A DNA stretch of 64,000 nucleotides from Burkholderiaceae bacterium (lineage in GTDB: Bacteria > Pseudomonadota > Gammaproteobacteria > Burkholderiales > Burkholderiaceae_C). Below, piece after piece: positions 1-64,000 of this stretch; position 1 is the stretch's first letter; every line of letters begins with the position of its first letter. Location of the stretch: contig JAYRMR010000013.1 in the NCBI GenBank assembly GCA_041912595.1, positions 1 to 64,000 on the forward strand, given 5' to 3'. The notes beneath the pieces are model-generated. The model had not been told where the DNA came from. It made no database searches and saw only the letters and a list, made by a program, of their open reading frames with translations. The translations under genes were made by a program, and so were the position numbers.

Positions 1-337
1 TGCGCGAGCCTTCGGCGATGCGCATGATCTCCTTGGTGGCGGCCACGTCTTCCGTCAGGTCGAAGTAGTGGCAGCCGGCTTCCAGGGCCATGTGGGCGGC
101 GGGGATGGCCAGGTGGTAGGGCAGCGCGTTCACGATGGCATCGAAGCCACGCACCAGGGCGGCGGCACCCGGGCCGATCTCCTGCACGGTCTGAACCTTG
201 ATGCCCTCTTCGGACAGGGCCGCCAGGGCCTTCTCGTTCTTGTCGAAGACGGTCACGTCGTAGTGGCCGGAGTTGCGCAGCAGGCGGGCGATGGTCTCGC
301 CGATGTGGCCGGCGCCGAGCAGTGCGATCTTCATGGA
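1..337 (-). CDS. Saccharopine dehydrogenase-like NAD(P)-binding protein (N-terminal part; gene continues beyond window start)
   Basis: Reverse-strand translation from the ATG at 337 reads MKIALLGAGHIGETIARLL…HYDVTVFD, a Rossmann GxGxxG fold typical of saccharopine/lysine dehydrogenases. RBS GGAGG lies upstream. The forward ORF 68..460 is its antisense shadow. Confidence 0.6.
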
Positions 338-493
338 GGTCTCCTCTTGGAATGCAGTGTGATGGGCCGCAGTCTAGGAAGAGCGATTGACGAAAGAAAG
401 CATGAGTTCGTCATAAACGGCTATGCTTTCGACGATTCGTCATCCAGTCTTGACGAATAGCAAAATTCAAGGGTTTCTCAGGAGTCCCGTTTC

Positions 494-985
494 ATGAGCA
501 CGCGCAAGCCCCCGGCCATGGCCGCCGTCAGCACCTTTGCCGCCCCGCGCGACCAGATCGACCGCGACCTCATCACCCTGCTGCAGGCCCACGCACGCGA
601 GAGCACCGCCAATCTGGCGCGCAAACTCGGCATCGCCCGCACGACCGTGGTGGCGCGACTCGCGCGGCTGGAGTCCGAGGGCGTGGTGGTGGGCTACACG
701 GTCAAGCTGGGCTCGGAGGCCGCGGACCGCGGCGTGCAGGCCTATGTCGGGATCAGCGTGCAGCCGAAGGCGCAGCGGGAGGTGATCAAGCGCCTCTCGC
801 GCCTGCCTGAGCTGCGGCAGCTGGCGTCCGTCAGCGGTGAGTTCGACTACATGGCCCTGCTGCGCGCAGACACCACCATGCGCCTGGATGCCCTGCTGGA
901 CGAGATCGGCGAGATCGAGGGCGTGATCAAGACCACGACGTCCGTCGTGCTCGCCCTGCGCGTGGACCGCAGCGCCGGCGGCTGA
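494..985 (+). CDS. Lrp/AsnC family transcriptional regulator
   Basis: 163 aa with an N-terminal HTH (LARKLGIARTTVVARLARLE) and a C-terminal RAM/AsnC_trans_reg fold. Divergent from the dehydrogenase gene, the classic Lrp arrangement. Confidence 0.85.
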   Translation: MSTRKPPAMAAVSTFAAPRDQIDRDLITLLQAHARESTANLARKLGIARTTVVARLARLESEGVVVGYTVKLGSEAADRGVQAYVGISVQPKAQREVIKRLSRLPELRQLASVSGEFDYMALLRADTTMRLDALLDEIGEIEGVIKTTTSVVLALRVDRSAGG

Positions 986-1074
986 GCCCGCAAGCACCCC
1001 GGCGGCCGCCGTCAACCTGGCATGCGGCTTGCACGTTGTCCGCAGCATCAGCCCTCATTCTTGCGGAGTGCACC

Positions 1075-1212
1075 ATGAAGCTGCAGACCCTGCCCCATCG
1101 CGGACACCGCCTGAGCACCGCGCTCAAGGCCGTGGTCCTCATCGCCCTGGTTTGGGGCGTCGCCTACCCGGCGCTGCTGTGGGGTCTGCAGCACGCGCTG
1201 CCTGCGGCCTGA
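1075..1212 (+). CDS. Possible small membrane protein (45 aa)
   Basis: MKLQTLPHRGHRLSTALKAVVLIALVWGVAYPALLWGL… has one hydrophobic helix and very high GC3. Too short for the ORF track. Confidence 0.25.
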   Translation: MKLQTLPHRGHRLSTALKAVVLIALVWGVAYPALLWGLQHALPAA

Positions 1213-1257
1213 GCGGCCGTCGCTCCGCCTGATCTTCCATCGCCCAGGAGTTCCGCG

Positions 1258-1431
1258 ATGTCCTACCGCCCGCTTCCCGTCTCTTCCGTGGCTCGCCCGT
1301 CGGCCTGGCGCGCGCTGCTCCTGTGGGCCGTGCTGACGGCCCTGGCCCTGGGTGGCTTCTCGATGCTGCGCCAGCTGGAGGGCGACGCGAACATCGTGCA
1401 GTCGCCCGCGCCTCACGCCGCGCGGGCCTGA
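1258..1431 (+). CDS. Possible small membrane protein (57 aa)
   Basis: MSYRPLPVSSVARPSAWRALLLWAVLTALALGGFSML… has a single TM segment and high GC3. Confidence 0.25.
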   Translation: MSYRPLPVSSVARPSAWRALLLWAVLTALALGGFSMLRQLEGDANIVQSPAPHAARA

Positions 1432-1440
1432 GGTCCGTGC

Positions 1441-2658
1441 TCAGCCGAGGCCGAAGGGGTCGTCCAGCGACTTCATCGGCGGCGTGAACCAGCGCGGGCC
1501 GTCGGCGCTCATGAACATGTGGTCCTCGTGCCGCACGCCGAATTCGCCGGGGCAGACGATCATGGGCTCGTTGCTGAAGCACATGCCCACGTCCAGCGGC
1601 GTCAGGTCCCCCTCGACCATGTAGGGCCACTCGTGGATGTCCAGCCCGCAGCCGTGCCCGGTGCGGTGCGGCAAGCCCGGCAGGCGATAGCCCGGGCCCA
1701 GCCCGGCGGCCTCCAGCACGCGGCGCGCGGCGCGGTCCACCTCTTGGCAGGCCCGCCCCAGCTGCGCCGCCTCGAAGGCCGCAGCCTGCGCGGCCTGCTC
1801 CAGGTTCCAGATCTCGCGCTGGCGCGCCGTGGGCGTGCCGAAGACGTAGCTGCGCGTGATGTCCGACATATAGCCCTCCACCAGACAGCCGGTGTCGATC
1901 AGCACCATGTCGCCCTCGCGCAGGGTCTGCGGCTCCTTCACGCCATGCGGGAATGAGCTGGCGACGCCGAAGAGCACGATCTTGAAGTAGGAGCCCGGCG
2001 CGCCGACGCGGCGGTGCGCCTCGTCGAGGAAGGCGGCCACCTCGGTCGTGGTGATGCCCTCGTGCAGGATGCTGGCGGCGGCGCGGTGCACGGCCAGCGT
2101 CATGTCATGGGCGCGCTGCATCAGCGCAAGCTCCGCCGCGGACTTGCGCATGCGGCAGGCCGCCGTCATCGGGCGGGCGTTGATCCACTGCAGCGTCGGC
2201 GCGACCTGGCGAAGGCCATCGGCCACGAAGAAGGGGCAGTCTTCCGACAGCCCCACCGTCGCCCCCGGGCCCACGCCCATCTCGCCCAGGACGCCGGCCA
2301 GCAGCGCATAGGGGCTCTCGTGCTCCTCCCACAGGCGCAGCTCGCCGGGCAGCAGCCAGTAGTCCCGCAGCGTGCCCTCCTCGAAGGCTGGGGCGAGGTA
2401 CTGCAGCGCGCCCTGCGCAGGCACCAGCGCGCCCACGAGGCGCTCGCTGGCCGGCCAGGCGAGGCCCGTGAAATAGCGCAGGTTCGTGCCGGCATGCAGA
2501 TACACGGCCGCCACGCCCGCCTCGCGCATCAGGCCTTGCAGGCGTCGCAGGCGCGTCTCGTACTCACCCACGCCGATGGGCTCGACGCCCGCCGTCATGA
2601 CCTGCAACTCAGCCAGCGCCTCCGCACGGGAGCGCCCGCCCACACCGATTGCCTTCAT
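1441..2658 (-). CDS. M24 family metallopeptidase (Xaa-Pro dipeptidase/creatinase-like)
   Basis: 405 aa with a creatinase N-terminal domain and the pita-bread fold metal ligands (DTGC…, HRTGHGCGLDIHE…, NEPMIV…, HEDHM). Confidence 0.85.
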   Translation of the reverse strand: MKAIGVGGRSRAEALAELQVMTAGVEPIGVGEYETRLRRLQGLMREAGVAAVYLHAGTNLRYFTGLAWPASERLVGALVPAQGALQYLAPAFEEGTLRDYWLLPGELRLWEEHESPYALLAGVLGEMGVGPGATVGLSEDCPFFVADGLRQVAPTLQWINARPMTAACRMRKSAAELALMQRAHDMTLAVHRAAASILHEGITTTEVAAFLDEAHRRVGAPGSYFKIVLFGVASSFPHGVKEPQTLREGDMVLIDTGCLVEGYMSDITRSYVFGTPTARQREIWNLEQAAQAAAFEAAQLGRACQEVDRAARRVLEAAGLGPGYRLPGLPHRTGHGCGLDIHEWPYMVEGDLTPLDVGMCFSNEPMIVCPGEFGVRHEDHMFMSADGPRWFTPPMKSLDDPFGLG

Positions 2659-2677
2659 GATTCGCCTCGCAGTTCTT

Positions 2678-2689
2678 TTGATATATCAA
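2678..2689. promoter_or_regulatory. Perfect 12-bp palindrome TTGATATATCAA in divergent promoter region (peptidase / OmpA-like paralog 1)
   Basis: Seen directly in the sequence, in an AT-richer intergenic stretch 20 bp upstream of the minus-strand start at 2658. Confidence 0.3.
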
Positions 2690-2824
2690 CAGAATACCAC
2701 CGCATTACATGAGCCGATGTCACCGCTGCTTGCAATTTCCCACCGCTCGGGGGATGGGCGCATCCACGCGCGACTCCTATCGTGCGCGGGCGCCAATCGG
2801 GCGTACCTTCCACCAACGATCGAT

Positions 2825-3667
2825 ATGCGTCGAGCCCTGCCCCGCGTTCTGCTGCCCCTGACCCTTGCCCTCAGCGCCCTGTCGAGCCACGCACTCGAGG
2901 TCTCGCCCGTCAAGGGCTACGCCGGCAATGGCGAGAAGACCAAGGCGATGGACGTGGTCAAGGTGTGGGCCGTCTGCGGCACCAGCTACTGCGAGGACAC
3001 TCCGGCCGGCAAGCGCCGGGACATCGAGCTGGTCGGCCGAGTCCGCGAGCAGACGCTCTTCAACCGCGACAAGGCCCTGATGGTGGGGCCGTCCATCGTG
3101 GCGCGGGAGTACGCGGACGTGGCCAAGCGTCAGGGCGGCAAGCTCATCAATCAGCTGGAAGGCTCCAGCGGCCCCTTCATCTACCGCTTCGCGCGTGCGG
3201 ATGGCGGTGCCGACTGGCTGGTGCTCAAGGACAACTTCGAGGGCTACTACACCCTCATCGTGGTCGAGGAAGCCCAGCGCGAGAGCACCGTCACCATCTC
3301 GGCGCAGGACATGTCCAATGCGCTGAAGGCCGAAGGCGACGTGGCCCTGTACATCGAGTTCGAGACCGCCAAGGCCGAGATCCTGCCGGCCGGCCAGGGC
3401 CTGGTGAAGGAGATCGTCACCCTGCTGCGCAACGAGCCGACGCTGAAGGTTTCGATCGAGGGCCACACCGACAACACCGGCAATGCCGCCGAGAATCAGC
3501 GTCTCTCGCAGGCCCGGGCCGAGGCGGTCATGAAGGCCGTGATCGCGCAGGGCATCGATGCCAAGCGGCTGAAGTCCGCCGGCCACGGCGCGACCTACCC
3601 GATCGCGGACAACCGCAAGGAGGCAGGCCGCAGCAAGAACCGCCGCGTTGAGCTGGTCAAGCTGTGA
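2825..3667 (+). CDS. Periplasmic OmpA-family protein, paralog 1 (signal peptide + uncharacterised ~170-aa N-domain + OmpA C-like domain)
   Basis: Signal peptide MRRALPRVLLPLTLALSALSSHA. C-terminus carries the OmpA/MotB peptidoglycan-binding motif IEGHTDNTGNAAENQRLSQARAEAV…NRRVELV. Start chosen at the Met followed by a signal peptide within ORF 2486..3667. Confidence 0.8.
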   Translation: MRRALPRVLLPLTLALSALSSHALEVSPVKGYAGNGEKTKAMDVVKVWAVCGTSYCEDTPAGKRRDIELVGRVREQTLFNRDKALMVGPSIVAREYADVAKRQGGKLINQLEGSSGPFIYRFARADGGADWLVLKDNFEGYYTLIVVEEAQRESTVTISAQDMSNALKAEGDVALYIEFETAKAEILPAGQGLVKEIVTLLRNEPTLKVSIEGHTDNTGNAAENQRLSQARAEAVMKAVIAQGIDAKRLKSAGHGATYPIADNRKEAGRSKNRRVELVKL

Positions 3668-4533
3668 TGCAGGCGCCCCACCAGATGTCACTGCACCGCC
3701 GCTCCCTGCTCGCCCTGCTCGCCAGCGCGGGTCTGCCCGGCTTCGCCCGAGCCGCCGAAAGCGAGATGACCGATCACCCGCTGCTGTCCGGCATGAGCGG
3801 CTTCGCCCTGCGCAGCAAGACGGCGCGGGAGGCAGATACCTTCGTCCTCGAGAAGGTCTGCGGCAAGCTGCCCTCGCAGGCCCTGCCCTGGCTGGTGGAC
3901 GGCAAGGTCACCCGCATGGAATACCGGCCGCAGGGGAAGGGCAGCGGGCCGCTGGCCATCCTGCGCAGCTACCAGCAGGCCATCGCCAAGGCGGGTGGCC
4001 AGCAGCTCAACACCGGCTTCAGCCTCAGCGACGACGGCGTGCAGTACATGCCGCACGTCTTCCGTCTGCAGGTCGACAAGACCCCGGTGGTGGTGGTCCT
4101 CCTCCTCGACACGAGCAACTACCAGCTGACGATCATCGAGCAGCAGCCCTTGGGCGAGCTGGTGACAGCCTCAAAGCTGGCGGCCGACCTGAAGGCCGCG
4201 GGCGTGGCCACGCTGCACATCGAGTTCGAGACCGGCAAGTCCCAGCTGCCCTCCGCCGGGCAGGCGATGGTCAAGGAGATTGCCACGCTGTTGCGCAATG
4301 CGCCGGAGCTTCAGCTGTCCATCGAGGGGCACACCGACCGCGTCGGGCAGGCCGCGGACAACTTGCGACTGTCCCAGGAGCGCGCGGAGGCCGTGATGAA
4401 GGCGGTGGTGGCCCAGGGCATCGAGGCCAAGCGCCTGAAGGCCGTGGGGCACGGCCAGAACGAGCCCGTGGCGGACAACCGCACCGAGGAAGGCCGCGCC
4501 AAGAACCGCCGGGTCGAACTGGTCAAGAGATAA
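3664..4533 (+). CDS. Periplasmic OmpA-family protein, paralog 2
   Basis: Same architecture as paralog 1 (IEGHTDRVGQAADNLRLSQERAEAV…NRRVELVKR). Start overlaps the upstream stop (ATGA). Confidence 0.8.
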   Translation: MMQAPHQMSLHRRSLLALLASAGLPGFARAAESEMTDHPLLSGMSGFALRSKTAREADTFVLEKVCGKLPSQALPWLVDGKVTRMEYRPQGKGSGPLAILRSYQQAIAKAGGQQLNTGFSLSDDGVQYMPHVFRLQVDKTPVVVVLLLDTSNYQLTIIEQQPLGELVTASKLAADLKAAGVATLHIEFETGKSQLPSAGQAMVKEIATLLRNAPELQLSIEGHTDRVGQAADNLRLSQERAEAVMKAVVAQGIEAKRLKAVGHGQNEPVADNRTEEGRAKNRRVELVKR

Positions 4534-4560
4534 GGCCCGGACCGGCGCTCAGGCGGTCAG

Positions 4561-4974
4561 TCAGGGCGCCAGGCGCGCCAGCTCCCGCTCCAGCGCGATG
4601 ACGTCCTGCCGCGCGCGCTGCAGGGCCTCGGCCGCTCCCGGCTCGCGGCCGGCCAGCTGCAGCGCGGCCAGGCGCGCGCGTTCTTGGTCGAGTTCCTGCT
4701 GAAGGATCTGGCGCCGCCCTTCGTCGTTGCTGCGGGACGGTACCGTGCTGACCGTTCGGACCACCCCCGCGGCAGACGCCGTCGCGATCTCGCCGCCGGG
4801 TGCGCGCGCCGCGACCGGGCAGGCCTTGCCGCCCGATCCCAGCCATTCCACGCCACCTTGCCGGCAGGACGCGCCCGTGGCGGCCTGCGCGCGCTCCAGG
4901 ATGACGCCGCCGGCCTGCACGTCCAGCGCGCAGGCCAGCACAGCGAGCCCCGTCAGGAGTCGCCCGCCGCGCAT
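4561..4974 (-). CDS. Hypothetical secreted protein with coiled-coil C-terminus
   Basis: Start taken at MRGGRLLTGLAVLACALDVQA (signal peptide). C-terminus is a heptad-like stretch QQELDQERARLAALQLAG…IALERELARL. Last gene of the divergent minus-strand trio next to the tad locus. Confidence 0.45.
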   Translation of the reverse strand: MRGGRLLTGLAVLACALDVQAGGVILERAQAATGASCRQGGVEWLGSGGKACPVAARAPGGEIATASAAGVVRTVSTVPSRSNDEGRRQILQQELDQERARLAALQLAGREPGAAEALQRARQDVIALERELARLAP

Positions 4975-4984
4975 GCGGTGCTCA

Positions 4985-5356
4985 TCAGCCGCCGCTACTG
5001 CTGCCATTGTTGACAGTCACCCGCGCCAGGCGCCCCATGTCGTCTTCCACGGTCACCACCATGCTGGTCATGCAGATGCCGCCCACGAAGTTGATCTGGA
5101 AGGCGTCACCACTGGCCGGCACCACCGAGCGACTAAAGGACAGGCCCACCGGCAAGGGATTGCTGACCCGGTAGGGCGGCGTGCCGCCAAACACATGCAC
5201 CTGCGGTCCGTTGCCGATATAGCAGCCACCGTCGCCCTTGGAGACGGTCACGGTGCTCATGGACACCTCGATCGAATCGGCCGGGCCGGACTCGTTGCCG
5301 CCACCGCCACAGCCGCTCAGCGCCAGCAGGGCCGCGGCACACCACATCATCTTCAT
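4985..5356 (-). CDS. Small lipoprotein
   Basis: MKMMWCAAALLALSGCGGGG has a lipobox LSGC. 123 aa, Gly/Ser rich. Confidence 0.5.
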   Translation of the reverse strand: MKMMWCAAALLALSGCGGGGNESGPADSIEVSMSTVTVSKGDGGCYIGNGPQVHVFGGTPPYRVSNPLPVGLSFSRSVVPASGDAFQINFVGGICMTSMVVTVEDDMGRLARVTVNNGSSSGG

Positions 5357-5388
5357 CAGGACTCCCTCTTCATTTTTCAAAAACGAAT

Positions 5389-6096
5389 TCACCGCTCGGC
5401 GCGGGTCTGCATCTCCACGATTGCGAAGCTCTCGATGGGCAGACGACCGCGAAGGTAGTAACGGACACATTCATCGGACGCGATCAGGTACTTGGACTCG
5501 AGCACACTCACGTTCCCGAAGGCATCCACACCCGAGTTGCCGCTGCACATGACACGTCGCAGCACACCGGCCATCAGGGGCACCTTGAGTTCATAGCCGT
5601 AGACAACGCGGATCTTCAGGAGGTTGGCATCCCGCAGACGCTGCTGCGAGGAGGCCCCGGGCTTGTCCAGCCGCCACTCCAGGTTGTCATTCGGGATGTA
5701 GGTCTTGCCGGTCGTGGGGTCCTTGACCCCGAAGTCATCGAAGGACTGGGCCGATGGATTCAGGCGTTCCAGCTTCACCGGATGCAGGACCTGATCGAGC
5801 TCCGTGTCCACCTTGGCCTTGGCCAGGCGCACGCTGTCGTTCGTCTCGAAGTTGTTTTGATAGAAGGGGCTGAGCGAGCGCAGCAGGGCGGTCTTCATGA
5901 CCCCTTCGTCCGCGTTGTGCAGGGAGCCCAGGCGCGCGGCCTGGAAGGTCGCGTGGTTGACCTGCAGCTTCGCCATGTAGATGAAGCCGGCCTGCACCAG
6001 GCCCAGCACGAACACGATGGCCACGGGCAGGACGATCACGAACTCGACCAGACCCAGGCCTCTGGGCGACCTGCCATGACGATGCCTGACGCGCAT
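5389..6096 (-). CDS. TadE/TadG-like pseudopilin (Flp pilus assembly)
   Basis: N-terminus MRVRHRHGRSPRGLGLVEFVIVLPVAIVFVLGLVQ matches the TadE-like motif. GGAGGAGG RBS precedes the ATG at 6096. Divergent from flp. Confidence 0.65.
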   Translation of the reverse strand: MRVRHRHGRSPRGLGLVEFVIVLPVAIVFVLGLVQAGFIYMAKLQVNHATFQAARLGSLHNADEGVMKTALLRSLSPFYQNNFETNDSVRLAKAKVDTELDQVLHPVKLERLNPSAQSFDDFGVKDPTTGKTYIPNDNLEWRLDKPGASSQQRLRDANLLKIRVVYGYELKVPLMAGVLRRVMCSGNSGVDAFGNVSVLESKYLIASDECVRYYLRGRLPIESFAIVEMQTRAER

Positions 6097-6474
6097 CTCG
6101 CGCCTCCTCCACTTGAACTCTGTTGATGGGCCCGCCGTACATGGGCGGACCTGCATGAATGCGGGGCGGCGAGCGCCTGTGCAGCCGGGAAGCCCCATGG
6201 AATGGGCCTTGCGGCGGGGCCGGGTCGGGCAGCTTCTCCCCTTTCGGCGGCGCGAGTCTGGCCGGCGTCCGTGACAACGTCAACAAATTCCGTGCATTTT
6301 TAACAATGCAACAGACGCCTTACCTTGACTTACAAACGACCAGCCTTTAGGGGGTGGTGCGCTGCAGCAAACATCGAATAACGTGCCGACCTGTGATGCG
6401 ATGGCCACTGAGTCTCGCGTCCAGACAGGGCCTCAGGAGGAGGCTCGCCATCCACACATCCATGCGAGGAAACC
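6097..6474. promoter_or_regulatory. Divergent promoter/5'-UTR region between tadE/G-like gene and flp pilin
   Basis: A 378-bp noncoding stretch with locally lower GC (TTTTTAACAATGCAACAGACGCCTTACCTTGACTTACAAAC contains a TTGACT -35-like hexamer). Implies a long flp leader. Confidence 0.4.
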
Positions 6475-6771
6475 ATGCTGCAAATGCAACAACGCGCCCT
6501 GAACAAGTCCAAGATCCGCGGTCAGGGCATGACCGAGTACATCATCATCGTGGCGCTGATCGCCATCGCCGCCATCGGCGTCTACAGCCTGTTCGGTGAC
6601 GTGGTGAAGAAGCAGACCGGCGCCATGGCCGCTGGCCTGGCGGGTGACAACGGCAATGCCGTGACCTGGAACGGCAAGGCCAAGGAGAAGACCGAGAACG
6701 AGAAGAAGAAGGTCGAGAACGTGAAGGGCCTGAACGACTTCACGAAGGACAACGACCTGGGTTCGAAGTAA
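6475..6771 (+). CDS. flp: Flp/Fap family type IVc pilin (Flp-1) with extended Lys/Glu-rich C-terminal tail
   Basis: IRGQGMTEYIIIVALIAIAAIGV fits the Flp prepilin motif G/XXXXEY followed by a hydrophobic helix. 98 aa against the typical 50–70. The tail reads KAKEKTENEKKKVENVKGLNDFTKDNDLGSK. Confidence 0.8.
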   Translation: MLQMQQRALNKSKIRGQGMTEYIIIVALIAIAAIGVYSLFGDVVKKQTGAMAAGLAGDNGNAVTWNGKAKEKTENEKKKVENVKGLNDFTKDNDLGSK

Positions 6772-6786
6772 GCACTCTGAGTGCAA

Positions 6787-6835
6787 GGGTGGGGCGCCTG
6801 CGCCTGCACCCTACACTTTGATCCCCACTTTCTTC
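6787..6835 (+). terminator. Putative intrinsic terminator/attenuator downstream of flp
   Basis: GC hairpin GGGTGGGGCGCC-TGCGCC-TGCACCC followed by a T-rich tract (TACACTTTGATCCCCACTTTCTTCT). Sits between flp and the next operon gene. Confidence 0.4.
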
Positions 6836-6845
6836 TACGCACACC

Positions 6846-7694
6846 ATGTCCTCGAGTTCTTCCCGTTTCTTGCTGTCCGCCCTTTGCCTGCTCTCACTGG
6901 CCTCGGCCCATGCGCTGGAGGTGACTCCGCCGCGTGGCTACCAGTTCAGCAAGCCGCCGGAAGTGAAGCAGCACGGGATCTACACGGTCTACATCCGGTG
7001 TGCGTCGAAGTTCTGCGGAAGCATCGCTACTGGCAAGACCGGTGACCTGGAACTGGAGGGCAAGACCTCCCGCTATACGGTCAACGCCATCAGCGACCAG
7101 AACGAGATGGACAGCCGCGCCATCAACAAGGAATACCTGGCGCTGGCCGCGAAAGCGGGTGGTGCACAGGTGGATGAAGGCAATTCGATCGGTCCGAACG
7201 TGTACCGCATCCCTCGTGCCAACGGCAAGGGCGCGGACTGGATCGTGATCGAGCACAACTACGGTCGCCGCTTCGAGATGACCGTCATCGAGGAAGCGGC
7301 CCAGGAACTGACGGCCACGATCACGGCCTCCCAGATGGGCCAGTCGATCGATGCCACCGGCAGCGTCGCGCTCTATATCGAGTTCGACACCGCCAAGGCC
7401 ACGATCAAGCCTGCGGGCGAGGCCACCGTGAAGGAGATCGCCGCGCTGCTCAAGAGCCAGCCGGCGCTGCGCCTCTCGGTGGAAGGCCACACGGACAACG
7501 TCGGCCAGGCCGCCGACAACAAGCGCCTCTCGCAGGCGCGCGCTGAAGCCGTCATGAAGGCCGTGGTCGCCCAGGGCATCGATGCCAAGCGACTCAAGGC
7601 CGTCGGCCAGGGGCAGGAGTACCCCATCGCCGACAACCGGACCGAGGAAGGCCGCGGCAAGAACCGCCGGGTCGAACTCGTCAAGATGAAGTGA
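6846..7694 (+). CDS. Periplasmic OmpA-family protein, paralog 3 (embedded in tad operon)
   Basis: Signal peptide MSSSSSRFLLSALCLLSLASAHA. Same N-domain as paralogs 1 and 2 (ADWLVLKDNFEGYY vs ADWIVIEHNYGRRF). C-terminal OmpA motif VEGHTDNVGQAADNKRLSQARAEAV…NRRVELVK. Confidence 0.85.
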   Translation: MSSSSSRFLLSALCLLSLASAHALEVTPPRGYQFSKPPEVKQHGIYTVYIRCASKFCGSIATGKTGDLELEGKTSRYTVNAISDQNEMDSRAINKEYLALAAKAGGAQVDEGNSIGPNVYRIPRANGKGADWIVIEHNYGRRFEMTVIEEAAQELTATITASQMGQSIDATGSVALYIEFDTAKATIKPAGEATVKEIAALLKSQPALRLSVEGHTDNVGQAADNKRLSQARAEAVMKAVVAQGIDAKRLKAVGQGQEYPIADNRTEEGRGKNRRVELVKMK

Positions 7695-7743
7695 AGCAGG
7701 GGCGGCACGAGCCCGCCCCCTGAACGAGAACGAGGGAGTCGCC

Positions 7744-9270
7744 ATGGTTTGCGAGATGGCCACCGTGCGTGGCCCGGGCAGCGCTTTGCCCAAACACCGC
7801 CGGCCGACCGGCGCCAAGCCCCAGCGGGGCCAGGCCATGATCTGGATGCTGGGCATGCTGGCAGCCAGTGGCGCGGTCATGTTCGCGCTGTTCAACACCT
7901 CGCAGACCACGGTGAGCAAGGAGCGCACCATCAATGCCGCCGATGCCGCGGCATTGGCAGGGGCGACGGCCGAGGCCCGCCTGCTCAACCTGATGGCCTA
8001 CAACAACCGCGCCATCATCGCCAACGAAGCCTTCCTGATCCAGTTGCTCAGCCTGGAGGGCTGGACGCAGTATGTGGGCAAGACCGCGAAGACGTTCGGC
8101 ACGATCCTGCACATCCTGAGCTTGATCCCGCCGATCTCGGCACCCGCCAATGCCGCTGCCACGGCGCTGGACAAGGCAAGCACCGCCGCAGACAAAGCCC
8201 ACGATGCGGTGAGCAGCGGGGCCACGCCCGTCGTCATCACGATGCTCGAGACAGCCAAGAGCGTCGCCAAGTTGTCTCATGGCGCCATCCGTGAAACCGG
8301 CAGCTTCCTGGCTGCCGACGCGGCACGCGCCATCGCCTCCGCCAACCGCACGGACTTCGGCGGACGCCACGACCCGGGCCAGAGCGTTCTGGAGACGCCC
8401 GCGATGATGGGCGTCACGCTGGGCATGAACCTCACGGACTGGCGCAACTTCACCAAGATCTACGAAGGCTCCGAACGCGGCGACGCCAAGCAGGTGCTGC
8501 TGGACTCGCGGGATGCCTTCACCACGAGCCGGCCCGGCCGCTCGTGGCTCAACTTCAAGTTCGATGTCATCCCCCTGGTGCGGCGCGTCGGCCTCGAGAA
8601 GAACGGCGGCTCCCAACTGGTCGGCTTCGACCGCTGGGAGACGCAGGACACCCTGGAGCTGCTGACCTGGACCAAACGGCGCCCGTGGAGCGGCTGGCGA
8701 CTGAATCCCAGCGACGGCCTCCCCCTCGGCTGGGGCCGCGCCACGGCGGATGACACCGAGAACAAGGGCAATGTCTGGTCGCCCTCCCGCCTGGCCCAGC
8801 GTCGGGCGCGCAACGACGGCGACGCGCACGGCGGCTGGTCCGGCGTGCCATCGCTCTACAACGTCGCGGACACCAGCGAGCCGGCCCGCGCTGGCCTGGG
8901 CGTGGACTTCCTCGTGGCCGTCGGACGCCCGCAGGGCAATGACATCACGACTACCTCGCTGAAGATGGGCAGCACGAGCACCAGCGTCCTGGGCGCGACG
9001 GACATGCCGCAGGCTCAGGATGCGGGCCGCCATACGGCATTCGCCAAGGCCCGCGTGAGCTTCGAGCGGCCCCAACGGGGACTTGCCGGTGACACCACCG
9101 CAGCGCCTCTGTGGCGTCGCGACACCGCGAAGGAATATGGCTCGCTCTACAGCCCTTACTGGCAGGCGCGCCTCGCCGACCTGACGGTGGGCGAGAAGAC
9201 GGCCATGCTGGCCGCCGTCGGACTGACGCCGGACTACCTCGTCTACACGCCGGGAGCGCAGTCCAAATGA
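7744..9270 (+). CDS. TadG-like Flp pilus assembly protein
   Basis: N-terminus …KPQRGQAMIWMLGMLAASGAVMFALFNTSQ matches the TadE/G-like N-terminal motif. 508 aa, no obvious vWA MIDAS motif. GAGGGAG RBS. Confidence 0.7.
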   Translation: MVCEMATVRGPGSALPKHRRPTGAKPQRGQAMIWMLGMLAASGAVMFALFNTSQTTVSKERTINAADAAALAGATAEARLLNLMAYNNRAIIANEAFLIQLLSLEGWTQYVGKTAKTFGTILHILSLIPPISAPANAAATALDKASTAADKAHDAVSSGATPVVITMLETAKSVAKLSHGAIRETGSFLAADAARAIASANRTDFGGRHDPGQSVLETPAMMGVTLGMNLTDWRNFTKIYEGSERGDAKQVLLDSRDAFTTSRPGRSWLNFKFDVIPLVRRVGLEKNGGSQLVGFDRWETQDTLELLTWTKRRPWSGWRLNPSDGLPLGWGRATADDTENKGNVWSPSRLAQRRARNDGDAHGGWSGVPSLYNVADTSEPARAGLGVDFLVAVGRPQGNDITTTSLKMGSTSTSVLGATDMPQAQDAGRHTAFAKARVSFERPQRGLAGDTTAAPLWRRDTAKEYGSLYSPYWQARLADLTVGEKTAMLAAVGLTPDYLVYTPGAQSK

Positions 9271-10268
9271 AGGCGTTCAGCCGCGGCACCGCCGCTCCGG
9301 CCGCAAGTCGTGAACTTGACGGCGTGTGCCCCATGAGTCCGCCCCCCCGGCGTAAGCGCTGGCCGTTCCCTGGCAGGTCCTTTGCTGCGGCCGCCCTGAT
9401 GGCCCTGTTGGCCGGCGGCCTGCATGCCGCAGGCCAGAAGGAGGGCCGTGTGCCGGCGGTCCGCGTCGTGACGGCCGGTCACGCGCCCGCGAGCCAGTTG
9501 CGGGATCAGCTCGAGCCCCTGCTCATGCTGTGTCGCAAGCAGCTGAACCTCCCGCCCGAACCCAGCGGCATGCCCAGCGACGCCGCGCTGGCGCGTGTCG
9601 CCAGCATCGAGACCGAGGTGCTGCTCGATGGCCCCCGCTATGCGAAGTACCAGACCACCCGCAATCTCCTGCCGGATGACAAGGACGGCTGCAAGGTGAA
9701 GGTGCTCCGGCAGTTCACGGTGGAGCTCGAGAGCAGTTGCGACCGGCGCTGGTCCGCCACGTCCGGTGGGCCTGGCTTCAAGGCCGCACCCATGAAAAGT
9801 AGCGAGCTCGTCTACACCCAGGACGCTGAGCAAGCCCGATCCTCGCCGTGCCAGGTCCGCGTGGAGCCCACGCCCGATCTGGTCGCCGCCTGGAAGAAGA
9901 CGTCCCGTCAGCCGGCTGGCCTGGGTGCCCAATGCCTGTGGAGCAACGAGCTCGGTCTGCACCTGGGCGGCAGCAAGGCATCGGCCCATCCCGACCCGCT
10001 CAGCGGCAGCTGCTATGCCGCGGACCTGCCGGACTACCCCTTCACCACCTATCAAGGCAACCGGCGCTCCGTGTCCCTGAAGTTCCGCATGGCACGACTG
10101 CCGGGAGACACCTTCCGGCCGCCGGGCATCGTGGCCGGCCTGCTCGACCAGGAACTGAAGGAATTCAGCATGGATGCCGCAATCCCGGAAGGCCGCTTCA
10201 GTCGCGCGCAGGCCGAGGCCTTCCTGAAGCAGCCCGCCATCGTTCCTCTTGCGGAGCCCAGCAAATGA
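9267..10268 (+). CDS. Hypothetical secreted Cys-containing protein (tad operon)
   Basis: ATGA overlap with the tadG stop. Signal-like segment RSFAAAALMALLAGGLHAAG. No recognisable domain. Alternative start at Met 9333. Confidence 0.5.
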   Translation: MKAFSRGTAAPAASRELDGVCPMSPPPRRKRWPFPGRSFAAAALMALLAGGLHAAGQKEGRVPAVRVVTAGHAPASQLRDQLEPLLMLCRKQLNLPPEPSGMPSDAALARVASIETEVLLDGPRYAKYQTTRNLLPDDKDGCKVKVLRQFTVELESSCDRRWSATSGGPGFKAAPMKSSELVYTQDAEQARSSPCQVRVEPTPDLVAAWKKTSRQPAGLGAQCLWSNELGLHLGGSKASAHPDPLSGSCYAADLPDYPFTTYQGNRRSVSLKFRMARLPGDTFRPPGIVAGLLDQELKEFSMDAAIPEGRFSRAQAEAFLKQPAIVPLAEPSK

Positions 10269-11083
10269 AGCACGCCCTGCCTCTCCCGGACGCCTGCACA
10301 CAGCGCACAGCCCCCGCCACGCGTCGTGCGAGGCAGCGTGGCCAGTCCATCTCCGAGTTCCTGGTGTCGCTGATCGCCCTGGTGCCGGTCTTTCTGGCCA
10401 TCACCTACCTGGGCCGCTATGCCGACCTGCACCAGCGGGCCACGCAGGCCAGCCGGTACGCCGCCTTCCAGCGCACCATGCAGCCGAACACCGCCATCCT
10501 GTCCGACGCGGATCTGCAGGACCAGATGCGCGCACGCTTCTTCCTGGCGCCCAAGGCCCTGCACGATGGCCGCATCCAGTCGGACGACTCCGTGGCAGGC
10601 ATCACCGATGCGAAGAAGTCCCCGGCCATCTGGAGCGACCTGAGCGGCAAGGCGCTGCTGGCCAAGCCGGGCGACGTCACCATGACCTGGGACAGCAAGG
10701 CCATGGGCAACAAATCGGTGGTCAGCGGTCTGGACAAGGCCTTCGGCCTCGTGGGCAAGGACTACACGCCGGGGCACCGCGCCATGGTTGAACTGACGCT
10801 GCTGAACCGTCTGGACCAGACGGAAGCCACGCCCAAGGCGCTGAAACTCGCGGCGGCGACGACCGCCCCCGGGGAGTCCCTCGTCGCCAAAGGCGGCGAC
10901 GGGACCGCCGATGCCGCCCGCCGGCTGGTCCCGGCGACCCTCATCCCGTCCGTTGTCGAATCAGTGCTGGGCTTTGTGATCTCGCTGTTCGAGCAGGATT
11001 CGCCGGACATCGGCTGCATCAAGGCAGACACCGTCCCCACGAATCGACTCAAAGGCGCCACACAGCAAGACGTGTGCCGCTGA
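10265..11083 (+). CDS. TadE-like pseudopilin
   Basis: ATGA-coupled start. RGQSISEFLVSLIALVPVFLAITYLG is the TadE-like domain. Confidence 0.7.
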   Translation: MKHALPLPDACTQRTAPATRRARQRGQSISEFLVSLIALVPVFLAITYLGRYADLHQRATQASRYAAFQRTMQPNTAILSDADLQDQMRARFFLAPKALHDGRIQSDDSVAGITDAKKSPAIWSDLSGKALLAKPGDVTMTWDSKAMGNKSVVSGLDKAFGLVGKDYTPGHRAMVELTLLNRLDQTEATPKALKLAAATTAPGESLVAKGGDGTADAARRLVPATLIPSVVESVLGFVISLFEQDSPDIGCIKADTVPTNRLKGATQQDVCR

Positions 11084-11781
11084 TCATGGCCCCCTATCTG
11101 TCTCCTCGGCTGCTGCCGCTCCTGCTGGGCATCGTCTGGGTGTCCGCGCAGGCCACCGACTGGCGATCGCTGGCGCTGCCGGATCGCACCCAGGGCGAAT
11201 GGGTGCTGGGCGAAGCCCGCGTCAACGGCGTCCCGATGCAGACCCAGCGGCTGACGTCACGGCTGACGGTCGAGCAACTGCTCGCGCATTTCGAGGACCA
11301 GTGGAAGCGCTGGGGTTCCGTGCGCCGCGCCACCACCGCGGGCTGGCAGACGCTCAGCGTCAACACGGGTCCGGTGCAACTGACCCTGCAGGCCAAGGCG
11401 GCCCAGGACGGTAGCGAGGGCATCCTGACCCAGGCGGCCTGGCCCGAGCGGCAGCGGGACTTCCTTCCCCCGGAACTCCCTGACCTGCCCCGCACCGACG
11501 CCCAGCAGGTCACCGAGTCCCGCGACGGCCCGCGCCGCAGCCGCCTCGTGCATCTGCTATCCCAGGACAACCTGGAACTCAACCGCCAGCGCTGGCAGGC
11601 CTATGCCCGCCGCAAGGGCTGGGCGCTGACCACCGAGAAGCTGCTCAAGCAGTCCGGGCAGCAGCACTGGCTGGCGAGCTTCACCAGCGGCGGCGCCCTG
11701 ACGCTGGACCTCGTCCTGTCCCAGTCCGACGCCGCTGCCAAAACCAGCATCACCGCCAACTTCCTGGACACCGTGCCATGA
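11074..11781 (+). CDS. Hypothetical secreted protein (tad operon)
   Basis: Signal peptide MPLIMAPYLSPRLLPLLLGIVWVSAQA. 235 aa with no recognisable domain. Overlaps its neighbours. Confidence 0.5.
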   Translation: MPLIMAPYLSPRLLPLLLGIVWVSAQATDWRSLALPDRTQGEWVLGEARVNGVPMQTQRLTSRLTVEQLLAHFEDQWKRWGSVRRATTAGWQTLSVNTGPVQLTLQAKAAQDGSEGILTQAAWPERQRDFLPPELPDLPRTDAQQVTESRDGPRRSRLVHLLSQDNLELNRQRWQAYARRKGWALTTEKLLKQSGQQHWLASFTSGGALTLDLVLSQSDAAAKTSITANFLDTVP

Positions 11782-11960
11782 CACCGATCCACCGCCGCCG
11801 CCAGCGCGGCCAGGCCACCCTCGAATACGCCATCGCCGCCAGCGCGCTGGTCATGGCGCTGTTCGTCGTCGAGTTCAGCGGCAAGACCGCCGCACAGTAC
11901 CTCGCAGAAGCCGTCCGCGTCTTCTACAAGAACCTCAGCTATTTCCTCTCCCTGCCCTGA
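11778..11960 (+). CDS. Second Flp-family pilin/minor pilin (Flp-2), 60 aa
   Basis: RRQRGQATLEYAIAASALVMALFVV carries a G/XXXXEY prepilin motif. ATGA-coupled to the upstream gene and sits immediately before cpaB. Confidence 0.55.
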   Translation: MTPIHRRRQRGQATLEYAIAASALVMALFVVEFSGKTAAQYLAEAVRVFYKNLSYFLSLP

Positions 11961-11962
11961 CC

Positions 11963-12847
11963 ATGGCCCTCTCCCTGAAAAAGATCAACAGCAACTGGCT
12001 GCTCCTCGGCGCCGCGATTCTCCTGGGCGGCGGCGCAGCCTATCTCGGGGGTGCCGCGCTGAAGCAGCGGATGCACGAGCTGGACGAGCAGGCCAATGCG
12101 GGCAAGGACATGGTCTCCGTCGTCGTCGCGCGGCGTGACATGCAGCGCGGCGAACCCGTCGAGCCCGACTCCTTCGCCGTGCGCAAGGTGCCCAGCGAGT
12201 ACCTCAACGCCGACGCGGTGAAGCCCGGCGACTTCGAGCCCTACGTGACGCAGCGCCTGATCGTCGGCCTCAAGCGCGGCGACGTCCTGCTGCCCGTGCA
12301 CACCGAGGGCAACGGGAACAAGGTGTTCTCGTCCACCCTGGGCGTCGGCAAGCGCGCCCTGACCTTCGAGGTGGACACCGTCAACTCCGTCTCCGGGATG
12401 CTGCGCCCGGGCGACCGCATCGACCTGCTCTACACCGCCAAGGGCCTGGACTCGGTCGATGTCACCCAGCCCCTGCTCTCCAACCTGGAGATCCTGGCCA
12501 CCGACCAGAACCAGACCCGCCGTGACGAGAACGGCAAGGAACGCAACTTCTCGACCATCACCATGGAGCTGTCGCCCCAGGACGCCCAGCGCGTGATCGT
12601 CGCCAAGCAGGCTGGCCGCCTGACCGCCCTGCTCCGCCACCCGGACGACAAGGCCGCCAACCCGAGCGGCGCCATGGACCCCACCGTGCTGCTGAGCGGT
12701 CGCGTGCGTCGCGCCAACGGCGAGCGCCAGGGCATCGAGTACCTGGTCGGCGGAGGCGGCGGCCCGGCTGACATCAAGACCCAGCTCAGCCGCCTGGCGC
12801 TGAGCGGCGAGCTCGGCGCTCCCGCCGCGGCCCCTGCCAAGCCCTGA
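11963..12847 (+). CDS. cpaB: Flp pilus assembly protein CpaB/RcpC
   Basis: 294 aa. N-terminal TM helix, then SAF-like β domains (VVVARRDMQRGEPV…, RPGDRIDLLYT). Position matches the canonical tad order. Confidence 0.85.
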   Translation: MALSLKKINSNWLLLGAAILLGGGAAYLGGAALKQRMHELDEQANAGKDMVSVVVARRDMQRGEPVEPDSFAVRKVPSEYLNADAVKPGDFEPYVTQRLIVGLKRGDVLLPVHTEGNGNKVFSSTLGVGKRALTFEVDTVNSVSGMLRPGDRIDLLYTAKGLDSVDVTQPLLSNLEILATDQNQTRRDENGKERNFSTITMELSPQDAQRVIVAKQAGRLTALLRHPDDKAANPSGAMDPTVLLSGRVRRANGERQGIEYLVGGGGGPADIKTQLSRLALSGELGAPAAAPAKP

Positions 12848-12855
12848 TCGCCGCC

Positions 12856-14376
12856 ATGTCCATCGCATTCAATCTCACGTTCCCCATGTCCTCGACTCCT
12901 ACCCTCGGTCTGGCGCGTCCGCTCGTCCTGCTCGCCTGTCTCACGCTCTGCGCCACGGCCCATGCCGACCCGGCCGGCGACACCCCCGCGGCCGGCCCCG
13001 GCGCGGGCCGCGGCGCGGTGAACCCCGCGGCCGTGCAGTCCACGCTGATCGAGACGGCCAAGCCGGCCCGCGGTGCGGCCAAGCCCGCCCCGGGCCCGGT
13101 CGCCATCGAGTCCGGCCCCACCCGGACCCTGGCCGTGGGCGACGTCTCCACGATCAACCTGCCCGGCGTCGTGCGCATCGCCATCGGCAATGGCGGCCTG
13201 CTGAAGGCCACCGTGGTCGATGACCGCGAGATCGTGCTGATCGCCGAACAGTCCGGCCGCACGACCATGCATGTCTGGCTGAAGAACGGTCGGCAGCTGA
13301 GCTACGAGATCGAGGTGCTGGCCTCGCGCCCCAACCGCGTGCTGGACGAACTCCAGGGCCTGTTGAAGGAGACGCCGGGCCTCACTGCCCGCGTGGTGGG
13401 CGAGCGCGTCGTGATCGAGGGCCGCTACCAGGACAGCACCGTCGCCCAGCGCATCAAGCGCCTGGCGAGCAACTTCCCGCAGATCCTCAACCTCGTGCCT
13501 GACCGCCCGGTGGACGCCGACCCCCTGCAGCTCGAACGCATGGTGCAGATCGACCTGCGCGTGATCGAGGTGAAGAAGCGCGCGCTGGACCAGCTGGGCA
13601 TCAAGTGGGCCAGCGGTGCCGCAGGCCCCACCTTCGCCACCAACGCCCTCGTGTACAGCAACACCCCGTGGCGTCCGGAGACGACCAACGGCTACCCGCC
13701 CGTCAACACCAGCAACCCGATCTACAGCTACCTCGGCATGGCGACGCAGATCACCAGTGCCCTGCGCTTCCTCGAGACCCGCGGCGAAGCCTGGACCCTG
13801 GCCGAACCGCGCCTGAGCTGCCGCAGCGGCGGCGAGGCCAACTTCCTGGCCGGTGGCGAGATTCCCATCCCCGTCGGCCAGGGCAATGGCGCGATCGGCG
13901 TGATCTACAAGCAGTACGGCGTGCGCATCGAGTTCAAGCCCCAGGCCGATGGCCACGGCAACATCGACTCCGGTCTGATGGTCGAGGTGAGCGAGCCCGA
14001 CGGCCGCAACTCCAACGCCGGCTTCATCGCCTTCACGACGAACCGCACCGACACGCAGGTCGCCATGAAGGAAGGGGAACCGCTGGTGATCTCGGGCCTG
14101 CTGCGCCAGCGCACCGAGCGCAGCACCGACGCCGTGCCGGGCCTGGGCCGCATCCCCATCATCAGCAATCTGTTCAAGTCGCGCGACCACACGAACGAGC
14201 AGACCGAGCTCATCGTGATCGCCACGCCGCGCATCATCACGCCCGACTCCGCCCTCACCCGCCTGAGCGTCGACAAGGCCGCCAGCCTGGCGGAGCAGGT
14301 CAACGAACGCGTGACGAGCAAGCTCAAGCCCGAGTCCGGCAGCAACGGCGCCGAGTCGGGCCAGGAGGCACGCTGA
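12856..14376 (+). CDS. cpaC: Flp pilus secretin CpaC/RcpA
   Basis: 506 aa. BON-like N-domain, then secretin C-domain (…ISGLLRQRTERSTDAVPGLGRIPIISNLFKSRDHTNEQTELIVIATPRII). Confidence 0.9.
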   Translation: MSIAFNLTFPMSSTPTLGLARPLVLLACLTLCATAHADPAGDTPAAGPGAGRGAVNPAAVQSTLIETAKPARGAAKPAPGPVAIESGPTRTLAVGDVSTINLPGVVRIAIGNGGLLKATVVDDREIVLIAEQSGRTTMHVWLKNGRQLSYEIEVLASRPNRVLDELQGLLKETPGLTARVVGERVVIEGRYQDSTVAQRIKRLASNFPQILNLVPDRPVDADPLQLERMVQIDLRVIEVKKRALDQLGIKWASGAAGPTFATNALVYSNTPWRPETTNGYPPVNTSNPIYSYLGMATQITSALRFLETRGEAWTLAEPRLSCRSGGEANFLAGGEIPIPVGQGNGAIGVIYKQYGVRIEFKPQADGHGNIDSGLMVEVSEPDGRNSNAGFIAFTTNRTDTQVAMKEGEPLVISGLLRQRTERSTDAVPGLGRIPIISNLFKSRDHTNEQTELIVIATPRIITPDSALTRLSVDKAASLAEQVNERVTSKLKPESGSNGAESGQEAR

Positions 14377-16133
14377 TGCTGCACATCCAGATCGAGGGCC
14401 GTGACGGCCTGCAGCAGCTGGCCAGCACCCGCTGCATCGTCGGCAAGGACAGCGAGTGCGACCTCGTGCTGTCCGGCTGGAAGGTCAGCCGGCGGCATGC
14501 CGAGCTGTTCGTGTCGAACGAGCGCGTCTATGTGCGCGACCTGGACTCCAGCTTCGGCACGTGGCTGGGCGAGCAGCGCGTGGGAGACACGATGCCCGTG
14601 CCCACGGGCGCCACGCTGCGCATCGGCGGCCACAGCATCCGCGCGCACTGGGCCCGCCAGGACGCCGAGGCCACGGCCCCCGCGCCCGCGCCCGCGGGCT
14701 CCACGCCTCAGGCCGGCGCCGCGGCGGGCATCGAGCTCCGCCCGCCGAACGCGGCCACCCCGCCTGCAGCCGCACCGGCCGCGGCGTCGCCCGTGATGGC
14801 CCCCGCCACGGCCCCGGTGGCCCCGACCGAGGCCACCGATGTCAGCTTCAAGTACCGCCGCCTGCTGCATGAGCGCCTGCTCGAGTCCTTCGACCTGCGC
14901 CGCACCGACACGCACCGCATGGCGGACGACGAGCTGCAGGAGCTCACCGAGAAGCTGATCTCCGAGCAGATCGACAAGCTGGGCAAGGAGCTGCCCGCCG
15001 GCATCGACAAGCGCGCGCTGCTCGAGCAGGTCCGTGACGAGGCCATCGGCCTGGGCCCGCTGGAGCCGCTGCTGGCGGATCCGTCCATCACCGAAATCAT
15101 GGTGAACAAGGCGGACGAGGTCTTCGTCGAGCAGGGCGGCCAGCTGACGCGCTGGCCCGTGGCCTTCACCAGCGACCGCGCGGTGCAGGGCATCATCGAG
15201 CGCATCGTCGCGCCCATCGGCCGGCGCATCGACGAAAGCTCGCCGATGGTGGACGCCCGCCTGAAGGACGGCTCGCGCGTGAACGCCGTGATCCCGCCGC
15301 TGGCGCTGAAGGGCCCGTCCATCACGATCCGGAAGTTCTCCAAGCGCAAGCTCAACTCCGACGACCTGCTGCGCTTCGGCTCCGCGAGCCCAGCCATGAT
15401 CGAGTTCCTGAAGGTCTGCGTGGAGCACCACCGCAACATGCTGATCTCCGGCGGTACGGGTTCGGGCAAGACGACCTTGCTGAACATCATGTCGAACTTC
15501 ATCCCCGAGGGCGACCGCATCGTCACCATCGAGGATGCGGCCGAGCTGCAGCTGCACCACCCGAACGTGGTCTCGCTGGAAGCCCGCCCGGCCAATATCG
15601 AGGGCAAGGGCCTGGTCGCCATCCGCGACCTCGTGAAGAACTCGCTGCGGATGCGCCCGGACCGCATCGTGGTCGGTGAATGCCGGGGCGGCGAGGCCCT
15701 GGACATGCTGCAGGCCATGAACACGGGCCACGACGGCTCGCTCACCACCGCCCACGCCAACAGCCCGCGCGACATGCTCGCCCGTCTGGAGGTGATGGTG
15801 CTGATGGCCGGCATGGACCTGCCCGTGACGGCCATCCGCGAGCAGATCGCCTCCGCGGTGCAGATCGTCGTGCAGCAGACCCGCTTCGCCTGCGGCACCC
15901 GCAAGGTCACCAGCATCACCGAGGTCACCGGCGTCGAAAGCGGCAAGATCCAGCTGCAGGAGATCTTCGGCTTCGTGCAGACCGGCCGGGACGCCCGCGG
16001 CAAGACGCAGGGCTACTTCACCGGGCGGGGCTTCGTTCCCGAGTTCTATGAGGAGCTGGCGGCCATCGGCATTCCGCTGCGCATGGACATCTTCGACGAG
16101 ACCCCGCCGGAGCAGCGGGGAGCCCGCGCATGA
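14376..16133 (+). CDS. cpaF: CpaF/TadA pilus ATPase with N-terminal FHA domain and Pro/Ala-rich linker
   Basis: Start overlaps the cpaC stop by 1 nt. Residues 1–100 form an FHA domain (GRDGLQ…CDLVL…VSRRHAEL…YVRDLDSSFGTWLGEQRV). The linker is APAPAPAGSTPQAGAAAG…APTEATD. The ATPase has Walker A GGTGSGKTT, Walker B/Asp box and His box. Confidence 0.9.
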   Translation: MLHIQIEGRDGLQQLASTRCIVGKDSECDLVLSGWKVSRRHAELFVSNERVYVRDLDSSFGTWLGEQRVGDTMPVPTGATLRIGGHSIRAHWARQDAEATAPAPAPAGSTPQAGAAAGIELRPPNAATPPAAAPAAASPVMAPATAPVAPTEATDVSFKYRRLLHERLLESFDLRRTDTHRMADDELQELTEKLISEQIDKLGKELPAGIDKRALLEQVRDEAIGLGPLEPLLADPSITEIMVNKADEVFVEQGGQLTRWPVAFTSDRAVQGIIERIVAPIGRRIDESSPMVDARLKDGSRVNAVIPPLALKGPSITIRKFSKRKLNSDDLLRFGSASPAMIEFLKVCVEHHRNMLISGGTGSGKTTLLNIMSNFIPEGDRIVTIEDAAELQLHHPNVVSLEARPANIEGKGLVAIRDLVKNSLRMRPDRIVVGECRGGEALDMLQAMNTGHDGSLTTAHANSPRDMLARLEVMVLMAGMDLPVTAIREQIASAVQIVVQQTRFACGTRKVTSITEVTGVESGKIQLQEIFGFVQTGRDARGKTQGYFTGRGFVPEFYEELAAIGIPLRMDIFDETPPEQRGARA

Positions 16134-16972
16134 CGTCCCAGCTGCTCCTGGTCGGGCTGATGCTCTTCGGCGCGACGGCCGTGCTGCTCCTGCTGGCGCG
16201 GCGCGCGCTGCTGAGCTGGCAGGCGCGCTTCACCGAGACGGCCAAGGTGTCGCTGGAGGACATGTTCGTCTTCATCGACCCGGGCTCGCTCTTCAAGCTG
16301 AACCTGGCGCTGTTCATCCTGGTGCCGCTGCTGCTGTGGGTCTTCACGGGCTCGCCCGTGCTGGCCGTGCTGGGCGGCCTGGGCGGCGCCATCCTGCCGC
16401 GCGCCAGCTGGATCATCCTGCGCCGCCGGCGCATGGCGCTGCTGGTCGAGCAGCTGCCGGACGGCCTCACCATGATGGCCGGCGCCATGCGCGCCGGTGC
16501 CAGCCTGCAGATCGCGCTGGACCTCGTGGTCAAGGAGTCGCCGGCGCCGCTGTCCCAGGAGTTCTCGGTCCTGCTGCGCGAGCAGCGCCTGGGCCTGGCC
16601 CTGGAGGACTCGCTGCGCGGCCTCTCGCAGCGCCTCAAGCAGGAGGACATCGACCTCTTCGTCTCGGCGCTCACCATCGCCAAGGAAGTCGGCGGCAATC
16701 TGTCCGAGATCCTGGAGCGGCTGTCCTCCACGCTGCGCGCCAAGGCCGTCATGGAGGGCAAGATCAAGGCCCTCACCTCGCAGGGCAAGCTGCAGGGCAT
16801 CGTCGTGGGCATGCTGCCGGTCCTGCTGGCCGGCGTGCTCTATGCCATGGACCCGCGGGCCATGACGCCCTTGTTCACCACCATCTACGGCTGGGGCACC
16901 ATGAGCGTGATCTTCATCCTGATCACCATGGGCGCCTTCTTCATCAAGAAGATCGTCACGATCGACGTCTGA
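16130..16972 (+). CDS. tadB: Flp pilus assembly membrane protein TadB
   Basis: 280 aa polytopic protein with a T2SS-F domain (…LSQRLKQEDIDLFVSALTIAKEVGGNLSEILERLS…). Confidence 0.85.
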   Translation: MTSQLLLVGLMLFGATAVLLLLARRALLSWQARFTETAKVSLEDMFVFIDPGSLFKLNLALFILVPLLLWVFTGSPVLAVLGGLGGAILPRASWIILRRRRMALLVEQLPDGLTMMAGAMRAGASLQIALDLVVKESPAPLSQEFSVLLREQRLGLALEDSLRGLSQRLKQEDIDLFVSALTIAKEVGGNLSEILERLSSTLRAKAVMEGKIKALTSQGKLQGIVVGMLPVLLAGVLYAMDPRAMTPLFTTIYGWGTMSVIFILITMGAFFIKKIVTIDV

Positions 16973-16975
16973 ACC

Positions 16976-17842
16976 ATGTCCATGGTCTATCTCTTCGCCG
17001 CCTTCTCGGGCCTGGCCACGCTGCTGCTGATCTATGCGGTGTATCGCCTCTACACCGAGCTGGGCAGCGCCAACACGCAGTACCGCGACAAGCCGCCGCG
17101 CGGCTTCCAGTACGTCTGGCCGCTGATCAACATCCTGGCCAACAGCTTCGGCTTCCTCATCAGCGAGGGGCGGGTGCAGGCCTGCCTGCTGAGGCTGCGC
17201 CGCGCCGGCCAGGACTACGCCCTGACCCCGCACCAGTTCTACGCCGGGAAGTGGGTCGCCGCACTCGGCTTTGCCGGCGTCGGCGTCGTCCTCGCGGGCA
17301 AGGGCGGCGGCACCATGGGCGCGCTGCTCGGCGCGCTACTGGGCTTCCACTACCCCGACATCTGGCTGCGCGACCACACCAAGATCCGCAACCTCGCGCT
17401 GCTCAAGGCCCTGCCCTTCTTCCTGGACATCGTCACGCTGTCCGTCGAGTCCGGCCTCAACCTCACCGGCGCCCTGCAGAAGGCCGTGGACCGCTGCCCG
17501 CCCGGGCCGCTGATGGTGGAGGTCAACCGCGTGCTGCGCGAGATCCGCGGCGGCAAGCCCCGGATCGAGGCCCTGCGCGCGTTGGCCGACCGCCTGGACT
17601 ACGCGCCCATCTCCAGCCTCGTCAGTGCGCTGATCCAGGGCGAGCTCATGGGCTCGAGCCTCGGCCCCATCCTGCGCGCACAGAGCGACCAGCGCCGCAC
17701 CGAGCGCTTCCTGCGGGCCGAGAAGCTCGCCATGGAAGCCCCCGTGAAGATGCTGGGCCCGCTGATCATGTTCATCTTTCCCTGCACCTTCATCGTCCTG
17801 GGCTTCCCCATCGTCATGAAGTTCATGCAGTCGGGGATCTGA
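16976..17842 (+). CDS. tadC: Flp pilus assembly membrane protein TadC
   Basis: 288 aa, second T2SS-F-like platform protein (ALPFFLDIVTLSVESGLNLTGALQK…). Confidence 0.85.
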   Translation: MSMVYLFAAFSGLATLLLIYAVYRLYTELGSANTQYRDKPPRGFQYVWPLINILANSFGFLISEGRVQACLLRLRRAGQDYALTPHQFYAGKWVAALGFAGVGVVLAGKGGGTMGALLGALLGFHYPDIWLRDHTKIRNLALLKALPFFLDIVTLSVESGLNLTGALQKAVDRCPPGPLMVEVNRVLREIRGGKPRIEALRALADRLDYAPISSLVSALIQGELMGSSLGPILRAQSDQRRTERFLRAEKLAMEAPVKMLGPLIMFIFPCTFIVLGFPIVMKFMQSGI

Positions 17843-18199
17843 ATGGGCTGGCCGCAAGCCCGCCTGCATCTGCAGGGCATCGCCACCCATGTGCGGATCG
17901 GCCTCGCGCTGCGCTGGTGGGAGCGCGCCCGCGGCCTGCTGTTCCACGGGCAGCTGCAGGACGCCCCCGCCGGGCTGTGGATCGCGCCGTGCAACAGCGT
18001 GCACATGCTCGGCATGCGCCAGGCGCTGGACATCGTCTACCTCGACCGCGACGGCGTGATCCTCAAGTGCGTGCCGACGCTGCGCCCCTGGCGCCTGAGC
18101 GCCTGCCCGGGCGCGCATGTGGCGCTCGAGCTGCGCACCGGGCTGATCGCGGAGCTCGGCCTCAAGCCGGGCCTGCGGCTCCAGGCGCGCGGCGGCTAG
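17843..18199 (+). CDS. DUF192 domain protein (tad-associated)
   Basis: 118 aa (…WIAPCNSVHMLGMRQALDIVYLDRDGVI…) immediately after tadC. Confidence 0.65.
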   Translation: MGWPQARLHLQGIATHVRIGLALRWWERARGLLFHGQLQDAPAGLWIAPCNSVHMLGMRQALDIVYLDRDGVILKCVPTLRPWRLSACPGAHVALELRTGLIAELGLKPGLRLQARGG

Positions 18200-18214
18200 A
18201 CCGCCGACCGGCGC

Positions 18215-19216
18215 TCACAGCAGGCCGCGCGTCCGGGCCATCAGCCGCGTCAGGCCCAGCATCGCGTCGATGCTGGGCGTCGGCTGGCCGATGTGCTGGC
18301 CGATCTCCCGGACGACCGTCACGAGCGCATCGAGCTCGATCTTCCGGCCCGCCTCCACGTCCTGCAGCATCGAGGTCTTGAAGGCGCCCAGCTTGCGCGT
18401 CACCTCGTGGCGCTGTTCGGGCGTCTGTCCGACGGGGCAGCCGATGACGTCGCCGATGGCCGAGGCCTCGCGCATCACGGCGCTCACGAAGCCGCGCACC
18501 AGTTCGTCATCGAGGATCCGATCGCAGGTGGCCCCCGTCAGCGCCGAGATGGGGTTCATCGTCATATTGCCCCAGAGCTTGTACCAGATGTCCTTCTGGA
18601 TGCGCGGGGACACGGTGGCACTGAAGCCGGCCCGCTGGAACAACGCGGCCCACTCGCCGAGGTAGGCCGGCTCGCCACCCGCGGGGTCGCCGAGGATCAG
18701 GCCCATGCCCATCACATGCTTGACGAGGCCGGGCTCCGGCGTGGCGCAGCTGGCATGCACCACCGAGCCGATCACGCGGTCCGCCGGGATCAGGCCGGCC
18801 ACCTGGCCTCCCGGGTCCACCGACTGCAGCGCCAGCCCGCGGCAGGGGCCGTCGAGCTGCTGGAAGAACCACCAGGGCACGCCGTTCATGGCCACGAGCA
18901 CGCGGGTCTGCTGCCCCAGCAGGCGCTGCACCAGCGGGGCGACGTCCGGCAGCGCCGGGCCCTTGACGGCCAGCACCACGAGATCCTGCGGGCCGAGGTC
19001 CTCGGGCCGGTCCGAGGCCGTCAGCGGCACCGTCACGCGGGTGGGGGTGCCGTCGATCACCGTGTCCATGCGCAGGCCGTGCGTCCGCAGTGCCTCTAGC
19101 GTCGCGCCCCGGGCCACGGCGCTGAGCCGGACCTCCTCGCCCAGCCGATGCCCCAGATGCGCCGCCACCCAACCGCCGATGGCGCCCATGCCCACGATGC
19201 AGATCTTCTTCATCAC
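18215..19216 (-). CDS. panE: 2-dehydropantoate 2-reductase (ketopantoate reductase family)
   Basis: MMKKICIVGMGAIGGWVAAHL has a GxGxxG Rossmann motif. ApbA N- and C-domains present, 333 aa. Confidence 0.8.
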   Translation of the reverse strand: MMKKICIVGMGAIGGWVAAHLGHRLGEEVRLSAVARGATLEALRTHGLRMDTVIDGTPTRVTVPLTASDRPEDLGPQDLVVLAVKGPALPDVAPLVQRLLGQQTRVLVAMNGVPWWFFQQLDGPCRGLALQSVDPGGQVAGLIPADRVIGSVVHASCATPEPGLVKHVMGMGLILGDPAGGEPAYLGEWAALFQRAGFSATVSPRIQKDIWYKLWGNMTMNPISALTGATCDRILDDELVRGFVSAVMREASAIGDVIGCPVGQTPEQRHEVTRKLGAFKTSMLQDVEAGRKIELDALVTVVREIGQHIGQPTPSIDAMLGLTRLMARTRGLL

Positions 19217-19310
19217 CTGTCCTGCTGCTGAAATGCTGCCCGCAGTCTACGCGCGGCCCGCCACTCGCACGCCCGTGGGACCAAGCGGCCCGCCCCTGGG
19301 GTGAACCGCC

Positions 19311-20435
19311 TTGGCAGCACGCGCGGCGCTGCTATCGTGGCCGCCCATGCCTCACGACGCTCCTCCCGACGTTCCCGTCCTTCCCCGCCGCTTCTGGTGG
19401 ATCTACGCCGGCCTGCTGGCCGGGGTGGCGCTCTTCTTCGCCCTGGCCGAGCTGCAGCACTACCTGCGCAATGGCGGCCAGCATCCGTGGGAGCCCTTCC
19501 TGTGGGAGTTCAGCTCGGTGATGGTCGTGGCGGGGCTGCTGCCGCCTCTCTTTCGCTGGCACCGGCGCAGCGTCGGGCGCGGCGCGGGCGTGCTGCTCGC
19601 GCGCCATGCCGCCGGCTATGCCGCCTACACGGTGCTGCATGTGCTGGGCATGTTCGGCCTGCGCTTCGCCGTGTATGCCCTGACCGACGTCCGCTACGAG
19701 CCGGGCAATGCCTGGCAGGTGCTGGGCTACGAGGCGGCCAAGGACCTGGTCTTCTACGTGACCAACGTCCTCCTGTGCCAGGCCTGGCTGATCCATCTGA
19801 AGGGCCAGCAGTCGGCGCTGGAGATGGCCCGCATGCGCACCGAGCTGGCCCAGGCGCAGCTCGCGCGCCTGGCCGAGCAGGTGCAGCCGCACTTCCTCTT
19901 CAACAGCCTGAACCTGATCGCCTCGGTGATGTACGAGGACGTCGCCCGCGCCGACCGGCTGCTGTGCCAGCTCTCGGAGCTGCTGCGCGCCTCGCTGTCG
20001 GCGCAGCAGCGCGGCTGGCAGACGCTCGGCGAGGAGATGGCGCTGATCGAGCCCTATCTCGCGCTGATGCAGGCGCGCTTCGGCGAGCGGCTGCAGGTGC
20101 GGGTCGAGATGCCGCCGGAGGCCGCGCGGTGGCCGCTCCCGGCGCTGTTGCTGCTGAACCCGGTGGAGAACGCCGTCAAGCATGACGTGGCGCTCAGCCG
20201 GGGCGCGGTCGAGGTCTCGGTGCGGGCCCAACCGCTGGCGGACGGGCTGCAGGTGGAGATCCGCAACAGCGGCGTGAGCGCCGAGCAGATCGAGCGCGCC
20301 GGCGGGCTCGGCCTGAGCAACCTGCGCGAGCGACTGCGCGTGGCCTATGGCGACGCGGCCACGCTGTGGATCGGTCCGGACCAGGGCGGCACGCTGCTGC
20401 GCCTGCAGCTGCCGGCGCGAGGAGACGCCGCATGA
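19311..20435 (+). CDS. LytS/AlgZ-type sensor histidine kinase
   Basis: Four or five N-terminal TM segments, then the His_kinase (PF06580) motif QVQPHFLFNSLNLIASVMYED and a reduced ATP-binding region (LLLNPVENAVKHD…). Coupled to the downstream LytTR regulator. Confidence 0.8.
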   Translation: MAARAALLSWPPMPHDAPPDVPVLPRRFWWIYAGLLAGVALFFALAELQHYLRNGGQHPWEPFLWEFSSVMVVAGLLPPLFRWHRRSVGRGAGVLLARHAAGYAAYTVLHVLGMFGLRFAVYALTDVRYEPGNAWQVLGYEAAKDLVFYVTNVLLCQAWLIHLKGQQSALEMARMRTELAQAQLARLAEQVQPHFLFNSLNLIASVMYEDVARADRLLCQLSELLRASLSAQQRGWQTLGEEMALIEPYLALMQARFGERLQVRVEMPPEAARWPLPALLLLNPVENAVKHDVALSRGAVEVSVRAQPLADGLQVEIRNSGVSAEQIERAGGLGLSNLRERLRVAYGDAATLWIGPDQGGTLLRLQLPARGDAA

Positions 20436-21172
20436 GACTGCTGATCGTGGACGACGAAGCCCCGGCGCGCGCGCGCCTGCGCCGCCTGCTGGCCGATCAG
20501 CCCGGCGTGCAGTGGGTCGGCGAGGCCGCGCACGCCGACGAGGCGCTGGAGCAGCTGCAGCGCCACCCCGACATCCAGGCCCTGATCCTCGACATCCAGA
20601 TGCCCGGCCAGAGCGGCCTGGACCTGGCACTGCAGCTGCCTCCGCAGCTGCCGGTGATCTTCTGCACGGCCTTCGACCAGCACGCCATCCAGGCCTTCGA
20701 TCTGCATGCCGTGGACTACCTGCTCAAGCCTTGCAGCCCGGAGCGTCTGGCGACGGCCCTGCAGCGTCTTCAGGGGCGGCTGCTGCCAGCGCAGCCTGCG
20801 CACGGGGCCGCGCGCGGCGGCCTCATCGCGGCGCTGCAGCAGCTGCAGCCGGCCTCCGGCCACTGGCTGGTGCAGCGCCAGGGTCGGCTGCACAAGCTGC
20901 CGCTGGCCGAGCTGCAGTGGGTCTCGGCGGCCGACAACTACATCGAGCTGCACGCTCCGCCGCAAAGCTACCTGGAGCGGCGCACGCTGGGCGCCTTCCT
21001 GGAGCATCCGGCGGTGGCCGGCCAGTTCCTGCGCATCCACCGCAGCCATGCGGTCAACCCCGCCCACATCGACAGCATCGAGGCCCTGCCCCACGGCGAG
21101 GCGCTGCTGACGCTGCGCGGGGGGCAGCAGCTGCGGGTCTCGCGCAACTACCGCGATCAGCTGCGCGGCTGA
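20432..21172 (+). CDS. LytTR-family response regulator (AlgR-like)
   Basis: MRLLIVDDEAPAR…ILDIQMPGQSGLDL is a REC domain. The C-terminal LytTR DNA-binding domain reads LPLAELQWVSAADNYIELHAP…FLRIHRSHAVN. ATGA overlap with the kinase. Confidence 0.85.
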   Translation: MRLLIVDDEAPARARLRRLLADQPGVQWVGEAAHADEALEQLQRHPDIQALILDIQMPGQSGLDLALQLPPQLPVIFCTAFDQHAIQAFDLHAVDYLLKPCSPERLATALQRLQGRLLPAQPAHGAARGGLIAALQQLQPASGHWLVQRQGRLHKLPLAELQWVSAADNYIELHAPPQSYLERRTLGAFLEHPAVAGQFLRIHRSHAVNPAHIDSIEALPHGEALLTLRGGQQLRVSRNYRDQLRG

Positions 21173-23120
21173 GCGGGCAGCGCGCCGCCTTCCAGCTCGC
21201 GGGCCTTGAGCGCCGTCATCAGGCCCAGCAGCGTGCCGAAGGCATTGCCGCCCTCGCCGCCCTGCGCGCCCAGCTGGATCTGCGGCACCAGCGGCACGCG
21301 GGCCGTCTCGAAGGCCTCGGCCAGACGCAGCATGACGGTCTGCATCAGCTGCTTGTCGGCGCCCTCGCCCTCCAGCGCTTCCGACTTGGCCCGGATCGCC
21401 GCGCCCTCGGCCTCGCCCACGCTGCGGATGGCGGCGGCGCGGCCCTGGCCCTCGGCCTCCTGGCGGTAGCGCTCGCCCTGCGCCAGCGCCTCGACCTCCT
21501 GCCGGCGCTTCTCGGCGGCCTTCACCGCGCGGCGCCGTGGTTCTCCTTGATCGAGATGTCCACCAGCGAGGCCGTCAGCTCCGCCTGCTTCTCGGCGCGT
21601 TTCTCGGCCTCGTTCAGCTCGCGCTGCTTGTTGGCGGCGATCTCCTTCTGCGCAAAGGTCTCGACCTGCTCGCGGGCGATCTGGCGGTCCCGCAGCTGGG
21701 CCATGATGGCCTCGATCTTGTGGTCGCCGGCCTGCGGGCGCGGCGTGCCGATCAGCACCTCCTGGAACTCGAGCGAGTAGGCCAGGAAGCGCTGGCGCAT
21801 GTCCCGCGACGCATTGGTCTGCAGCTCCGAGCGCGACTGGATCAGCTCGATGAAGGTGTGCGTCTGCGACACGTTCTTGAAGTAGCTCGACACCATCGGG
21901 TCCAGCGTCTGCTCCACCAGCTGCTTCACGTTGCCGAAGCGCTGCACCACCATCGGCGCCTTGCGGTAGTCGATGTGCACGACGACGGACAGCGGCAGCT
22001 GCGGCTCGAAGGCGTCCTTGGTGATGAGCGTGATCTCGCGCAGGTTGGAGTCGAAGCTGGAGCCGCTCTCGCCGCTCTGCCACATCAGCACGAAGTTGGT
22101 GGTGGGCACCAGCTCGATCTTGCCGGCGTAGGTGTTGAACGCGTACTTGCCGGGCATGAGCGGCTCGCGCCACACGCCGCGGCAGCCGGCATTGACCAGC
22201 TCGCCGTGGCTGTACTCCCTGCCCGAGACATCCTCGCCCCGCGCGCCGGTGTAGGACACGACCACGCCGACGAAGCCCACGGGGATGATGGTCTTGCTGA
22301 TGAACTCGACCGTCGCGAAGAGGCGGTTGATGTAGTAGGTGCCTTCCACGAGCACGCGCTCCTGCCGGCCGCGGCGGCCGCCGGCGGCGAGGAAGCGCTC
22401 GGGCTCCTGGAAACTGTTGTGCGCGTCGCCGACATCGGGCGCGAGCAGCTCGTCGCGCGAGAGCGCCGGGCCGTCCTGCACCGTGACCACGGCGAGCTGG
22501 TCGGAGTCGTGGCTGCCGCTCTTCTCCTTGATCACCACCGGCGAGAAGGCGTTGCGCTCCTCCAGCAGGCCGCGCATGCGCTCGTAGTAGCTGCGCTCGT
22601 GCGCGTCCATGTTGAGCGCGTAGGTCGCCTCCTCGGTCATCACGACGAAGAGCGCCGGGTTGATCACGTGCGTGCCCTCGCGCAGCACCTTGCGCTGCGG
22701 GCCCTTCTGGCCGCCGTGCTGCAGGAAGCTGCGCACGTCGAGGAAGTCGTCCACCTCGGCGTTGCTGGCCAGCGTCTGCCCGGCGGGCAGGTCCACGCCA
22801 TCGCGGGCGAAGACGTAGCCGATCTTGCCCTGCGTCACCGAGACCATCGGATGGATGTGCACCCGGTACTGGAAGGGCGTGAAGAAATGGAAGCCGCCGC
22901 GGCGCAGCGCGGGCTGGAAGCCGGCCTCGCCGTCCAGCGCCAGCAGGCCGGACTGCACGGAGCCCTTGGCGCTCCAGAGCTTCTCGACCACGCCGACGCG
23001 GTCATTGGGGATGTAGCGGACGATGGCCGCGGCATACAGCAGCAGGGCGAAGGCGCCGATGCTGCCGAAGCCGATCAGCAGAGACAGCAGCACGGAGCCG
23101 GACAGGTCAGACCAGGACAT
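21157..23120 (-). pseudogene. Flotillin-like (SPFH/Band 7) protein, apparently frameshifted near ~21535
   Basis: Frame A (21522..23120) encodes an N-terminal TM helix, an SPFH domain and a flotillin coiled-coil, ending abruptly (…SLVDISIKENHGAAR*). Frame B (21157..~21560) continues with a typical flotillin C-terminus (AVKAAEKRRQEVEALAQGERYRQEAEG…AIRAKSEALEGEGADKQLMQTVMLRLAEAFE…). This indicates either a genuine frameshift or a sequencing indel. Confidence 0.6.
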
Positions 23121-23337
23121 GGATTCCTCCTCTTTCTTTTGCCTGGCGGCAGGCCCTCGGCCCGCGTCGCCAGGGCTTGTTTATCCGCCGGCCGGCATCA
23201 GGAACGCATATGGGCCCAGGCCAGGACACGCCCCCGGAGCGCCCCTCATGGTCCTCCCTATGGACGACTGCCCGCACGCTCACTAAGCTCGGCCCGCAAA
23301 AAACGGGAGGCGGCTCAGGGCCGCGCGAGGAGAACGT

Positions 23338-25947
23338 TTGATGAAGACACCCCGCCTGCGCCTGGCAAAGACCTGCGCCCTCATGCTCATGCTCGTCCTC
23401 TCCGGCTGCGGTGGCGGCGGTGGCGGGGGCGGTGGCAGCAACCCCGGCAGCAACGGCAACGGCACGTCCCCCGGCGGCAACGGCCAGCCCGCGGATGTAC
23501 TGGATGCCACCCTTCATCCGCTTAACGTTGGCGATATCCGTGCCTGGCGCGCCGCCGACGACGCGGACGGCCGGCGGCTCCGCATCGAGCGCGTGGACGG
23601 CCCGCTGGCCGTGCCTGGTGGCCAGGCCTTCGCCGTCAGGAGCTCGGCGGACCAGGGCACCCATGTGGAGGTGGAATACCTGCAGGTCCGTAGCGGCGGG
23701 GTCTACAGCGTGGCGGGCCCCGGCAGCGACCCGCTCACTGCCGCCGCGGGAAGCGTGCAGGTCTTCCGCCCCGGACTCGGGCTGGGGCAGACCGCCGTCC
23801 TGCTCGACCAGACACTCAGTGCCGACGTGAATGGCGACGGTCGGGCCGACGGCGTCGAGATGCATGCCGAGAGCACCTTCGTCGCCCGCGAGAACCTGAC
23901 GACGCGGCTGGGCAGCTTCTCCGGTACCGCCCACGTCCGCACGGTGGCCCGCAGCGTGATCCGGCCGGCCGGCAGCTCGAGCAGCGCGACGGTGGTCTTC
24001 ACGGAAGACCGCTGGTATGCGCCAGGCATCGGTCCCGTCCGGGCCCGGTCCACCACCGAGCAGAACGGCACGCGCACCGCCAGCAGCGACGAAGACGTGG
24101 TGGCCTACGGCGTCGGCAATGCCCACCAGCCCGCCACGGCGGCCCGGCTGCTGCGCGTGACGCCTGCTGCCACCGAGCGGCTGGCGCCGCAGGGCGTGGT
24201 CACACTGACCTTCGACCGCCCCGTGGATCCGTTCGCGCTGTGGGGCGAGGGCGGCCTGGTGCTGGTGGACGCCAGCGGCAAGACCGTGCCGGTGGCACCG
24301 TACGGTCCGGATGCCACGCTGACCGAGGTCCGCTTCATGGCGCAGACCCCGCTGGCTGACGGCAGCTATATCCTGCGCAATGGCGGCAGGGCGACAGACA
24401 TCAGCGGCCTGCCGCTGAGCAGCCCCGTGGCGACCGTCACCGTGGACGAGCACGGCCCCACCCTGATCAGCTCCCAGCCGGCGGACCACGCGGTCGACGT
24501 CGCCCTCACCGGCACGGTGCGCCTGGGGTTCAGCACGGAACTGCTCGCCAGGCCTGACACCGAAGCCTACATCGCGGTGTGGAACAGCCGCACGTGGAGC
24601 ACCCAGAACCTGCCGGCCCGCATCGAGGGCAAGGACCTGGTCGCCGCGCTGCCGGCAGCGCTGTACACGAGCGCCACCTATGCCTTGGAAGCCGGCAACG
24701 TCGTGGACCGACTCGGGCAGCCCCCCGCTTTCCACCGCGTGACCTTCACCACCAGCAACGGCGCCCTGCGGCAACCGCAGTCCATGATGGATGGCTGGCG
24801 GGTGGGCACCGTCCGTGAGCTGAACCTCGGCGGGCCCAACAGCCGGGACCTGGTCTTCCTGGCTCTTGACGGCAGCGACCGCATGAGCCTCTTCACCCGT
24901 GCGCGGCAGGCGGATGGGCGCTGGGCTGCGCCCATCCGGCGCCATGACTTCGCGGAGGGCCACGCCCGCCACGAGAGCCCGCTCATGGCCGCCGACTTCA
25001 ACGGCGACGGTCGCGCGGACCTGCTGCTGCGGTCGTCCTTCGGGGCCTGCACCCTGCTGCTCCAGCAGGCCGATGGCAGCTTCGTTCCGGAGAGCGTGAG
25101 CGAGCCGGGGCTCGTCTACGGCCCGCCCATGCTCGCCAGCGGCACCGACCCGGACGGCCGCGCCTGGGTGGCCCTCGCAAGCACCCAGATGAGCTTGTGG
25201 CGCCGCCTGGGGCCGCAGTCCTGGGTGGCGACCGTGGCGCTGCCCGTGGGCGCCCCGCCGGACATGTCCGCCCGCGACGCCACGATGGCCGACCTCAACG
25301 GCGACGGCCAGCAGGACTGGGTCTGGATCCGCGACGCCGCCGACGGGTCGGCCAGGCAGGAGCTGGCGTGGGCCATGCGGGACGGGGTCGCGTTCGGCGC
25401 CGAGCGCAAGCTCGTCCTGCCGGACGTGTGGTCGGCGCGACGGATCACCGTCGCTGACTTCAACAACGACGGGCGGCCCGACCTGGCGATCATGAGCGAC
25501 GGCGCCGGGGCGAGCCACCAGTTCCAGCTCTGGAGCCAGACGGCCGCCGGCAGCTTCGAGCCGGCCGCCACACCGTCGATCGACATGGCCTACGAGGTGA
25601 CCCGCTTTGCCGACATGAACCTCGACGGCCGGCAGGACATCATCCTGTGCCAGCCCTATACCGCCGATGTGCTCCTGCGCAGCGCCGATGGTGGCTGGCA
25701 AGGCCGCCAGAGCTTCCACCTCGACCAGCCCTGCACAGGCCTTCAGGCCCTGGACTGGAATGGCGACGGGGCCGTCGACCTCATCGCGGCCGGTCGGGTG
25801 CTGCTGGGCAGTAGCGGCCCGGATGCATGGGCGCAAGGCAGCGCCGCCCCGCGCAGCCGGGCGATGGCCATGCCGGCGAGCAAGCCGCAGCCGGGTGCCA
25901 CCTGGTGGTACCGCCTGAGCAGGCAGCCCTCGGGCATGCACCCCTGA
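23338..25947 (+). CDS. Large lipoprotein with Ig-like (SbsA/Big-type) domains and C-terminal FG-GAP/VCBS β-propeller repeats
   Basis: Lipobox LVLSGCGGGGGGGGGS. Mid-region shows LRVTPAATE…VTLTFDRPVD Ig-like repeats. The C-terminal half has at least five Dx[DN]GDG[RQ]xD FG-GAP motifs (ADFNGDGRADLL, ADLNGDGQQDWV, ADFNNDGRPDLAI, ADMNLDGRQDII, LDWNGDGAVDLI). Confidence 0.75.
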   Translation: MMKTPRLRLAKTCALMLMLVLSGCGGGGGGGGGSNPGSNGNGTSPGGNGQPADVLDATLHPLNVGDIRAWRAADDADGRRLRIERVDGPLAVPGGQAFAVRSSADQGTHVEVEYLQVRSGGVYSVAGPGSDPLTAAAGSVQVFRPGLGLGQTAVLLDQTLSADVNGDGRADGVEMHAESTFVARENLTTRLGSFSGTAHVRTVARSVIRPAGSSSSATVVFTEDRWYAPGIGPVRARSTTEQNGTRTASSDEDVVAYGVGNAHQPATAARLLRVTPAATERLAPQGVVTLTFDRPVDPFALWGEGGLVLVDASGKTVPVAPYGPDATLTEVRFMAQTPLADGSYILRNGGRATDISGLPLSSPVATVTVDEHGPTLISSQPADHAVDVALTGTVRLGFSTELLARPDTEAYIAVWNSRTWSTQNLPARIEGKDLVAALPAALYTSATYALEAGNVVDRLGQPPAFHRVTFTTSNGALRQPQSMMDGWRVGTVRELNLGGPNSRDLVFLALDGSDRMSLFTRARQADGRWAAPIRRHDFAEGHARHESPLMAADFNGDGRADLLLRSSFGACTLLLQQADGSFVPESVSEPGLVYGPPMLASGTDPDGRAWVALASTQMSLWRRLGPQSWVATVALPVGAPPDMSARDATMADLNGDGQQDWVWIRDAADGSARQELAWAMRDGVAFGAERKLVLPDVWSARRITVADFNNDGRPDLAIMSDGAGASHQFQLWSQTAAGSFEPAATPSIDMAYEVTRFADMNLDGRQDIILCQPYTADVLLRSADGGWQGRQSFHLDQPCTGLQALDWNGDGAVDLIAAGRVLLGSSGPDAWAQGSAAPRSRAMAMPASKPQPGATWWYRLSRQPSGMHP

Positions 25948-26069
25948 CTCGGCGTATTCCCGAACCGCAAGGGGCGGGGCGCAGCCGGCACCCGGCATCT
26001 CGCCCCAGCGGCGGTGCGCTTCGCCCCGGCCGGACCGTATCGTCTGGCCAGGCCCCTCATCATCCCGGC

Positions 26070-27290
26070 ATGAACACCACCCCCTCCCGCCTCCTCTTCA
26101 TCGACTGGCTGCGCATCGCCGCCTTCGCGCTGCTGATCCCCTATCACGTGGGCATGTACTACGTGAGCTGGGGCTGGCACGTGAAGAACCCGGTGATCCA
26201 CGAGTCGCTCGAGCCCCTCATGCTGCTGAGCAATCCCTGGCGCATGGGGCTGCTGTTCCTGATCGGCGGCGTCGCCGCCAGCCAGCTGATGGGCAAGCTG
26301 CAGAGCCGCTGGAAGTTCGTGCGCGAGCGCAGCAGCCGCCTGCTGTGGCCGCTGCTGTTCGGCATGGCCGTGGTGGTGCCCATCCAGCCCTACCTGGAGG
26401 TGGTGCAGAAGATGGGCTACGCGGGCAGCTACCTCGACTTCCTGGGGCTCTACTTCAAGGCCTACCACGGCTTCTGCGAGGGCGACAAATGCCTGACGCT
26501 GCCCACCTGGAACCACCTCTGGTTCCTGCCCTACCTCTGGATCTACTGCCTGCTGGGCGCCCTGCTGGCCAAGCCCCTGGCACGCGGGGGTCAGGTCTTG
26601 CAGCGCGGCCTGCAGGGCCCGCGCGGGGCGCTGTGGCTGCTCGGTCTGGGCGTGCCGCTGATGGTGGCCCGCTGCTTCTACGGCCTCTTCCCCGTCACCC
26701 ACAACCTCACCGCCGACTGGTACAACCACATGGTCTCGCTGTGGCTGTTCCTGGTGGGCTGGATGGCAGCCTCCCAGGCCCCGGCGCTGTGGACCTGGGC
26801 CGAGCGCCTGCGCTGGCCGGCCTTGGTGGTCTTCCTGGCGGGCTGGGTGGGCTTCGGGCTCTACATGCGCCACTACGCCGACCACGACCCCTCGCAGTTC
26901 GTGCTTTACACCCAGCGCCTGCTCTACGGCCTGAAGCAGGGCGCCGCCCTGCTGGCCGTGCTGGGCTTCGGCAAGCGCCACCTGGACCGTGACCACCGCT
27001 GGCGCGCCGGCCTGAGCGCCGCCGTCTTCTGCGCCTATGTGCTGCACCAGAGCGTGATCGTGGGCCTGACGCCCCTGCTGGAGCCGCTGCAGCTGCCCGA
27101 CGGCCTGGAGGCCCTGCTCCTGATCGGACTGACTTTCCTGGCCTGCGCCGTGGCCTACCGCCTGGCAAGACCCGTCCCCGGCCTGCGCCGCCTGCTGGGC
27201 ATCGCCGCGCCCAAGACCCCTGCCCGGCAGACGGCGCGGGACGGGGCCACAATGCAGCTCCCTCAAGCCTCCGCCGCACAGCAGCCATGA
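26070..27290 (+). CDS. Acyltransferase family 3 (OpgC/MdoC-like) membrane protein
   Basis: [31 protein letters not shown]… with about 10 TM helices, the acyl_transf_3 signature. Confidence 0.75.
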
Positions 27291-27733
27291 AGTACCTGCA
27301 CACGATGGTCCGCGTGACCGACCTGGACCAGTCCCTGAAGTTCTACCGCGACGCCCTGGGCCTGCGCGAGGTGCGCCGCACCGAGCACGAGGCCGGCCGC
27401 TTCACGCTGGTCTACCTGGCCGCCCCGGGCGATGCCGACGGCCCCTTCCAGCCGCAGGTCGAGCTGACCTACAACTGGCCCGCCCCGGACGGCACGGCCG
27501 AGGCCTACACCGGCGGGCGCAACTTCGGCCACCTGGCCTTTGCGGTGGACGACATCTACGCGGCCTGCCAGCGCCTGGCCGAGCACGGCGTGACGATTTC
27601 CCGCCCGCCCCGGGACGGCCGCATGGCCTTTGTGCGCTCGCCCGACAACATTTCCATCGAGTTGCTGCAGAATGGACCCGCCCTGGCTCCCGCCGAGCCC
27701 TGGGCGTCCATGCCCAATACCGGCAGCTGGTGA
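27287..27733 (+). CDS. gloA: Lactoylglutathione lyase (glyoxalase I)
   Basis: [26 protein letters not shown]…[17 protein letters not shown]…ISIELLQ is the canonical GloA sequence. Confidence 0.85.
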
Positions 27734-27778
27734 TCGACCGGCGCCGGATGGGGCCCCGAGCCGCATCCCAGGAGCGCC

Positions 27779-28717
27779 ATGTCCGCACGCCGCCCCCGAT
27801 CGCCCCTCGCCTCGCCCCGCCGCGCCCCGCGCGCGGCCTCGATCCTGCTGGCCGCCTGCCTGGCGGTGCCGGGCGCGACCTTCGCGCAGGGGCAGGGCAA
27901 GCTCCTGCTCACGGGAGGCGTCAGCAGCATTGACGGCGCCGCCGGTGGCGGGCTCACGCCCTGGGCCCTGATCGGCAGCTATGCCGCGCCGGGCGAGGTC
28001 GGCGCCACCGCGTTCGCCACGCGGGTCCATACCCAGGACTACGGCCTGACGGTCGTCGGAGCGGCGCTGGGCCTGCACGACCGCTTCGAGCTGAGCCTCG
28101 CCCGCCAGGACTTCGCCACCGGCCCCACGGGCACGGCGCTCGGACTGCCGGGCTTGCATCTGAAGCAGGACATCTTCGGCGCCAAATGGCGGCTGGCCGG
28201 AGACGCGATCCTCGACAGCGACCGCTGGATGCCCCAGATCGCGTTCGGGCTCGAGCACAAGCGCAGCCATGCCGGCGCGCTGGCGCCCACGCTGGCCAGC
28301 CTCGGCGCGCGCTCGAGCGACACGGAGCTCTACCTCAGCGCCACCAAGCTGCTGCTGCGGCACAGCACGCTGCTGAGCCTGACGCTGCGCGCCACCCGCG
28401 CCAACCAGAACGGGCTGCTCGGCTACGGCGGCACCGCCAGCGGCCGCTACGGCCTGCATCCCGAGCTGTCCGTGGCCTACCTGATCAACCGCCATCTGGC
28501 CGTGGGCGCCGAGTACCGCGCCAAGCCGGACAAGCTCAACCCGTCCGCGCTGGGCCAGGGTCTGGCCGAGCAGGACTGGAAGGACGTCTACATCGCCTGG
28601 GCGCCGAGCAAGCAGTTCTCGCTGACCGCGGCGTGGGTGGACCTGGGCGCCATCGTGCCCGGCGTCGTGCCGCGGCGTCAGACGGGGCTGTACCTCTCGG
28701 CCCAGATCGCCTACTGA
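27779..28717 (+). CDS. Hypothetical secreted/outer-membrane protein (β-strand rich; DUF3034-like)
   Basis: Arg-rich signal region, alternating amphipathic β-strand pattern, C-terminal aromatic residue (…LYLSAQIAY). Confidence 0.55.
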   Translation: MSARRPRSPLASPRRAPRAASILLAACLAVPGATFAQGQGKLLLTGGVSSIDGAAGGGLTPWALIGSYAAPGEVGATAFATRVHTQDYGLTVVGAALGLHDRFELSLARQDFATGPTGTALGLPGLHLKQDIFGAKWRLAGDAILDSDRWMPQIAFGLEHKRSHAGALAPTLASLGARSSDTELYLSATKLLLRHSTLLSLTLRATRANQNGLLGYGGTASGRYGLHPELSVAYLINRHLAVGAEYRAKPDKLNPSALGQGLAEQDWKDVYIAWAPSKQFSLTAAWVDLGAIVPGVVPRRQTGLYLSAQIAY

Positions 28718-28761
28718 CCGGCCCCGCACGAAGCGCACCGGATGCCCCGAGGAGCCCGCCC

Positions 28762-29178
28762 ATGAACGCCAACGTCCTCATCCTGGCCCTGGTCCTCGCC
28801 GCCCCCGCGAGCGCGTGGGCGGACGAGAGCCTGTATGCCCGCCTGGGCGGCCAGGCCGCGCTGGAGACGGTCGTCGACGGCCTGCTGCAACGAGCCACGC
28901 GGGACCCACGCATCCAGGAGTTCTTCAAGGACACCAATGTCCGGCACCTGCGCACGCAGCTCGTGGAGCAGCTGTGCGCAGCGTCCGGCGGCCCTTGCCG
29001 CTACGAAGGCGAGACCATGAAGAACGCGCACGCCGCCATGGGCCTGCGGATGGCCCACTTCAATGCGCTGGTCGAGGACCTGCAGGACGCGCTGGACGCC
29101 GCCGGCGTGCCCTTCGCGCTGCAGGGCGAGCTGCTGGCGCTGCTCGCGCCCATGCACCGGGACATCGTCACCCGCTGA
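28762..29178 (+). CDS. Group I truncated haemoglobin (trHbN-type) with N-terminal signal peptide
   Basis: After signal peptide MNANVLILALVLAAPASAWA comes SLYARLGGQAALETVVDGLL…HLRTQLVEQLCAASGGPCRYEGETMKNAH…, the 2/2-globin fold signature. Confidence 0.75.
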   Translation: MNANVLILALVLAAPASAWADESLYARLGGQAALETVVDGLLQRATRDPRIQEFFKDTNVRHLRTQLVEQLCAASGGPCRYEGETMKNAHAAMGLRMAHFNALVEDLQDALDAAGVPFALQGELLALLAPMHRDIVTR

Positions 29179-29228
29179 GCGCCCTCATGCAGCGCCCCGC
29201 CCTGCCGGCCCCCACGAAGGCGACTGCC

Positions 29229-29375
29229 TCAGCGGCGGGCCTGCGCGGCGGTGTCGTCCTTCACGTGCTTGAGGAAGTAGCGCAGATAGAAGCCGCCCAT
29301 GCTGAGGGTGATGGCCAGCACGGCCAGGCTCATCAGGCCCACATCGCTGGTGAACAGCAGTTCGATGGCTTTCAT
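29229..29375 (-). CDS. Small membrane protein (DUF3149-like, 49 aa)
   Basis: MKAIELLFTSDVGLMSLAVLAITLSMGGFYLRYFLKHVKDDTAAAQARR. Too short for the ORF track, found by manual translation. Confidence 0.45.
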   Translation of the reverse strand: MKAIELLFTSDVGLMSLAVLAITLSMGGFYLRYFLKHVKDDTAAQARR

Positions 29376-29504
29376 GGTGGAGTCCGGAAGTCGTTGATGG
29401 AGCCTTCATTGAACGGCGCCGCCCCGCCCCTGTCCTTGCCCTGGCGCAAAGTGGCACCGCCAGGCGCGCCCCAGTGCGCGGCGTCTCTGCGCTGGCGCAA
29501 AACC

Positions 29505-29858
29505 ATGCTGCCAGCGCTGCTCCTGGCCGTGTGGCCGCCCGCACCGGCGGCCCCGCGCGAGCCGCCGGCGCCGCCGGGTCTCGTGGAGGTGGCGCAGGCC
29601 TACCGGCGGCATGTGGAGGAAAGCAATGCCGCGCTCATCGAGACCCTCGGGCCGGCACGCGCCCGCGAGCAGATGGTGCGCATCGTGGAGCTGGAGGCCG
29701 TGCGCTGCGAGTACCACTCGGGCCGCAGCCATGTGTGCCGCATCGTCGTCGTCACCGAGGTCAACGGCCGGGTGGGGCAGCGGCGCGGCGGGGACATCCT
29801 CATGATCCCCGACGGCGAGGATGGCTGGCGGGTGCGCCTCGTGCGCCGCCCGCGCTAG
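29505..29858 (+). CDS. Hypothetical secreted protein
   Basis: MLPALLLAVWPPAPAAP signal-like N-terminus, 117 aa. This region is read differently by overlapping frames. Confidence 0.35.
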   Translation: MLPALLLAVWPPAPAAPREPPAPPGLVEVAQAYRRHVEESNAALIETLGPARAREQMVRIVELEAVRCEYHSGRSHVCRIVVVTEVNGRVGQRRGGDILMIPDGEDGWRVRLVRRPR

Positions 29859-30772
29859 CCCTCGGCCGCGATCCAGCGGTCTCCCGGCCGCTCGGTGCAG
29901 GGCTCGTCAGGCCCGAAGCCGCCCTCGCGCACCAGCAGCCCCTCCGCGCGCTCGCAGAAGTCCACGCGACGGGCGTCGGGAAAGCGCCGCAGCAGCCAGT
30001 CCATCAGGCCCTGGGGCAGGCTGATGCGCTGGCGTGCGGCGGCGAGGTCCTCCTGCGGATGCTCCTGCAGATGCAGCCAGGGGCTGAACGCCGCCAGCCA
30101 GAGCCAGGGGCGACCGGGCAGCTGGATCACGGTGCCCTCGTAGCCCTGCCCGCGCAGCCATTGCTGGGCCTCGGGGCGATCCTGCGCATCGCCCCAGGCG
30201 GCCGCGAGCAGCTCCGCCAGCCATTGATTGCAGTTCTGGAAACGCAGGCCATAGACGTAGGCATTGGCGCTGTAGGCCGGATGCAGCAGCTGCAGGGCCC
30301 GCGCGTTGTCCAGCGCGACGTCGCGCAGCGCCTGCGCGGCTGGCGCCGGCAGCAACAGCAGGGCGACGAAGCCCTGCCCGGCGCGCTGCCCGCCCTGCAC
30401 GAAGGCGGCCAGGCCCTGGTCGAAGAGACGTGGGTGGCCGCTGTCGCAGTCGAAATAGAGCTGGCGCACGGCCCAGGGGCCCGCCGGGTTGTCGCGCAGG
30501 GCGAGGCCGGCATGCGAGTAGCGCTGGCCGAAACGCCGAAGGTCCAGGCCGTCGCGGGCGACGAGGGCCAGGTCTTGCCCACTCTGCGTCAGGAGCTCGC
30601 GCAGGGCCGCGCTGAAGCGCAGGGCGCGGGCCTGCTGGGCCACGGTCGGCTCGCGCTCGGCGGCACACAGCAGCTCGGCGCCTGCCCATGCGGGCGCCAG
30701 CGCGGCCAGGCTCAGCCCCGCGGCCAGCAGCACGCGGATCGCCCCGCGGGACAGCCGCCGAGGCGGGCTCAA
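29855..30772 (-). CDS. Hypothetical secreted protein (DUF2145-like)
   Basis: Signal peptide MSPPRRLSRGAIRVLLAAGLSLAALAPAWA. 305 aa. Confidence 0.55.
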   Translation of the reverse strand: MSPPRRLSRGAIRVLLAAGLSLAALAPAWAGAELLCAAEREPTVAQQARALRFSAALRELLTQSGQDLALVARDGLDLRRFGQRYSHAGLALRDNPAGPWAVRQLYFDCDSGHPRLFDQGLAAFVQGGQRAGQGFVALLLLPAPAAQALRDVALDNARALQLLHPAYSANAYVYGLRFQNCNQWLAELLAAAWGDAQDRPEAQQWLRGQGYEGTVIQLPGRPWLWLAAFSPWLHLQEHPQEDLAAARQRISLPQGLMDWLLRRFPDARRVDFCERAEGLLVREGGFGPDEPCTERPGDRWIAAEG

Positions 30773-31221
30773 CGCGTCACGGCCTGGCGCTGAAATTCGT
30801 GGCGCCAGGCGTCGTCCAGGGCCAGGAAGAAGGGCTCGGCGGCGCCCTCGCGGACAAAAGCCACGCCATAGGCCGGCGTGCTCACGGCGACGCGGTCGCC
30901 GGCCTGCAGCGCCGCGCGCTGCCGCACCTCGGCGGGCAGCAGCAGCGTGAACTGCTCGGCGTCGCCCTGCAGCTGCACGCGCTCCATGCCCGGGCGGCCG
31001 TCGGCTGCGGCGATCTCCACCACGCGGTAGGGGCCGGCCGCGACACGGCGGTCCGCCGAGCTGTTGCTCGAGCCCTGGATCGAGTCCGAGACGCTGCCCA
31101 CGGCCTTGGACACGCTGGCCGAGATCGACGCCACCGAGCTGCTGTCCGCTCGCGCCGCCAGGGGCGGCAGGGCAAGCAGCATGAGGGCGATGGCGGCGGG
31201 CAGGCGGCGGGGGTGTGTCAT
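30769..31221 (-). CDS. Hypothetical secreted protein
   Basis: MTHPRRLPAAIALMLLALPPLAARA signal peptide. Stop overlaps the downstream gene's start. Confidence 0.5.
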   Translation of the reverse strand: MTHPRRLPAAIALMLLALPPLAARADSSSVASISASVSKAVGSVSDSIQGSSNSSADRRVAAGPYRVVEIAAADGRPGMERVQLQGDAEQFTLLLPAEVRQRAALQAGDRVAVSTPAYGVAFVREGAAEPFFLALDDAWRHEFQRQAVTR

Positions 31222-31324
31222 GGCGGGGATGGGGTCAGCGTGAGGGGGCCGCGTGAGGGGGCGGCAGGCCCGGGCGAACGGCGTCCGCCCGTCCCGCAGC
31301 ATAGCGCCCCACCGTTCCCCAGCC

Positions 31325-33877
31325 TCAGACCGGCAGGTCGGCAAACTGCCAGCGGTTGCGCCCGCCGGCCTTGGCGGCATACATGGCGAGATCGGCCGCG
31401 CGCATCAGCGTCTCCACGCTGCGCCCGTCCTGCGGGAAGCGGGCGATGCCCACGGAGACACCCACCACCACGCTCTGCCCCGCGAGCACCACCGGCTGGC
31501 TGACGGCCTCGATGAGCCGCCCCGCCACCTGCTCCAGCTCCTGCACGCCGGCCGCCTGGTCCAGCAGCAGCACGAACTCGTCGCCGCCCAGGCGGGCCAG
31601 GGTGTCGGTGTCGCGCACCAGCGGCGTCATGCGGGCCGCCACGAGGCGCAGCAGCGCATCGCCCTGGGCGTGGCCCACGCTGTCGTTGACCGCCTTGAAG
31701 CCGTCCAGGTCCATGTACATGAGCGCCAGCTCGCGGCGCTCGCGGTGCGTCTGGCCCAGGAGCCGGCTCAGGCGCTCCATCAGCAGGCTGCGGTTGGCCA
31801 GGCCGGTGAGCGCGTCGTGGAAGGCCAGGTGGCGCAGGCGCTCGTCGCGCTGGCGGCGCTCGGTGCCATCGCTGAACACATGCAGCAGGCGCTCGCCCGC
31901 GCCGTCCTCGTCGGGGATGAGACTCACGTCCAGCCACTGCAGGAAGGCCTCGCCGCTCTTGCGACGCCGCCAGAGCTCGCCCTGCCAGTGACGCTGCGCG
32001 CGCAGCGCCAGCCGGGCCTGCGCTTCCAGGGCCGGGTCGTCGCGGCCCAGCAGGTCCAGGGTGCGCCCGAGCACCTCCTGCGCCTCGAAGCCCGTGATGG
32101 CCGTGAAGGCCGGGTTGACGGACAGGATCACGCCCTGGGCATCCGTCACCATGATGGCATCCACCGTGGCCTCCAGGACGGTGGCCGCCAGCATCAGCTC
32201 GCGCTGGGCGAGCTTCAGGCTCGTGACGTCGTTGGCGACGGCAAAGATGCCGCGCACCTCGCCCCGCGCGTCGGTGTCGGGCACGTAGTGGACCAGCATG
32301 TGGCCCAGGCGCCCGTCGGGCCGGCGGATGCTGCGCTCGAAGGCCTGCACCTGACCGGCCAGCACACCGTCGAGGTAGGGCTGCGTGCGCTCGAAGGCGT
32401 CCGCGCCGAGCACCTCGGGCATGCTCAGGGTCAGCATCTCCTCGCGGCTGCGGCCGTACCAGTCCAGGAAGGAGCGGCTCGCGAAGCGACAGCTGAGGTC
32501 CCGCCGCCAGTACGCGACCAGCCCCGGCACCGCATCGGCGATGTTGCGCAGCAGGCGGGCGTTCTCGAGCGCCTCCTGCGCCGCCGCGCGCGCCTGGTCC
32601 CGCGCCTGCACGAGCTGGCTTTCGAAGGCGCGCCGCTCGGTGATGTCCTCCACCATGCCGACGAAGCCCAGGGGCTCGCCGCGCAGGCTCTGCAGCTCCT
32701 GCGCGCGGCTGCGCACGTGGCGGATCTCGCCGCTGGGCCACACCACGCGGTAGACCTCGTCGAAGGGCACATTGCCGCCCTGGCTGAGGTGCGAGGCCTC
32801 GCGGACACGCTCGCGGTCCTCCGGGTGGACGCGTGAGAGCCAGGTCTCGTGGCTCACCTGGGCCGGCGTGATCTGGTAGATCTGCCGCCACTGCTCGTTC
32901 GTGTAGCCCGACAGCCCGCCGCGGTCGACATGGAACACGCCCACCGGCACGCAGTCGCTGAGGCTGCGGAAGCGCTCGGCACTCACGGCCAGGGCCTGGG
33001 CGGCCTCCTCGCGGGCGGTGATGTCGCGGATGAATTCCGTGGCGCCGGCCTCTTCGGGATGCGCGCCGGACTCCGCCACCAGCGTCACGGACACCAGCAG
33101 CCGCTGCCCGTCGAGGCGCAGGCGTTCGCTCTCATGGCTGAAGGCCTCGCCCGCGCCGAGCGCCTGCCGGTTGTTGAGCTCGCGGGCGCGCAGCGGCGCC
33201 GGCACCAGCTCGGCATGCGGCCGGCCCAGCAGCTGCAGCGGCGCGGCGCCGAAGAGGCGCTCGGCCGCCGCGTTCGCCCGGCAGATGAGCCCCTGCCGGT
33301 CGATGCTGAGGATGGCGTCGGCGCTGTGCTGCAGCAGTGCTGCGGCCCGCGTGGCCTCGGCCATGGCGTGGCGCTCGATGCGCCGCGCGCGCCGGCCTTC
33401 CAGCAGCTGGCTGGCGGCCACGGCGAGCTGCTGCAGGACCTCGCGCTGCGCCGCGTCGAGCTCGCGCGGCTCGCGGTCCACCACGCACAGCGTGCCGATG
33501 TGCTCCCCGCCACTCAGGCGCACCGGCGCCCCGGCATAGAAGCGGATGTGGGGCTCGCCGAGCACCAGCGGGTTGTCCGCGAAACGGTGGTCCAGCCGCG
33601 CATCGGGCACGACGAACAGCGCATCGCCCAGCACCGCATGGGCACAGAAGGCGGTGTCGCGCGGGCCTTCGAGCAGGCCCGGCATGCCCTGCTGCGCCTT
33701 GAACCACTGGCGGTGCGCGTCGATCAGCGTGAGCATGGACACCGGCACCCCGCAGACCAGCGAGGCCGTGCGGACCAGCGCATCGAACTCGGGCTCGGGC
33801 GCACTGTCCAGCACCTGCAGGGCGCGCAGGGCGGCCAGGGCACGGTCCTCGTCATCTCGCAGGGGCGCAGCCATCAT
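31325..33877 (-). CDS. Cytoplasmic sensor diguanylate cyclase (GAF–PAS×4–GGDEF)
   Basis: 850 aa. N-terminal GAF domain, four PAS/PAC repeats and a C-terminal GGDEF domain (…RLGGDEFVLLL… with RxxD I-site context). Confidence 0.9.
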   Translation of the reverse strand: MMAAPLRDDEDRALAALRALQVLDSAPEPEFDALVRTASLVCGVPVSMLTLIDAHRQWFKAQQGMPGLLEGPRDTAFCAHAVLGDALFVVPDARLDHRFADNPLVLGEPHIRFYAGAPVRLSGGEHIGTLCVVDREPRELDAAQREVLQQLAVAASQLLEGRRARRIERHAMAEATRAAALLQHSADAILSIDRQGLICRANAAAERLFGAAPLQLLGRPHAELVPAPLRARELNNRQALGAGEAFSHESERLRLDGQRLLVSVTLVAESGAHPEEAGATEFIRDITAREEAAQALAVSAERFRSLSDCVPVGVFHVDRGGLSGYTNEQWRQIYQITPAQVSHETWLSRVHPEDRERVREASHLSQGGNVPFDEVYRVVWPSGEIRHVRSRAQELQSLRGEPLGFVGMVEDITERRAFESQLVQARDQARAAAQEALENARLLRNIADAVPGLVAYWRRDLSCRFASRSFLDWYGRSREEMLTLSMPEVLGADAFERTQPYLDGVLAGQVQAFERSIRRPDGRLGHMLVHYVPDTDARGEVRGIFAVANDVTSLKLAQRELMLAATVLEATVDAIMVTDAQGVILSVNPAFTAITGFEAQEVLGRTLDLLGRDDPALEAQARLALRAQRHWQGELWRRRKSGEAFLQWLDVSLIPDEDGAGERLLHVFSDGTERRQRDERLRHLAFHDALTGLANRSLLMERLSRLLGQTHRERRELALMYMDLDGFKAVNDSVGHAQGDALLRLVAARMTPLVRDTDTLARLGGDEFVLLLDQAAGVQELEQVAGRLIEAVSQPVVLAGQSVVVGVSVGIARFPQDGRSVETLMRAADLAMYAAKAGGRNRWQFADLPV

Positions 33878-33943
33878 GGGCGGAGTCTTCCGTCAGATCG
33901 GACAGGCGTCATGGCAGCGGACGACCCCGCCGCGCAGCGCGGA

Positions 33944-35020
33944 TCAGGGCTTGGCGGCATCCGGCCAAAGGGTCTGCAGCAGCTGCGCCAGCCGCGCGCC
34001 GGCGCGGGCCAGCTGCTGGCGGATCAGCGCCTGGTTGCGGGCGTCGTAGTCCGCCGGCAGCGTCACCACCCAGCGCGAGCCGCGCAGGCTGGACTGGCGC
34101 TCGCCGAACTGGACGTTGGCGTAGGCGCTCTCGGCCTCGGCCATGGTCTCGCTGGCCCACAGGGCGGGCCACTGCGCCACCGGGCCGGCCGTGCCGGGCA
34201 CCTGGCGCGCGGCGGCCGGCAGGGCGGCCAGCTGCTCGGCGCTGAGCTTGCCCGGCAGGTTGTCCCAGTAGGCATGCAGATTGCCGCCAGGGCCGTTCGG
34301 GCCGTTGATCACGAGGGCATTGCCCCCGACGGTGCGGGCCTGGGGATCGTCGCCCTGCACGTCGGGGTCGCGGCGCTGGCCCTTCTCGTCGAGGTAGACG
34401 GAGCCCACGTGCAGCGGCTGGTGCAGGTCGCCCAGGTCGTGGACGAGCAGTGCCAGCGCCTCGCGCTCGGTCTGCAGCGCGAAGGGCGCCGGCGGGGTGC
34501 CGCCAGCGAGGCGCACCCGGGCGGCGTCGATCGCGGCGACGATGTCGTGGTCGCTCGTGCCCACCGAGCCCGCCTTGTAGCGGCCGCGCTCGAGGGCAGG
34601 ATTGGTGTAGTGGTACTGCTTGTGGCAGTTCTCCTCGCCGGGCTTCGGCGAGCAGCCGTCGTTGTTGCGCTTCACGTAGTCGCGCATGAGGGCCTCTTCC
34701 TCCGGCTTGTTCTCGAAGGGCGCGCACTCGGGGTAGCGGCCGGTCACCGTGTAGGCGAAGCCCTTGGACGGATCGATGCCCTTCACGCAGTCGGCCCAGA
34801 CGGCGATGTCGTGCAGGCTGGTCGTGCCGAGGATGCGGGCCACCTCGCGCTCGGCGCGCGTGCCCTTGATGAGCGTCGCGGCGATGTCCCCGACCGCCGA
34901 ATGACCGGTGGCGCCGAAGGCATGAGCGGCCTGGTGCGGCAGGGCCGCGAGGGCCAGGGTGGCCAGCGCGGTGGCGATCGAGCCGAGGGCCGGCTTGCGG
35001 GTGAGGGAGATGAACTGCAT
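33944..35020 (-). CDS. S1/P1 family nuclease (secreted)
   Basis: Signal peptide, then Zn ligands WADCV…, HYTN…, LVHDLGDLHQPLH typical of S1-P1 nuclease/3'-nucleotidase. Confidence 0.8.
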   Translation of the reverse strand: MQFISLTRKPALGSIATALATLALAALPHQAAHAFGATGHSAVGDIAATLIKGTRAEREVARILGTTSLHDIAVWADCVKGIDPSKGFAYTVTGRYPECAPFENKPEEEALMRDYVKRNNDGCSPKPGEENCHKQYHYTNPALERGRYKAGSVGTSDHDIVAAIDAARVRLAGGTPPAPFALQTEREALALLVHDLGDLHQPLHVGSVYLDEKGQRRDPDVQGDDPQARTVGGNALVINGPNGPGGNLHAYWDNLPGKLSAEQLAALPAAARQVPGTAGPVAQWPALWASETMAEAESAYANVQFGERQSSLRGSRWVVTLPADYDARNQALIRQQLARAGARLAQLLQTLWPDAAKP

Positions 35021-35156
35021 GGCGTGAGGTCGGTGACAGCTGATGGCCGATTCTCGATCAAGTCCATGACTGCGCCAGGGCTGGTGATTGCCCGGACGGC
35101 ACGGCGTGGCGCCCGGCGCACAATCCGCCATCCTTTCACCTGCCCCGAGCCGCCCC

Positions 35157-35513
35157 ATGAGCTATCTGCTGCTGATCCTCGAACCCCACGGCCAACGCGC
35201 CGAGCGCGGCCGGGAGGCCGGCGAGCAGGTCTACGAGCGCATGCTGCAGTTCGGCGCCGAGCTGCAGGCGCAGGGGCAGCTGCTGGCCAGCAACTCCCTG
35301 GCGGCGCGCGGCAGCCGCGTGCAGAAGCGCGACGGCCAGCTCAGCATCACCGACGGCCCCTTCGCCGAGAGCAAGGAGCTGGTGGGCGGCTTCTTCCTGC
35401 TGGACGTCCCCACGCGCGAGGCCGCGCTGGAGATCGCCGCCCGCTGCCCCGCCGCCGAATGGGCGACGGTGGAGGTGCGCGGCGTGGGCCCCTGCTTCGA
35501 CGACGCTCAGTAA
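35157..35513 (+). CDS. YciI-like (DGPF/YCII domain) protein
   Basis: MSYLLLILEP…GPFAESKELVGGFFLLDVPTREAALEIAARCP is the YCII-related fold. Confidence 0.75.
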   Translation: MSYLLLILEPHGQRAERGREAGEQVYERMLQFGAELQAQGQLLASNSLAARGSRVQKRDGQLSITDGPFAESKELVGGFFLLDVPTREAALEIAARCPAAEWATVEVRGVGPCFDDAQ

Positions 35514-35608
35514 AAACCCGGATCGCCGCGCCGCGTGTCGAAATTCCGCCGCGCCGATCGTCGTACCGGCATGGGGCTGCAAGGCGCAGCCCGTCACAGG
35601 AGGACGAC

Positions 35609-36034
35609 ATGCGATTCATGATCATGGTGCGCGCCAACGCCACCAGCGAGGCGGGCGGCCTGCCCGAGCCGGCGCTGATGCAGCAGATGGCGGATTTCCA
35701 CGAGGCGCTGGCCCGCGCGGGCGTGCTGCTGGACGCCGCGGGCCTGAAGCCCAGCCGCGAGGGCTGGCGCATCGAGCACGGCCCGCAGGGCGCCCGGCTG
35801 CTGGATGGCCCCTTCACCGAGACGAAGGAGCTGATCGCCGGCTACACGCTGATCCAGGTCCGCAACCGCGAGGAGGCCCTGGAGTGGGCACGCCGCTTCC
35901 CGGCGCCCTTCGGCCCGGGGCAGGACGGCTGCATCGAGGTGCGGCCGCTGTATGACCTGGAGGACTTCGACGCCGTCGAAGGCATCGACCGATTCAAGGC
36001 CCTGGAGGCGGGCCGCCAAGGAGAAGGCGCATGA
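35609..36034 (+). CDS. YciI-like (DGPF/YCII domain) protein, second copy
   Basis: MRFMIMVRANATSEAG…GPFTETKELIAGYTLIQVRNREEALEWARRFP. Confidence 0.75.
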   Translation: MRFMIMVRANATSEAGGLPEPALMQQMADFHEALARAGVLLDAAGLKPSREGWRIEHGPQGARLLDGPFTETKELIAGYTLIQVRNREEALEWARRFPAPFGPGQDGCIEVRPLYDLEDFDAVEGIDRFKALEAGRQGEGA

Positions 36035-36561
36035 TCAAGACCCTCGGACTTCTCGCACTGCTGCTGATCGTCGGCGTGCTCGTCGTCGCGGCCTTCCGGC
36101 CGGACACCTTCCGCGTGGAGCGCCGGCTGCGCATCCAGGCCCCGCCCACCACCATCTACGGGCTCATCCAGGACCTGCACCAGTTCAACCGCTGGAACCC
36201 CTGGCTGCGCAAGGAGCCGAGCGCCAAGGGCGAGTACGGCGGCCCCGCGGCCGGCGTCGGCGCCCGCTACGGCTGGGAAGGCAAGGAACTGGGCCAGGGC
36301 AGCATGGAGATCACCGCCCTGAAGCCCGCCGAGGAGGTCCACCTGCGCCTGGACTTCATCAAGCCCTTCGAGGCCCACAACCAGGCGATCTTCCAGATCC
36401 GCCCGCAGCCCGACGGCAGCAGCGAGCTGAGCTGGGCGATGGAGGGCCCGAGCCCCTACCTCAGCAAGCTGATGGGCCTGGTCTTCAACATGGACCGCAT
36501 GGTCGGCAACGATTTCGAGCAGGGCCTGAAGAACCTGCAGCAACTGGCGGAGACCCCCTGA
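36031..36561 (+). CDS. SRPBCC family protein (polyketide cyclase/START-like)
   Basis: N-terminal TM anchor, then Bet v1-like fold; 176 aa. Confidence 0.65.
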   Translation: MIKTLGLLALLLIVGVLVVAAFRPDTFRVERRLRIQAPPTTIYGLIQDLHQFNRWNPWLRKEPSAKGEYGGPAAGVGARYGWEGKELGQGSMEITALKPAEEVHLRLDFIKPFEAHNQAIFQIRPQPDGSSELSWAMEGPSPYLSKLMGLVFNMDRMVGNDFEQGLKNLQQLAETP

Positions 36562-36562
36562 C

Positions 36563-36970
36563 ATGCAGATCAAGTTCAGCCCCCTGCTGGTCGACGACCA
36601 GGACGCGGCCCTGCGCTTCTACACCCAGCAGCTGGGTTTCGAGACCTGCGCCGACATCCCCATGGGCCCCTACCGCTTCCTGACCGTGCGCTCGCCCGAG
36701 GGCCTGCCGGGCGTGGAGCTGGTCCTGCAGCCCCTGGGTTTCGAGCCCGCGCGGACCTACCAGCGCGCGCTGTACGAGGCCGGCATGCCGGCTGCCGCCT
36801 TCACCACGCCCGACATCGCCGCCGAGCATGCGCGCCTGCAGGCCCGCGGCGTGCGCTTCCGGGGCGAGCCGCAGGCCATGGGCCCCATCATCGGCGTCCT
36901 GTTCGAGGACGGCTGCGGCAATCTCATCCACCTCGTCCAGCCGCTCGTGGCGCCGCCGGACGCCGCCTGA
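36563..36970 (+). CDS. VOC (glyoxalase/bleomycin-resistance) family protein
   Basis: 135 aa βαβββ module. Confidence 0.65.
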   Translation: MQIKFSPLLVDDQDAALRFYTQQLGFETCADIPMGPYRFLTVRSPEGLPGVELVLQPLGFEPARTYQRALYEAGMPAAAFTTPDIAAEHARLQARGVRFRGEPQAMGPIIGVLFEDGCGNLIHLVQPLVAPPDAA

Positions 36971-36985
36971 GCGAAGGAGCTCTCC

Positions 36986-37411
36986 ATGCATCGCCAGATC
37001 TTCGTCAACCTGCCCATCGTCGACATGAAGCGCTCCCGCGCCTTCTTCGAGGCCCTGGGCTATGCCTTCAATCCGCAGTTCAGCAACGATCAGGGCGCCT
37101 GCCTCGTGCTGGGCGAGAACCTCCACGCCATGCTGCTGGTGCACCCCTTCTTCCAGGGCTTCATCGACAAGCGCATCGCCGACGCTCATGAGAGCACCGA
37201 GGTGCTCGTCTGCCTCTCCTGCGACAGCCGCGAGGAGGTCGACCAGCTGGTGGCCCGCGCCCTCGCCGCCGGGGGCCGCGCGCCCCGACCGCCGCAGGAC
37301 CACGGCTTCATGTACGCCCACAGCTTCGAGGACCTCGACGGCCATCTGTGGGAGCTGGTCCACATGGCAGACCCGAGCCAGATCAACGCGGGTGGTGCCG
37401 CCGGCGCATGA
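36986..37411 (+). CDS. VOC family protein, second copy
   Basis: 141 aa. Confidence 0.6.
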   Translation: MHRQIFVNLPIVDMKRSRAFFEALGYAFNPQFSNDQGACLVLGENLHAMLLVHPFFQGFIDKRIADAHESTEVLVCLSCDSREEVDQLVARALAAGGRAPRPPQDHGFMYAHSFEDLDGHLWELVHMADPSQINAGGAAGA

Positions 37412-38781
37412 GTGGGCCCCCGCGCGACGGCAGCGGCGGGGATGACGACGCCGCCCTGCGCGCCCGCGTGGCGGCGCTGTGGCGGCTGGAGTCGCCCGTC
37501 GTCATCGGGGCAGTGCGGCGCCTGCTGCGGGACCTGGACGAGGCCGAGGAGATCGCGCAGGAGGCGCTGCTCGCGGCGCTGGAGCACTGGCCGCGCGAGG
37601 GCTTTCCCGACCGGCCGGGCGCCTGGCTCACGACCACCGCCCGCCACCGCGCGCTCGACCGCCTGCGCCAGCAGCGCATGCAGGAGCGCCACCACGAGGC
37701 GCTGGCCCAGGACCTGGAGGCGCGGCAGGAGCACGTCGTGCCGGACCTCAGCGACAGCCTGGACGAGCGCCGCGCCGACGACATCGGGGACGACCTGCTG
37801 CGCCTGATCTTCACGGCCTGCCACCCGCTGCTCTCGCCCGAGGCGCGCGCCGCGCTGACGCTGCGGCTCCTGGGCGGCCTGAGCACGGCGGAGATCGCCC
37901 GCGCCTACCTGTGCCCCGAGCCCACCGTCGCGCAGCGCATCAGCCGTGCCAAGCGCACGCTCAGCGAGGCGCAGGTGCCCTTCGAGCTGCCCGGCCCGGC
38001 CGAGCGCCTGCAGCGCCTGGGCGCGGTGCTGGAGGTGGTCTATCTGATCTTCAACGAGGGCTATGCCGCGAGCTCCGGCAGCGACTGGCTGCGGCCGGAC
38101 CTCATGGCCGAGGCCCAGCGCCTGGCGCGCCTGCTGGCCTCGCAACTGCCGCAGGAGCCCGAGGTGCAGGGGCTGCTCGCCCTCGTCGAGATCCAGGCGT
38201 CGCGGCAGGCCGCGCGTCTCGACGCCCGCGGGGACCCGGTCCTGCTGATGGACCAGGACCGCCGGCGCTGGGACAGCCTGCTCATCCGCCGCGGCCTCTC
38301 GGCGCTCGCGGCCGGCGAGGCCGCGTGCCGCACACAGGGCGCGGCGCCGGGCTACTACCTGCTGCAGGCGGGCATCGCCGCCTGCCATGCCCGCGCCACG
38401 CGGCCCGAGGACACGGACTGGTCACTGATCCTCGCGCTCTACACCCGGCTGCTGGCGGGCTGGCCCTCGCCCGTCGTCGCGCTCAACCGGGCCGTGGCCC
38501 TCAGCCGCGCGCCGCAAGGCAGTGCCGCCGAGGCGCTGCTGCTGGTCGACGCCCTCGGCGCGGACGGCCCGATGCAGCGCTACCCCTGGTGGCACAGCGT
38601 GCGCGGCGACCTGCTGGAGCGCCAGCAGCGCTGGGCGGAGGCGGCCGTGGCCTTCGAGCAGGCGGCCGGCCTGAGCCTCAATGAAAAAGAGCGCGCTCTG
38701 CTGCTGCAGCGCGCGCTCAAAGGGAGGAGCAAGGACGAAGAAAAGGGTCGCGGGGCTCAGACGCCCAGGCCGAGCGAGTAG
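37408..38781 (+). CDS. ECF-like sigma-70 family RNA polymerase sigma factor with long C-terminal extension
   Basis: σ2 region (…DLDEAEEIAQEALLAALEHW…) and σ4 HTH (LGGLSTAEIARAYLCPEPTVAQRISRAKRTL), then about 230 extra residues. This type is commonly paired with YciI genes. Confidence 0.8.
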   Translation: MSGPPRDGSGGDDDAALRARVAALWRLESPVVIGAVRRLLRDLDEAEEIAQEALLAALEHWPREGFPDRPGAWLTTTARHRALDRLRQQRMQERHHEALAQDLEARQEHVVPDLSDSLDERRADDIGDDLLRLIFTACHPLLSPEARAALTLRLLGGLSTAEIARAYLCPEPTVAQRISRAKRTLSEAQVPFELPGPAERLQRLGAVLEVVYLIFNEGYAASSGSDWLRPDLMAEAQRLARLLASQLPQEPEVQGLLALVEIQASRQAARLDARGDPVLLMDQDRRRWDSLLIRRGLSALAAGEAACRTQGAAPGYYLLQAGIAACHARATRPEDTDWSLILALYTRLLAGWPSPVVALNRAVALSRAPQGSAAEALLLVDALGADGPMQRYPWWHSVRGDLLERQQRWAEAAVAFEQAAGLSLNEKERALLLQRALKGRSKDEEKGRGAQTPRPSE

Positions 38782-40610
38782 CCGCCCGTGGTGCCGGTGG
38801 TCCGCAGCACGCGCAGCACCACCGTCACGGCCGACGAGCCGGTGTTCGTGATCTGCAGCACCTGCGTCGCCCCCAGCACGCCGTTGGAAAGCACAAGCTG
38901 CACGCCACTGGTGGTGTACGCCCCGAGGCCGAAGCCGGAGCTCGCACCCGCGGTGAGCGTGGCCTTCATGGTCTTGCCGGCGGGGATGCTGTAGCGGTAG
39001 TAGTCGTTGTCCGTGTTGCTGGCCATCGAACCACTGATGGCGGCGCTGGTGACGCTGATGAGCTGGGCCGTGGCCACGCTGTCATTGGGCTCGGCTTCCT
39101 TGATGGCCGTCGGCGTGGGGGTCGGCGTCGGGGTGGGCGTGGGTGTCGGGGTAGGCGTCGGGGTAGGCGTCGGGGTGGGGGTGGGGGTGGGGGTGGGGGT
39201 GGGCGTGGGCGTCGGCGTGCCGGCCGCGGCCAGAGCGGCGTTCACGGCGGCATTGGCATCCACGAGACCGGCGCCGCAGCCCGTGCAGGAGGCGGGGAAG
39301 GCGCGGGCGCTGCTCTTGAGCAGCGTGCTCACCTGGTCCGGCGTGAGGTTCTTGTTGGCCTGCAGCATCAGGGCCACGACGCCGCTGACCACCGGCGTGG
39401 CCATGGAGGTGCCCATCATGCCGGCGTAGGTGTCGGCGCCCGGCGTGGTGGTGCCGGTGTTCCAGGTGGACAGGATGGCGCCGTTGCTGTCGCCGCCCGG
39501 AGCGGCCAGCGTGACCTTGACGCCGAAGTTCGAATAGGAGGCGCGCGCGCCGGTCTTGCCCGTCGCGGCGACGGTGATGACGCCGCTGCAGCTGGCCGGG
39601 GAGAAGCCCGAGGCCTCCTGCGCGCTGTTCCCGGCGGCCACGACGACGACCGCGCCCTTGGCCCGGGCCGCGTTGATCGCGTTCTGCGTGGTGATGTCGC
39701 AGGCGCCCGCACCGCCCAGCGAGAGGTTGATGACCTTGGCCGGGTTGGCATTCGCGGGCACGCCCGTCACCGTGCCGCCCGCGGCCCAGACCATGGCGTC
39801 GGCGATGTCGGAGGTGTAGCCGCCGCACTTGCCCAGCGCGCGCACCGGCAGCAGGCGGGCCTTGAAGGCGACGCCGCTCACGCCGATGCCGTTGTTGGCG
39901 GCGGCGCCGATGATGCCGCTCACGTGCGTGCCGTGCCACGAGCTGTTCGCGGCCTTGGAACCCGTGCCGCAGGCGCCCGCGGCCACGAAGTCGCCGGGGT
40001 CGCTGGCGTCGGCGTCGCGCCCGCCGCCGTCGCCGGCCGTGCTCGTGTTCAGGATGAAGTCATAGCCCGGCAGCAGCTTGGCCGAAAAGTCGGCATGCGG
40101 GCGCACGCCGGTGTCGATCACGGCCACGGTGACGCCATCGCCGGTGGCCTTGTTCCAGGCGTCGGGGGCGCGGATGCCGCCCACGGTGTCGAAGAGGCTC
40201 CATTGCTGGCTGTACATCGGGTCGGTGGGCGTCAGCTGCGGCTGCAGCAGGCGGTCGGGCTCCACGTACTCGATGTTGGCGTCGCCCGCGCGGAAGCTGG
40301 CGGCCAGGGCGTCGATGTCTCCCTTGGCCAGGCGCCGGCTGATCTTGAAGACCTGCGCGCCGCTGGCCATCTGGCGCAGCGGGCTCAGCTGCACGCCATG
40401 CCGGTTGCCGGCCACCTGGGCGGCCAGGCGGGCGTTCTCGGTCGGGAAGGCGCCCTTGCCGGACTTGTATTTGACGATCAGCCGGTCCGTCTGGCTGGCC
40501 TGCACGATCAGGCCCTCGGGGCCGACGGCGGCGCCCTGGTAGGCGGCGTGGGCCGTGGGGATCGCGGCCAGCAGGGCCAGGGCCAGGGCGGAAGGAAGGG
40601 GCGTCTTCAT
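38757..40610 (-). CDS. Secreted S8 (subtilisin-like) serine peptidase with (Pro-Thr)n linker and C-terminal pre-peptidase domain
   Basis: Signal peptide. Catalytic triad context DTGV…, HGTHVSG…, GTSMATP. About 19 Pro-Thr repeats. C-terminal β-sandwich domain. Confidence 0.9.
   Translation of the reverse strand: MKTPLPSALALALLAAIPTAHAAYQGAAVGPEGLIVQASQTDRLIVKYKSGKGAFPTENARLAAQVAGNRHGVQLSPLRQMASGAQVFKISRRLAKGDIDALAASFRAGDANIEYVEPDRLLQPQLTPTDPMYSQQWSLFDTVGGIRAPDAWNKATGDGVTVAVIDTGVRPHADFSAKLLPGYDFILNTSTAGDGGGRDADASDPGDFVAAGACGTGSKAANSSWHGTHVSGIIGAAANNGIGVSGVAFKARLLPVRALGKCGGYTSDIADAMVWAAGGTVTGVPANANPAKVINLSLGGAGACDITTQNAINAARAKGAVVVVAAGNSAQEASGFSPASCSGVITVAATGKTGARASYSNFGVKVTLAAPGGDSNGAILSTWNTGTTTPGADTYAGMMGTSMATPVVSGVVALMLQANKNLTPDQVSTLLKSSARAFPASCTGCGAGLVDANAAVNAALAAAGTPTPTPTPTPTPTPTPTPTPTPTPTPTPTPTPTPTPTAIKEAEPNDSVATAQLISVTSAAISGSMASNTDNDYYRYSIPAGKTMKATLTAGASSGFGLGAYTTSGVQLVLSNGVLGATQVLQITNTGSSAVTVVLRVLRTTGTTGGYSLGLGV
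39106..39222. repeat. Tandem hexanucleotide repeat (GGCGTSGGGGTG-type) encoding the (Pro-Thr)~19 linker of the S8 protease
   Basis: Direct repeat visible in the sequence (ggcgtgggggtcggcgtcggggtgggcgtgggtgtcggggtaggc…). Confidence 0.8.
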
Positions 40611-40932
40611 GCGTGTTTGCCTCGTGCTGCGTTCATCGAGGCCAGTCGCGTGCCGGGAGCACGGCGGCTGGCGGCCCCGCTACCCTGGCCGGCGTCACGG
40701 GGGCGCTGGCGGTAGGCCGGAGGCTTTGCGTCCCGCGCTTTCGCGCGGTTTGCCGATCACGGGAAATCCCGTAGATAGAACGGTAGGGGATCGCGCGGCG
40801 CTTGACCAGCCGCGCGCGGCAGCCGGCGGCCGTCCGTGCGACTTTGTACGCATCCGGTCGCCCCGCCGCCGCCGCGGCGGCCGTCAGCGATTGACGCGCA
40901 TCAAGCCGGCGCCGCGACGCGCCCCGGACGGG

Positions 40933-42723
40933 TCATGGCAAGGCCCGCTCCAGGCGCAGCACGGGGTAGAGCCGGTAGCGCTCGTCCCACGAGCTGTGGC
41001 GGCGGGCGAAGAAGGCGAGCCGGGCGCGCGGGTCGGCGGCGAAGGCGGCGTCCTCGGCCAGGCGGCGCTGGAACTCCGCCGCCAGCGCGGGATCCGCCGC
41101 CAACTGCTGGCGGGCGACGTCCTCCGCCACGTAGTCCTCCATGTACTCCTTCAGCTCGAAGGCATTGTTGAAGGCGCCCCAGGCGAGCAGCGAGTCCGAC
41201 GCCTGCGGCTCGAGCAGGGCCATCACGAGCCGGGCGCCCGGTTGCGCGATGGGCACGAAGAGGCTGCCCGCCGGCACCTCGCGCGGCTCGTCGCGCCACG
41301 CGCCCTTCACGTCGAGGCGCTGATGCCCCTCGACCGACTGCGCCCCGAAGCGCGCCTGCTCGGCCCGGAAGGTCTGCACCGGCAGCGCGGCCTGGGCCCG
41401 GGCCAGCCGCTCGAAACGCAGGCCATGGCGGCGCAGCACCTCGCTCACCTGCGCGGCGTGGGCGGCGGGCACGAGATAGCCGGCGCCCGGCGCGCGGACG
41501 CTCAGGACCGGCTGGATGTCGTCCCGCAGCGGCACTCGCCAGATCTCGGGGCGGGTCTCGTCGTAGCGCGTCATCAGCGCCCCGGAGATCTCGGACGGCG
41601 TGCGCGTGTAGGCATAGCCCCGGAAGTCGATCAGGCGGCTGCGCGCGCTTGCCTCGAAAGCCAGGGGCTGCTCGGTGCCGGCCAGCCCGGCCGCGCGGCG
41701 GTCCGCCGCCAGTGCCTCGGTGCGCCACTGCGCGCCGTGCCGGGCGATCTGCGTCAGCACCGCCACGATGGTGTTGCGGGTGATGCGCACGCGGGTGGGG
41801 TAGTCCTTCCACGAGTGCGTCTCGACCAGCATGCCGAAGCGGTTGCGCAGCCAGAAGTAGCCCGTGGAGAAGCGCGGCGGCGGCACGCCGTCGGCAAAGC
41901 CCGAGGATGGATCGTCCATCTTCTCGAAGGACATGTAGAAAGGCTGCGGCAGCGAGCCCTGCGCGGCCAGCGCCTGGATCACGCCATCGCGCAGCGCCTG
42001 GCCGCTGCGGCGCTGGGCCTCGTCACCGGCATGCACCGGCTCGACCTGGATGGAGACGTCGTGCTCGAACTGCGCGCCGTCGGTGACGTGCAGATCGATC
42101 GTCGCGAGCGGGTCCCAGGCCTGGACGAGGCGCAGCATGGCCTGCATCTCCGGCGCATCGGCCTTGGCGTAGTCGCGGTTGAGGTTGTAGTTCTGCGCCG
42201 TGGTCCGCCAGCCCATGGCCTCCGGGCCCCGCTGGTTGGGGCGGTTCCAGGCACCGAAGCGCTCGTGGCCGTCCTCGTTGAAGACCGGCACGAACACGAG
42301 CACCTGCCGCTTCAGCACGCCGGGCGTGGCCTCGCCGTCGAGCACCTGGCGAAGCGCGAGGAAGCCGGCATCCTTGCCGTCGATCTCGCCGGCGTGAATG
42401 CCGCCCTGGATCAGCGTCACGGGCAGGCCGCGGCGGCGAGCCTCGGCCGGCGTCAGGGCCCCGCTCTGGCTCGCCACGATCGCCCACTGCGGCCGCCCTT
42501 CCGGCGTGGTGCCGAAGCGCGTGCAGCGCACGGCCCGGGGGTAGCGCTGCTGGAAGTCGCGGCACAGACGGCCGACCTCCTCGAGGCGGCCGGTGCGCTG
42601 GAAGCCGCTGCGCTCGGCCTCGGTGCGCAGCACAGGTGCGGCCTGGACAGAAGACAGGCCGGCCAGCGCCAGCAGACAGGACGTCAGCAAGGACGGCAAG
42701 GAGGCGGAATGGGGCAGTGACAT
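40933..42723 (-). CDS. M14 family zinc carboxypeptidase (secreted)
   Basis: Signal peptide. Zn-binding motif …GGIHAGEIDG…, then NEDGHE…, HSW…. Confidence 0.8.
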   Translation of the reverse strand: MSLPHSASLPSLLTSCLLALAGLSSVQAAPVLRTEAERSGFQRTGRLEEVGRLCRDFQQRYPRAVRCTRFGTTPEGRPQWAIVASQSGALTPAEARRRGLPVTLIQGGIHAGEIDGKDAGFLALRQVLDGEATPGVLKRQVLVFVPVFNEDGHERFGAWNRPNQRGPEAMGWRTTAQNYNLNRDYAKADAPEMQAMLRLVQAWDPLATIDLHVTDGAQFEHDVSIQVEPVHAGDEAQRRSGQALRDGVIQALAAQGSLPQPFYMSFEKMDDPSSGFADGVPPPRFSTGYFWLRNRFGMLVETHSWKDYPTRVRITRNTIVAVLTQIARHGAQWRTEALAADRRAAGLAGTEQPLAFEASARSRLIDFRGYAYTRTPSEISGALMTRYDETRPEIWRVPLRDDIQPVLSVRAPGAGYLVPAAHAAQVSEVLRRHGLRFERLARAQAALPVQTFRAEQARFGAQSVEGHQRLDVKGAWRDEPREVPAGSLFVPIAQPGARLVMALLEPQASDSLLAWGAFNNAFELKEYMEDYVAEDVARQQLAADPALAAEFQRRLAEDAAFAADPRARLAFFARRHSSWDERYRLYPVLRLERALP

Positions 42724-42872
42724 GGCAGGCGAGGGCTTCAGAGGCAAGACCTGGCACTGTAGCCAGCCCCTGCCCCCGACGCTGCTGCGGATGCCCCGGG
42801 GTGCCTTCCGTCACCCTCCCCCGCCGGCCCGCATACTGCGCCGACCCCATTTCCGCCCGATCGGAGGACTCC

Positions 42873-43709
42873 ATGCGCCTGACCCGCCGCGGCTTTGCCG
42901 CTCTCGCCAGCCTGCCCCTGATGACCGCCGCCTGGGGTGCCCAGGCCGCCGAGGCCCCGGCCGACACGGCCCTGCAGGCCGCCATCGCCGGCAGCCACCG
43001 CACCCCCGCCTTCGCGGCCCGCGACGCCGCGCGCCACCCCTACGAGACGCTGCGCTTCTTCGGCATCCAGCCCGGCATGACCGTCGTGGAGCTGAGCCCC
43101 GGCGGCGGCTGGTACACCGAGATCCTGGCGCCCTATCTGCACGACCGCGGCCAGCTGATCCTGGGCGCGGACGATCCGCAGTCCACCAACGCCTATCGCC
43201 AGCGCAGCGGCCAGCGCCTCAAGGACAAGCTCGCGGCCGCCCCCGCGGTCTACGGCAAGGTCCGCATGAACGTCTTCGAGGTGCCCGCCCGCCTGCAGTA
43301 CGCCGAGCCCGGCTCGGCCGACCTCGTGCTGACCTTCCGCAATGTGCACAACTGGATCGACGCCGGCGGTGACGCCGCCGTGCAGGCCGTCTTCCGCAGC
43401 GCCTTCGAGGCCCTGAAGAAGGGCGGCAGCTTCGGCGTGGTGGAGCACCGCCGCCCGGCCGCGCAGGCGCAGGACGAGAAGGCCAGCAGCGGCTACGTGC
43501 ACGAGGCCTACGTGATCCGCCTGGCCGAGGCCGTGGGCTTCAAGCTGGCGGGCCGCAGCGAGGTCAACGCCAATCCCAAGGACACGGCGGACCACGAGAA
43601 CGGCGTCTGGGCGCTGCCGCCCACCTTCACCAACAAGGACAAGGACCGCGAGCGCTATGCCGCCATCGGCGAGAGCGACCGCATGACGCTGCGCTTCGTG
43701 AAGCCCTGA
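42873..43709 (+). CDS. Periplasmic class I SAM-dependent methyltransferase-like protein (Tat signal)
   Basis: MRLTRRGFAALASLPLMTAAWGAQA twin-arginine signal. VVELSPGGGWYTEIL matches the methyltransferase motif I. Confidence 0.6.
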   Translation: MRLTRRGFAALASLPLMTAAWGAQAAEAPADTALQAAIAGSHRTPAFAARDAARHPYETLRFFGIQPGMTVVELSPGGGWYTEILAPYLHDRGQLILGADDPQSTNAYRQRSGQRLKDKLAAAPAVYGKVRMNVFEVPARLQYAEPGSADLVLTFRNVHNWIDAGGDAAVQAVFRSAFEALKKGGSFGVVEHRRPAAQAQDEKASSGYVHEAYVIRLAEAVGFKLAGRSEVNANPKDTADHENGVWALPPTFTNKDKDRERYAAIGESDRMTLRFVKP

Positions 43710-43744
43710 GCGACATCGGGCGCTGCCGGGCGCGGCCGGCGGCG

Positions 43745-44095
43745 TCAGCCCCCGGCGCGCTTGGCCGGATGCCCCTGGGCGATGAGCCAGGCCGTCACGC
43801 GTTCGGCGTGGTCGCCCTGGATCTCGATGACGCCGCCCTTGGCCGTGCCGCCGCTCCCGCAGGCGCTGCGCAACTGCTTGCCCAGGGCCTGCAGGGCCGT
43901 GTCGTCCAGGGGCAGCCCCTTGACGAGCGTGACGGTCTTGCCGCCGCGGCCCTTGCTCTCGCGCCACACGCGGGCGATGCCGTCCCCCGCGGGCCGCGCG
44001 GCCGGCTGGCCGCAGCGGCAGGCCGCCAGCGCGGCGCGGCACTGCGGGCAGGTCCGACCGACGTCGGTCGAATAGACGAGGCGGCTGTGGCTCAT
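43745..44095 (-). CDS. yciH: Translation initiation factor SUI1/YciH family protein
   Basis: C4 zinc knuckle CPQCRAALAACRCG plus the SUI1 domain (…KTVTLVKGLP…GGVIEIQGDHAERV…). Confidence 0.85.
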   Translation of the reverse strand: MSHSRLVYSTDVGRTCPQCRAALAACRCGQPAARPAGDGIARVWRESKGRGGKTVTLVKGLPLDDTALQALGKQLRSACGSGGTAKGGVIEIQGDHAERVTAWLIAQGHPAKRAGG

Positions 44096-44111
44096 CGGGC
44101 GGCGGCCGGCC

Positions 44112-44711
44112 TCAGCGCTGCTTCATCACGGCCGCGGTGCTCGCGCCCGTGCCCTCGCCGGTCTGCTCGCTGAGCATGCGGTGCATGAGGGCGAAGAAGC
44201 GGTCGTAGAACTCCCCGGCCGGGATGGTCTCGGAGGCCACCTTGACCATGGAGTCCTGCGAGGCCGACATCGGCACCGAGATCGAGCCGATCGCGCTCAC
44301 GCCGATGCTGGTGGAATTGGCGCTCTTCTTGATGGCGTAGCGGTCCTGCTGGGCCGAGACGAAGGCCGTGGCCAGCTGGGCGTTCTTGCCGTCGGGCACG
44401 CAGACGATGTTGAAGTTGATCTCCACGTGCACCTCGCCCTCCGGCTGGAAGCGCTTGGTGCCGCTCACGGCGCCCACCTTGCCCGGGTTGATCAGGTAGC
44501 CCTGGCTCAGCAGCGCGCGGCGCGCGGCCTCGCAGGTGTCCTCGAGCGAGGCATCGAACAGGCGCGAGTAGGTCTCCTCGGCCTGGAACTTCTCGTTCTG
44601 GTAGACGGACACCTTGGGCGGCTCGCGGCCCGGCACGGCGATCGCACAGCCCGCCAGCAGGCAGACCCCGGCCAGGCTGGCCCAGGTGGTGGCTGTCCTC
44701 GTTCTGTTCAT
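44112..44711 (-). CDS. Lipoprotein of unknown function (DUF2242-like)
   Basis: Lipobox LLAGCA, 199 aa. Confidence 0.6.
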   Translation of the reverse strand: MNRTRTATTWASLAGVCLLAGCAIAVPGREPPKVSVYQNEKFQAEETYSRLFDASLEDTCEAARRALLSQGYLINPGKVGAVSGTKRFQPEGEVHVEINFNIVCVPDGKNAQLATAFVSAQQDRYAIKKSANSTSIGVSAIGSISVPMSASQDSMVKVASETIPAGEFYDRFFALMHRMLSEQTGEGTGASTAAVMKQR

Positions 44712-44927
44712 CGATCCCTCGCAATGCCGTGTCGTGTCCCGTGGCCGGCCCTCGCGTGAGGCGGCGCTGTCCCCGCATTATCCAGATCCCGCCTGGCTTG
44801 CCCAGGAAGACACCCCACCCGGCGTCGGGCCGGCACACGGCCACGCCCTGGCGGGAGCGGCATCGCGCGTGCGCTGATCGCCCATCGTGGCAAAGCACCG
44901 CTTTGCGCACGCGGCCGGCGTCACGGC

Positions 44928-46109
44928 GTGCGGCACATCAGGCCGCCGAGCGCGCGGCCGGCGCACAATGCGCAGGTCATGCCCGATGCCTTCGTCCCCT
45001 CACGACGCCACCTGGTCGGTCTGCTCACCGTGCTCGGCCTGGGCGTTACGCGCGCCCGCGCGCACGCCGCGACGCCCGGGGCCGAGAACGAATGGCGCAT
45101 CGGCAGCTCCGCCGCCCTGAGCGGCCCCGCGGCCCAGCTGGGGCTGCGCTACCACGCCGGCATCCGCGCGCAGTTCGCCCTCGTCAACCAGCAGGGCGGC
45201 ATCCAGGGGCGCAAGGTGGTGCTCGACCTGCGCGACGACGGCTACGAGCCCGAGCGGGCCGAGATCAACACGCGCCAGCTGGTCGAGGACGAGCGCGTGC
45301 TGCTGCTCTTCGGCTACGTGGGCACGCCCACCAGCCGCGCCGCCCTGCCCTACCTCAAGCGCCACGGCATCAGCTTCATGGGCGCGTACACCGGGGCCGG
45401 CATGCTCTACGAACCCTCGCTGGGGCGCATCTTCAGCATCCGTGCGAGCTACCAGGACGAGTCGCTGGCGCTGGCCGATGCCATGAAGCGCGACGGCGTG
45501 AAGCGCTTCAACGTCCTGCTGCAGGCCGATCTCTTCGGCCGCGCCGGGCTGGAGGCGATGCGCGACGCGGCGCAGGGCCGGCAGCTGACCCTGCAGGCCT
45601 CCGCCACCGTGCGCCGCAATTCCACCGACGTGGACGAGGCGCTGGACGCCCTGGTCACCCGTGCGCCGGCCGACGCCATCTTCATGATCAGCACCTACGA
45701 GACCTGCGCGGCCTTCATCCGCCAGGCGCGCAAGCGGGGCTACACCGGCCGCTTCTACCTGCTGTCCTTCGCCGGCCTGGAGCCGCTGCAGCAGGCGCTG
45801 CAGGGCGACATGCGCCAGGTCCGCATCGCGCAGGTGGTGCCGGACCCGCGCGACGCCATCCTCCCCGTCACCGCCGCCTACCAGAAGGCCATGCTGGCCC
45901 AGGGCGACCGGCAGTTCGATTCGATCAGCTTCGAGGGGTATATTGCGGCGCGCGTGCTCTGCGAAGGCCTGCTCCGCGCGCAGCGGTCCTTGGGCCGCGA
46001 TGGGGTGCAGCAGGCGCTGGAGCGCGTGGGCGAGCTGGATCTCGGCGGCTTCCGCGTGCGTTACGCCGAGAGCTCGCACCGCGGCAGCTCGCTGGTCCTG
46101 ATCCGCTGA
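44928..46109 (+). CDS. Orphan ABC-transporter substrate-binding protein (branched-chain amino acid/LivK-type)
   Basis: Peripla_BP_6 fold. No adjacent permease or ATPase genes. Likely start at an internal Met (~44979). Confidence 0.75.
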   Translation: MRHIRPPSARPAHNAQVMPDAFVPSRRHLVGLLTVLGLGVTRARAHAATPGAENEWRIGSSAALSGPAAQLGLRYHAGIRAQFALVNQQGGIQGRKVVLDLRDDGYEPERAEINTRQLVEDERVLLLFGYVGTPTSRAALPYLKRHGISFMGAYTGAGMLYEPSLGRIFSIRASYQDESLALADAMKRDGVKRFNVLLQADLFGRAGLEAMRDAAQGRQLTLQASATVRRNSTDVDEALDALVTRAPADAIFMISTYETCAAFIRQARKRGYTGRFYLLSFAGLEPLQQALQGDMRQVRIAQVVPDPRDAILPVTAAYQKAMLAQGDRQFDSISFEGYIAARVLCEGLLRAQRSLGRDGVQQALERVGELDLGGFRVRYAESSHRGSSLVLIR

Positions 46110-46152
46110 GACCAGCCGGCCCGCCCGCCGGACTCAACGCCTGGAACTGCCG

Positions 46153-46980
46153 ATGACCGCCTTCCCGCTCCTGACTGATCGCCCCGGGCGCCGCCTGGCC
46201 TGCCTCTGCGCAGGCCTGACGCTGACCGCCGCCGCCCTCGCGGGCCCCGAGCCCTGGGTCGGCACGGCCTATCTGCGCCAGGAGATCCGCCACACCTTCG
46301 AGGGCCAGACCTACGGCCTGGGCCGCCAGACCCTGGAAGGGCTCGTCGCCCAGTGCAATCTGGCGCGCAAGGAGGCCGGCCTGCCGGAGGTGCGCCCGCC
46401 GGAAGCGCTCATGGCCGGGCTCGATGTCGAGACGGTCGAGCGCTACTTCGACAACGGCCGCGCCCTGACCCGCCGCCAGGCTTACGGCCTCGTGCTGACC
46501 GACATGCGCCGCTGGATGGACGAGCGCTCCGCCCGGCCCGCGGTCCTCCCCGCCGTGCCGCCGGACTGCAGCGTCACCCGCAAGGTGGACAGCATCAGCA
46601 CCCTGCTCTGGAAGGACGGCATTCGCTACGAGCTGCGGGCCGACCGCAAGGACAGCGGCAGCCGCCGCCACGCCTCCCTCACCCCACGGCCGATGGGCCC
46701 GGCGCCGGACGGCAGCAGCCCCGACAGCGTCCATGGCCAGCCCTGCCTGCGCGTGCGGGTCAGCAGCCCGGTCGGCCAGGGCGACAGCTGCCTCTGGACC
46801 GGCTACCCGCTGCAGGACTACCTGAACTTCCCCTGGGCGCTCGCCTCGCACCGCGTCATCGGCATGGGCCCGCAGCCCATGGTCGAGGACGTCAAGACGC
46901 TGGAGATGACGGTCGGCCGGGCCAGCCCGCGCGGCCTGTTCGAGCTGCCCGCCGACGTCGACATCAAGATCCTGCCCTGA
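46153..46980 (+). CDS. Hypothetical secreted protein
   Basis: Signal peptide with Cys, 275 aa. Confidence 0.5.
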   Translation: MTAFPLLTDRPGRRLACLCAGLTLTAAALAGPEPWVGTAYLRQEIRHTFEGQTYGLGRQTLEGLVAQCNLARKEAGLPEVRPPEALMAGLDVETVERYFDNGRALTRRQAYGLVLTDMRRWMDERSARPAVLPAVPPDCSVTRKVDSISTLLWKDGIRYELRADRKDSGSRRHASLTPRPMGPAPDGSSPDSVHGQPCLRVRVSSPVGQGDSCLWTGYPLQDYLNFPWALASHRVIGMGPQPMVEDVKTLEMTVGRASPRGLFELPADVDIKILP

Positions 46981-46996
46981 GCGCCGCGCGCCGGGC

Positions 46997-47485
46997 TCAG
47001 TCCGGCCGCACCGCTTCCCAGACGCCGACCCACTCCTGCCGGGCGTCCGCGTGGTGCCCGACGAGGCGGAAGCCGGCCTTGGTGAGCACGCGCTGGGACG
47101 GCAGGTTCTCGGGCAGCACCTCGGCCCGCACGACCTGCACGCCGGCGGCCCAGGCCTCCTCGAGCATCAGGCGCACGGCGGCGGTGGCCAGGCCCTGGCC
47201 CTGCTGGCCGGGCGCGACCTGGTAGCCGATCTCCACGCGGCCCTCGCACGGCGCCCCCTTGAAGCTGATGTTGCCCAGGTAGCGGCCGTCGCTCGGCCGG
47301 CACATCATGCGGCTCGTGGCCCAGCAGGCATCGCAGCCCTGAGCCAGCAGGGCCAGGGCGCGCACATGCACGCGCTCGGGCGGCAGGGCGCCGGGCTCGA
47401 CGCGGTCCAGCCAGCCCTCGGGCCAGTCACCGGCCTCCAGCACGCGCAGCTGTTCCTGCGTCAGTCGTTCCAGTACGAGATCCAT
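46997..47485 (-). CDS. GNAT family N-acetyltransferase
   Basis: Motif A …QGQGLATAAVRLMLEEAW…. Confidence 0.7.
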   Translation of the reverse strand: MDLVLERLTQEQLRVLEAGDWPEGWLDRVEPGALPPERVHVRALALLAQGCDACWATSRMMCRPSDGRYLGNISFKGAPCEGRVEIGYQVAPGQQGQGLATAAVRLMLEEAWAAGVQVVRAEVLPENLPSQRVLTKAGFRLVGHHADARQEWVGVWEAVRPD

Positions 47486-47854
47486 GCCCGCATTGTGCGG
47501 CCCACGGCGCGACGGCCCGGAAGGCATGCGGGGGACGCGCATCCCGGCGGTCAGGCCGGCGGCCGGTTGCGGCGTGATCAGCCGCATGATCGGCCGCATG
47601 AATCGCCGCACGGACCGCCGCACGGACCGCCGTCCGAAATGGCCGCCCGAAATGGCCCAGGCCCCAGCACGCTTGTGGCGGCTGGGGCCTGGACTGCAGG
47701 GGGAAGGGCCTTCGTGGGCCGGGCCTGCTCCGCGGGGTCTTGGCCGGGCGGTGAGGAGGCTGCTGTTTGCAGTGAATCCAGTGTAGGCAGCCGCGTCGGG
47801 CAGAAAATTGCGAAGATGGCTCAATTTCAAGTCAGTTTGGCAGTAAATTCCAAT

Positions 47855-47868
47855 CAATCAACTGATTG
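47855..47868. promoter_or_regulatory. Inverted repeat CAATCA-N2-TGATTG in AT-rich promoter of the downstream Lrp/AsnC regulator gene
   Basis: Seen directly in the sequence. Sits about 10 bp upstream of the ATG at 47879, inside a locally low-GC stretch. Confidence 0.35.
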
Positions 47869-47878
47869 CGCAATCGAC

Positions 47879-48355
47879 ATGGAACTCGACCGCATTGACC
47901 GCCAGATTCTGGAGATCCTGCAGCAGGAAGGGCGCATCGCCAACCAGGACCTCGCGGACCGCGTCGGCCTCTCGCCCTCCCCCTGCCTGCGCCGCGTGCG
48001 GGCCCTGGAGGACAGCGGCCTGATCGCGGGCTACCGGGCCCTGCTCGACGCCCGCAAGCTCGGCCTGAGCCTGATGGCACTGGTGCACATCTCCATGGAC
48101 CAGCACACGCCGGAGCGCTTCGAGAACTTCGAGGCGTCCATCCGCGTGCTGCCCGAGGTGCTGGAATGCCTGCTGATCACCGGGCAGGCGGCGGACTACC
48201 AGCTCAAGGTCTGGGTCCGCGACATGGATCATTTCCAGAGCCTGCTGCTGGGCAAGCTGACCCGCATCGCGGGCGTCACGGGCGTGCACTCGAGCTTCGT
48301 GCTGCAGCACGTGATCACCCGCACGGCCCTGCCGCTCGATGCGGCGCAGGGCTGA
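47879..48355 (+). CDS. Lrp/AsnC family transcriptional regulator
   Basis: MELDRIDRQILEILQQEGRIANQDLADRVGLSPSPCLRRVRALE…, 158 aa. Confidence 0.85.
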   Translation: MELDRIDRQILEILQQEGRIANQDLADRVGLSPSPCLRRVRALEDSGLIAGYRALLDARKLGLSLMALVHISMDQHTPERFENFEASIRVLPEVLECLLITGQAADYQLKVWVRDMDHFQSLLLGKLTRIAGVTGVHSSFVLQHVITRTALPLDAAQG

Positions 48356-48459
48356 GGCGCGCCCGGTTCCCCCTTGACTGGGAGGGCTCCCCGGCGTCCG
48401 CGGGGCGCGGCGGCCTCTAGACTGCCGTCCGACACCCGTTCGTTCACCCAAGGATGCCC

Positions 48460-49308
48460 ATGCCGCCTTCTGCGACCGCCCTGCTGCCCGCCCGTCCCCT
48501 CCTGCGCCGCGCCGCCCGCGGCCTCGCCCGGACCCTCGGGGCCCTGGCCCTGTTCGGTGCCGGGATCGGCGGCACGGCCGCGGCCCAGGCACCCGTCCAG
48601 GCCCTGGCGCCCGAGCAGCTGCCGGACTTCCTCGCGGCCCATGAGATCGCCGTGGTGCAGTTCACCTCGCCGGATCCCAAGTGCGGCTACTGCGTCGGTG
48701 CGGACCGGCCCTTCGACCAGGTCGCCGCGCTCTCGGTCGATCCCCGGCGCGCCTATGCCCGGGTGCAGTGGCAGCCCTGGCGGCAGTTCCCGGCCTTCCC
48801 CGCCGGCATCCAGATCACCAAGATCCCCCTGATGCAGGTCTACGTGCGGGGGCAACTCGCCGGCCAGTACGACGGGCGGCCGAGCCATCCGAGCGACCTG
48901 TCGATGCGGGTGTGGGAGTCCGTGATGACGCTGCGCGCGGAGCAAAGCCCGCTGGAGCCGGGCAAGCCGCTCACGCCGGCCCAGCGGCGCCAGACCCAGG
49001 CCTTCGTCCGGGCCAGCCACCTGCATTCCCTGCTGATCGACTGCGCCCATCGCAGTCCGGAGCAGCTGCCGCTGTACCAGTCCGCGATGAAGCGGGGGCT
49101 CAAGCCCGTGCAGGCGGACCTGGAGGGCGCCATGCGCCTGAGCGACACGAACCCGGACCGCTGGCCCGAGCTGCCGGAGATTGCCCAGGCCTTGCTGAAG
49201 CAGCGCCAGGCCTGGATCAGCCGCACGCTGGGTCAGGCCGAGGCGCCGATGAACGAGCAGCGCTGCGTCAAGCTGGCGCAGGCCATCGACCAGTGGCCGA
49301 TGCCTTGA
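48460..49308 (+). CDS. Hypothetical secreted protein with thioredoxin-like CxxC (CGYC)
   Basis: Signal peptide; …VVQFTSPDPKCGYCVG…. Confidence 0.5.
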   Translation: MPPSATALLPARPLLRRAARGLARTLGALALFGAGIGGTAAAQAPVQALAPEQLPDFLAAHEIAVVQFTSPDPKCGYCVGADRPFDQVAALSVDPRRAYARVQWQPWRQFPAFPAGIQITKIPLMQVYVRGQLAGQYDGRPSHPSDLSMRVWESVMTLRAEQSPLEPGKPLTPAQRRQTQAFVRASHLHSLLIDCAHRSPEQLPLYQSAMKRGLKPVQADLEGAMRLSDTNPDRWPELPEIAQALLKQRQAWISRTLGQAEAPMNEQRCVKLAQAIDQWPMP

Positions 49309-49326
49309 CGGCATCAGCGCCCGGGG

Positions 49327-50664
49327 TCAGGTCTTGAGCTCGCCCCCGGCGGACGGGGCCGGCTCCACCACCACGCGGGCGTAGCGCTGGAAGCTCCAGT
49401 AGGCCCAGGCCCAGTCCATCAGCACGACCAGGCGGTTGCGGAAGCCGATCAGGAAGTAGATGTGGACGAAGAGCCAGAACAGCCAGGCCGCGTAGCCCGA
49501 GAACTGCAGCCAGCCGAGGTCGGCCACCGCCGCCTTGCGGCCGATGGTGGCCAGCGCGCCGTAGTCGCGGTAGCGGAAGGGGCGCAGCTGGGCCTCGCGG
49601 CCGCGCAGGCGGGCGAGGATGCTGGCGGCGGCATGGGCGCCCATCTGCTTGGCGGCGGGGCTCACGCCGGGCACGGGCCGGGTGCGGCCATCGGTCTCTT
49701 GGCTCTGCGCGGCGGCCAGATCGCCGATGACGAAGACCTCCGGATGCCCGGGAATGCCCAGCAGGCCGTCGACCGTCACCCGGCCGGCCCGGTCCAGCGG
49801 CACGTCCAGCAGGCGTCCGAGCGGCGAGGCCGCCACGCCCGCGGCCCAGACCACCGTGTGCGCCGGGATGCGCCAAGGCGCGCCGCCGCCGTCCGGCTGC
49901 ACGTCCACGCCCTCGGCGTCGATGCCCACCACGCGGCAGCGCGTCCGCACCTCGACGCCCAGCCCCTGCAGCTGCTGCTCCGCCCGGGCCGACAGCGCCG
50001 GGGGCAGCGCCTGCAGCACGCGCTCCGAGCCCTCCAGCAGCAGCACGCGCGCGCCCGCCGGATCGATGCGGCGGAACTCGTCCCGCAGCGTGTGGTGGGC
50101 GATCTCCGCCAGCGTGCCGGCCATCTCCACGCCCGTCGGGCCACCGCCGATGACGACGAAGCTCAGCAGGGCCGCCTGCCGCGCCGGATCGGGCGCCAGC
50201 TCGGCCTGCTCGAAGGCCTTGAGCACGCGGGCGCGCAGCCGGAAGGCATCCTCCAGCGTCTTCAGCCCCGGCGCGTGGGCCGCCCACTCGTCGCGCCCGA
50301 AGTAGCTGTGCGTGGCACCGGCGGCGAGGATCAGGAAGTCGTAGCCCAGCACCTGCCCGTCGGCCAGCGTCACGCAGCGCCGGGTCTTGTCGATGCCGCT
50401 GACTTCCGCCATCAGCACCGTGACGTTGCGCTGGCGGCGCAGCATGTGACGGATGGGCGCCGCGATCGACGGCGCCGACAGCCCCGCCGTCGCGACCTGG
50501 TACAGCAGCGGCTGGAACAGGTGGTGGTTGCTGCGGTCCACCAGGGTGATGTCGACCGGCGCCCCGGCCAGCGCGCGCGTCGCCGCGAGGCCCCCGAAGC
50601 CACAACCGACGATGAGCACCCGAGGGCGGGTGGACGAAGTGGAGCCTGCGAGATGGGTGTCCAT
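49327..50664 (-). CDS. ndh: Type II NADH:quinone oxidoreductase (NDH-2)
   Basis: Two GxGxxG dinucleotide-binding motifs (VLIVGCGFGGLAA, VVIGGGPTGVEMAG) and a C-terminal amphipathic membrane anchor. Confidence 0.85.
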   Translation of the reverse strand: MDTHLAGSTSSTRPRVLIVGCGFGGLAATRALAGAPVDITLVDRSNHHLFQPLLYQVATAGLSAPSIAAPIRHMLRRQRNVTVLMAEVSGIDKTRRCVTLADGQVLGYDFLILAAGATHSYFGRDEWAAHAPGLKTLEDAFRLRARVLKAFEQAELAPDPARQAALLSFVVIGGGPTGVEMAGTLAEIAHHTLRDEFRRIDPAGARVLLLEGSERVLQALPPALSARAEQQLQGLGVEVRTRCRVVGIDAEGVDVQPDGGGAPWRIPAHTVVWAAGVAASPLGRLLDVPLDRAGRVTVDGLLGIPGHPEVFVIGDLAAAQSQETDGRTRPVPGVSPAAKQMGAHAAASILARLRGREAQLRPFRYRDYGALATIGRKAAVADLGWLQFSGYAAWLFWLFVHIYFLIGFRNRLVVLMDWAWAYWSFQRYARVVVEPAPSAGGELKT

Positions 50665-50768
50665 GCGGCACATTGTGCGCCGCAGCAATCGCCCGTGCCC
50701 GCGCCCGGACATGCCGGGTCGGCATGGGCGCGCAGCCGGCGTGCATGGGCGGGCCGGCCCGCCGCTCG

Positions 50769-51602
50769 CTAGGGCGCGGACGCCGGGGGCGGGTTCGCTG
50801 GAGAATGTGCCGGCGGATGCGCCTGTGCCCAGCCCATCCAGGCCCTCGCCAGGGCCAGCACCGCCGTGGGGCGGCCGTCCAGGCCCTGCAGGGGCAGGGC
50901 GACGTCCGCGCCGTCGCCGTCCCAGCGGATGGCCAGCGCCGTCCACCGCGCCCCCGCGCCCCGCCGCTTCAGCACGGCCGCGCGTCGCGCGGGGTGCAGC
51001 GCCACCAGCAGGCGCGCGCCTTCGAGCTGCACCTCCTGGATGTCGGTCCAGGCGATCGGCGGGCGGCCGCCGCGCACGTCCTGCAGCCCGTCGGGGCCGA
51101 GCACGAGGCGCGGGTCACGGTGCGGGCGCCAGAGCAGCCAGCGCAGCAGGGCGAGCAGCACGAACAGCATCGGCAGACCGGTGAGCATCCAGCGCACGCG
51201 GCCCAGCACCGGCTCCAGGGTGACGTGCATCAGCGCCACGGACGCGCCACAGGCCAGCAGCGCCGCCAGGCCCGCCAGGCGCCGGCCCATCCCGCGCGGC
51301 CGCTCGTGCAGTTGCAGGCGGGGCGGCTGCTCGCGCGGCAGCGGGGCGGTGTCCTGCCACTGCCGGGCGTCGGGGGCCAGCGTGATGCGCCACAGGGACC
51401 AGGCCCCCCACAGGCAGAAGCCGCCGCCCAGCATCCAGCCCACGAAGCGCAAGGCAAAGCCCAGCGGCTGCGCCTGCCAGGTGACGACGTGGTCGAAGTG
51501 CCCCTGGTGCAGCCCGCGCAGACCGATGAAGCCCAGGCACAGCCCGAAGACCGCGATCGTGAGCAAGCCCACGGCGTCACGCGCCGGCGCGGCACTGCTC
51601 AT
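50769..51602 (-). CDS. Hypothetical membrane protein
   Basis: Four predicted TM helices. Confidence 0.45.
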   Translation of the reverse strand: MSSAAPARDAVGLLTIAVFGLCLGFIGLRGLHQGHFDHVVTWQAQPLGFALRFVGWMLGGGFCLWGAWSLWRITLAPDARQWQDTAPLPREQPPRLQLHERPRGMGRRLAGLAALLACGASVALMHVTLEPVLGRVRWMLTGLPMLFVLLALLRWLLWRPHRDPRLVLGPDGLQDVRGGRPPIAWTDIQEVQLEGARLLVALHPARRAAVLKRRGAGARWTALAIRWDGDGADVALPLQGLDGRPTAVLALARAWMGWAQAHPPAHSPANPPPASAP

Positions 51603-52300
51603 GGCGCCCGCCCGATCACCGCCACCTGCACGTCCGCCCGCCAGCGGAAGCCCAGGCTCTCGTACAGGGCGATCGCGGCGGTATTGCTCCGCCAGGCATG
51701 CAGAAACGGGCGCTCGCCGCGCGCCTCGATCTGCCGGGCCACCGCCGCGGACAGCTGCCGCGCCAGCCCCCGGCCGCGGAAGTCGGGGTGGGTGCAGACG
51801 CCGCTGACTTCCGTGTGCCCGTCGAGGCGCATGCGCTCGCCCGCCATCGCGGCCAGCCGGCCGTCGATGCGCACCCCGAGGAAGCGGCCCATGCGATGCG
51901 TCTGGGCGAGGAAGGGGCCGGGCTGGGTGAGCTCGGCGAGCGCAAGCATCTCGGCGGCATCGGCCTCCCCGAGCGCCTGCAGACCGGGCGGTGCGGGCTC
52001 GTCCTGCAGCGAGCGGGTGGCCAGCATCTGGACGCCCGCGGCCTCCTTGAGCGCCACGGCGCCCGGCGGCAGGCAGATCGCCGGCACCTGCAGCAGGTAC
52101 AGGGTGCCCGTCGGCGGCTGCAGCGCGGCCAACGCCTGCAGGGCCGGCGGGCTGTCGTCGGCGGCGGCCGCGAAGAGGTGGATCGCCGGCTGGTAGCGGC
52201 GCGCCAGGGCACCGCCGAGGGCCAGGTCTTGCTGGGGTCCCATCAGGCTGTGCCAGACGGGCCGATCCAGCGGATGCTCGGCAGACGGAGACGAGGACAT
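51599..52300 (-). CDS. GNAT family N-acetyltransferase
   Basis: C-terminal GNAT motif …RGRGLARQLSAAVARQIEARGERPFLH…. Confidence 0.7.
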   Translation of the reverse strand: MSSSPSAEHPLDRPVWHSLMGPQQDLALGGALARRYQPAIHLFAAAADDSPPALQALAALQPPTGTLYLLQVPAICLPPGAVALKEAAGVQMLATRSLQDEPAPPGLQALGEADAAEMLALAELTQPGPFLAQTHRMGRFLGVRIDGRLAAMAGERMRLDGHTEVSGVCTHPDFRGRGLARQLSAAVARQIEARGERPFLHAWRSNTAAIALYESLGFRWRADVQVAVIGRAP

Positions 52301-52390
52301 GCGGCGAGGCTCCAGAGGTGGCGGTCTGCGCCGCAGCCTAGCAGAGCGCGACGCAACCGGCCCTGGAGCCAGCCCGGGGCGGGGCGCGTT

Positions 52391-55300
52391 TCAGCTGCCG
52401 AGCCGGTCCCGGCTGCGCCGCACGGCCAGGCCGGCAGGCGGCTGGCCCAGCCACCAGTCCTTGGGCAGGCGCATCGGCGTCAGGCCATCGGCCCGCTCGA
52501 CGCCGACGTGGCCGTCGCGCCCCTGCGCCTTGGCGGCGTAGAGCGCCACATCGGTGAGGGCCAGCGTGGCGGCCCAGTCCCAGGCCCGCGGCTGCCGCGG
52601 ATCCAGCGGGAAGGCGCACCAGCCCAGCGACACGGTCACGGGGATCTGCCGGCCGTCGCCGATGTCGAAGGGGCGCTCGCGCATGACGGCGCAGGCGCGC
52701 TCGGCGAGCTCGGCGGCCTTGGCCCGGCTGCTGTCGCGCACGACGACGAGCACCTCCTCGCCGCCCCAGCGCACGAGCGAGTCCGTGCCCCGGAAGACGC
52801 GGCGCAGGCGCTCGGCCAGCTGCACGAGCACCGCATCGCCGGCCCCGTGGCCGTAGATGTCGTTCACGCGCTTGAAGTAGTCGAGGTCCAGCAGCATCAG
52901 CAGTAAGTCGCTGTCCGGGCCCGGCTCGACGCCCTCGGTCTCGAAGCGGCGCAGGCACAGGTTGAGGTCGTCCTGCAGGCGCAGGGCCAGGTAGCGGCGG
53001 TTGCGCAGGCCGGTCAGCGTGTCGGTGAGGCTGGCCTCGCGCAGCTCCGAGGTGCGGGCATCCACCAGGGCGCGCAGCTCGACCTCGCGGTGGCGCAGCC
53101 GGCGCGTGCGCCACTGCACAAAGCCCCAGAAGGACAGCAGCACCAGCACACCGGCGCCGGCCCGCGCCCACCACGTCTGCCACCAGGCCGGCAGCAGCTC
53201 GAGGGGCAGGTCCAGCGTGCCGACGAGCCCTGGGCCCTGCACCGGCGTCGCGCGCACCTGCAGCACGTAGCGGCCCGGCTTGAGCGGCCCGAAGCTGGGG
53301 CTGCGGGCGCTGGCGTCCACGCGGGTCCAGTCGGCATCCTGACCCTGCAGGCGGTACTGGTAGCGCAGGCGCTGCGGGTCGGCGTAGTCCAGCCCCGCGA
53401 ACTCGACGGTCAGCGTCCGCAGGTCCGGCTTCAGCACCAGGCCGTCCTGCAGGCGCTCGGGGTGGTAGGGCTGGCCGTTGACCCGCAGACCGCTGATGAC
53501 CATGGGCAGCGAGCCCTGGGCCGGCGCATAGGCCTCCGGCTGGATGCGCAGCAGGCCGCGGCTGCCGCCGAAGAGCAGCCCGCCGCCCGGCAGCTCGCAG
53601 GAGGCGAAGAACCAGAAGCTGCCGAAGAAGGCGCCCTCCGCAGGGCCGAAGGCGTCGATACGGTCGGCGCGCGGGTCATAGACGTAGAGCTGACTCCAGA
53701 TGCGGCCCTGCGCGTCCTCGTGCAGATTGCCGCCGAACACGCCGTCGAGCTCGTGCCGCTCGCTGATGCGCTCGAAGCGCGAGCGGCCCTGGGCATCCAG
53801 GCCGACGCGGCGGTGCAGGCCGCTCACGGGGGTGTCCACCCACAGCGTGCCATCGCGCGCCCACAGCAGGCCCATCACGATGGGGCTGCCCAGCGATGCC
53901 TCGGGCGCCTGCGCCAGCCGCTGCAGGCCCTGCGGCCCTTCGGCAAACAGGCCCTGCTGCCCGCCGACCCACAGCGCCCGGCGGCCCGGCTCCTCGCGCA
54001 GTGCATAGATGCCGCCCTGCAGCGCCTCGCCTCCGGCCAGGGTCACGCGCTCCAGCCCGGCGGCCTGCGGCGACGCGAGGCGGTACAGCCCTTCCTGCAT
54101 GCCCAGCCACACCTCGCCCGTCGAGCGGATCAGCAGCTGCTGCGCCCGCCCGCCGTCCAGCGGCCAGTCCCGCAGCAGGCGGCCCTCCGCGGTGCGATGC
54201 TCCAGCCGGCCGGCCGAGGCCAGCCAGACGCTGCCGTCCGGCGCCTGGTTCAGGGACTCCACCACGCCGCTGCGCTCCCGGGGCCAGACGCCCCGCGTCG
54301 CCAGCGACTGCCCGGGGCGGCCATCGAGCCGCGCGACCGGGCCGAGCTGCGTGGGCGCCAGGATCTCGCCGTTCTGCAGGCGCAGCAGGGCGCGCACGTC
54401 CGCCTCGCGCAGCGGGCTGTCCGGGGTCGTGTCCGGGCCGCGCACCGCCAGGGCGGGATGCCCCTGGTGGCGCTGCAGGCCCAGGCCGTAGCCGCTCACC
54501 CACATCACGCCCCACTGGTCGCGCAAGAGGCCGCTGATGTCATTGCCGGCCAGACCGCGCAGATGCCGCGGGTCGTGGCGCAGCCAGGTCTCGATGCTGC
54601 CGCGGTTCGGATCCACCCACAGCAGCCCCGCCTTGCCGCCGACCCAGATGCGGCCGTCCTCGGCCTGCGCCAGCGCCTGGATCGGCGCCTTCAGGTCCTG
54701 CACCCAGCGCAGCTGGCCCTGCTCGACCACGCCCAGGCGCCCGTCCTGCGTGCCGAACCACAGGCGGCCGTCGCGGTCCTCGGCGAGCGCGAGCACCGTG
54801 CCCTCGTCCCGCCCGCCCGGCAGCGGCACCGTCACCCAGGCGTCGCCCTGGCGGCGCGCCAGACCCCGCCAGTGCCCGGCCCAGACCGTGCCGTCCCGTG
54901 TGATGGCGAGTGCCGTCACGCGCGGCTCCGGCTCGCCCTTGAATCGCAGGTCCTGGCGCTCGAAGCGCTGCTGCTGCGGAAGATAGTGCTGCAGGCCCTG
55001 GCCCACCGTGCCCATCCAGACGCTGCCATCCGGGGCCTCGGCCAGCGCCCGGATCGGCGCATGGGCGCGCCCCTGCCCCTGGGCGCTGCCCAGCGGATGC
55101 AGGCGGTCCTGCTGCGGGTCATAGACCATCAGCCCCTGGAACTCGGTGCCGATCCACATGCGCCCGTCACGGGACGCGGCCAGCGCGCGCACCCAGCCCA
55201 GGTTGCGCTCGGCCGTGGTGTGGCCGTCCTGCTCGATGGGGCGCAGCCGGTAGCCGTCGTAGCGGGCCAGCCCCTTGACCGTCGCCACCCAGATGAAGCC

Positions 55301-55468
55301 GGCGCGGTCCTGTGCCAGCGTGGGCACGGAGTTCTGAGGCACCTCGATGCTGCGGAACTGCGCGTCAAGCACCTCCCCCGCGAAAGCGGGCGAGGCCAGC
55401 AGACCGGTCCCCTGAAGGCCCATCCACAGGAACAGCAGCGCGGACAGGCGCAGAACAGCTCGGTGCAT
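52391..55468 (-). CDS. Membrane sensor diguanylate cyclase (periplasmic two-component-regulator β-propeller + Y_Y_Y domain + TM + GGDEF)
   Basis: 1026 aa. Repeated Reg_prop motifs (IWVATVKGLARYDG, MWIGTEFQGLMVYD, VWMGTVGQGLQHY…), one TM helix, then a GGDEF domain (…RWGGEEVLVVV…). Confidence 0.85.
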   Translation of the reverse strand: MHRAVLRLSALLFLWMGLQGTGLLASPAFAGEVLDAQFRSIEVPQNSVPTLAQDRAGFIWVATVKGLARYDGYRLRPIEQDGHTTAERNLGWVRALAASRDGRMWIGTEFQGLMVYDPQQDRLHPLGSAQGQGRAHAPIRALAEAPDGSVWMGTVGQGLQHYLPQQQRFERQDLRFKGEPEPRVTALAITRDGTVWAGHWRGLARRQGDAWVTVPLPGGRDEGTVLALAEDRDGRLWFGTQDGRLGVVEQGQLRWVQDLKAPIQALAQAEDGRIWVGGKAGLLWVDPNRGSIETWLRHDPRHLRGLAGNDISGLLRDQWGVMWVSGYGLGLQRHQGHPALAVRGPDTTPDSPLREADVRALLRLQNGEILAPTQLGPVARLDGRPGQSLATRGVWPRERSGVVESLNQAPDGSVWLASAGRLEHRTAEGRLLRDWPLDGGRAQQLLIRSTGEVWLGMQEGLYRLASPQAAGLERVTLAGGEALQGGIYALREEPGRRALWVGGQQGLFAEGPQGLQRLAQAPEASLGSPIVMGLLWARDGTLWVDTPVSGLHRRVGLDAQGRSRFERISERHELDGVFGGNLHEDAQGRIWSQLYVYDPRADRIDAFGPAEGAFFGSFWFFASCELPGGGLLFGGSRGLLRIQPEAYAPAQGSLPMVISGLRVNGQPYHPERLQDGLVLKPDLRTLTVEFAGLDYADPQRLRYQYRLQGQDADWTRVDASARSPSFGPLKPGRYVLQVRATPVQGPGLVGTLDLPLELLPAWWQTWWARAGAGVLVLLSFWGFVQWRTRRLRHREVELRALVDARTSELREASLTDTLTGLRNRRYLALRLQDDLNLCLRRFETEGVEPGPDSDLLLMLLDLDYFKRVNDIYGHGAGDAVLVQLAERLRRVFRGTDSLVRWGGEEVLVVVRDSSRAKAAELAERACAVMRERPFDIGDGRQIPVTVSLGWCAFPLDPRQPRAWDWAATLALTDVALYAAKAQGRDGHVGVERADGLTPMRLPKDWWLGQPPAGLAVRRSRDRLGS

Positions 55469-55662
55469 GGGGGCGGATGATAAGCAAGCGACGTGGCCGG
55501 CGCCGGCGCGCGCCCGATTGCCCTGCGAAGAATTCCGCGGGACGGCGGGGCGGCCCGGCCGGCCGGCGCGGGCAGGGTCGCTCTTCGCACGGGCTTGTCC
55601 GGGATTCGCACAGATCGGCTGCCGGGCGCGGCGCCCGGAGCGGCCGGCGCTCACACCGGGAT

Positions 55663-58125
55663 TCAGCGCCCGAGCAGCTTCATCAGCAGCCACAGCGGCA
55701 GGCCGGCATACAGCAGCGCCAGGCCGGCCTGCTCGAGGCCCAGCCGCAGCCGCAGGGCGGCCTGAGGCTGCCACCACAGGCCGAGCCACGCCCCGCCCTC
55801 GATCAGCAGGCGCAGCACCGCCGCCGTCACCGCCACCCCGAGCGCCCAGGCCGCCCACCACAGCGCGAAGGCGCGCAGATAGGCCACGAGACCGTAGCTG
55901 TAGAGCTCGCCCAGGAAGCCGCCGTAGGCGATGTGCTGGTGCAGGGCGAAGGCCGGCAGGGCCAGCACCAGCGGCAGCAGCACGAACTTCCACAGCGGCC
56001 GCGCCAGCCGCAGCCGGGGACGCCACTGGCGAGCCCAGGCGTACCAGTCCGCCCGGCTGCGCTCGCGCGGGGGCGTTGCGGGCGCGCCGGCCCGCGCGGC
56101 CTCCAGCGCCTCCTGCAAGGCCTGGGGCCGGGCCGTCACCAGGTGCCAGGTCTTGCCTTCGGCCGACGACAGCGTCAGGCCCGGCCCCGGCCAGGGCAGG
56201 CGCCACACGTCCAGGCCCTGCAGCGCGCCCAGCGGCTCGCCCTGCGCGGGCGTTCCGCGGCCCCGGATTTCCAGCCACTCCCCGGCGAGACGCAGCTCGG
56301 CGGCCCACGCGGCCAGCAGCAGCCCCGCCGCGAGCTCCGGCGCCACGACGAGCGCCCCAAAGAGTCGCAGCTGCTGCAGGCCCTGGCTGCGGAAGCCCTC
56401 GTCGAGCCCCCAGGCCAGGCCCAGCCCGAGCAGGCTCAGGCGGGCGATCCCGCGCAGGGCCGCCAGCGGCCAGCGCAGGCCGGCGGGCAGAACGCGCACC
56501 CGCACCGGCCAGGCGAAGGACGGCACCACGGGGGCCGCCGGCAGCACGCGACGCAGCAGCACCGCGGCGCCCAGCAGGGCGAGCAGCAAGGTGCTCGCGG
56601 CGCCGACCCAGTCGCCCCAGCGCACCATCAGCGTCGGCGCGGCCTCGGGCACCGGCAGCGCGCCGACCACCAGCGTGCGCTGGCCGAAGTCCCCCCGCGC
56701 ATGCACCGTGCCGCGCGCGTCGATGACGGCGCTGTAGCCATTGGTCGTCACGCGGAACTGGGGCAGACCGGTCTCGATGCTGCGAAAGGCCGCCGCGGCC
56801 TCGTGGAGCCGGGCGCCGAGCGGATCGGCGCTGAACCAGGCGTCGTTGGACATCGTCAGCATCGCCCGCGCCCCGAGCCGCGCGCCGGCGAGCGCCAGGG
56901 CGCTGTCCGTGTCGTCGCGACAGATCAGCGGCTGCACGGGCACCTCGCGCCCGTCCCGCAGGCGCAGCGGGAAGACGCGCGCCCCGCTGCCCGGCTGCCA
57001 GCGCCCCGCCCAGGGCAGCCAGCGCTGCAGCAGCGGCCCATCCAGCCAGGCGGGCACGGACTCGGTGAAGGGGAAGAGCCGCGTCTTGCGATACATGCCG
57101 AGCAGGCCCTGCTGCGGCTGGACGAAGGCGGCGGCGTTGTACTCGCCCGCGCCGTCACGGTCGTAGGTGCCGAAGACAAAGGGCACGCCGGCGGCGTTGA
57201 CGATGGAGACGATCTCCTGGTCCATCTGCGCCCCGGCCTCGCTCTTGGGCTGGCCGAAGGTCGTGGGATAGATCGTCTCGGACCACAGCACGGCGTTGGC
57301 GCGCTGGCGCTCGACGGCGTCGTAGCTCATGGCGTAGTGCGTGTCGAGCACCTCGCGGACCACGGCATAGCTGCCCTGCGCCTCGCGGCGGCGCTCGTAG
57401 TCGGCGATATTGGCCTGCACGAGGCCCACGCGCAGCAGGGGCGTGCCCGCCGCCAGGGCGGGTGCCTCGCGCTGGCTGCCATAGAGAACGGCCGCCAGCG
57501 GCAGCAGCAGCGCGATCGCGGCCGGACCGGCCAGCGCGCGCACCTGCAGGCGACGGGGGGCCGAGCGCTGGCTCAGGCCGTGAGCCAGCAGCGCGGCGAG
57601 CGCCTCGTTGACCAGCAGCAGCAGCAAGGTCAGCCCGGCGGCGCCGCCCAGCGCGGCGGCCTGGCGCAGCTGCGCGGCGGGGTAGAGCCCGTGGCCGAGC
57701 GTGTCGCCCAGGACCTTGGGCACCGCCCATTCCACGCTGACCCAGGTGGCCGAGGCCACCACCGCCCGCAGCACCGGACGCGCGCCGAAGCCCTGACGCA
57801 CGAGCGCCCAGGCCAGCAGCTGCGGCTGCAGCAGCGGTGCGATCAGCAGCAGCACGAGCCAGCCCACCGGCTGCGGCCATTGGGCGTAGTGCGCCATGGC
57901 CGTGCCGAACCAGCCGTAGCCGGCCAGGGCGAGCGCCAGGCACAGGAGCCAGGCCCGCAGCAGGCGGCGGCCCCAGGTCGCGGGCGTGTCCAGCCACATC
58001 AGCCACGGAAGCAGGGCCACGAAGCCCAGCCACCACTGCCCGCGGGCATAGAGCGCCAGCAGCAGGGCGCCACCGCCCAGCATCGCGCTCGCGCGGAGGC
58101 CGGGCCTCGTCAGGAAAGCAGTCAT
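55663..58125 (-). CDS. Apolipoprotein N-acyltransferase (Lnt)-like CN-hydrolase with ~300-aa hydrophobic C-terminal extension
   Basis: N-terminal polytopic region, then a CN-hydrolase with E/K/C triad contexts (WSETIYP, YRKTRLFPFTE, LICRDDT). 820 aa against about 510 for canonical Lnt. Confidence 0.7.
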   Translation of the reverse strand: MTAFLTRPGLRASAMLGGGALLLALYARGQWWLGFVALLPWLMWLDTPATWGRRLLRAWLLCLALALAGYGWFGTAMAHYAQWPQPVGWLVLLLIAPLLQPQLLAWALVRQGFGARPVLRAVVASATWVSVEWAVPKVLGDTLGHGLYPAAQLRQAAALGGAAGLTLLLLLVNEALAALLAHGLSQRSAPRRLQVRALAGPAAIALLLPLAAVLYGSQREAPALAAGTPLLRVGLVQANIADYERRREAQGSYAVVREVLDTHYAMSYDAVERQRANAVLWSETIYPTTFGQPKSEAGAQMDQEIVSIVNAAGVPFVFGTYDRDGAGEYNAAAFVQPQQGLLGMYRKTRLFPFTESVPAWLDGPLLQRWLPWAGRWQPGSGARVFPLRLRDGREVPVQPLICRDDTDSALALAGARLGARAMLTMSNDAWFSADPLGARLHEAAAAFRSIETGLPQFRVTTNGYSAVIDARGTVHARGDFGQRTLVVGALPVPEAAPTLMVRWGDWVGAASTLLLALLGAAVLLRRVLPAAPVVPSFAWPVRVRVLPAGLRWPLAALRGIARLSLLGLGLAWGLDEGFRSQGLQQLRLFGALVVAPELAAGLLLAAWAAELRLAGEWLEIRGRGTPAQGEPLGALQGLDVWRLPWPGPGLTLSSAEGKTWHLVTARPQALQEALEAARAGAPATPPRERSRADWYAWARQWRPRLRLARPLWKFVLLPLVLALPAFALHQHIAYGGFLGELYSYGLVAYLRAFALWWAAWALGVAVTAAVLRLLIEGGAWLGLWWQPQAALRLRLGLEQAGLALLYAGLPLWLLMKLLGR

Positions 58126-58148
58126 GGAGATCCGAAGAAGGGAAAGGT

Positions 58149-58775
58149 TCAGGGCGCGCCCGCGGCGTCGGCGCCCGGCTCCTGCGGCCGGGGAATCACG
58201 ACGTAGCGGATGGGGAAGCCCGCCGGGGCGAGCGCCGGTGTCACCACGCGGTCGGCCGGCACCGCCAGCGGGCGACCGGCGGCATCCCGCGGCGGCTGGT
58301 CGGGCGAGAACATCAGGATGGCCTCGATGCGCTGGCCGTCGTCGGTGGCCTGGTGGTGCCGCACATAGCCGGGCGGCAGCACGTAGTCCTCGGGCACGGC
58401 CAGGCCCACGACGGGCGGGCGCGTGCCGGGCGGCTGGAAGGCGCCCAGGCCCGTGCGCACGCCGGCCTTGTGCAGACGCTCGATCACCTCGCGCATGGAC
58501 GGCGCGGTGCCGGGGGGCACATGGTCGGCGAGGTCATCACTCGCCGCGGCGCCCGTCGTGCCGACCATCAGCCAGGGATGCGGCGCGGCACCGGACGCCG
58601 CCGCGCTGGCGCTCGCCGTCACCGCGGTCGCACCGGCCGAGGGCGCCCCGCCCGCCGACGCCGCCGGCATCGCCACGGGCGTGGGGTCGTCCGGCGGCCA
58701 CAGCAGCGCCAGGCCCGCCGCGAGGCACAGCAGTGCCGTCGCGACGTAGCCCAGCGTGGCCAGGCGCGGTTTCAT
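58149..58775 (-). CDS. Hypothetical membrane-anchored Ala/Pro-rich protein
   Basis: N-terminal TM, low-complexity middle region. Confidence 0.45.
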   Translation of the reverse strand: MKPRLATLGYVATALLCLAAGLALLWPPDDPTPVAMPAASAGGAPSAGATAVTASASAAASGAAPHPWLMVGTTGAAASDDLADHVPPGTAPSMREVIERLHKAGVRTGLGAFQPPGTRPPVVGLAVPEDYVLPPGYVRHHQATDDGQRIEAILMFSPDQPPRDAAGRPLAVPADRVVTPALAPAGFPIRYVVIPRPQEPGADAAGAP

Positions 58776-58803
58776 GACGGGGACCCGCCGAGGCCGCAGC
58801 GCC

Positions 58804-59919
58804 TCAGGGCGCCGCCGGGTTCGAGACCGACAGGGCCCAGCCCATGCGCTCGTGCCCGTACTGGTTCCAGATCGGGTTCTTGCCGCCCGTGAAGCTGGTG
58901 TAGCGCGGCGCGCCCGAGCCCGTGCTGCCGCCGAAGAGGCCGGCCGTCACCGTGCCGCCGTTGTAGGTCGGGTGGGTGTCATCGGACTGGATGTAGTCGT
59001 AGCTGCTGCTGGCCGAGACGAAGTGCGTGTTGGCATCGCGCAGGGTGCTGCGGTACGTCGAGGTGATGCGGGTCACGTACGCCGCCTCGGTGTCGCCGGC
59101 CACATAGCGGATGGCGTCGGAGTCGATCTGGCCATCGCCGTTGCTGTCGTAGTCCGCGGCCATGTACTGCGCGAAGTTGTCGGCGCAGCGGAAGCCCTTC
59201 TGGCGGGCGTACTCGCACATCCAGTAGTTCATCTTCGTCAGCGCCGGCAGGAACTTGTCGCGCAGGTTGACGGTCGCACCGGTGCCGGCGTCCTTGCAGC
59301 TGCTCTGCACGTTGTCGGCCGCGTAGCCGGGGTAGTGCAGGTTGGAGATGATCTTGAGCTTGGTGCCGGCGTAGGCATTGGCGTTGATGTAGTCCATCGC
59401 CTTGGCCACATAGGTCTTGCAGCTGGCCAGGGCGTTGTCCAGCACGCTGTAGTCGCAGGTGCCGCTCTGGCCCTTGAAGGCGGTGCGGGCCTGCAGACCG
59501 TCGTTGCCGCACATCTCGAAGGTGACGACGCGCGTGCTGCTGGCCTGCATGTAGCTGGCCTCGCCGACGATCTTGTTGTTGTAGACGTCCGAGGCCACGG
59601 CGCCGGACTTGGCGCGGCGCACGCTCTCGATGTCGGCGTTCCACAGCGCGGAGAGGTACTCGGCATCCACCGTGGGCGCCGAGTACTTGGCCGCGTTCAG
59701 CGTCGAGCCGTTGTAGCCGGCGTAGATCGAGTCACCGTAGGCCACGACGCGGTACTTCGTCGTGGTCCCGGCGCGGTCGATGGTCCAGGACACGTTCTGG
59801 TTGAGCGTGCTGGCCGTGGCGGGGAGCACGCTGGCGGCCAGGGCCAGGGCCGTGGCGCAGCGGACCAGGGCGCGGCGCGGCGTGCGCTGGCCCAGGAGGA
59901 TGGACGAGAACTTGTTCAT
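58804..59919 (-). CDS. Secreted SGNH/GDSL family hydrolase (lipase/esterase)
   Basis: Signal peptide. GDS motif VVAYGDSIYAGYNG, and a C-terminal DxxHP (DDTHPT). Confidence 0.75.
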   Translation of the reverse strand: MNKFSSILLGQRTPRRALVRCATALALAASVLPATASTLNQNVSWTIDRAGTTTKYRVVAYGDSIYAGYNGSTLNAAKYSAPTVDAEYLSALWNADIESVRRAKSGAVASDVYNNKIVGEASYMQASSTRVVTFEMCGNDGLQARTAFKGQSGTCDYSVLDNALASCKTYVAKAMDYINANAYAGTKLKIISNLHYPGYAADNVQSSCKDAGTGATVNLRDKFLPALTKMNYWMCEYARQKGFRCADNFAQYMAADYDSNGDGQIDSDAIRYVAGDTEAAYVTRITSTYRSTLRDANTHFVSASSSYDYIQSDDTHPTYNGGTVTAGLFGGSTGSGAPRYTSFTGGKNPIWNQYGHERMGWALSVSNPAAP

Positions 59920-60191
59920 GCTTGTCTCCGTTGGGGGTGAGAGTCGTCGGCAAGTCGTGCACGCGAATCCACAGGCTGTCTTGTTGCAGCTCGTTGCACG
60001 ATCCGGCAAAAGCCGGCGGGGCTCCACCCCAGCAAACCCTAGGGCGCGGGGTCCGCCTGTGTCAGCGTGGGCCACGGCTGTCCCGCAGGTGACAATGCCG
60101 CCGCACGCGCTCGCGCCGCGCGCCTCTGCACGCGACGTCCATTCCCGGGCAAGATCCTGCCCGAGCCGCCCATGACCTTGCCCTCACGCCC

Positions 60192-60869
60192 ATGATCTCG
60201 CCCTCTCCCGCCCGCTGCCGGCCCCTCGGCGAGCGGGCCGTGCAGCTGGACTTTCCCGGCCAGTCGCCGAGCCTCGCGCTGCAGCAGTCGCTGTGGTGTC
60301 TGCGCGACCAATTGCTGGCGGCGGGCGACGTCCTCGACTGCGTGCCGGGCATGGGCAATCTCACCTGGATCTTCGACCCCGACCGCCTCGACAGCACGGA
60401 GGCCGCCGAGCGCCTGCTGCGGCACTGGCAGACGGTCCAGGAGCGCCCGGCCCCGGCGCCCGGCGAGGGACGGCTCGTGGAGGTCCCGGTGCACTACGGC
60501 GGCGAGGCCGGTCCGGACCTCGCGGACGTGGCGGCGCACCACGGCCTCGCGCCGCGCGAGCTGGTGCGCCTGCACAGCGAGGCGGCGTACCGGGTCTTCT
60601 TCCTGGGATTCCTGCCGGGCTTTGCCTATCTGGACGGCCTGCCGCCGGCGCTGCACACGCCCCGGCGCGCGACGCCGCGCACGGCGGTGCCGGCCGGGTC
60701 CGTGGGCATCGGCGGCGCGCAGACCGGCATCTATCCCAGCGCCAGCCCCGGCGGCTGGCAGCTGATCGGCCGGACCTCGCTGCCGCTGTTCGATGCCGGC
60801 GCCGAGCCTCCGACGCTGCTGCAGCCAGGCGACCGCCTGCGATTCGTGGTGGAGCGCTGCGATGGCTGA
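60192..60869 (+). CDS. pxpB: 5-oxoprolinase subunit B (KipI/allophanate hydrolase subunit 1 family)
   Basis: 225 aa cyclophilin-like fold. Confidence 0.8.
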   Translation: MISPSPARCRPLGERAVQLDFPGQSPSLALQQSLWCLRDQLLAAGDVLDCVPGMGNLTWIFDPDRLDSTEAAERLLRHWQTVQERPAPAPGEGRLVEVPVHYGGEAGPDLADVAAHHGLAPRELVRLHSEAAYRVFFLGFLPGFAYLDGLPPALHTPRRATPRTAVPAGSVGIGGAQTGIYPSASPGGWQLIGRTSLPLFDAGAEPPTLLQPGDRLRFVVERCDG

Positions 60870-61830
60870 GCGCCCCACGCTGCGCGTCATCAAGCCCGGC
60901 CTGCAGAGCAGCGTGCAGGACCTGGGGCGATCGGGGTGGCGGCACCTGGGCATCGGCCAGGCCGGCGCCATGGATGCCCTCGCCCTGCAGCAGGCCAATG
61001 CGCTGCTTTGGCAAGACCTGACCCTGCCCGCGCTGGAGATCAGCGGCGGGCCCCTGGAGCTGTTCGTCGAGCAGGACACGCTCTTCGCGCTGGCCGGCGC
61101 CGACGGCGAGGTCCTGCTGGACGGCGTGCCCTGCCCGGTGGGCTGGGTCCACCTGGCCCGTGCCGGCCAGCGCCTGCGCCTGCGCGGGCTGCGCGCGGGG
61201 CGATTCGCCTACCTCGCCTTACCCGGGGGCATCGTCACGGCGGCGCACCTGGGCGCCTGCAGCACCGACCTCGCCGGCGGCTTCGGCGGCCCGCAGGGGC
61301 GTGCGCTGCAGGCCGGGGACGCGCTGCAGGCCGCCGCCGCAAGGGCCACGCTGCCCGAGGGGCGCCGCCGCGGCCTGCCTCCCTTTGTCGCACCCGACGT
61401 GCTCGAGCTGCGGGTGCTGCCCGGCCCCGAGGCCGAAGGCTTCCACCCCGAGGCCATGGCCGCGTTCTGGCAGGCCGACTGGCGCGTGAGCCCGCGCAGC
61501 AACCGCATGGGCAGCCGCCTCGACGGCCCCGCGCTGCGCCGCGCCGAGCGGCCCGATGGCCTCGGCGAGCTGCTGTCGCACGCTGTCTTGCCGGGCGTGG
61601 TGCAGGTGCCGCCCGACGGCCTGCCCATCGTGCTGGCGGCCGATGCCCAGGCGACCGGCGGCTACCCCCGGCTGGCCGTCGTCATCGAGGCCGACCTCCC
61701 CCGCCTCGCGCAGGCGGGGGCCGGCCAGCGCCTGCGCTTCCAGCCCGTCGACGAGCCCGAGGCACGCGCCGCGCGCCGCCAGGCCCGGGACGCCCTGCAC
61801 GTGCAATGCCTCGCTTTGCGGGGCCGCTGA
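60862..61830 (+). CDS. pxpC: 5-oxoprolinase subunit C (KipA/allophanate hydrolase subunit 2 family)
   Basis: Overlaps the pxpB stop. MAERPTLRVIKPGLQSSVQDLGR…. Confidence 0.8.
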   Translation: MAERPTLRVIKPGLQSSVQDLGRSGWRHLGIGQAGAMDALALQQANALLWQDLTLPALEISGGPLELFVEQDTLFALAGADGEVLLDGVPCPVGWVHLARAGQRLRLRGLRAGRFAYLALPGGIVTAAHLGACSTDLAGGFGGPQGRALQAGDALQAAAARATLPEGRRRGLPPFVAPDVLELRVLPGPEAEGFHPEAMAAFWQADWRVSPRSNRMGSRLDGPALRRAERPDGLGELLSHAVLPGVVQVPPDGLPIVLAADAQATGGYPRLAVVIEADLPRLAQAGAGQRLRFQPVDEPEARAARRQARDALHVQCLALRGR

Positions 61831-61846
61831 CATCGACAATCTCCCC

Positions 61847-62629
61847 ATGCACGCACGCCCCCCAACGACCTCGCTGGATCTCAACGCGGACCTCGGCGAA
61901 GGCTGCCCGGACGAGGCGCTCATCCTGCCCTGGATCAGCTCCGCCAACATCGCCTGCGGCGGGCACGCAGGCGATGCGGCCAGCCTCCGGGCCTCGATCG
62001 CCCGGGCCCGGGCGCAGGGCGTGGCCGTCGGCGCGCATCCCAGCTTCGCGGACCGCGCCGGCTTCGGCCGCCGGGCCCAGACGCTCGATGCCGCCGGGCT
62101 GACGGCGCTGCAAAGCGCGCTGGCCCGCCAGCTGCAGGACTTCCAGCAGGCGGCCTCGGCCGAAGGCGCCACGCCCGCGCATGTGAAGCCGCATGGCGCG
62201 CTCTACAACCAGGCCGCGCAGGACCCGCGCCTGATCGAGCTCCTGCTGACGCTGCTGCCGCGCGAGGCGCCGGGGCTGGCGCTCGTGGCGCTGGCCGGCA
62301 GTCCGCTGGTGGCCGCCGCGCGTGACGCCGGCCTGCCCGTGCGCGAGGAAGGCTTCGCGGACCGCCGCTACACCGCCGCCGGCACGCTTCAGCCCCGCAG
62401 CGAAGCCGGCGCCGTCCTGCATGAGATCGCCGACGGCGTGGCGCAAGGCCTGGCGCTGGCCCGCGGCGAGGCGGTCACGACCGCCGACGGCTCCCCGCTG
62501 CGCCTGCGCATCGACACGCTGTGCGTGCATGGGGACGGCCTCGCCGCCCTGCCGCTGGTGCGCGCCCTGCATGAACACCTGAACGCCGCCGGGATCGCCG
62601 TGCGCGCCCCCGCCTCACGCAAGACCTGA
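61847..62629 (+). CDS. pxpA: 5-oxoprolinase subunit A (LamB/YcsF family)
   Basis: …LDLNADLGEG…ANIACGGHAGD… is the LamB_YcsF signature. Confidence 0.85.
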   Translation: MHARPPTTSLDLNADLGEGCPDEALILPWISSANIACGGHAGDAASLRASIARARAQGVAVGAHPSFADRAGFGRRAQTLDAAGLTALQSALARQLQDFQQAASAEGATPAHVKPHGALYNQAAQDPRLIELLLTLLPREAPGLALVALAGSPLVAAARDAGLPVREEGFADRRYTAAGTLQPRSEAGAVLHEIADGVAQGLALARGEAVTTADGSPLRLRIDTLCVHGDGLAALPLVRALHEHLNAAGIAVRAPASRKT

Positions 62630-62633
62630 CCCC

Positions 62634-63344
62634 ATGGAACTGTCCTCCCTCCTGCCGCTGGTCGGCATCCCTCTGATCGTGGCCGGCTTCGCGCTGCGCA
62701 TCAACGCGCTGCTCGTGGTGCTGGTGGCCGGCGCCGTCACGGGCCTGTGTGCCGGCCTGCAGCCGCTGGCCCTGCTGGCGCTCTTCGGCGAGAAGTTCAT
62801 GGCGAGCCGCTCGCTCGCGGCCGTGGTGCTGCTGCTGCCGGTCGTGGCACTGGTGGAGAAGCACGGCCTGCGCGAGCACGCCCAGGCCTGGGTGGGGCGC
62901 CTGCGCGGGGCCAGCACCGGCCGCCTGCTGATGCTCTATTACCTGCTGCGCCAGGGCACCGCCGCGCTGGGGCTGACCAGCCTCGGCGGCCCGGCCCAGA
63001 CGGTGCGCCCGCTGCTGGCGCCCATGGCCGAGGGCCTGGCCGTGCACCGCCACGGTCCGCTGCCGCCGGCCCTGCGCGAGCGCATCCTCGCGCACGCCGC
63101 GGCCTGCGACAACGTGGCCCTCTTCTTCGGCGAGGACATCTTCATCGCCTTCGGTGCCGTGCTGCTCATCCACAGCTTCATGCAGCAAAGCGGCATTCCC
63201 GTGGCCGAGCCGCTGGTGATCGGGCTCTGGGCGATACCCACCGCCCTGTGCGCCGCCGTCGTGCACCTGGCCCGCCTGTCACGGCTGGATGCGCAGATCG
63301 CCGCCGCCATGCCGCTCGAGTCCAGCACCTGGGAGGCCGCATGA
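62634..63344 (+). CDS. DUF969 family membrane protein (pxp-associated putative transporter subunit)
   Basis: Polytopic, 236 aa, immediately after pxpA. Confidence 0.65.
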   Translation: MELSSLLPLVGIPLIVAGFALRINALLVVLVAGAVTGLCAGLQPLALLALFGEKFMASRSLAAVVLLLPVVALVEKHGLREHAQAWVGRLRGASTGRLLMLYYLLRQGTAALGLTSLGGPAQTVRPLLAPMAEGLAVHRHGPLPPALRERILAHAAACDNVALFFGEDIFIAFGAVLLIHSFMQQSGIPVAEPLVIGLWAIPTALCAAVVHLARLSRLDAQIAAAMPLESSTWEAA

Positions 63345-64000
63345 GCACGCCCGCCGCTGCCGAGGACAGCACCGCCGTGCAGGCACTGATCAGCCCGGGC
63401 CTGACGCTGCCGCTGGTGGGCGTCGTGCTGATGTGGGTCGCCTTCGCCTGCTGGCGTGACACGGGCACGCCGCGGCGCTTCTGGCGCGGCCTGTTCTGGG
63501 CGCTGTTCGGGCTGCCCTTCCTCGCCGGGGACCTGATGCTGGTGCAGCTGGGCCAGGCGCTGACCTACCGCCTGGTGGGCGGGCTGGTGCTCCTGCTCGG
63601 GCTCATCGCCGGGCTGGGTCTGAGCCGCGGGCTGAGCGCCGCGCCCTCGCCCCGGGCCTTCGCCCTGCGCCAGCAGCGCGCGGGCCTTCTCGGTCACCGC
63701 CTCTTCCTGCCGGTGCTGGCGATCCCGGTGCTGACGGTGGCCGGCGTGCTCGCCGGGCCCTGGCTGCGGGTGTCGCACTGGAGCCTGCTGGCCCCGCAGG
63801 CCCTGACGCTCGGCGCGCTGACCCTGGCCTGCCTGGGCGCGGTGCTGCTGGCCTGGCGCATCACCGGTGAGTCGCCCCGGCACGCCCTCGCCGCCTCGCA
63901 GGGCGTGATCGAGTCCATCGGCTGGCCCCTGGTGCTGCCGCTGATGCTGGCCATGCTCGGCGGCGTCTTCCTGGCGAGCCACACCGGGCAGGCCGTGGAG
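63341..64000 (+). CDS. DUF979 family membrane protein (partial; continues beyond window)
   Basis: ATGA-coupled to the DUF969 gene. Polytopic. Confidence 0.6.
   Translation, partial: MSTPAAAEDSTAVQALISPGLTLPLVGVVLMWVAFACWRDTGTPRRFWRGLFWALFGLPFLAGDLMLVQLGQALTYRLVGGLVLLLGLIAGLGLSRGLSAAPSPRAFALRQQRAGLLGHRLFLPVLAIPVLTVAGVLAGPWLRVSHWSLLAPQALTLGALTLACLGAVLLAWRITGESPRHALAASQGVIESIGWPLVLPLMLAMLGGVFLASHTGQAVE

Follow-up and report, generated by a model that had tools for sequence, protein, structure and literature searches.

A class III CpaF ATPase with a degenerate FHA phosphothreonine pocket in a betaproteobacterial tad locus without tadZ

The tad locus

The stretch of DNA analysed here (64 kb, hereafter the window) contains a tad locus of a Roseateles/Pelomonas-like betaproteobacterium (Burkholderiales). 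Its genes are located on the forward strand unless stated otherwise, and the operon order is cpaB-cpaC-[FHA-cpaF]-tadB-tadC, the motor ATPase gene being placed between cpaC and tadB/tadC. The gene cpaB/rcpC (11963..12847; Pfam RcpC and SAF; TIGR03177, 147 bits) is followed by cpaC/rcpA, which codes for a secretin of 506 residues (12856..14376; Pfam Secretin and T2SS-T3SS_pil_N). No tadZ/cpaE gene lies between cpaC and the ATPase gene. Downstream, the platform proteins TadB (16130..16972) and TadC (16976..17842) are both recognized by Pfam T2SSF, the start of tadB overlapping the ATPase stop codon. The operon ends with a DUF192 gene (17843..18199; Pfam DUF192).

The locus was compared with a set of 80 loci, 35 encoding an FHA-CpaF and 45 a CpaF without FHA domain, which are the best-scoring among the first 600 pattern matches. 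Searches covered 10 kb on either side of cpaF. The DUF192 gene has homologues in both locus types. A Flp-type prepilin of 98 residues (6475..6771; cleavage motif G|MTEYIIIV) belongs to a family that is restricted to FHA-type loci within this sample. Homologues of the TadG-like protein (508 residues, 7744..9270; weak Pfam Tad match) were found in 16/35 FHA loci versus 0/45 non-FHA loci, and those of a TadE-like pseudopilin (272 residues, 10265..11083; Pfam TadE) in 14/35 versus 0/45. Directly upstream of cpaB, a Flp-like prepilin of 60 residues (11778..11960; G|QATLEY) was read from the sequence and has no Pfam match. Another TadE-like pseudopilin is encoded on the opposite strand (5389..6096; Pfam TadE, 43 bits). 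No ORF with the G[GA]GD[VLM]K motif of TadV/CpaA A24 prepilin peptidases was found in the tad locus, nor any Peptidase_A24 match among the scanned ORFs; the prepilin peptidase may be encoded elsewhere. Compared with the canonical flp-tadV-rcpCAB-tadZABCDEFG arrangement, neither TadZ nor TadV/CpaA was found in the locus.

Domain organization of the ATPase

The ATPase gene (14376..16133) is uninterrupted, with 585 codons plus a stop, and its product is identical to an ATPase on record in a public collection (P0001; NCBI, Logan). The TGA of cpaC and the ATG of the ATPase gene, at 14376, overlap (TGATG, 14374-14378), and a Shine-Dalgarno motif, AGGAGG, can be read directly from the sequence 7 nt 5' of this ATG (14363..14368). 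The same start methionine is used by 49 of 50 homologues, which excludes an internal start.

The overall build is FHA-IDR-3HB-NTD-CAD. The FHA domain (residues 1-95, 14376..14660) is supported by Pfam, an AF2 model and Foldseek. It is followed by an intrinsically disordered linker (residues 96-153, 14661..14834), recognized from its pLDDT (<40 in the AF2 model) and composition. A Pro/Ala-rich linker of about 55 residues had been predicted; it measures 58 residues, 62% of which are Pro or Ala, and includes five Thr and two Ser. Among 50 homologues, neither the length of the linker (31-141 residues, median 55) nor its sequence is well conserved. A three-helix bundle comes next (residues 154-234, 14835..15077; model helices 155-171, 184-205 and 212-224) and corresponds to NTD1 of Caulobacter CpaF, as named in PMC11300603. 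The N-terminal domain of the ATPase core (about residues 235-335, 15078..15380), placed by sequence and fold comparison and by the model, precedes the C-terminal ATPase domain (15381..16130).

The identity of the motor is clear. Pfam T2SSE (PF00437) matches residues 225-511 with 222 bits (cut-off 24.9, E 1.1e-65), and the Walker A motif GGTGSGKT (residues 359-366), the Asp box (382), the Walker B motif (425) and the His box (450) are invariant across 50 homologues. The closest solved relative by sequence is Caulobacter CpaF (9e24, 386.6 bits), other solved families scoring lower (archaeal GspE 143 bits, VirB11 128 bits, PilT/PilB <40 bits), and the fold search ranks the CpaF structures 8rjf and 9e24 first. 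With its tad/flp context, the ORF thus encodes a CpaF/TadA motor ATPase of a Flp/Tad pilus, complete and with the Walker A motif as first proposed.

The FHA-CpaF architecture is not new. CpaF proteins with an FHA domain and a disordered region at their N-terminus were described in a 2025 cryo-EM paper in Nat Commun as class III, 'mostly found in betaproteobacteria' (PMC12019362). The present protein is an ordinary member of this published class: FHA domain, linker, three helices (residues 155-224) and ATPase core succeed one another as in the class III example E3HIW0 from Achromobacter xylosoxidans, which shares the domain order, the disordered linker and a betaproteobacterial host (PMC12019362). 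FHA and T2SSE are both present in 118 of the 120 nearest protein clusters at 90% identity, and the initial view that such a fusion is non-canonical in a proteobacterial Flp locus has to be abandoned.

The same applies to the contrast that had been drawn with the myxobacterial Kil system, where FHA modules had been noted to accompany Tad-like machines. KilF of Myxococcus xanthus, described as the sole ATPase of this Tad-like prey-killing system, is itself a direct fusion of an N-terminal FHA domain to a Tad ATPase (eLife 2021, PMC8460266). The KilF-like loci of the comparison set (L018 and L020) fall in the same FHA-CpaF tree group as the present ATPase. The locus itself is not of the Kil type. 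Kil is described as lacking TadG, split over two clusters and equipped with a short secretin without N0 (PMC8460266), and L018 and L020 hold several additional FHA proteins. The window, in contrast, has a single FHA domain, that of the ATPase, a TadG-like gene, one contiguous locus and a secretin of 506 residues with a T2SS-T3SS_pil_N domain.

The FHA domain and its phosphothreonine pocket

The FHA fold attributed to the first 100 residues or so is well supported. Pfam FHA (PF00498) matches residues 21-84 with 60.3 bits (cut-off 20.7, E 2.4e-16), Yop-YscD_cpl also matches the domain (44.9 bits, cut-off 33.2) and 12,247 library proteins match residues 1-98 at E<=0.001. The AF2 model of residues 1-100 (pLDDT 86.7) is all-beta, with nine strands of at least three residues by DSSP. 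Its best solved fold match in Foldseek is the FHA domain of Mycobacterium tuberculosis FhaA (3po8, TM 0.80), and TM scores to FhaA, GarA, EmbR and CT664 range from 0.76 to 0.82.

The motifs of the domain correspond only in part to those first read. S-R-H-A is present as S-R-R-H-A (residues 38-42) and is the only canonical FHA motif of the protein. When the domain is aligned by profile with that of FhaA, G23-K24 falls at the place of the canonical G-R and S58-S59-F60-G61-T62 at that of S-T-N-G-T, so that the canonical Arg is replaced by Lys24 and the Asn by Phe60, whereas S38 and H41 are retained. Both substitutions are rare: across 464 general FHA domains the first position is Arg in 86% and Lys in 1.5%, and the second is Asn in 75% and Phe in 2%. 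The protein belongs to a beta/gamma-proteobacterial subfamily marked by a conserved tryptophan at position 35 (G34-W35 in the present protein), none of whose 21 members has the full Arg/Ser/Asn set. Ser38 is found in three of them and Asn60 in one, position 38 being mostly Ala or Gly. Outside this subfamily, 10 of 15 FHA-CpaFs have the full set. Myxobacterial and PVC-group FHA-CpaFs keep it, and so do KilF-type FHA domains, in contrast to that of the present ATPase. In the Trp35 subfamily, the residues that contact phosphothreonine have been lost and a conserved tryptophan has been acquired.

Such losses could be taken as decay, the FHA domain having been functional in a Kil-like ancestor and persisting in beta/gamma-proteobacteria as a largely functionless appendage. 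This is very improbable. Of the 120 nearest clusters, the 118 with an FHA domain all retain it in its full length, and G23, G34, W35, H41, E43, R54, D55, L56, G61, T62 and G84 are invariant in 50 homologues. Invariance at these positions, including a newly fixed tryptophan, indicates purifying selection on a changed function.

The pocket bears directly on whether the motor is controlled by phosphorylation. According to this explanation, which was part of the original prediction, a Hanks-type kinase would phosphorylate a threonine of the platform, of an accessory protein or of the linker, and binding by the FHA domain would switch pilus extension on or off. The Fha1/PpkA pair of type VI secretion is a comparable FHA/kinase switch. 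A genuine FHA fold, the canonical S38-R39-R40-H41, the basic Lys24, the five Thr and two Ser of the linker and the intact pockets of myxobacterial and PVC-group FHA-CpaFs are all in its favor; residual phosphopeptide binding is conceivable, since the ATPase and its close relatives keep S38 (41/50), R39/R40 and H41 and Lys24 could still contact a phosphate. A signalling cascade was moreover proposed for Kil by its authors (PMC8460266). The rarity of Lys24 and Phe60, the incomplete set throughout the Trp35 subfamily with its usual Ala or Gly at position 38, and the poor conservation of the linker argue against it. Candidate enzymes are scarce as well: no Pkinase or PP2C domain was detected in about 50 ORFs scanned with Pfam across the window, a kinase-motif scan of every window ORF of at least 60 residues found nothing, and a Hanks-like kinase lies within 10 kb in only three of the 35 related FHA-CpaF loci. 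Kinase gating is weakened by these results and is considered unlikely for this protein. The class III paper, which does not mention TadZ/CpaE, assumes that the FHA domain binds phosphothreonine (PMC12019362); as the contact residues are lost in the proteobacterial subfamily, such binding should not be presumed there. More generally, caution is advisable before an FHA domain is read as a kinase-signalling module.

Mutual exclusion of the FHA domain and TadZ in the compared loci

The original prediction also envisaged that an FHA-mediated contact substitutes for a missing TadZ, and proposed profiling FHA-CpaF fusions against TadZ presence. This was done over the 80 loci with a TadZ profile built from locus ORFs, whose matches Pfam confirms as Response_reg plus AAA_31/CbiA/ParA. 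In 42 of the 45 non-FHA loci, the profile matches either the immediate upstream neighbour of cpaF or the N-terminus of CpaF itself. No TadZ/CpaE was detected within 10 kb in any of the 35 FHA-CpaF loci or in the window, even with filters off and at E<10. KGGxGK[ST], the deviant Walker A motif, is likewise absent from the FHA loci, and neither motif nor Pfam searches find a TadZ in the window. In this set, FHA-CpaF and TadZ are mutually exclusive within 10 kb.

Synteny follows the same pattern. Of the 29 testable FHA loci, 28 have cpaC or cpaB immediately 5' of the CpaF gene. In non-FHA loci, this place is taken by tadZ (25 loci) or, where a TadZ-CpaF fusion is encoded, by cpaC (10 loci). The FHA domain therefore holds the syntenic slot of the tadZ gene, or of the fused TadZ domain, in TadZ-bearing loci. 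Neighbour-joining on the ATPase domain, which gave a crude tree without support values, places the FHA-CpaFs together, KilF-like myxobacterial proteins included, and apart from the TadZ-linked clade. The exclusivity is an association and does not prove functional replacement; it may stem from a single ancestral event within one lineage. Several tad loci per genome occur in many Burkholderiales, and a tadZ located elsewhere in the genome, beyond the 10-kb flanks searched, could act in trans. Both the exclusivity and the subfamily-wide lack of the full Arg/Ser/Asn set go beyond the published reports found in a literature search; with respect to the class III description the architecture is identical, the degenerate pThr-contact residues and the absent TadZ being the points of difference here.

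Possible role of the FHA domain

The comparative evidence supports the proposed substitution for TadZ. On balance, the FHA domain is probably a phospho-independent docking module that replaces TadZ, gating by a kinase being less likely. The six FHA domains of the predicted hexamer, each flexibly leashed, would serve as a docking or scaffolding module built into the motor, recruiting the ATPase to the inner-membrane platform or a landmark protein, or holding it there. CpaE dimers arranged in a ring would have this function for CpaF in Caulobacter; six such dimers were fitted around CpaF, touching its base, in a study that calls CpaE/TadZ a 'ubiquitous' Tad component (PMC13170226). This ubiquity contrasts with the FHA-CpaF loci, in which no TadZ was found. 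The contact made by the Trp35 subfamily is probably independent of phosphothreonine and, instead of a phosphate pocket, would use an apical surface of hydrophobic character (Trp35, Phe60).

Alternatively, the FHA domain might fold back on its own hexamer or linker and tune nucleotide access or the balance between extension and retraction, independently of the absence of TadZ. FHA domains of the GarA/OdhI type, which are regulated through binding their own tail, are among the best structural matches, and no FHA-locus-specific cytoplasmic partner gene was found in the set, the FHA-specific families being all pilins or envelope proteins. Truncation of the disordered N-terminus of Caulobacter CpaF alters extension and retraction (PMC12019362), loss of NTD0 reduces retraction, and the nucleotide pockets lie within reach of the N-terminal extensions (PMC11300603). 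This explanation leaves the strict absence of TadZ and the positional replacement unaccounted for, and the full-length AF2 model (pTM 0.49) has no confident FHA-ATPase contact and a disordered linker. We regard it as improbable. It elaborates a role that has already been suggested for the disordered N-terminus of Caulobacter CpaF.

Replacement of TadZ by a docking FHA domain can tentatively be extended to the whole group, at a confidence that falls somewhat short of even. FHA-CpaF machines would then form a large TadZ-less branch of Tad systems (Kil, PVC-group, beta/gamma-proteobacteria) in which the FHA domain took over the scaffolding and recruitment function of CpaE/TadZ, the proteobacterial pocket having turned into the hydrophobic Trp35/Phe60 surface. 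A TadZ-less lineage with an FHA domain in its place would allow the docking and positioning of Tad motors to be studied in a natural experiment.

How such a module may serve in recruitment is illustrated by Bdellovibrio bacteriovorus TadZA, a TadZ-TadA fusion whose TadZ region and linker bind the polar hub RomR (bioRxiv 10.64898/2026.07.08.737194). There too, a Tad ATPase carries at its N-terminus an accessory module on a flexible linker, at the same syntenic position, but this module is a ParA/MinD-like ATPase and is not homologous to FHA.

FHA folds devoid of the canonical pThr residues are also known from the cytoplasmic domain of SctD/YscD in type III secretion and from EssC in type VII secretion, where they make structural contacts under the inner membrane. 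Those proteins are membrane-ring or coupling components, not PilT/VirB11-like motors, and the likeness implies no common partner.

Architecture of the FHA-CpaF protein

The gene FHA-cpaF (14376-16133, forward strand) is an uninterrupted open reading frame of 585 codons plus a stop. Its ATG shares bases with the TGA stop that ends the secretin gene just upstream (TGATG), an AGGAGG sequence lies 7 nt 5' of it, and a methionine is found at the same aligned start in 49 of 50 homologues. An internal start was therefore set aside; an artefactual fusion is likewise ruled out, given that overlap, the Shine-Dalgarno sequence and N-termini conserved among the homologues. Two Pfam domains are recognized, FHA (PF00498, residues 21-84, 60.3 bits for a cut-off of 20.7) and T2SSE (PF00437, residues 225-511, 222 bits). 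Residues 1-100 were modelled confidently by AlphaFold2 (pLDDT 86.7) and the FHA model resembles solved FHA domains with a TM score of about 0.8, among them those of Mycobacterium tuberculosis FhaA (3po8), GarA, EmbR and Chlamydia CT664. The linker (residues 96-153) is 62% proline plus alanine and its pLDDT is below 40. The ATPase part contains the Walker A, Asp box, Walker B and His box motifs; by sequence, the closest solved structure is that of Caulobacter CpaF, 9e24 (386.6 bits), and CpaF structures also rank top in a fold search. The predicted succession of FHA domain, linker and CpaF is thus real, the Pfam, AlphaFold2, fold and sequence matches lying far beyond chance. The full-length AlphaFold2 model was left out of any inference on contacts between FHA domain and ATPase because it is of moderate confidence only (pLDDT 66.7, pTM 0.49). 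The best NCBIfam model, TIGR03819, was rejected as a name for the protein: it describes a conjugation-associated TadA subfamily, and its 349 bits fall below its own cut-off of 373.

Prevalence of the fusion

Searched alone against 1.84 billion representatives, the FHA domain returned 12,247 generic FHA matches, mostly in multi-FHA proteins, which confirms the family and is uninformative on the frequency of the fusion. Of the best 120 clusters at 90% identity, 118 combine FHA with T2SSE. A public collection contains an identical protein, and a member of its 90%-identity cluster carries the annotation 'ATPase, T2SS/T4P/T4SS family' in Pelomonas sp. APW6 / Roseateles subflavus, so that the source is a Roseateles-like bacterium of the Burkholderiales. 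A cryo-EM study of 2025 sorted 292 CpaF orthologues into three classes; its class III, exemplified by a protein of Achromobacter, is composed of an FHA domain, an IDR and the core and is 'mostly found in betaproteobacteria' (PMC12019362). For the Kil system, the hexameric ATPase KilF is described as 'itself fused to an N-terminal FHA domain' (PMC8460266). The original prediction held a direct FHA-CpaF fusion to be non-canonical in a proteobacterial Flp locus; the cluster counts and both publications contradict it, and FHA-CpaF is a class III CpaF, ordinary for Burkholderiales.

Mutual exclusion of FHA-CpaF and TadZ in the sampled loci

CpaF loci from many phyla were compared over 10 kb on each side of CpaF, and their FHA status was scored with purpose-built HMMs. 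The 80 loci come from a genome scan and are the best-scoring of the first 600 pattern matches, a similarity-ranked sample rather than a census, which includes neither the record of the source organism itself nor the canonical class I/II loci of proteobacteria. An N-terminal FHA domain was found on CpaF in 35 of them and was absent in 45. The FHA loci belong to Hydrogenophaga, Piscinibacter, Thauera, Polaromonas, Acidithiobacillus, Oleiphilus, Chromatiales, Myxococcota, Lentisphaerota, Kiritimatiellia and Verrucomicrobiota.

TadZ was sought with a profile built from the ORFs adjoining non-FHA CpaFs, in which Pfam recognizes Response_reg with AAA_31/CbiA/ParA or, in the fused form, CbiA/ParA with T2SSE. 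Among the 45 non-FHA loci, 30 encode a separate TadZ upstream, 12 carry it fused to CpaF and three showed none (one starts at a contig edge, one has a weak fused match and one is a genuine negative). Neither a separate nor a fused TadZ was found in any of the 35 FHA loci or in the window. With filters off and E<10, the TadZ ATPase domain gave no match within 10 kb in the FHA loci, and the motif KGGxGK[ST] was absent from them. A divergent TadZ was also considered and rejected, a generic P-loop scan of the FHA loci yielding only sporadic unrelated matches.

Gene order follows the same partition. Directly 5' of CpaF, 28 of the 29 FHA loci that could be assessed have cpaC or cpaB, 25 non-FHA loci have tadZ and 10 TadZ-CpaF fusion loci have cpaC; because of this difference, the FHA domain is seen to hold the position that the TadZ gene or domain holds elsewhere. 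A rough neighbour-joining tree built on the ATPase domain places FHA-CpaFs apart from TadZ-linked sequences, and their group takes in KilF-like proteins of Citreicoccus and Archangium, whose loci resemble the Kil cluster in having extra FHA proteins adjoining. A single ancestral event could account for the exclusivity, and the genome outside the window may contain kinases or another tad locus that has a tadZ. As for the idea that the FHA domain substitutes for a missing TadZ, the absence and the shared slot were observed and make it plausible, the function itself being deduced from them. A role of the FHA domain as an intramolecular regulator of ATPase cycling would fit what is reported for the N-terminal disordered region of Caulobacter CpaF (PMC12019362; PMC11300603); it leaves the TadZ pattern unexplained and seems quite improbable.

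The twelve TadZ-CpaF fusions (L023, L025, L028, L036, L041, L047, L049, L055, L056, L057, L061, L074) are about 700-810 residues long, with a ParA/MinD-like TadZ at the N-terminus, and occur in Bdellovibrionota, Omnitrophota, WOR-3 and others. They correspond to the TadZA lately described in Bdellovibrio bacteriovorus (bioRxiv 10.64898/2026.07.08.737194) and appear to be spread beyond that species alone. Two Bdellovibrionales loci of this type encode stand-alone FHA proteins about 6-8 kb upstream (L056, 2-3333; L074, 65-3405); therefore, FHA modules also accompany TadZ-bearing Tad systems. In Myxococcota and deltaproteobacterial FHA-CpaF loci, a second, divergent CpaF-like ATPase without FHA is encoded about 5 kb downstream (L026, 15225-17948; L034, 15439-16611).

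The phosphopeptide-binding pocket

Profile alignment to the FhaA FHA domain matches the canonical G-R with G23-K24, S-R-R-H with S38-R39-R40-H41 and S-T-N-G-T with S58-S59-F60-G61-T62. Of the three FHA motifs initially read from the sequence, the S-R-H-A part stands, whereas 'G-R' and 'N-G' are replaced at K24 and F60. In 464 FHA domains from 150 general representatives, taken as a baseline, the signature is Arg in 86% (Lys 1.5%), Ser in 93%, His in 98% and Asn in 75% (Phe 2%). FHA-CpaF thus deviates at two of the residues by which canonical FHA domains touch the phosphopeptide, a role established for Rad53 and FhaA-type domains.

The 36 aligned FHA-CpaF domains, that of the window included, fall into two groups. 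Fifteen lack Trp35 and come from myxobacteria, other deltaproteobacteria and the PVC group; the full Arg/Ser/Asn set is kept in 10 of these. The other 21, beta- and gammaproteobacterial and including the protein studied here, share G-W at 34-35, and none has all three residues: the counts are K13/R6/S2 at position 24, A9/G8/S3/Q1 at position 38 and F6/G6/A4/S2/V1/I1/N1 at position 60. Among the 50 closest homologues, G-W is invariant, Ser38 is kept in 41 and Asn60 in just one. The domain is under constraint all the same, eleven of its positions being invariant in these homologues, and is altered rather than decaying. That it is a mere relic is contradicted by this conservation and is scarcely credible. 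Two MAG contigs, labelled Spirochaetaceae (L005) and Streptomycetaceae (L013, with a secretin directly 5' of the gene), carry the Trp35 type, which suggests mis-binning or horizontal transfer.

Kinase motifs were sporadic over all loci, matching in three, and the PP2C motif DG[MVLHI][GSA]G was scattered, several times on probable spurious frames, and was never kept between loci. All-against-all clustering recovered no cytoplasmic partner specific to FHA-type loci; its output for them comprised pilins, TadE/TadG-like proteins, a secreted 231-residue protein and antisense-frame artefacts, and the families confined to them are pilins or envelope proteins throughout. The original prediction that a Ser/Thr kinase gates pilus extension is doubtful. 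Classical phosphothreonine gating by a Hanks kinase would accord with the retained S38, R39 and H41 and with the basic Lys24, but Phe60 stands in place of Asn, the contacts are lost across the subfamily and no linked kinase was found among the window ORFs scanned, so that this mechanism is unlikely.

Proposed role of the tethered FHA domain

The protein is the motor ATPase of a Tad system, to which an FHA domain is tethered; the binding surface of that domain is non-canonical, and the loci of this lineage encode no TadZ. We lean towards the reading that the leashed domain is a built-in docking or scaffolding module doing the job of CpaE/TadZ, without phosphothreonine in this subfamily. Each hexamer would expose six such domains, which would bring the motor to the TadB/TadC platform or to a landmark protein, or keep it there, and so perform the function assigned to the CpaE/TadZ ring; contact would be made without phosphothreonine, probably via a hydrophobic apical surface. 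Six CpaE dimers were fitted as a ring around CpaF (PMC13170226). A precedent for recruitment by an N-terminal module and linker is the Bdellovibrio TadZA, which recruits the Tad ATPase by binding RomR (bioRxiv 10.64898/2026.07.08.737194). No link between FHA-CpaF and TadZ absence was found in the literature searched; replacement of TadZ by FHA, together with a degenerate phosphothreonine pocket, is a testable proposal unreported there.

The tad locus

No Pfam match to Pkinase, PP2C, TadZ/CpaE-type ParA/MinD or Peptidase_A24 was obtained among about 50 ORFs along the 64 kb, and motif scans of every window ORF of at least 60 residues agree. The tad locus (2486-18199) yielded no gene for an A24 prepilin peptidase (TadV/CpaA); the peptidase that processes its two Flp-like prepilins must have its gene outside the locus. 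The motif G[GA]GD[VLM]K is missing from every beta/gamma-type FHA-CpaF locus (L002-L016, L019, L024, L033, L035, L038) and present in 12 non-FHA loci and two PVC-type FHA loci (L022, L073).

The first prepilin (6475-6771, forward, 98 residues) combines the motif G|MTEYIIIV with a long tail rich in Lys and Glu, and its family was met only in FHA-type proteobacterial loci of the 80-locus sample. The second (11778-11960, forward, 60 residues, G|QATLEY) lies directly 5' of cpaB; neither matches a Pfam model. Three OmpA-family (PF00691) paralogs, all forward, are found in or beside the locus (2486-3667, 3664-4533, 6846-7694). The last separates the gene for the Flp pilin from that for the TadG-like protein (7744-9270). 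Homologues of the OmpA paralogs were seen in 4 of the 35 FHA-type loci, and the non-FHA loci had none. Next come two unknown proteins and one resembling TadE (9267-11781), then cpaB (11963-12847), cpaC (12856-14376), FHA-cpaF, tadB (16130-16972) and tadC (16976-17842); a divergent TadE gene lies upstream in the locus. The operon ends with a DUF192 gene (17843-18199, forward), with homologues in 13 of 36 FHA-type versus 19 of 45 non-FHA CpaF loci, which looks like a conserved, uncharacterised Tad-associated gene. On the right, the locus is bordered by panE (18215-19216, reverse), after which come a LytS-type histidine kinase (19311-20435, forward) and its paired LytTR response regulator (20366-21172, forward), the sole window match to the TadZ profile, through its receiver domain only. 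Two large diguanylate cyclase-type proteins, GAF-PAS(x4)-GGDEF (31325-33877, reverse) and a Reg_prop/Y_Y_Y sensor with GGDEF (52391-56308, reverse), are possible c-di-GMP inputs.
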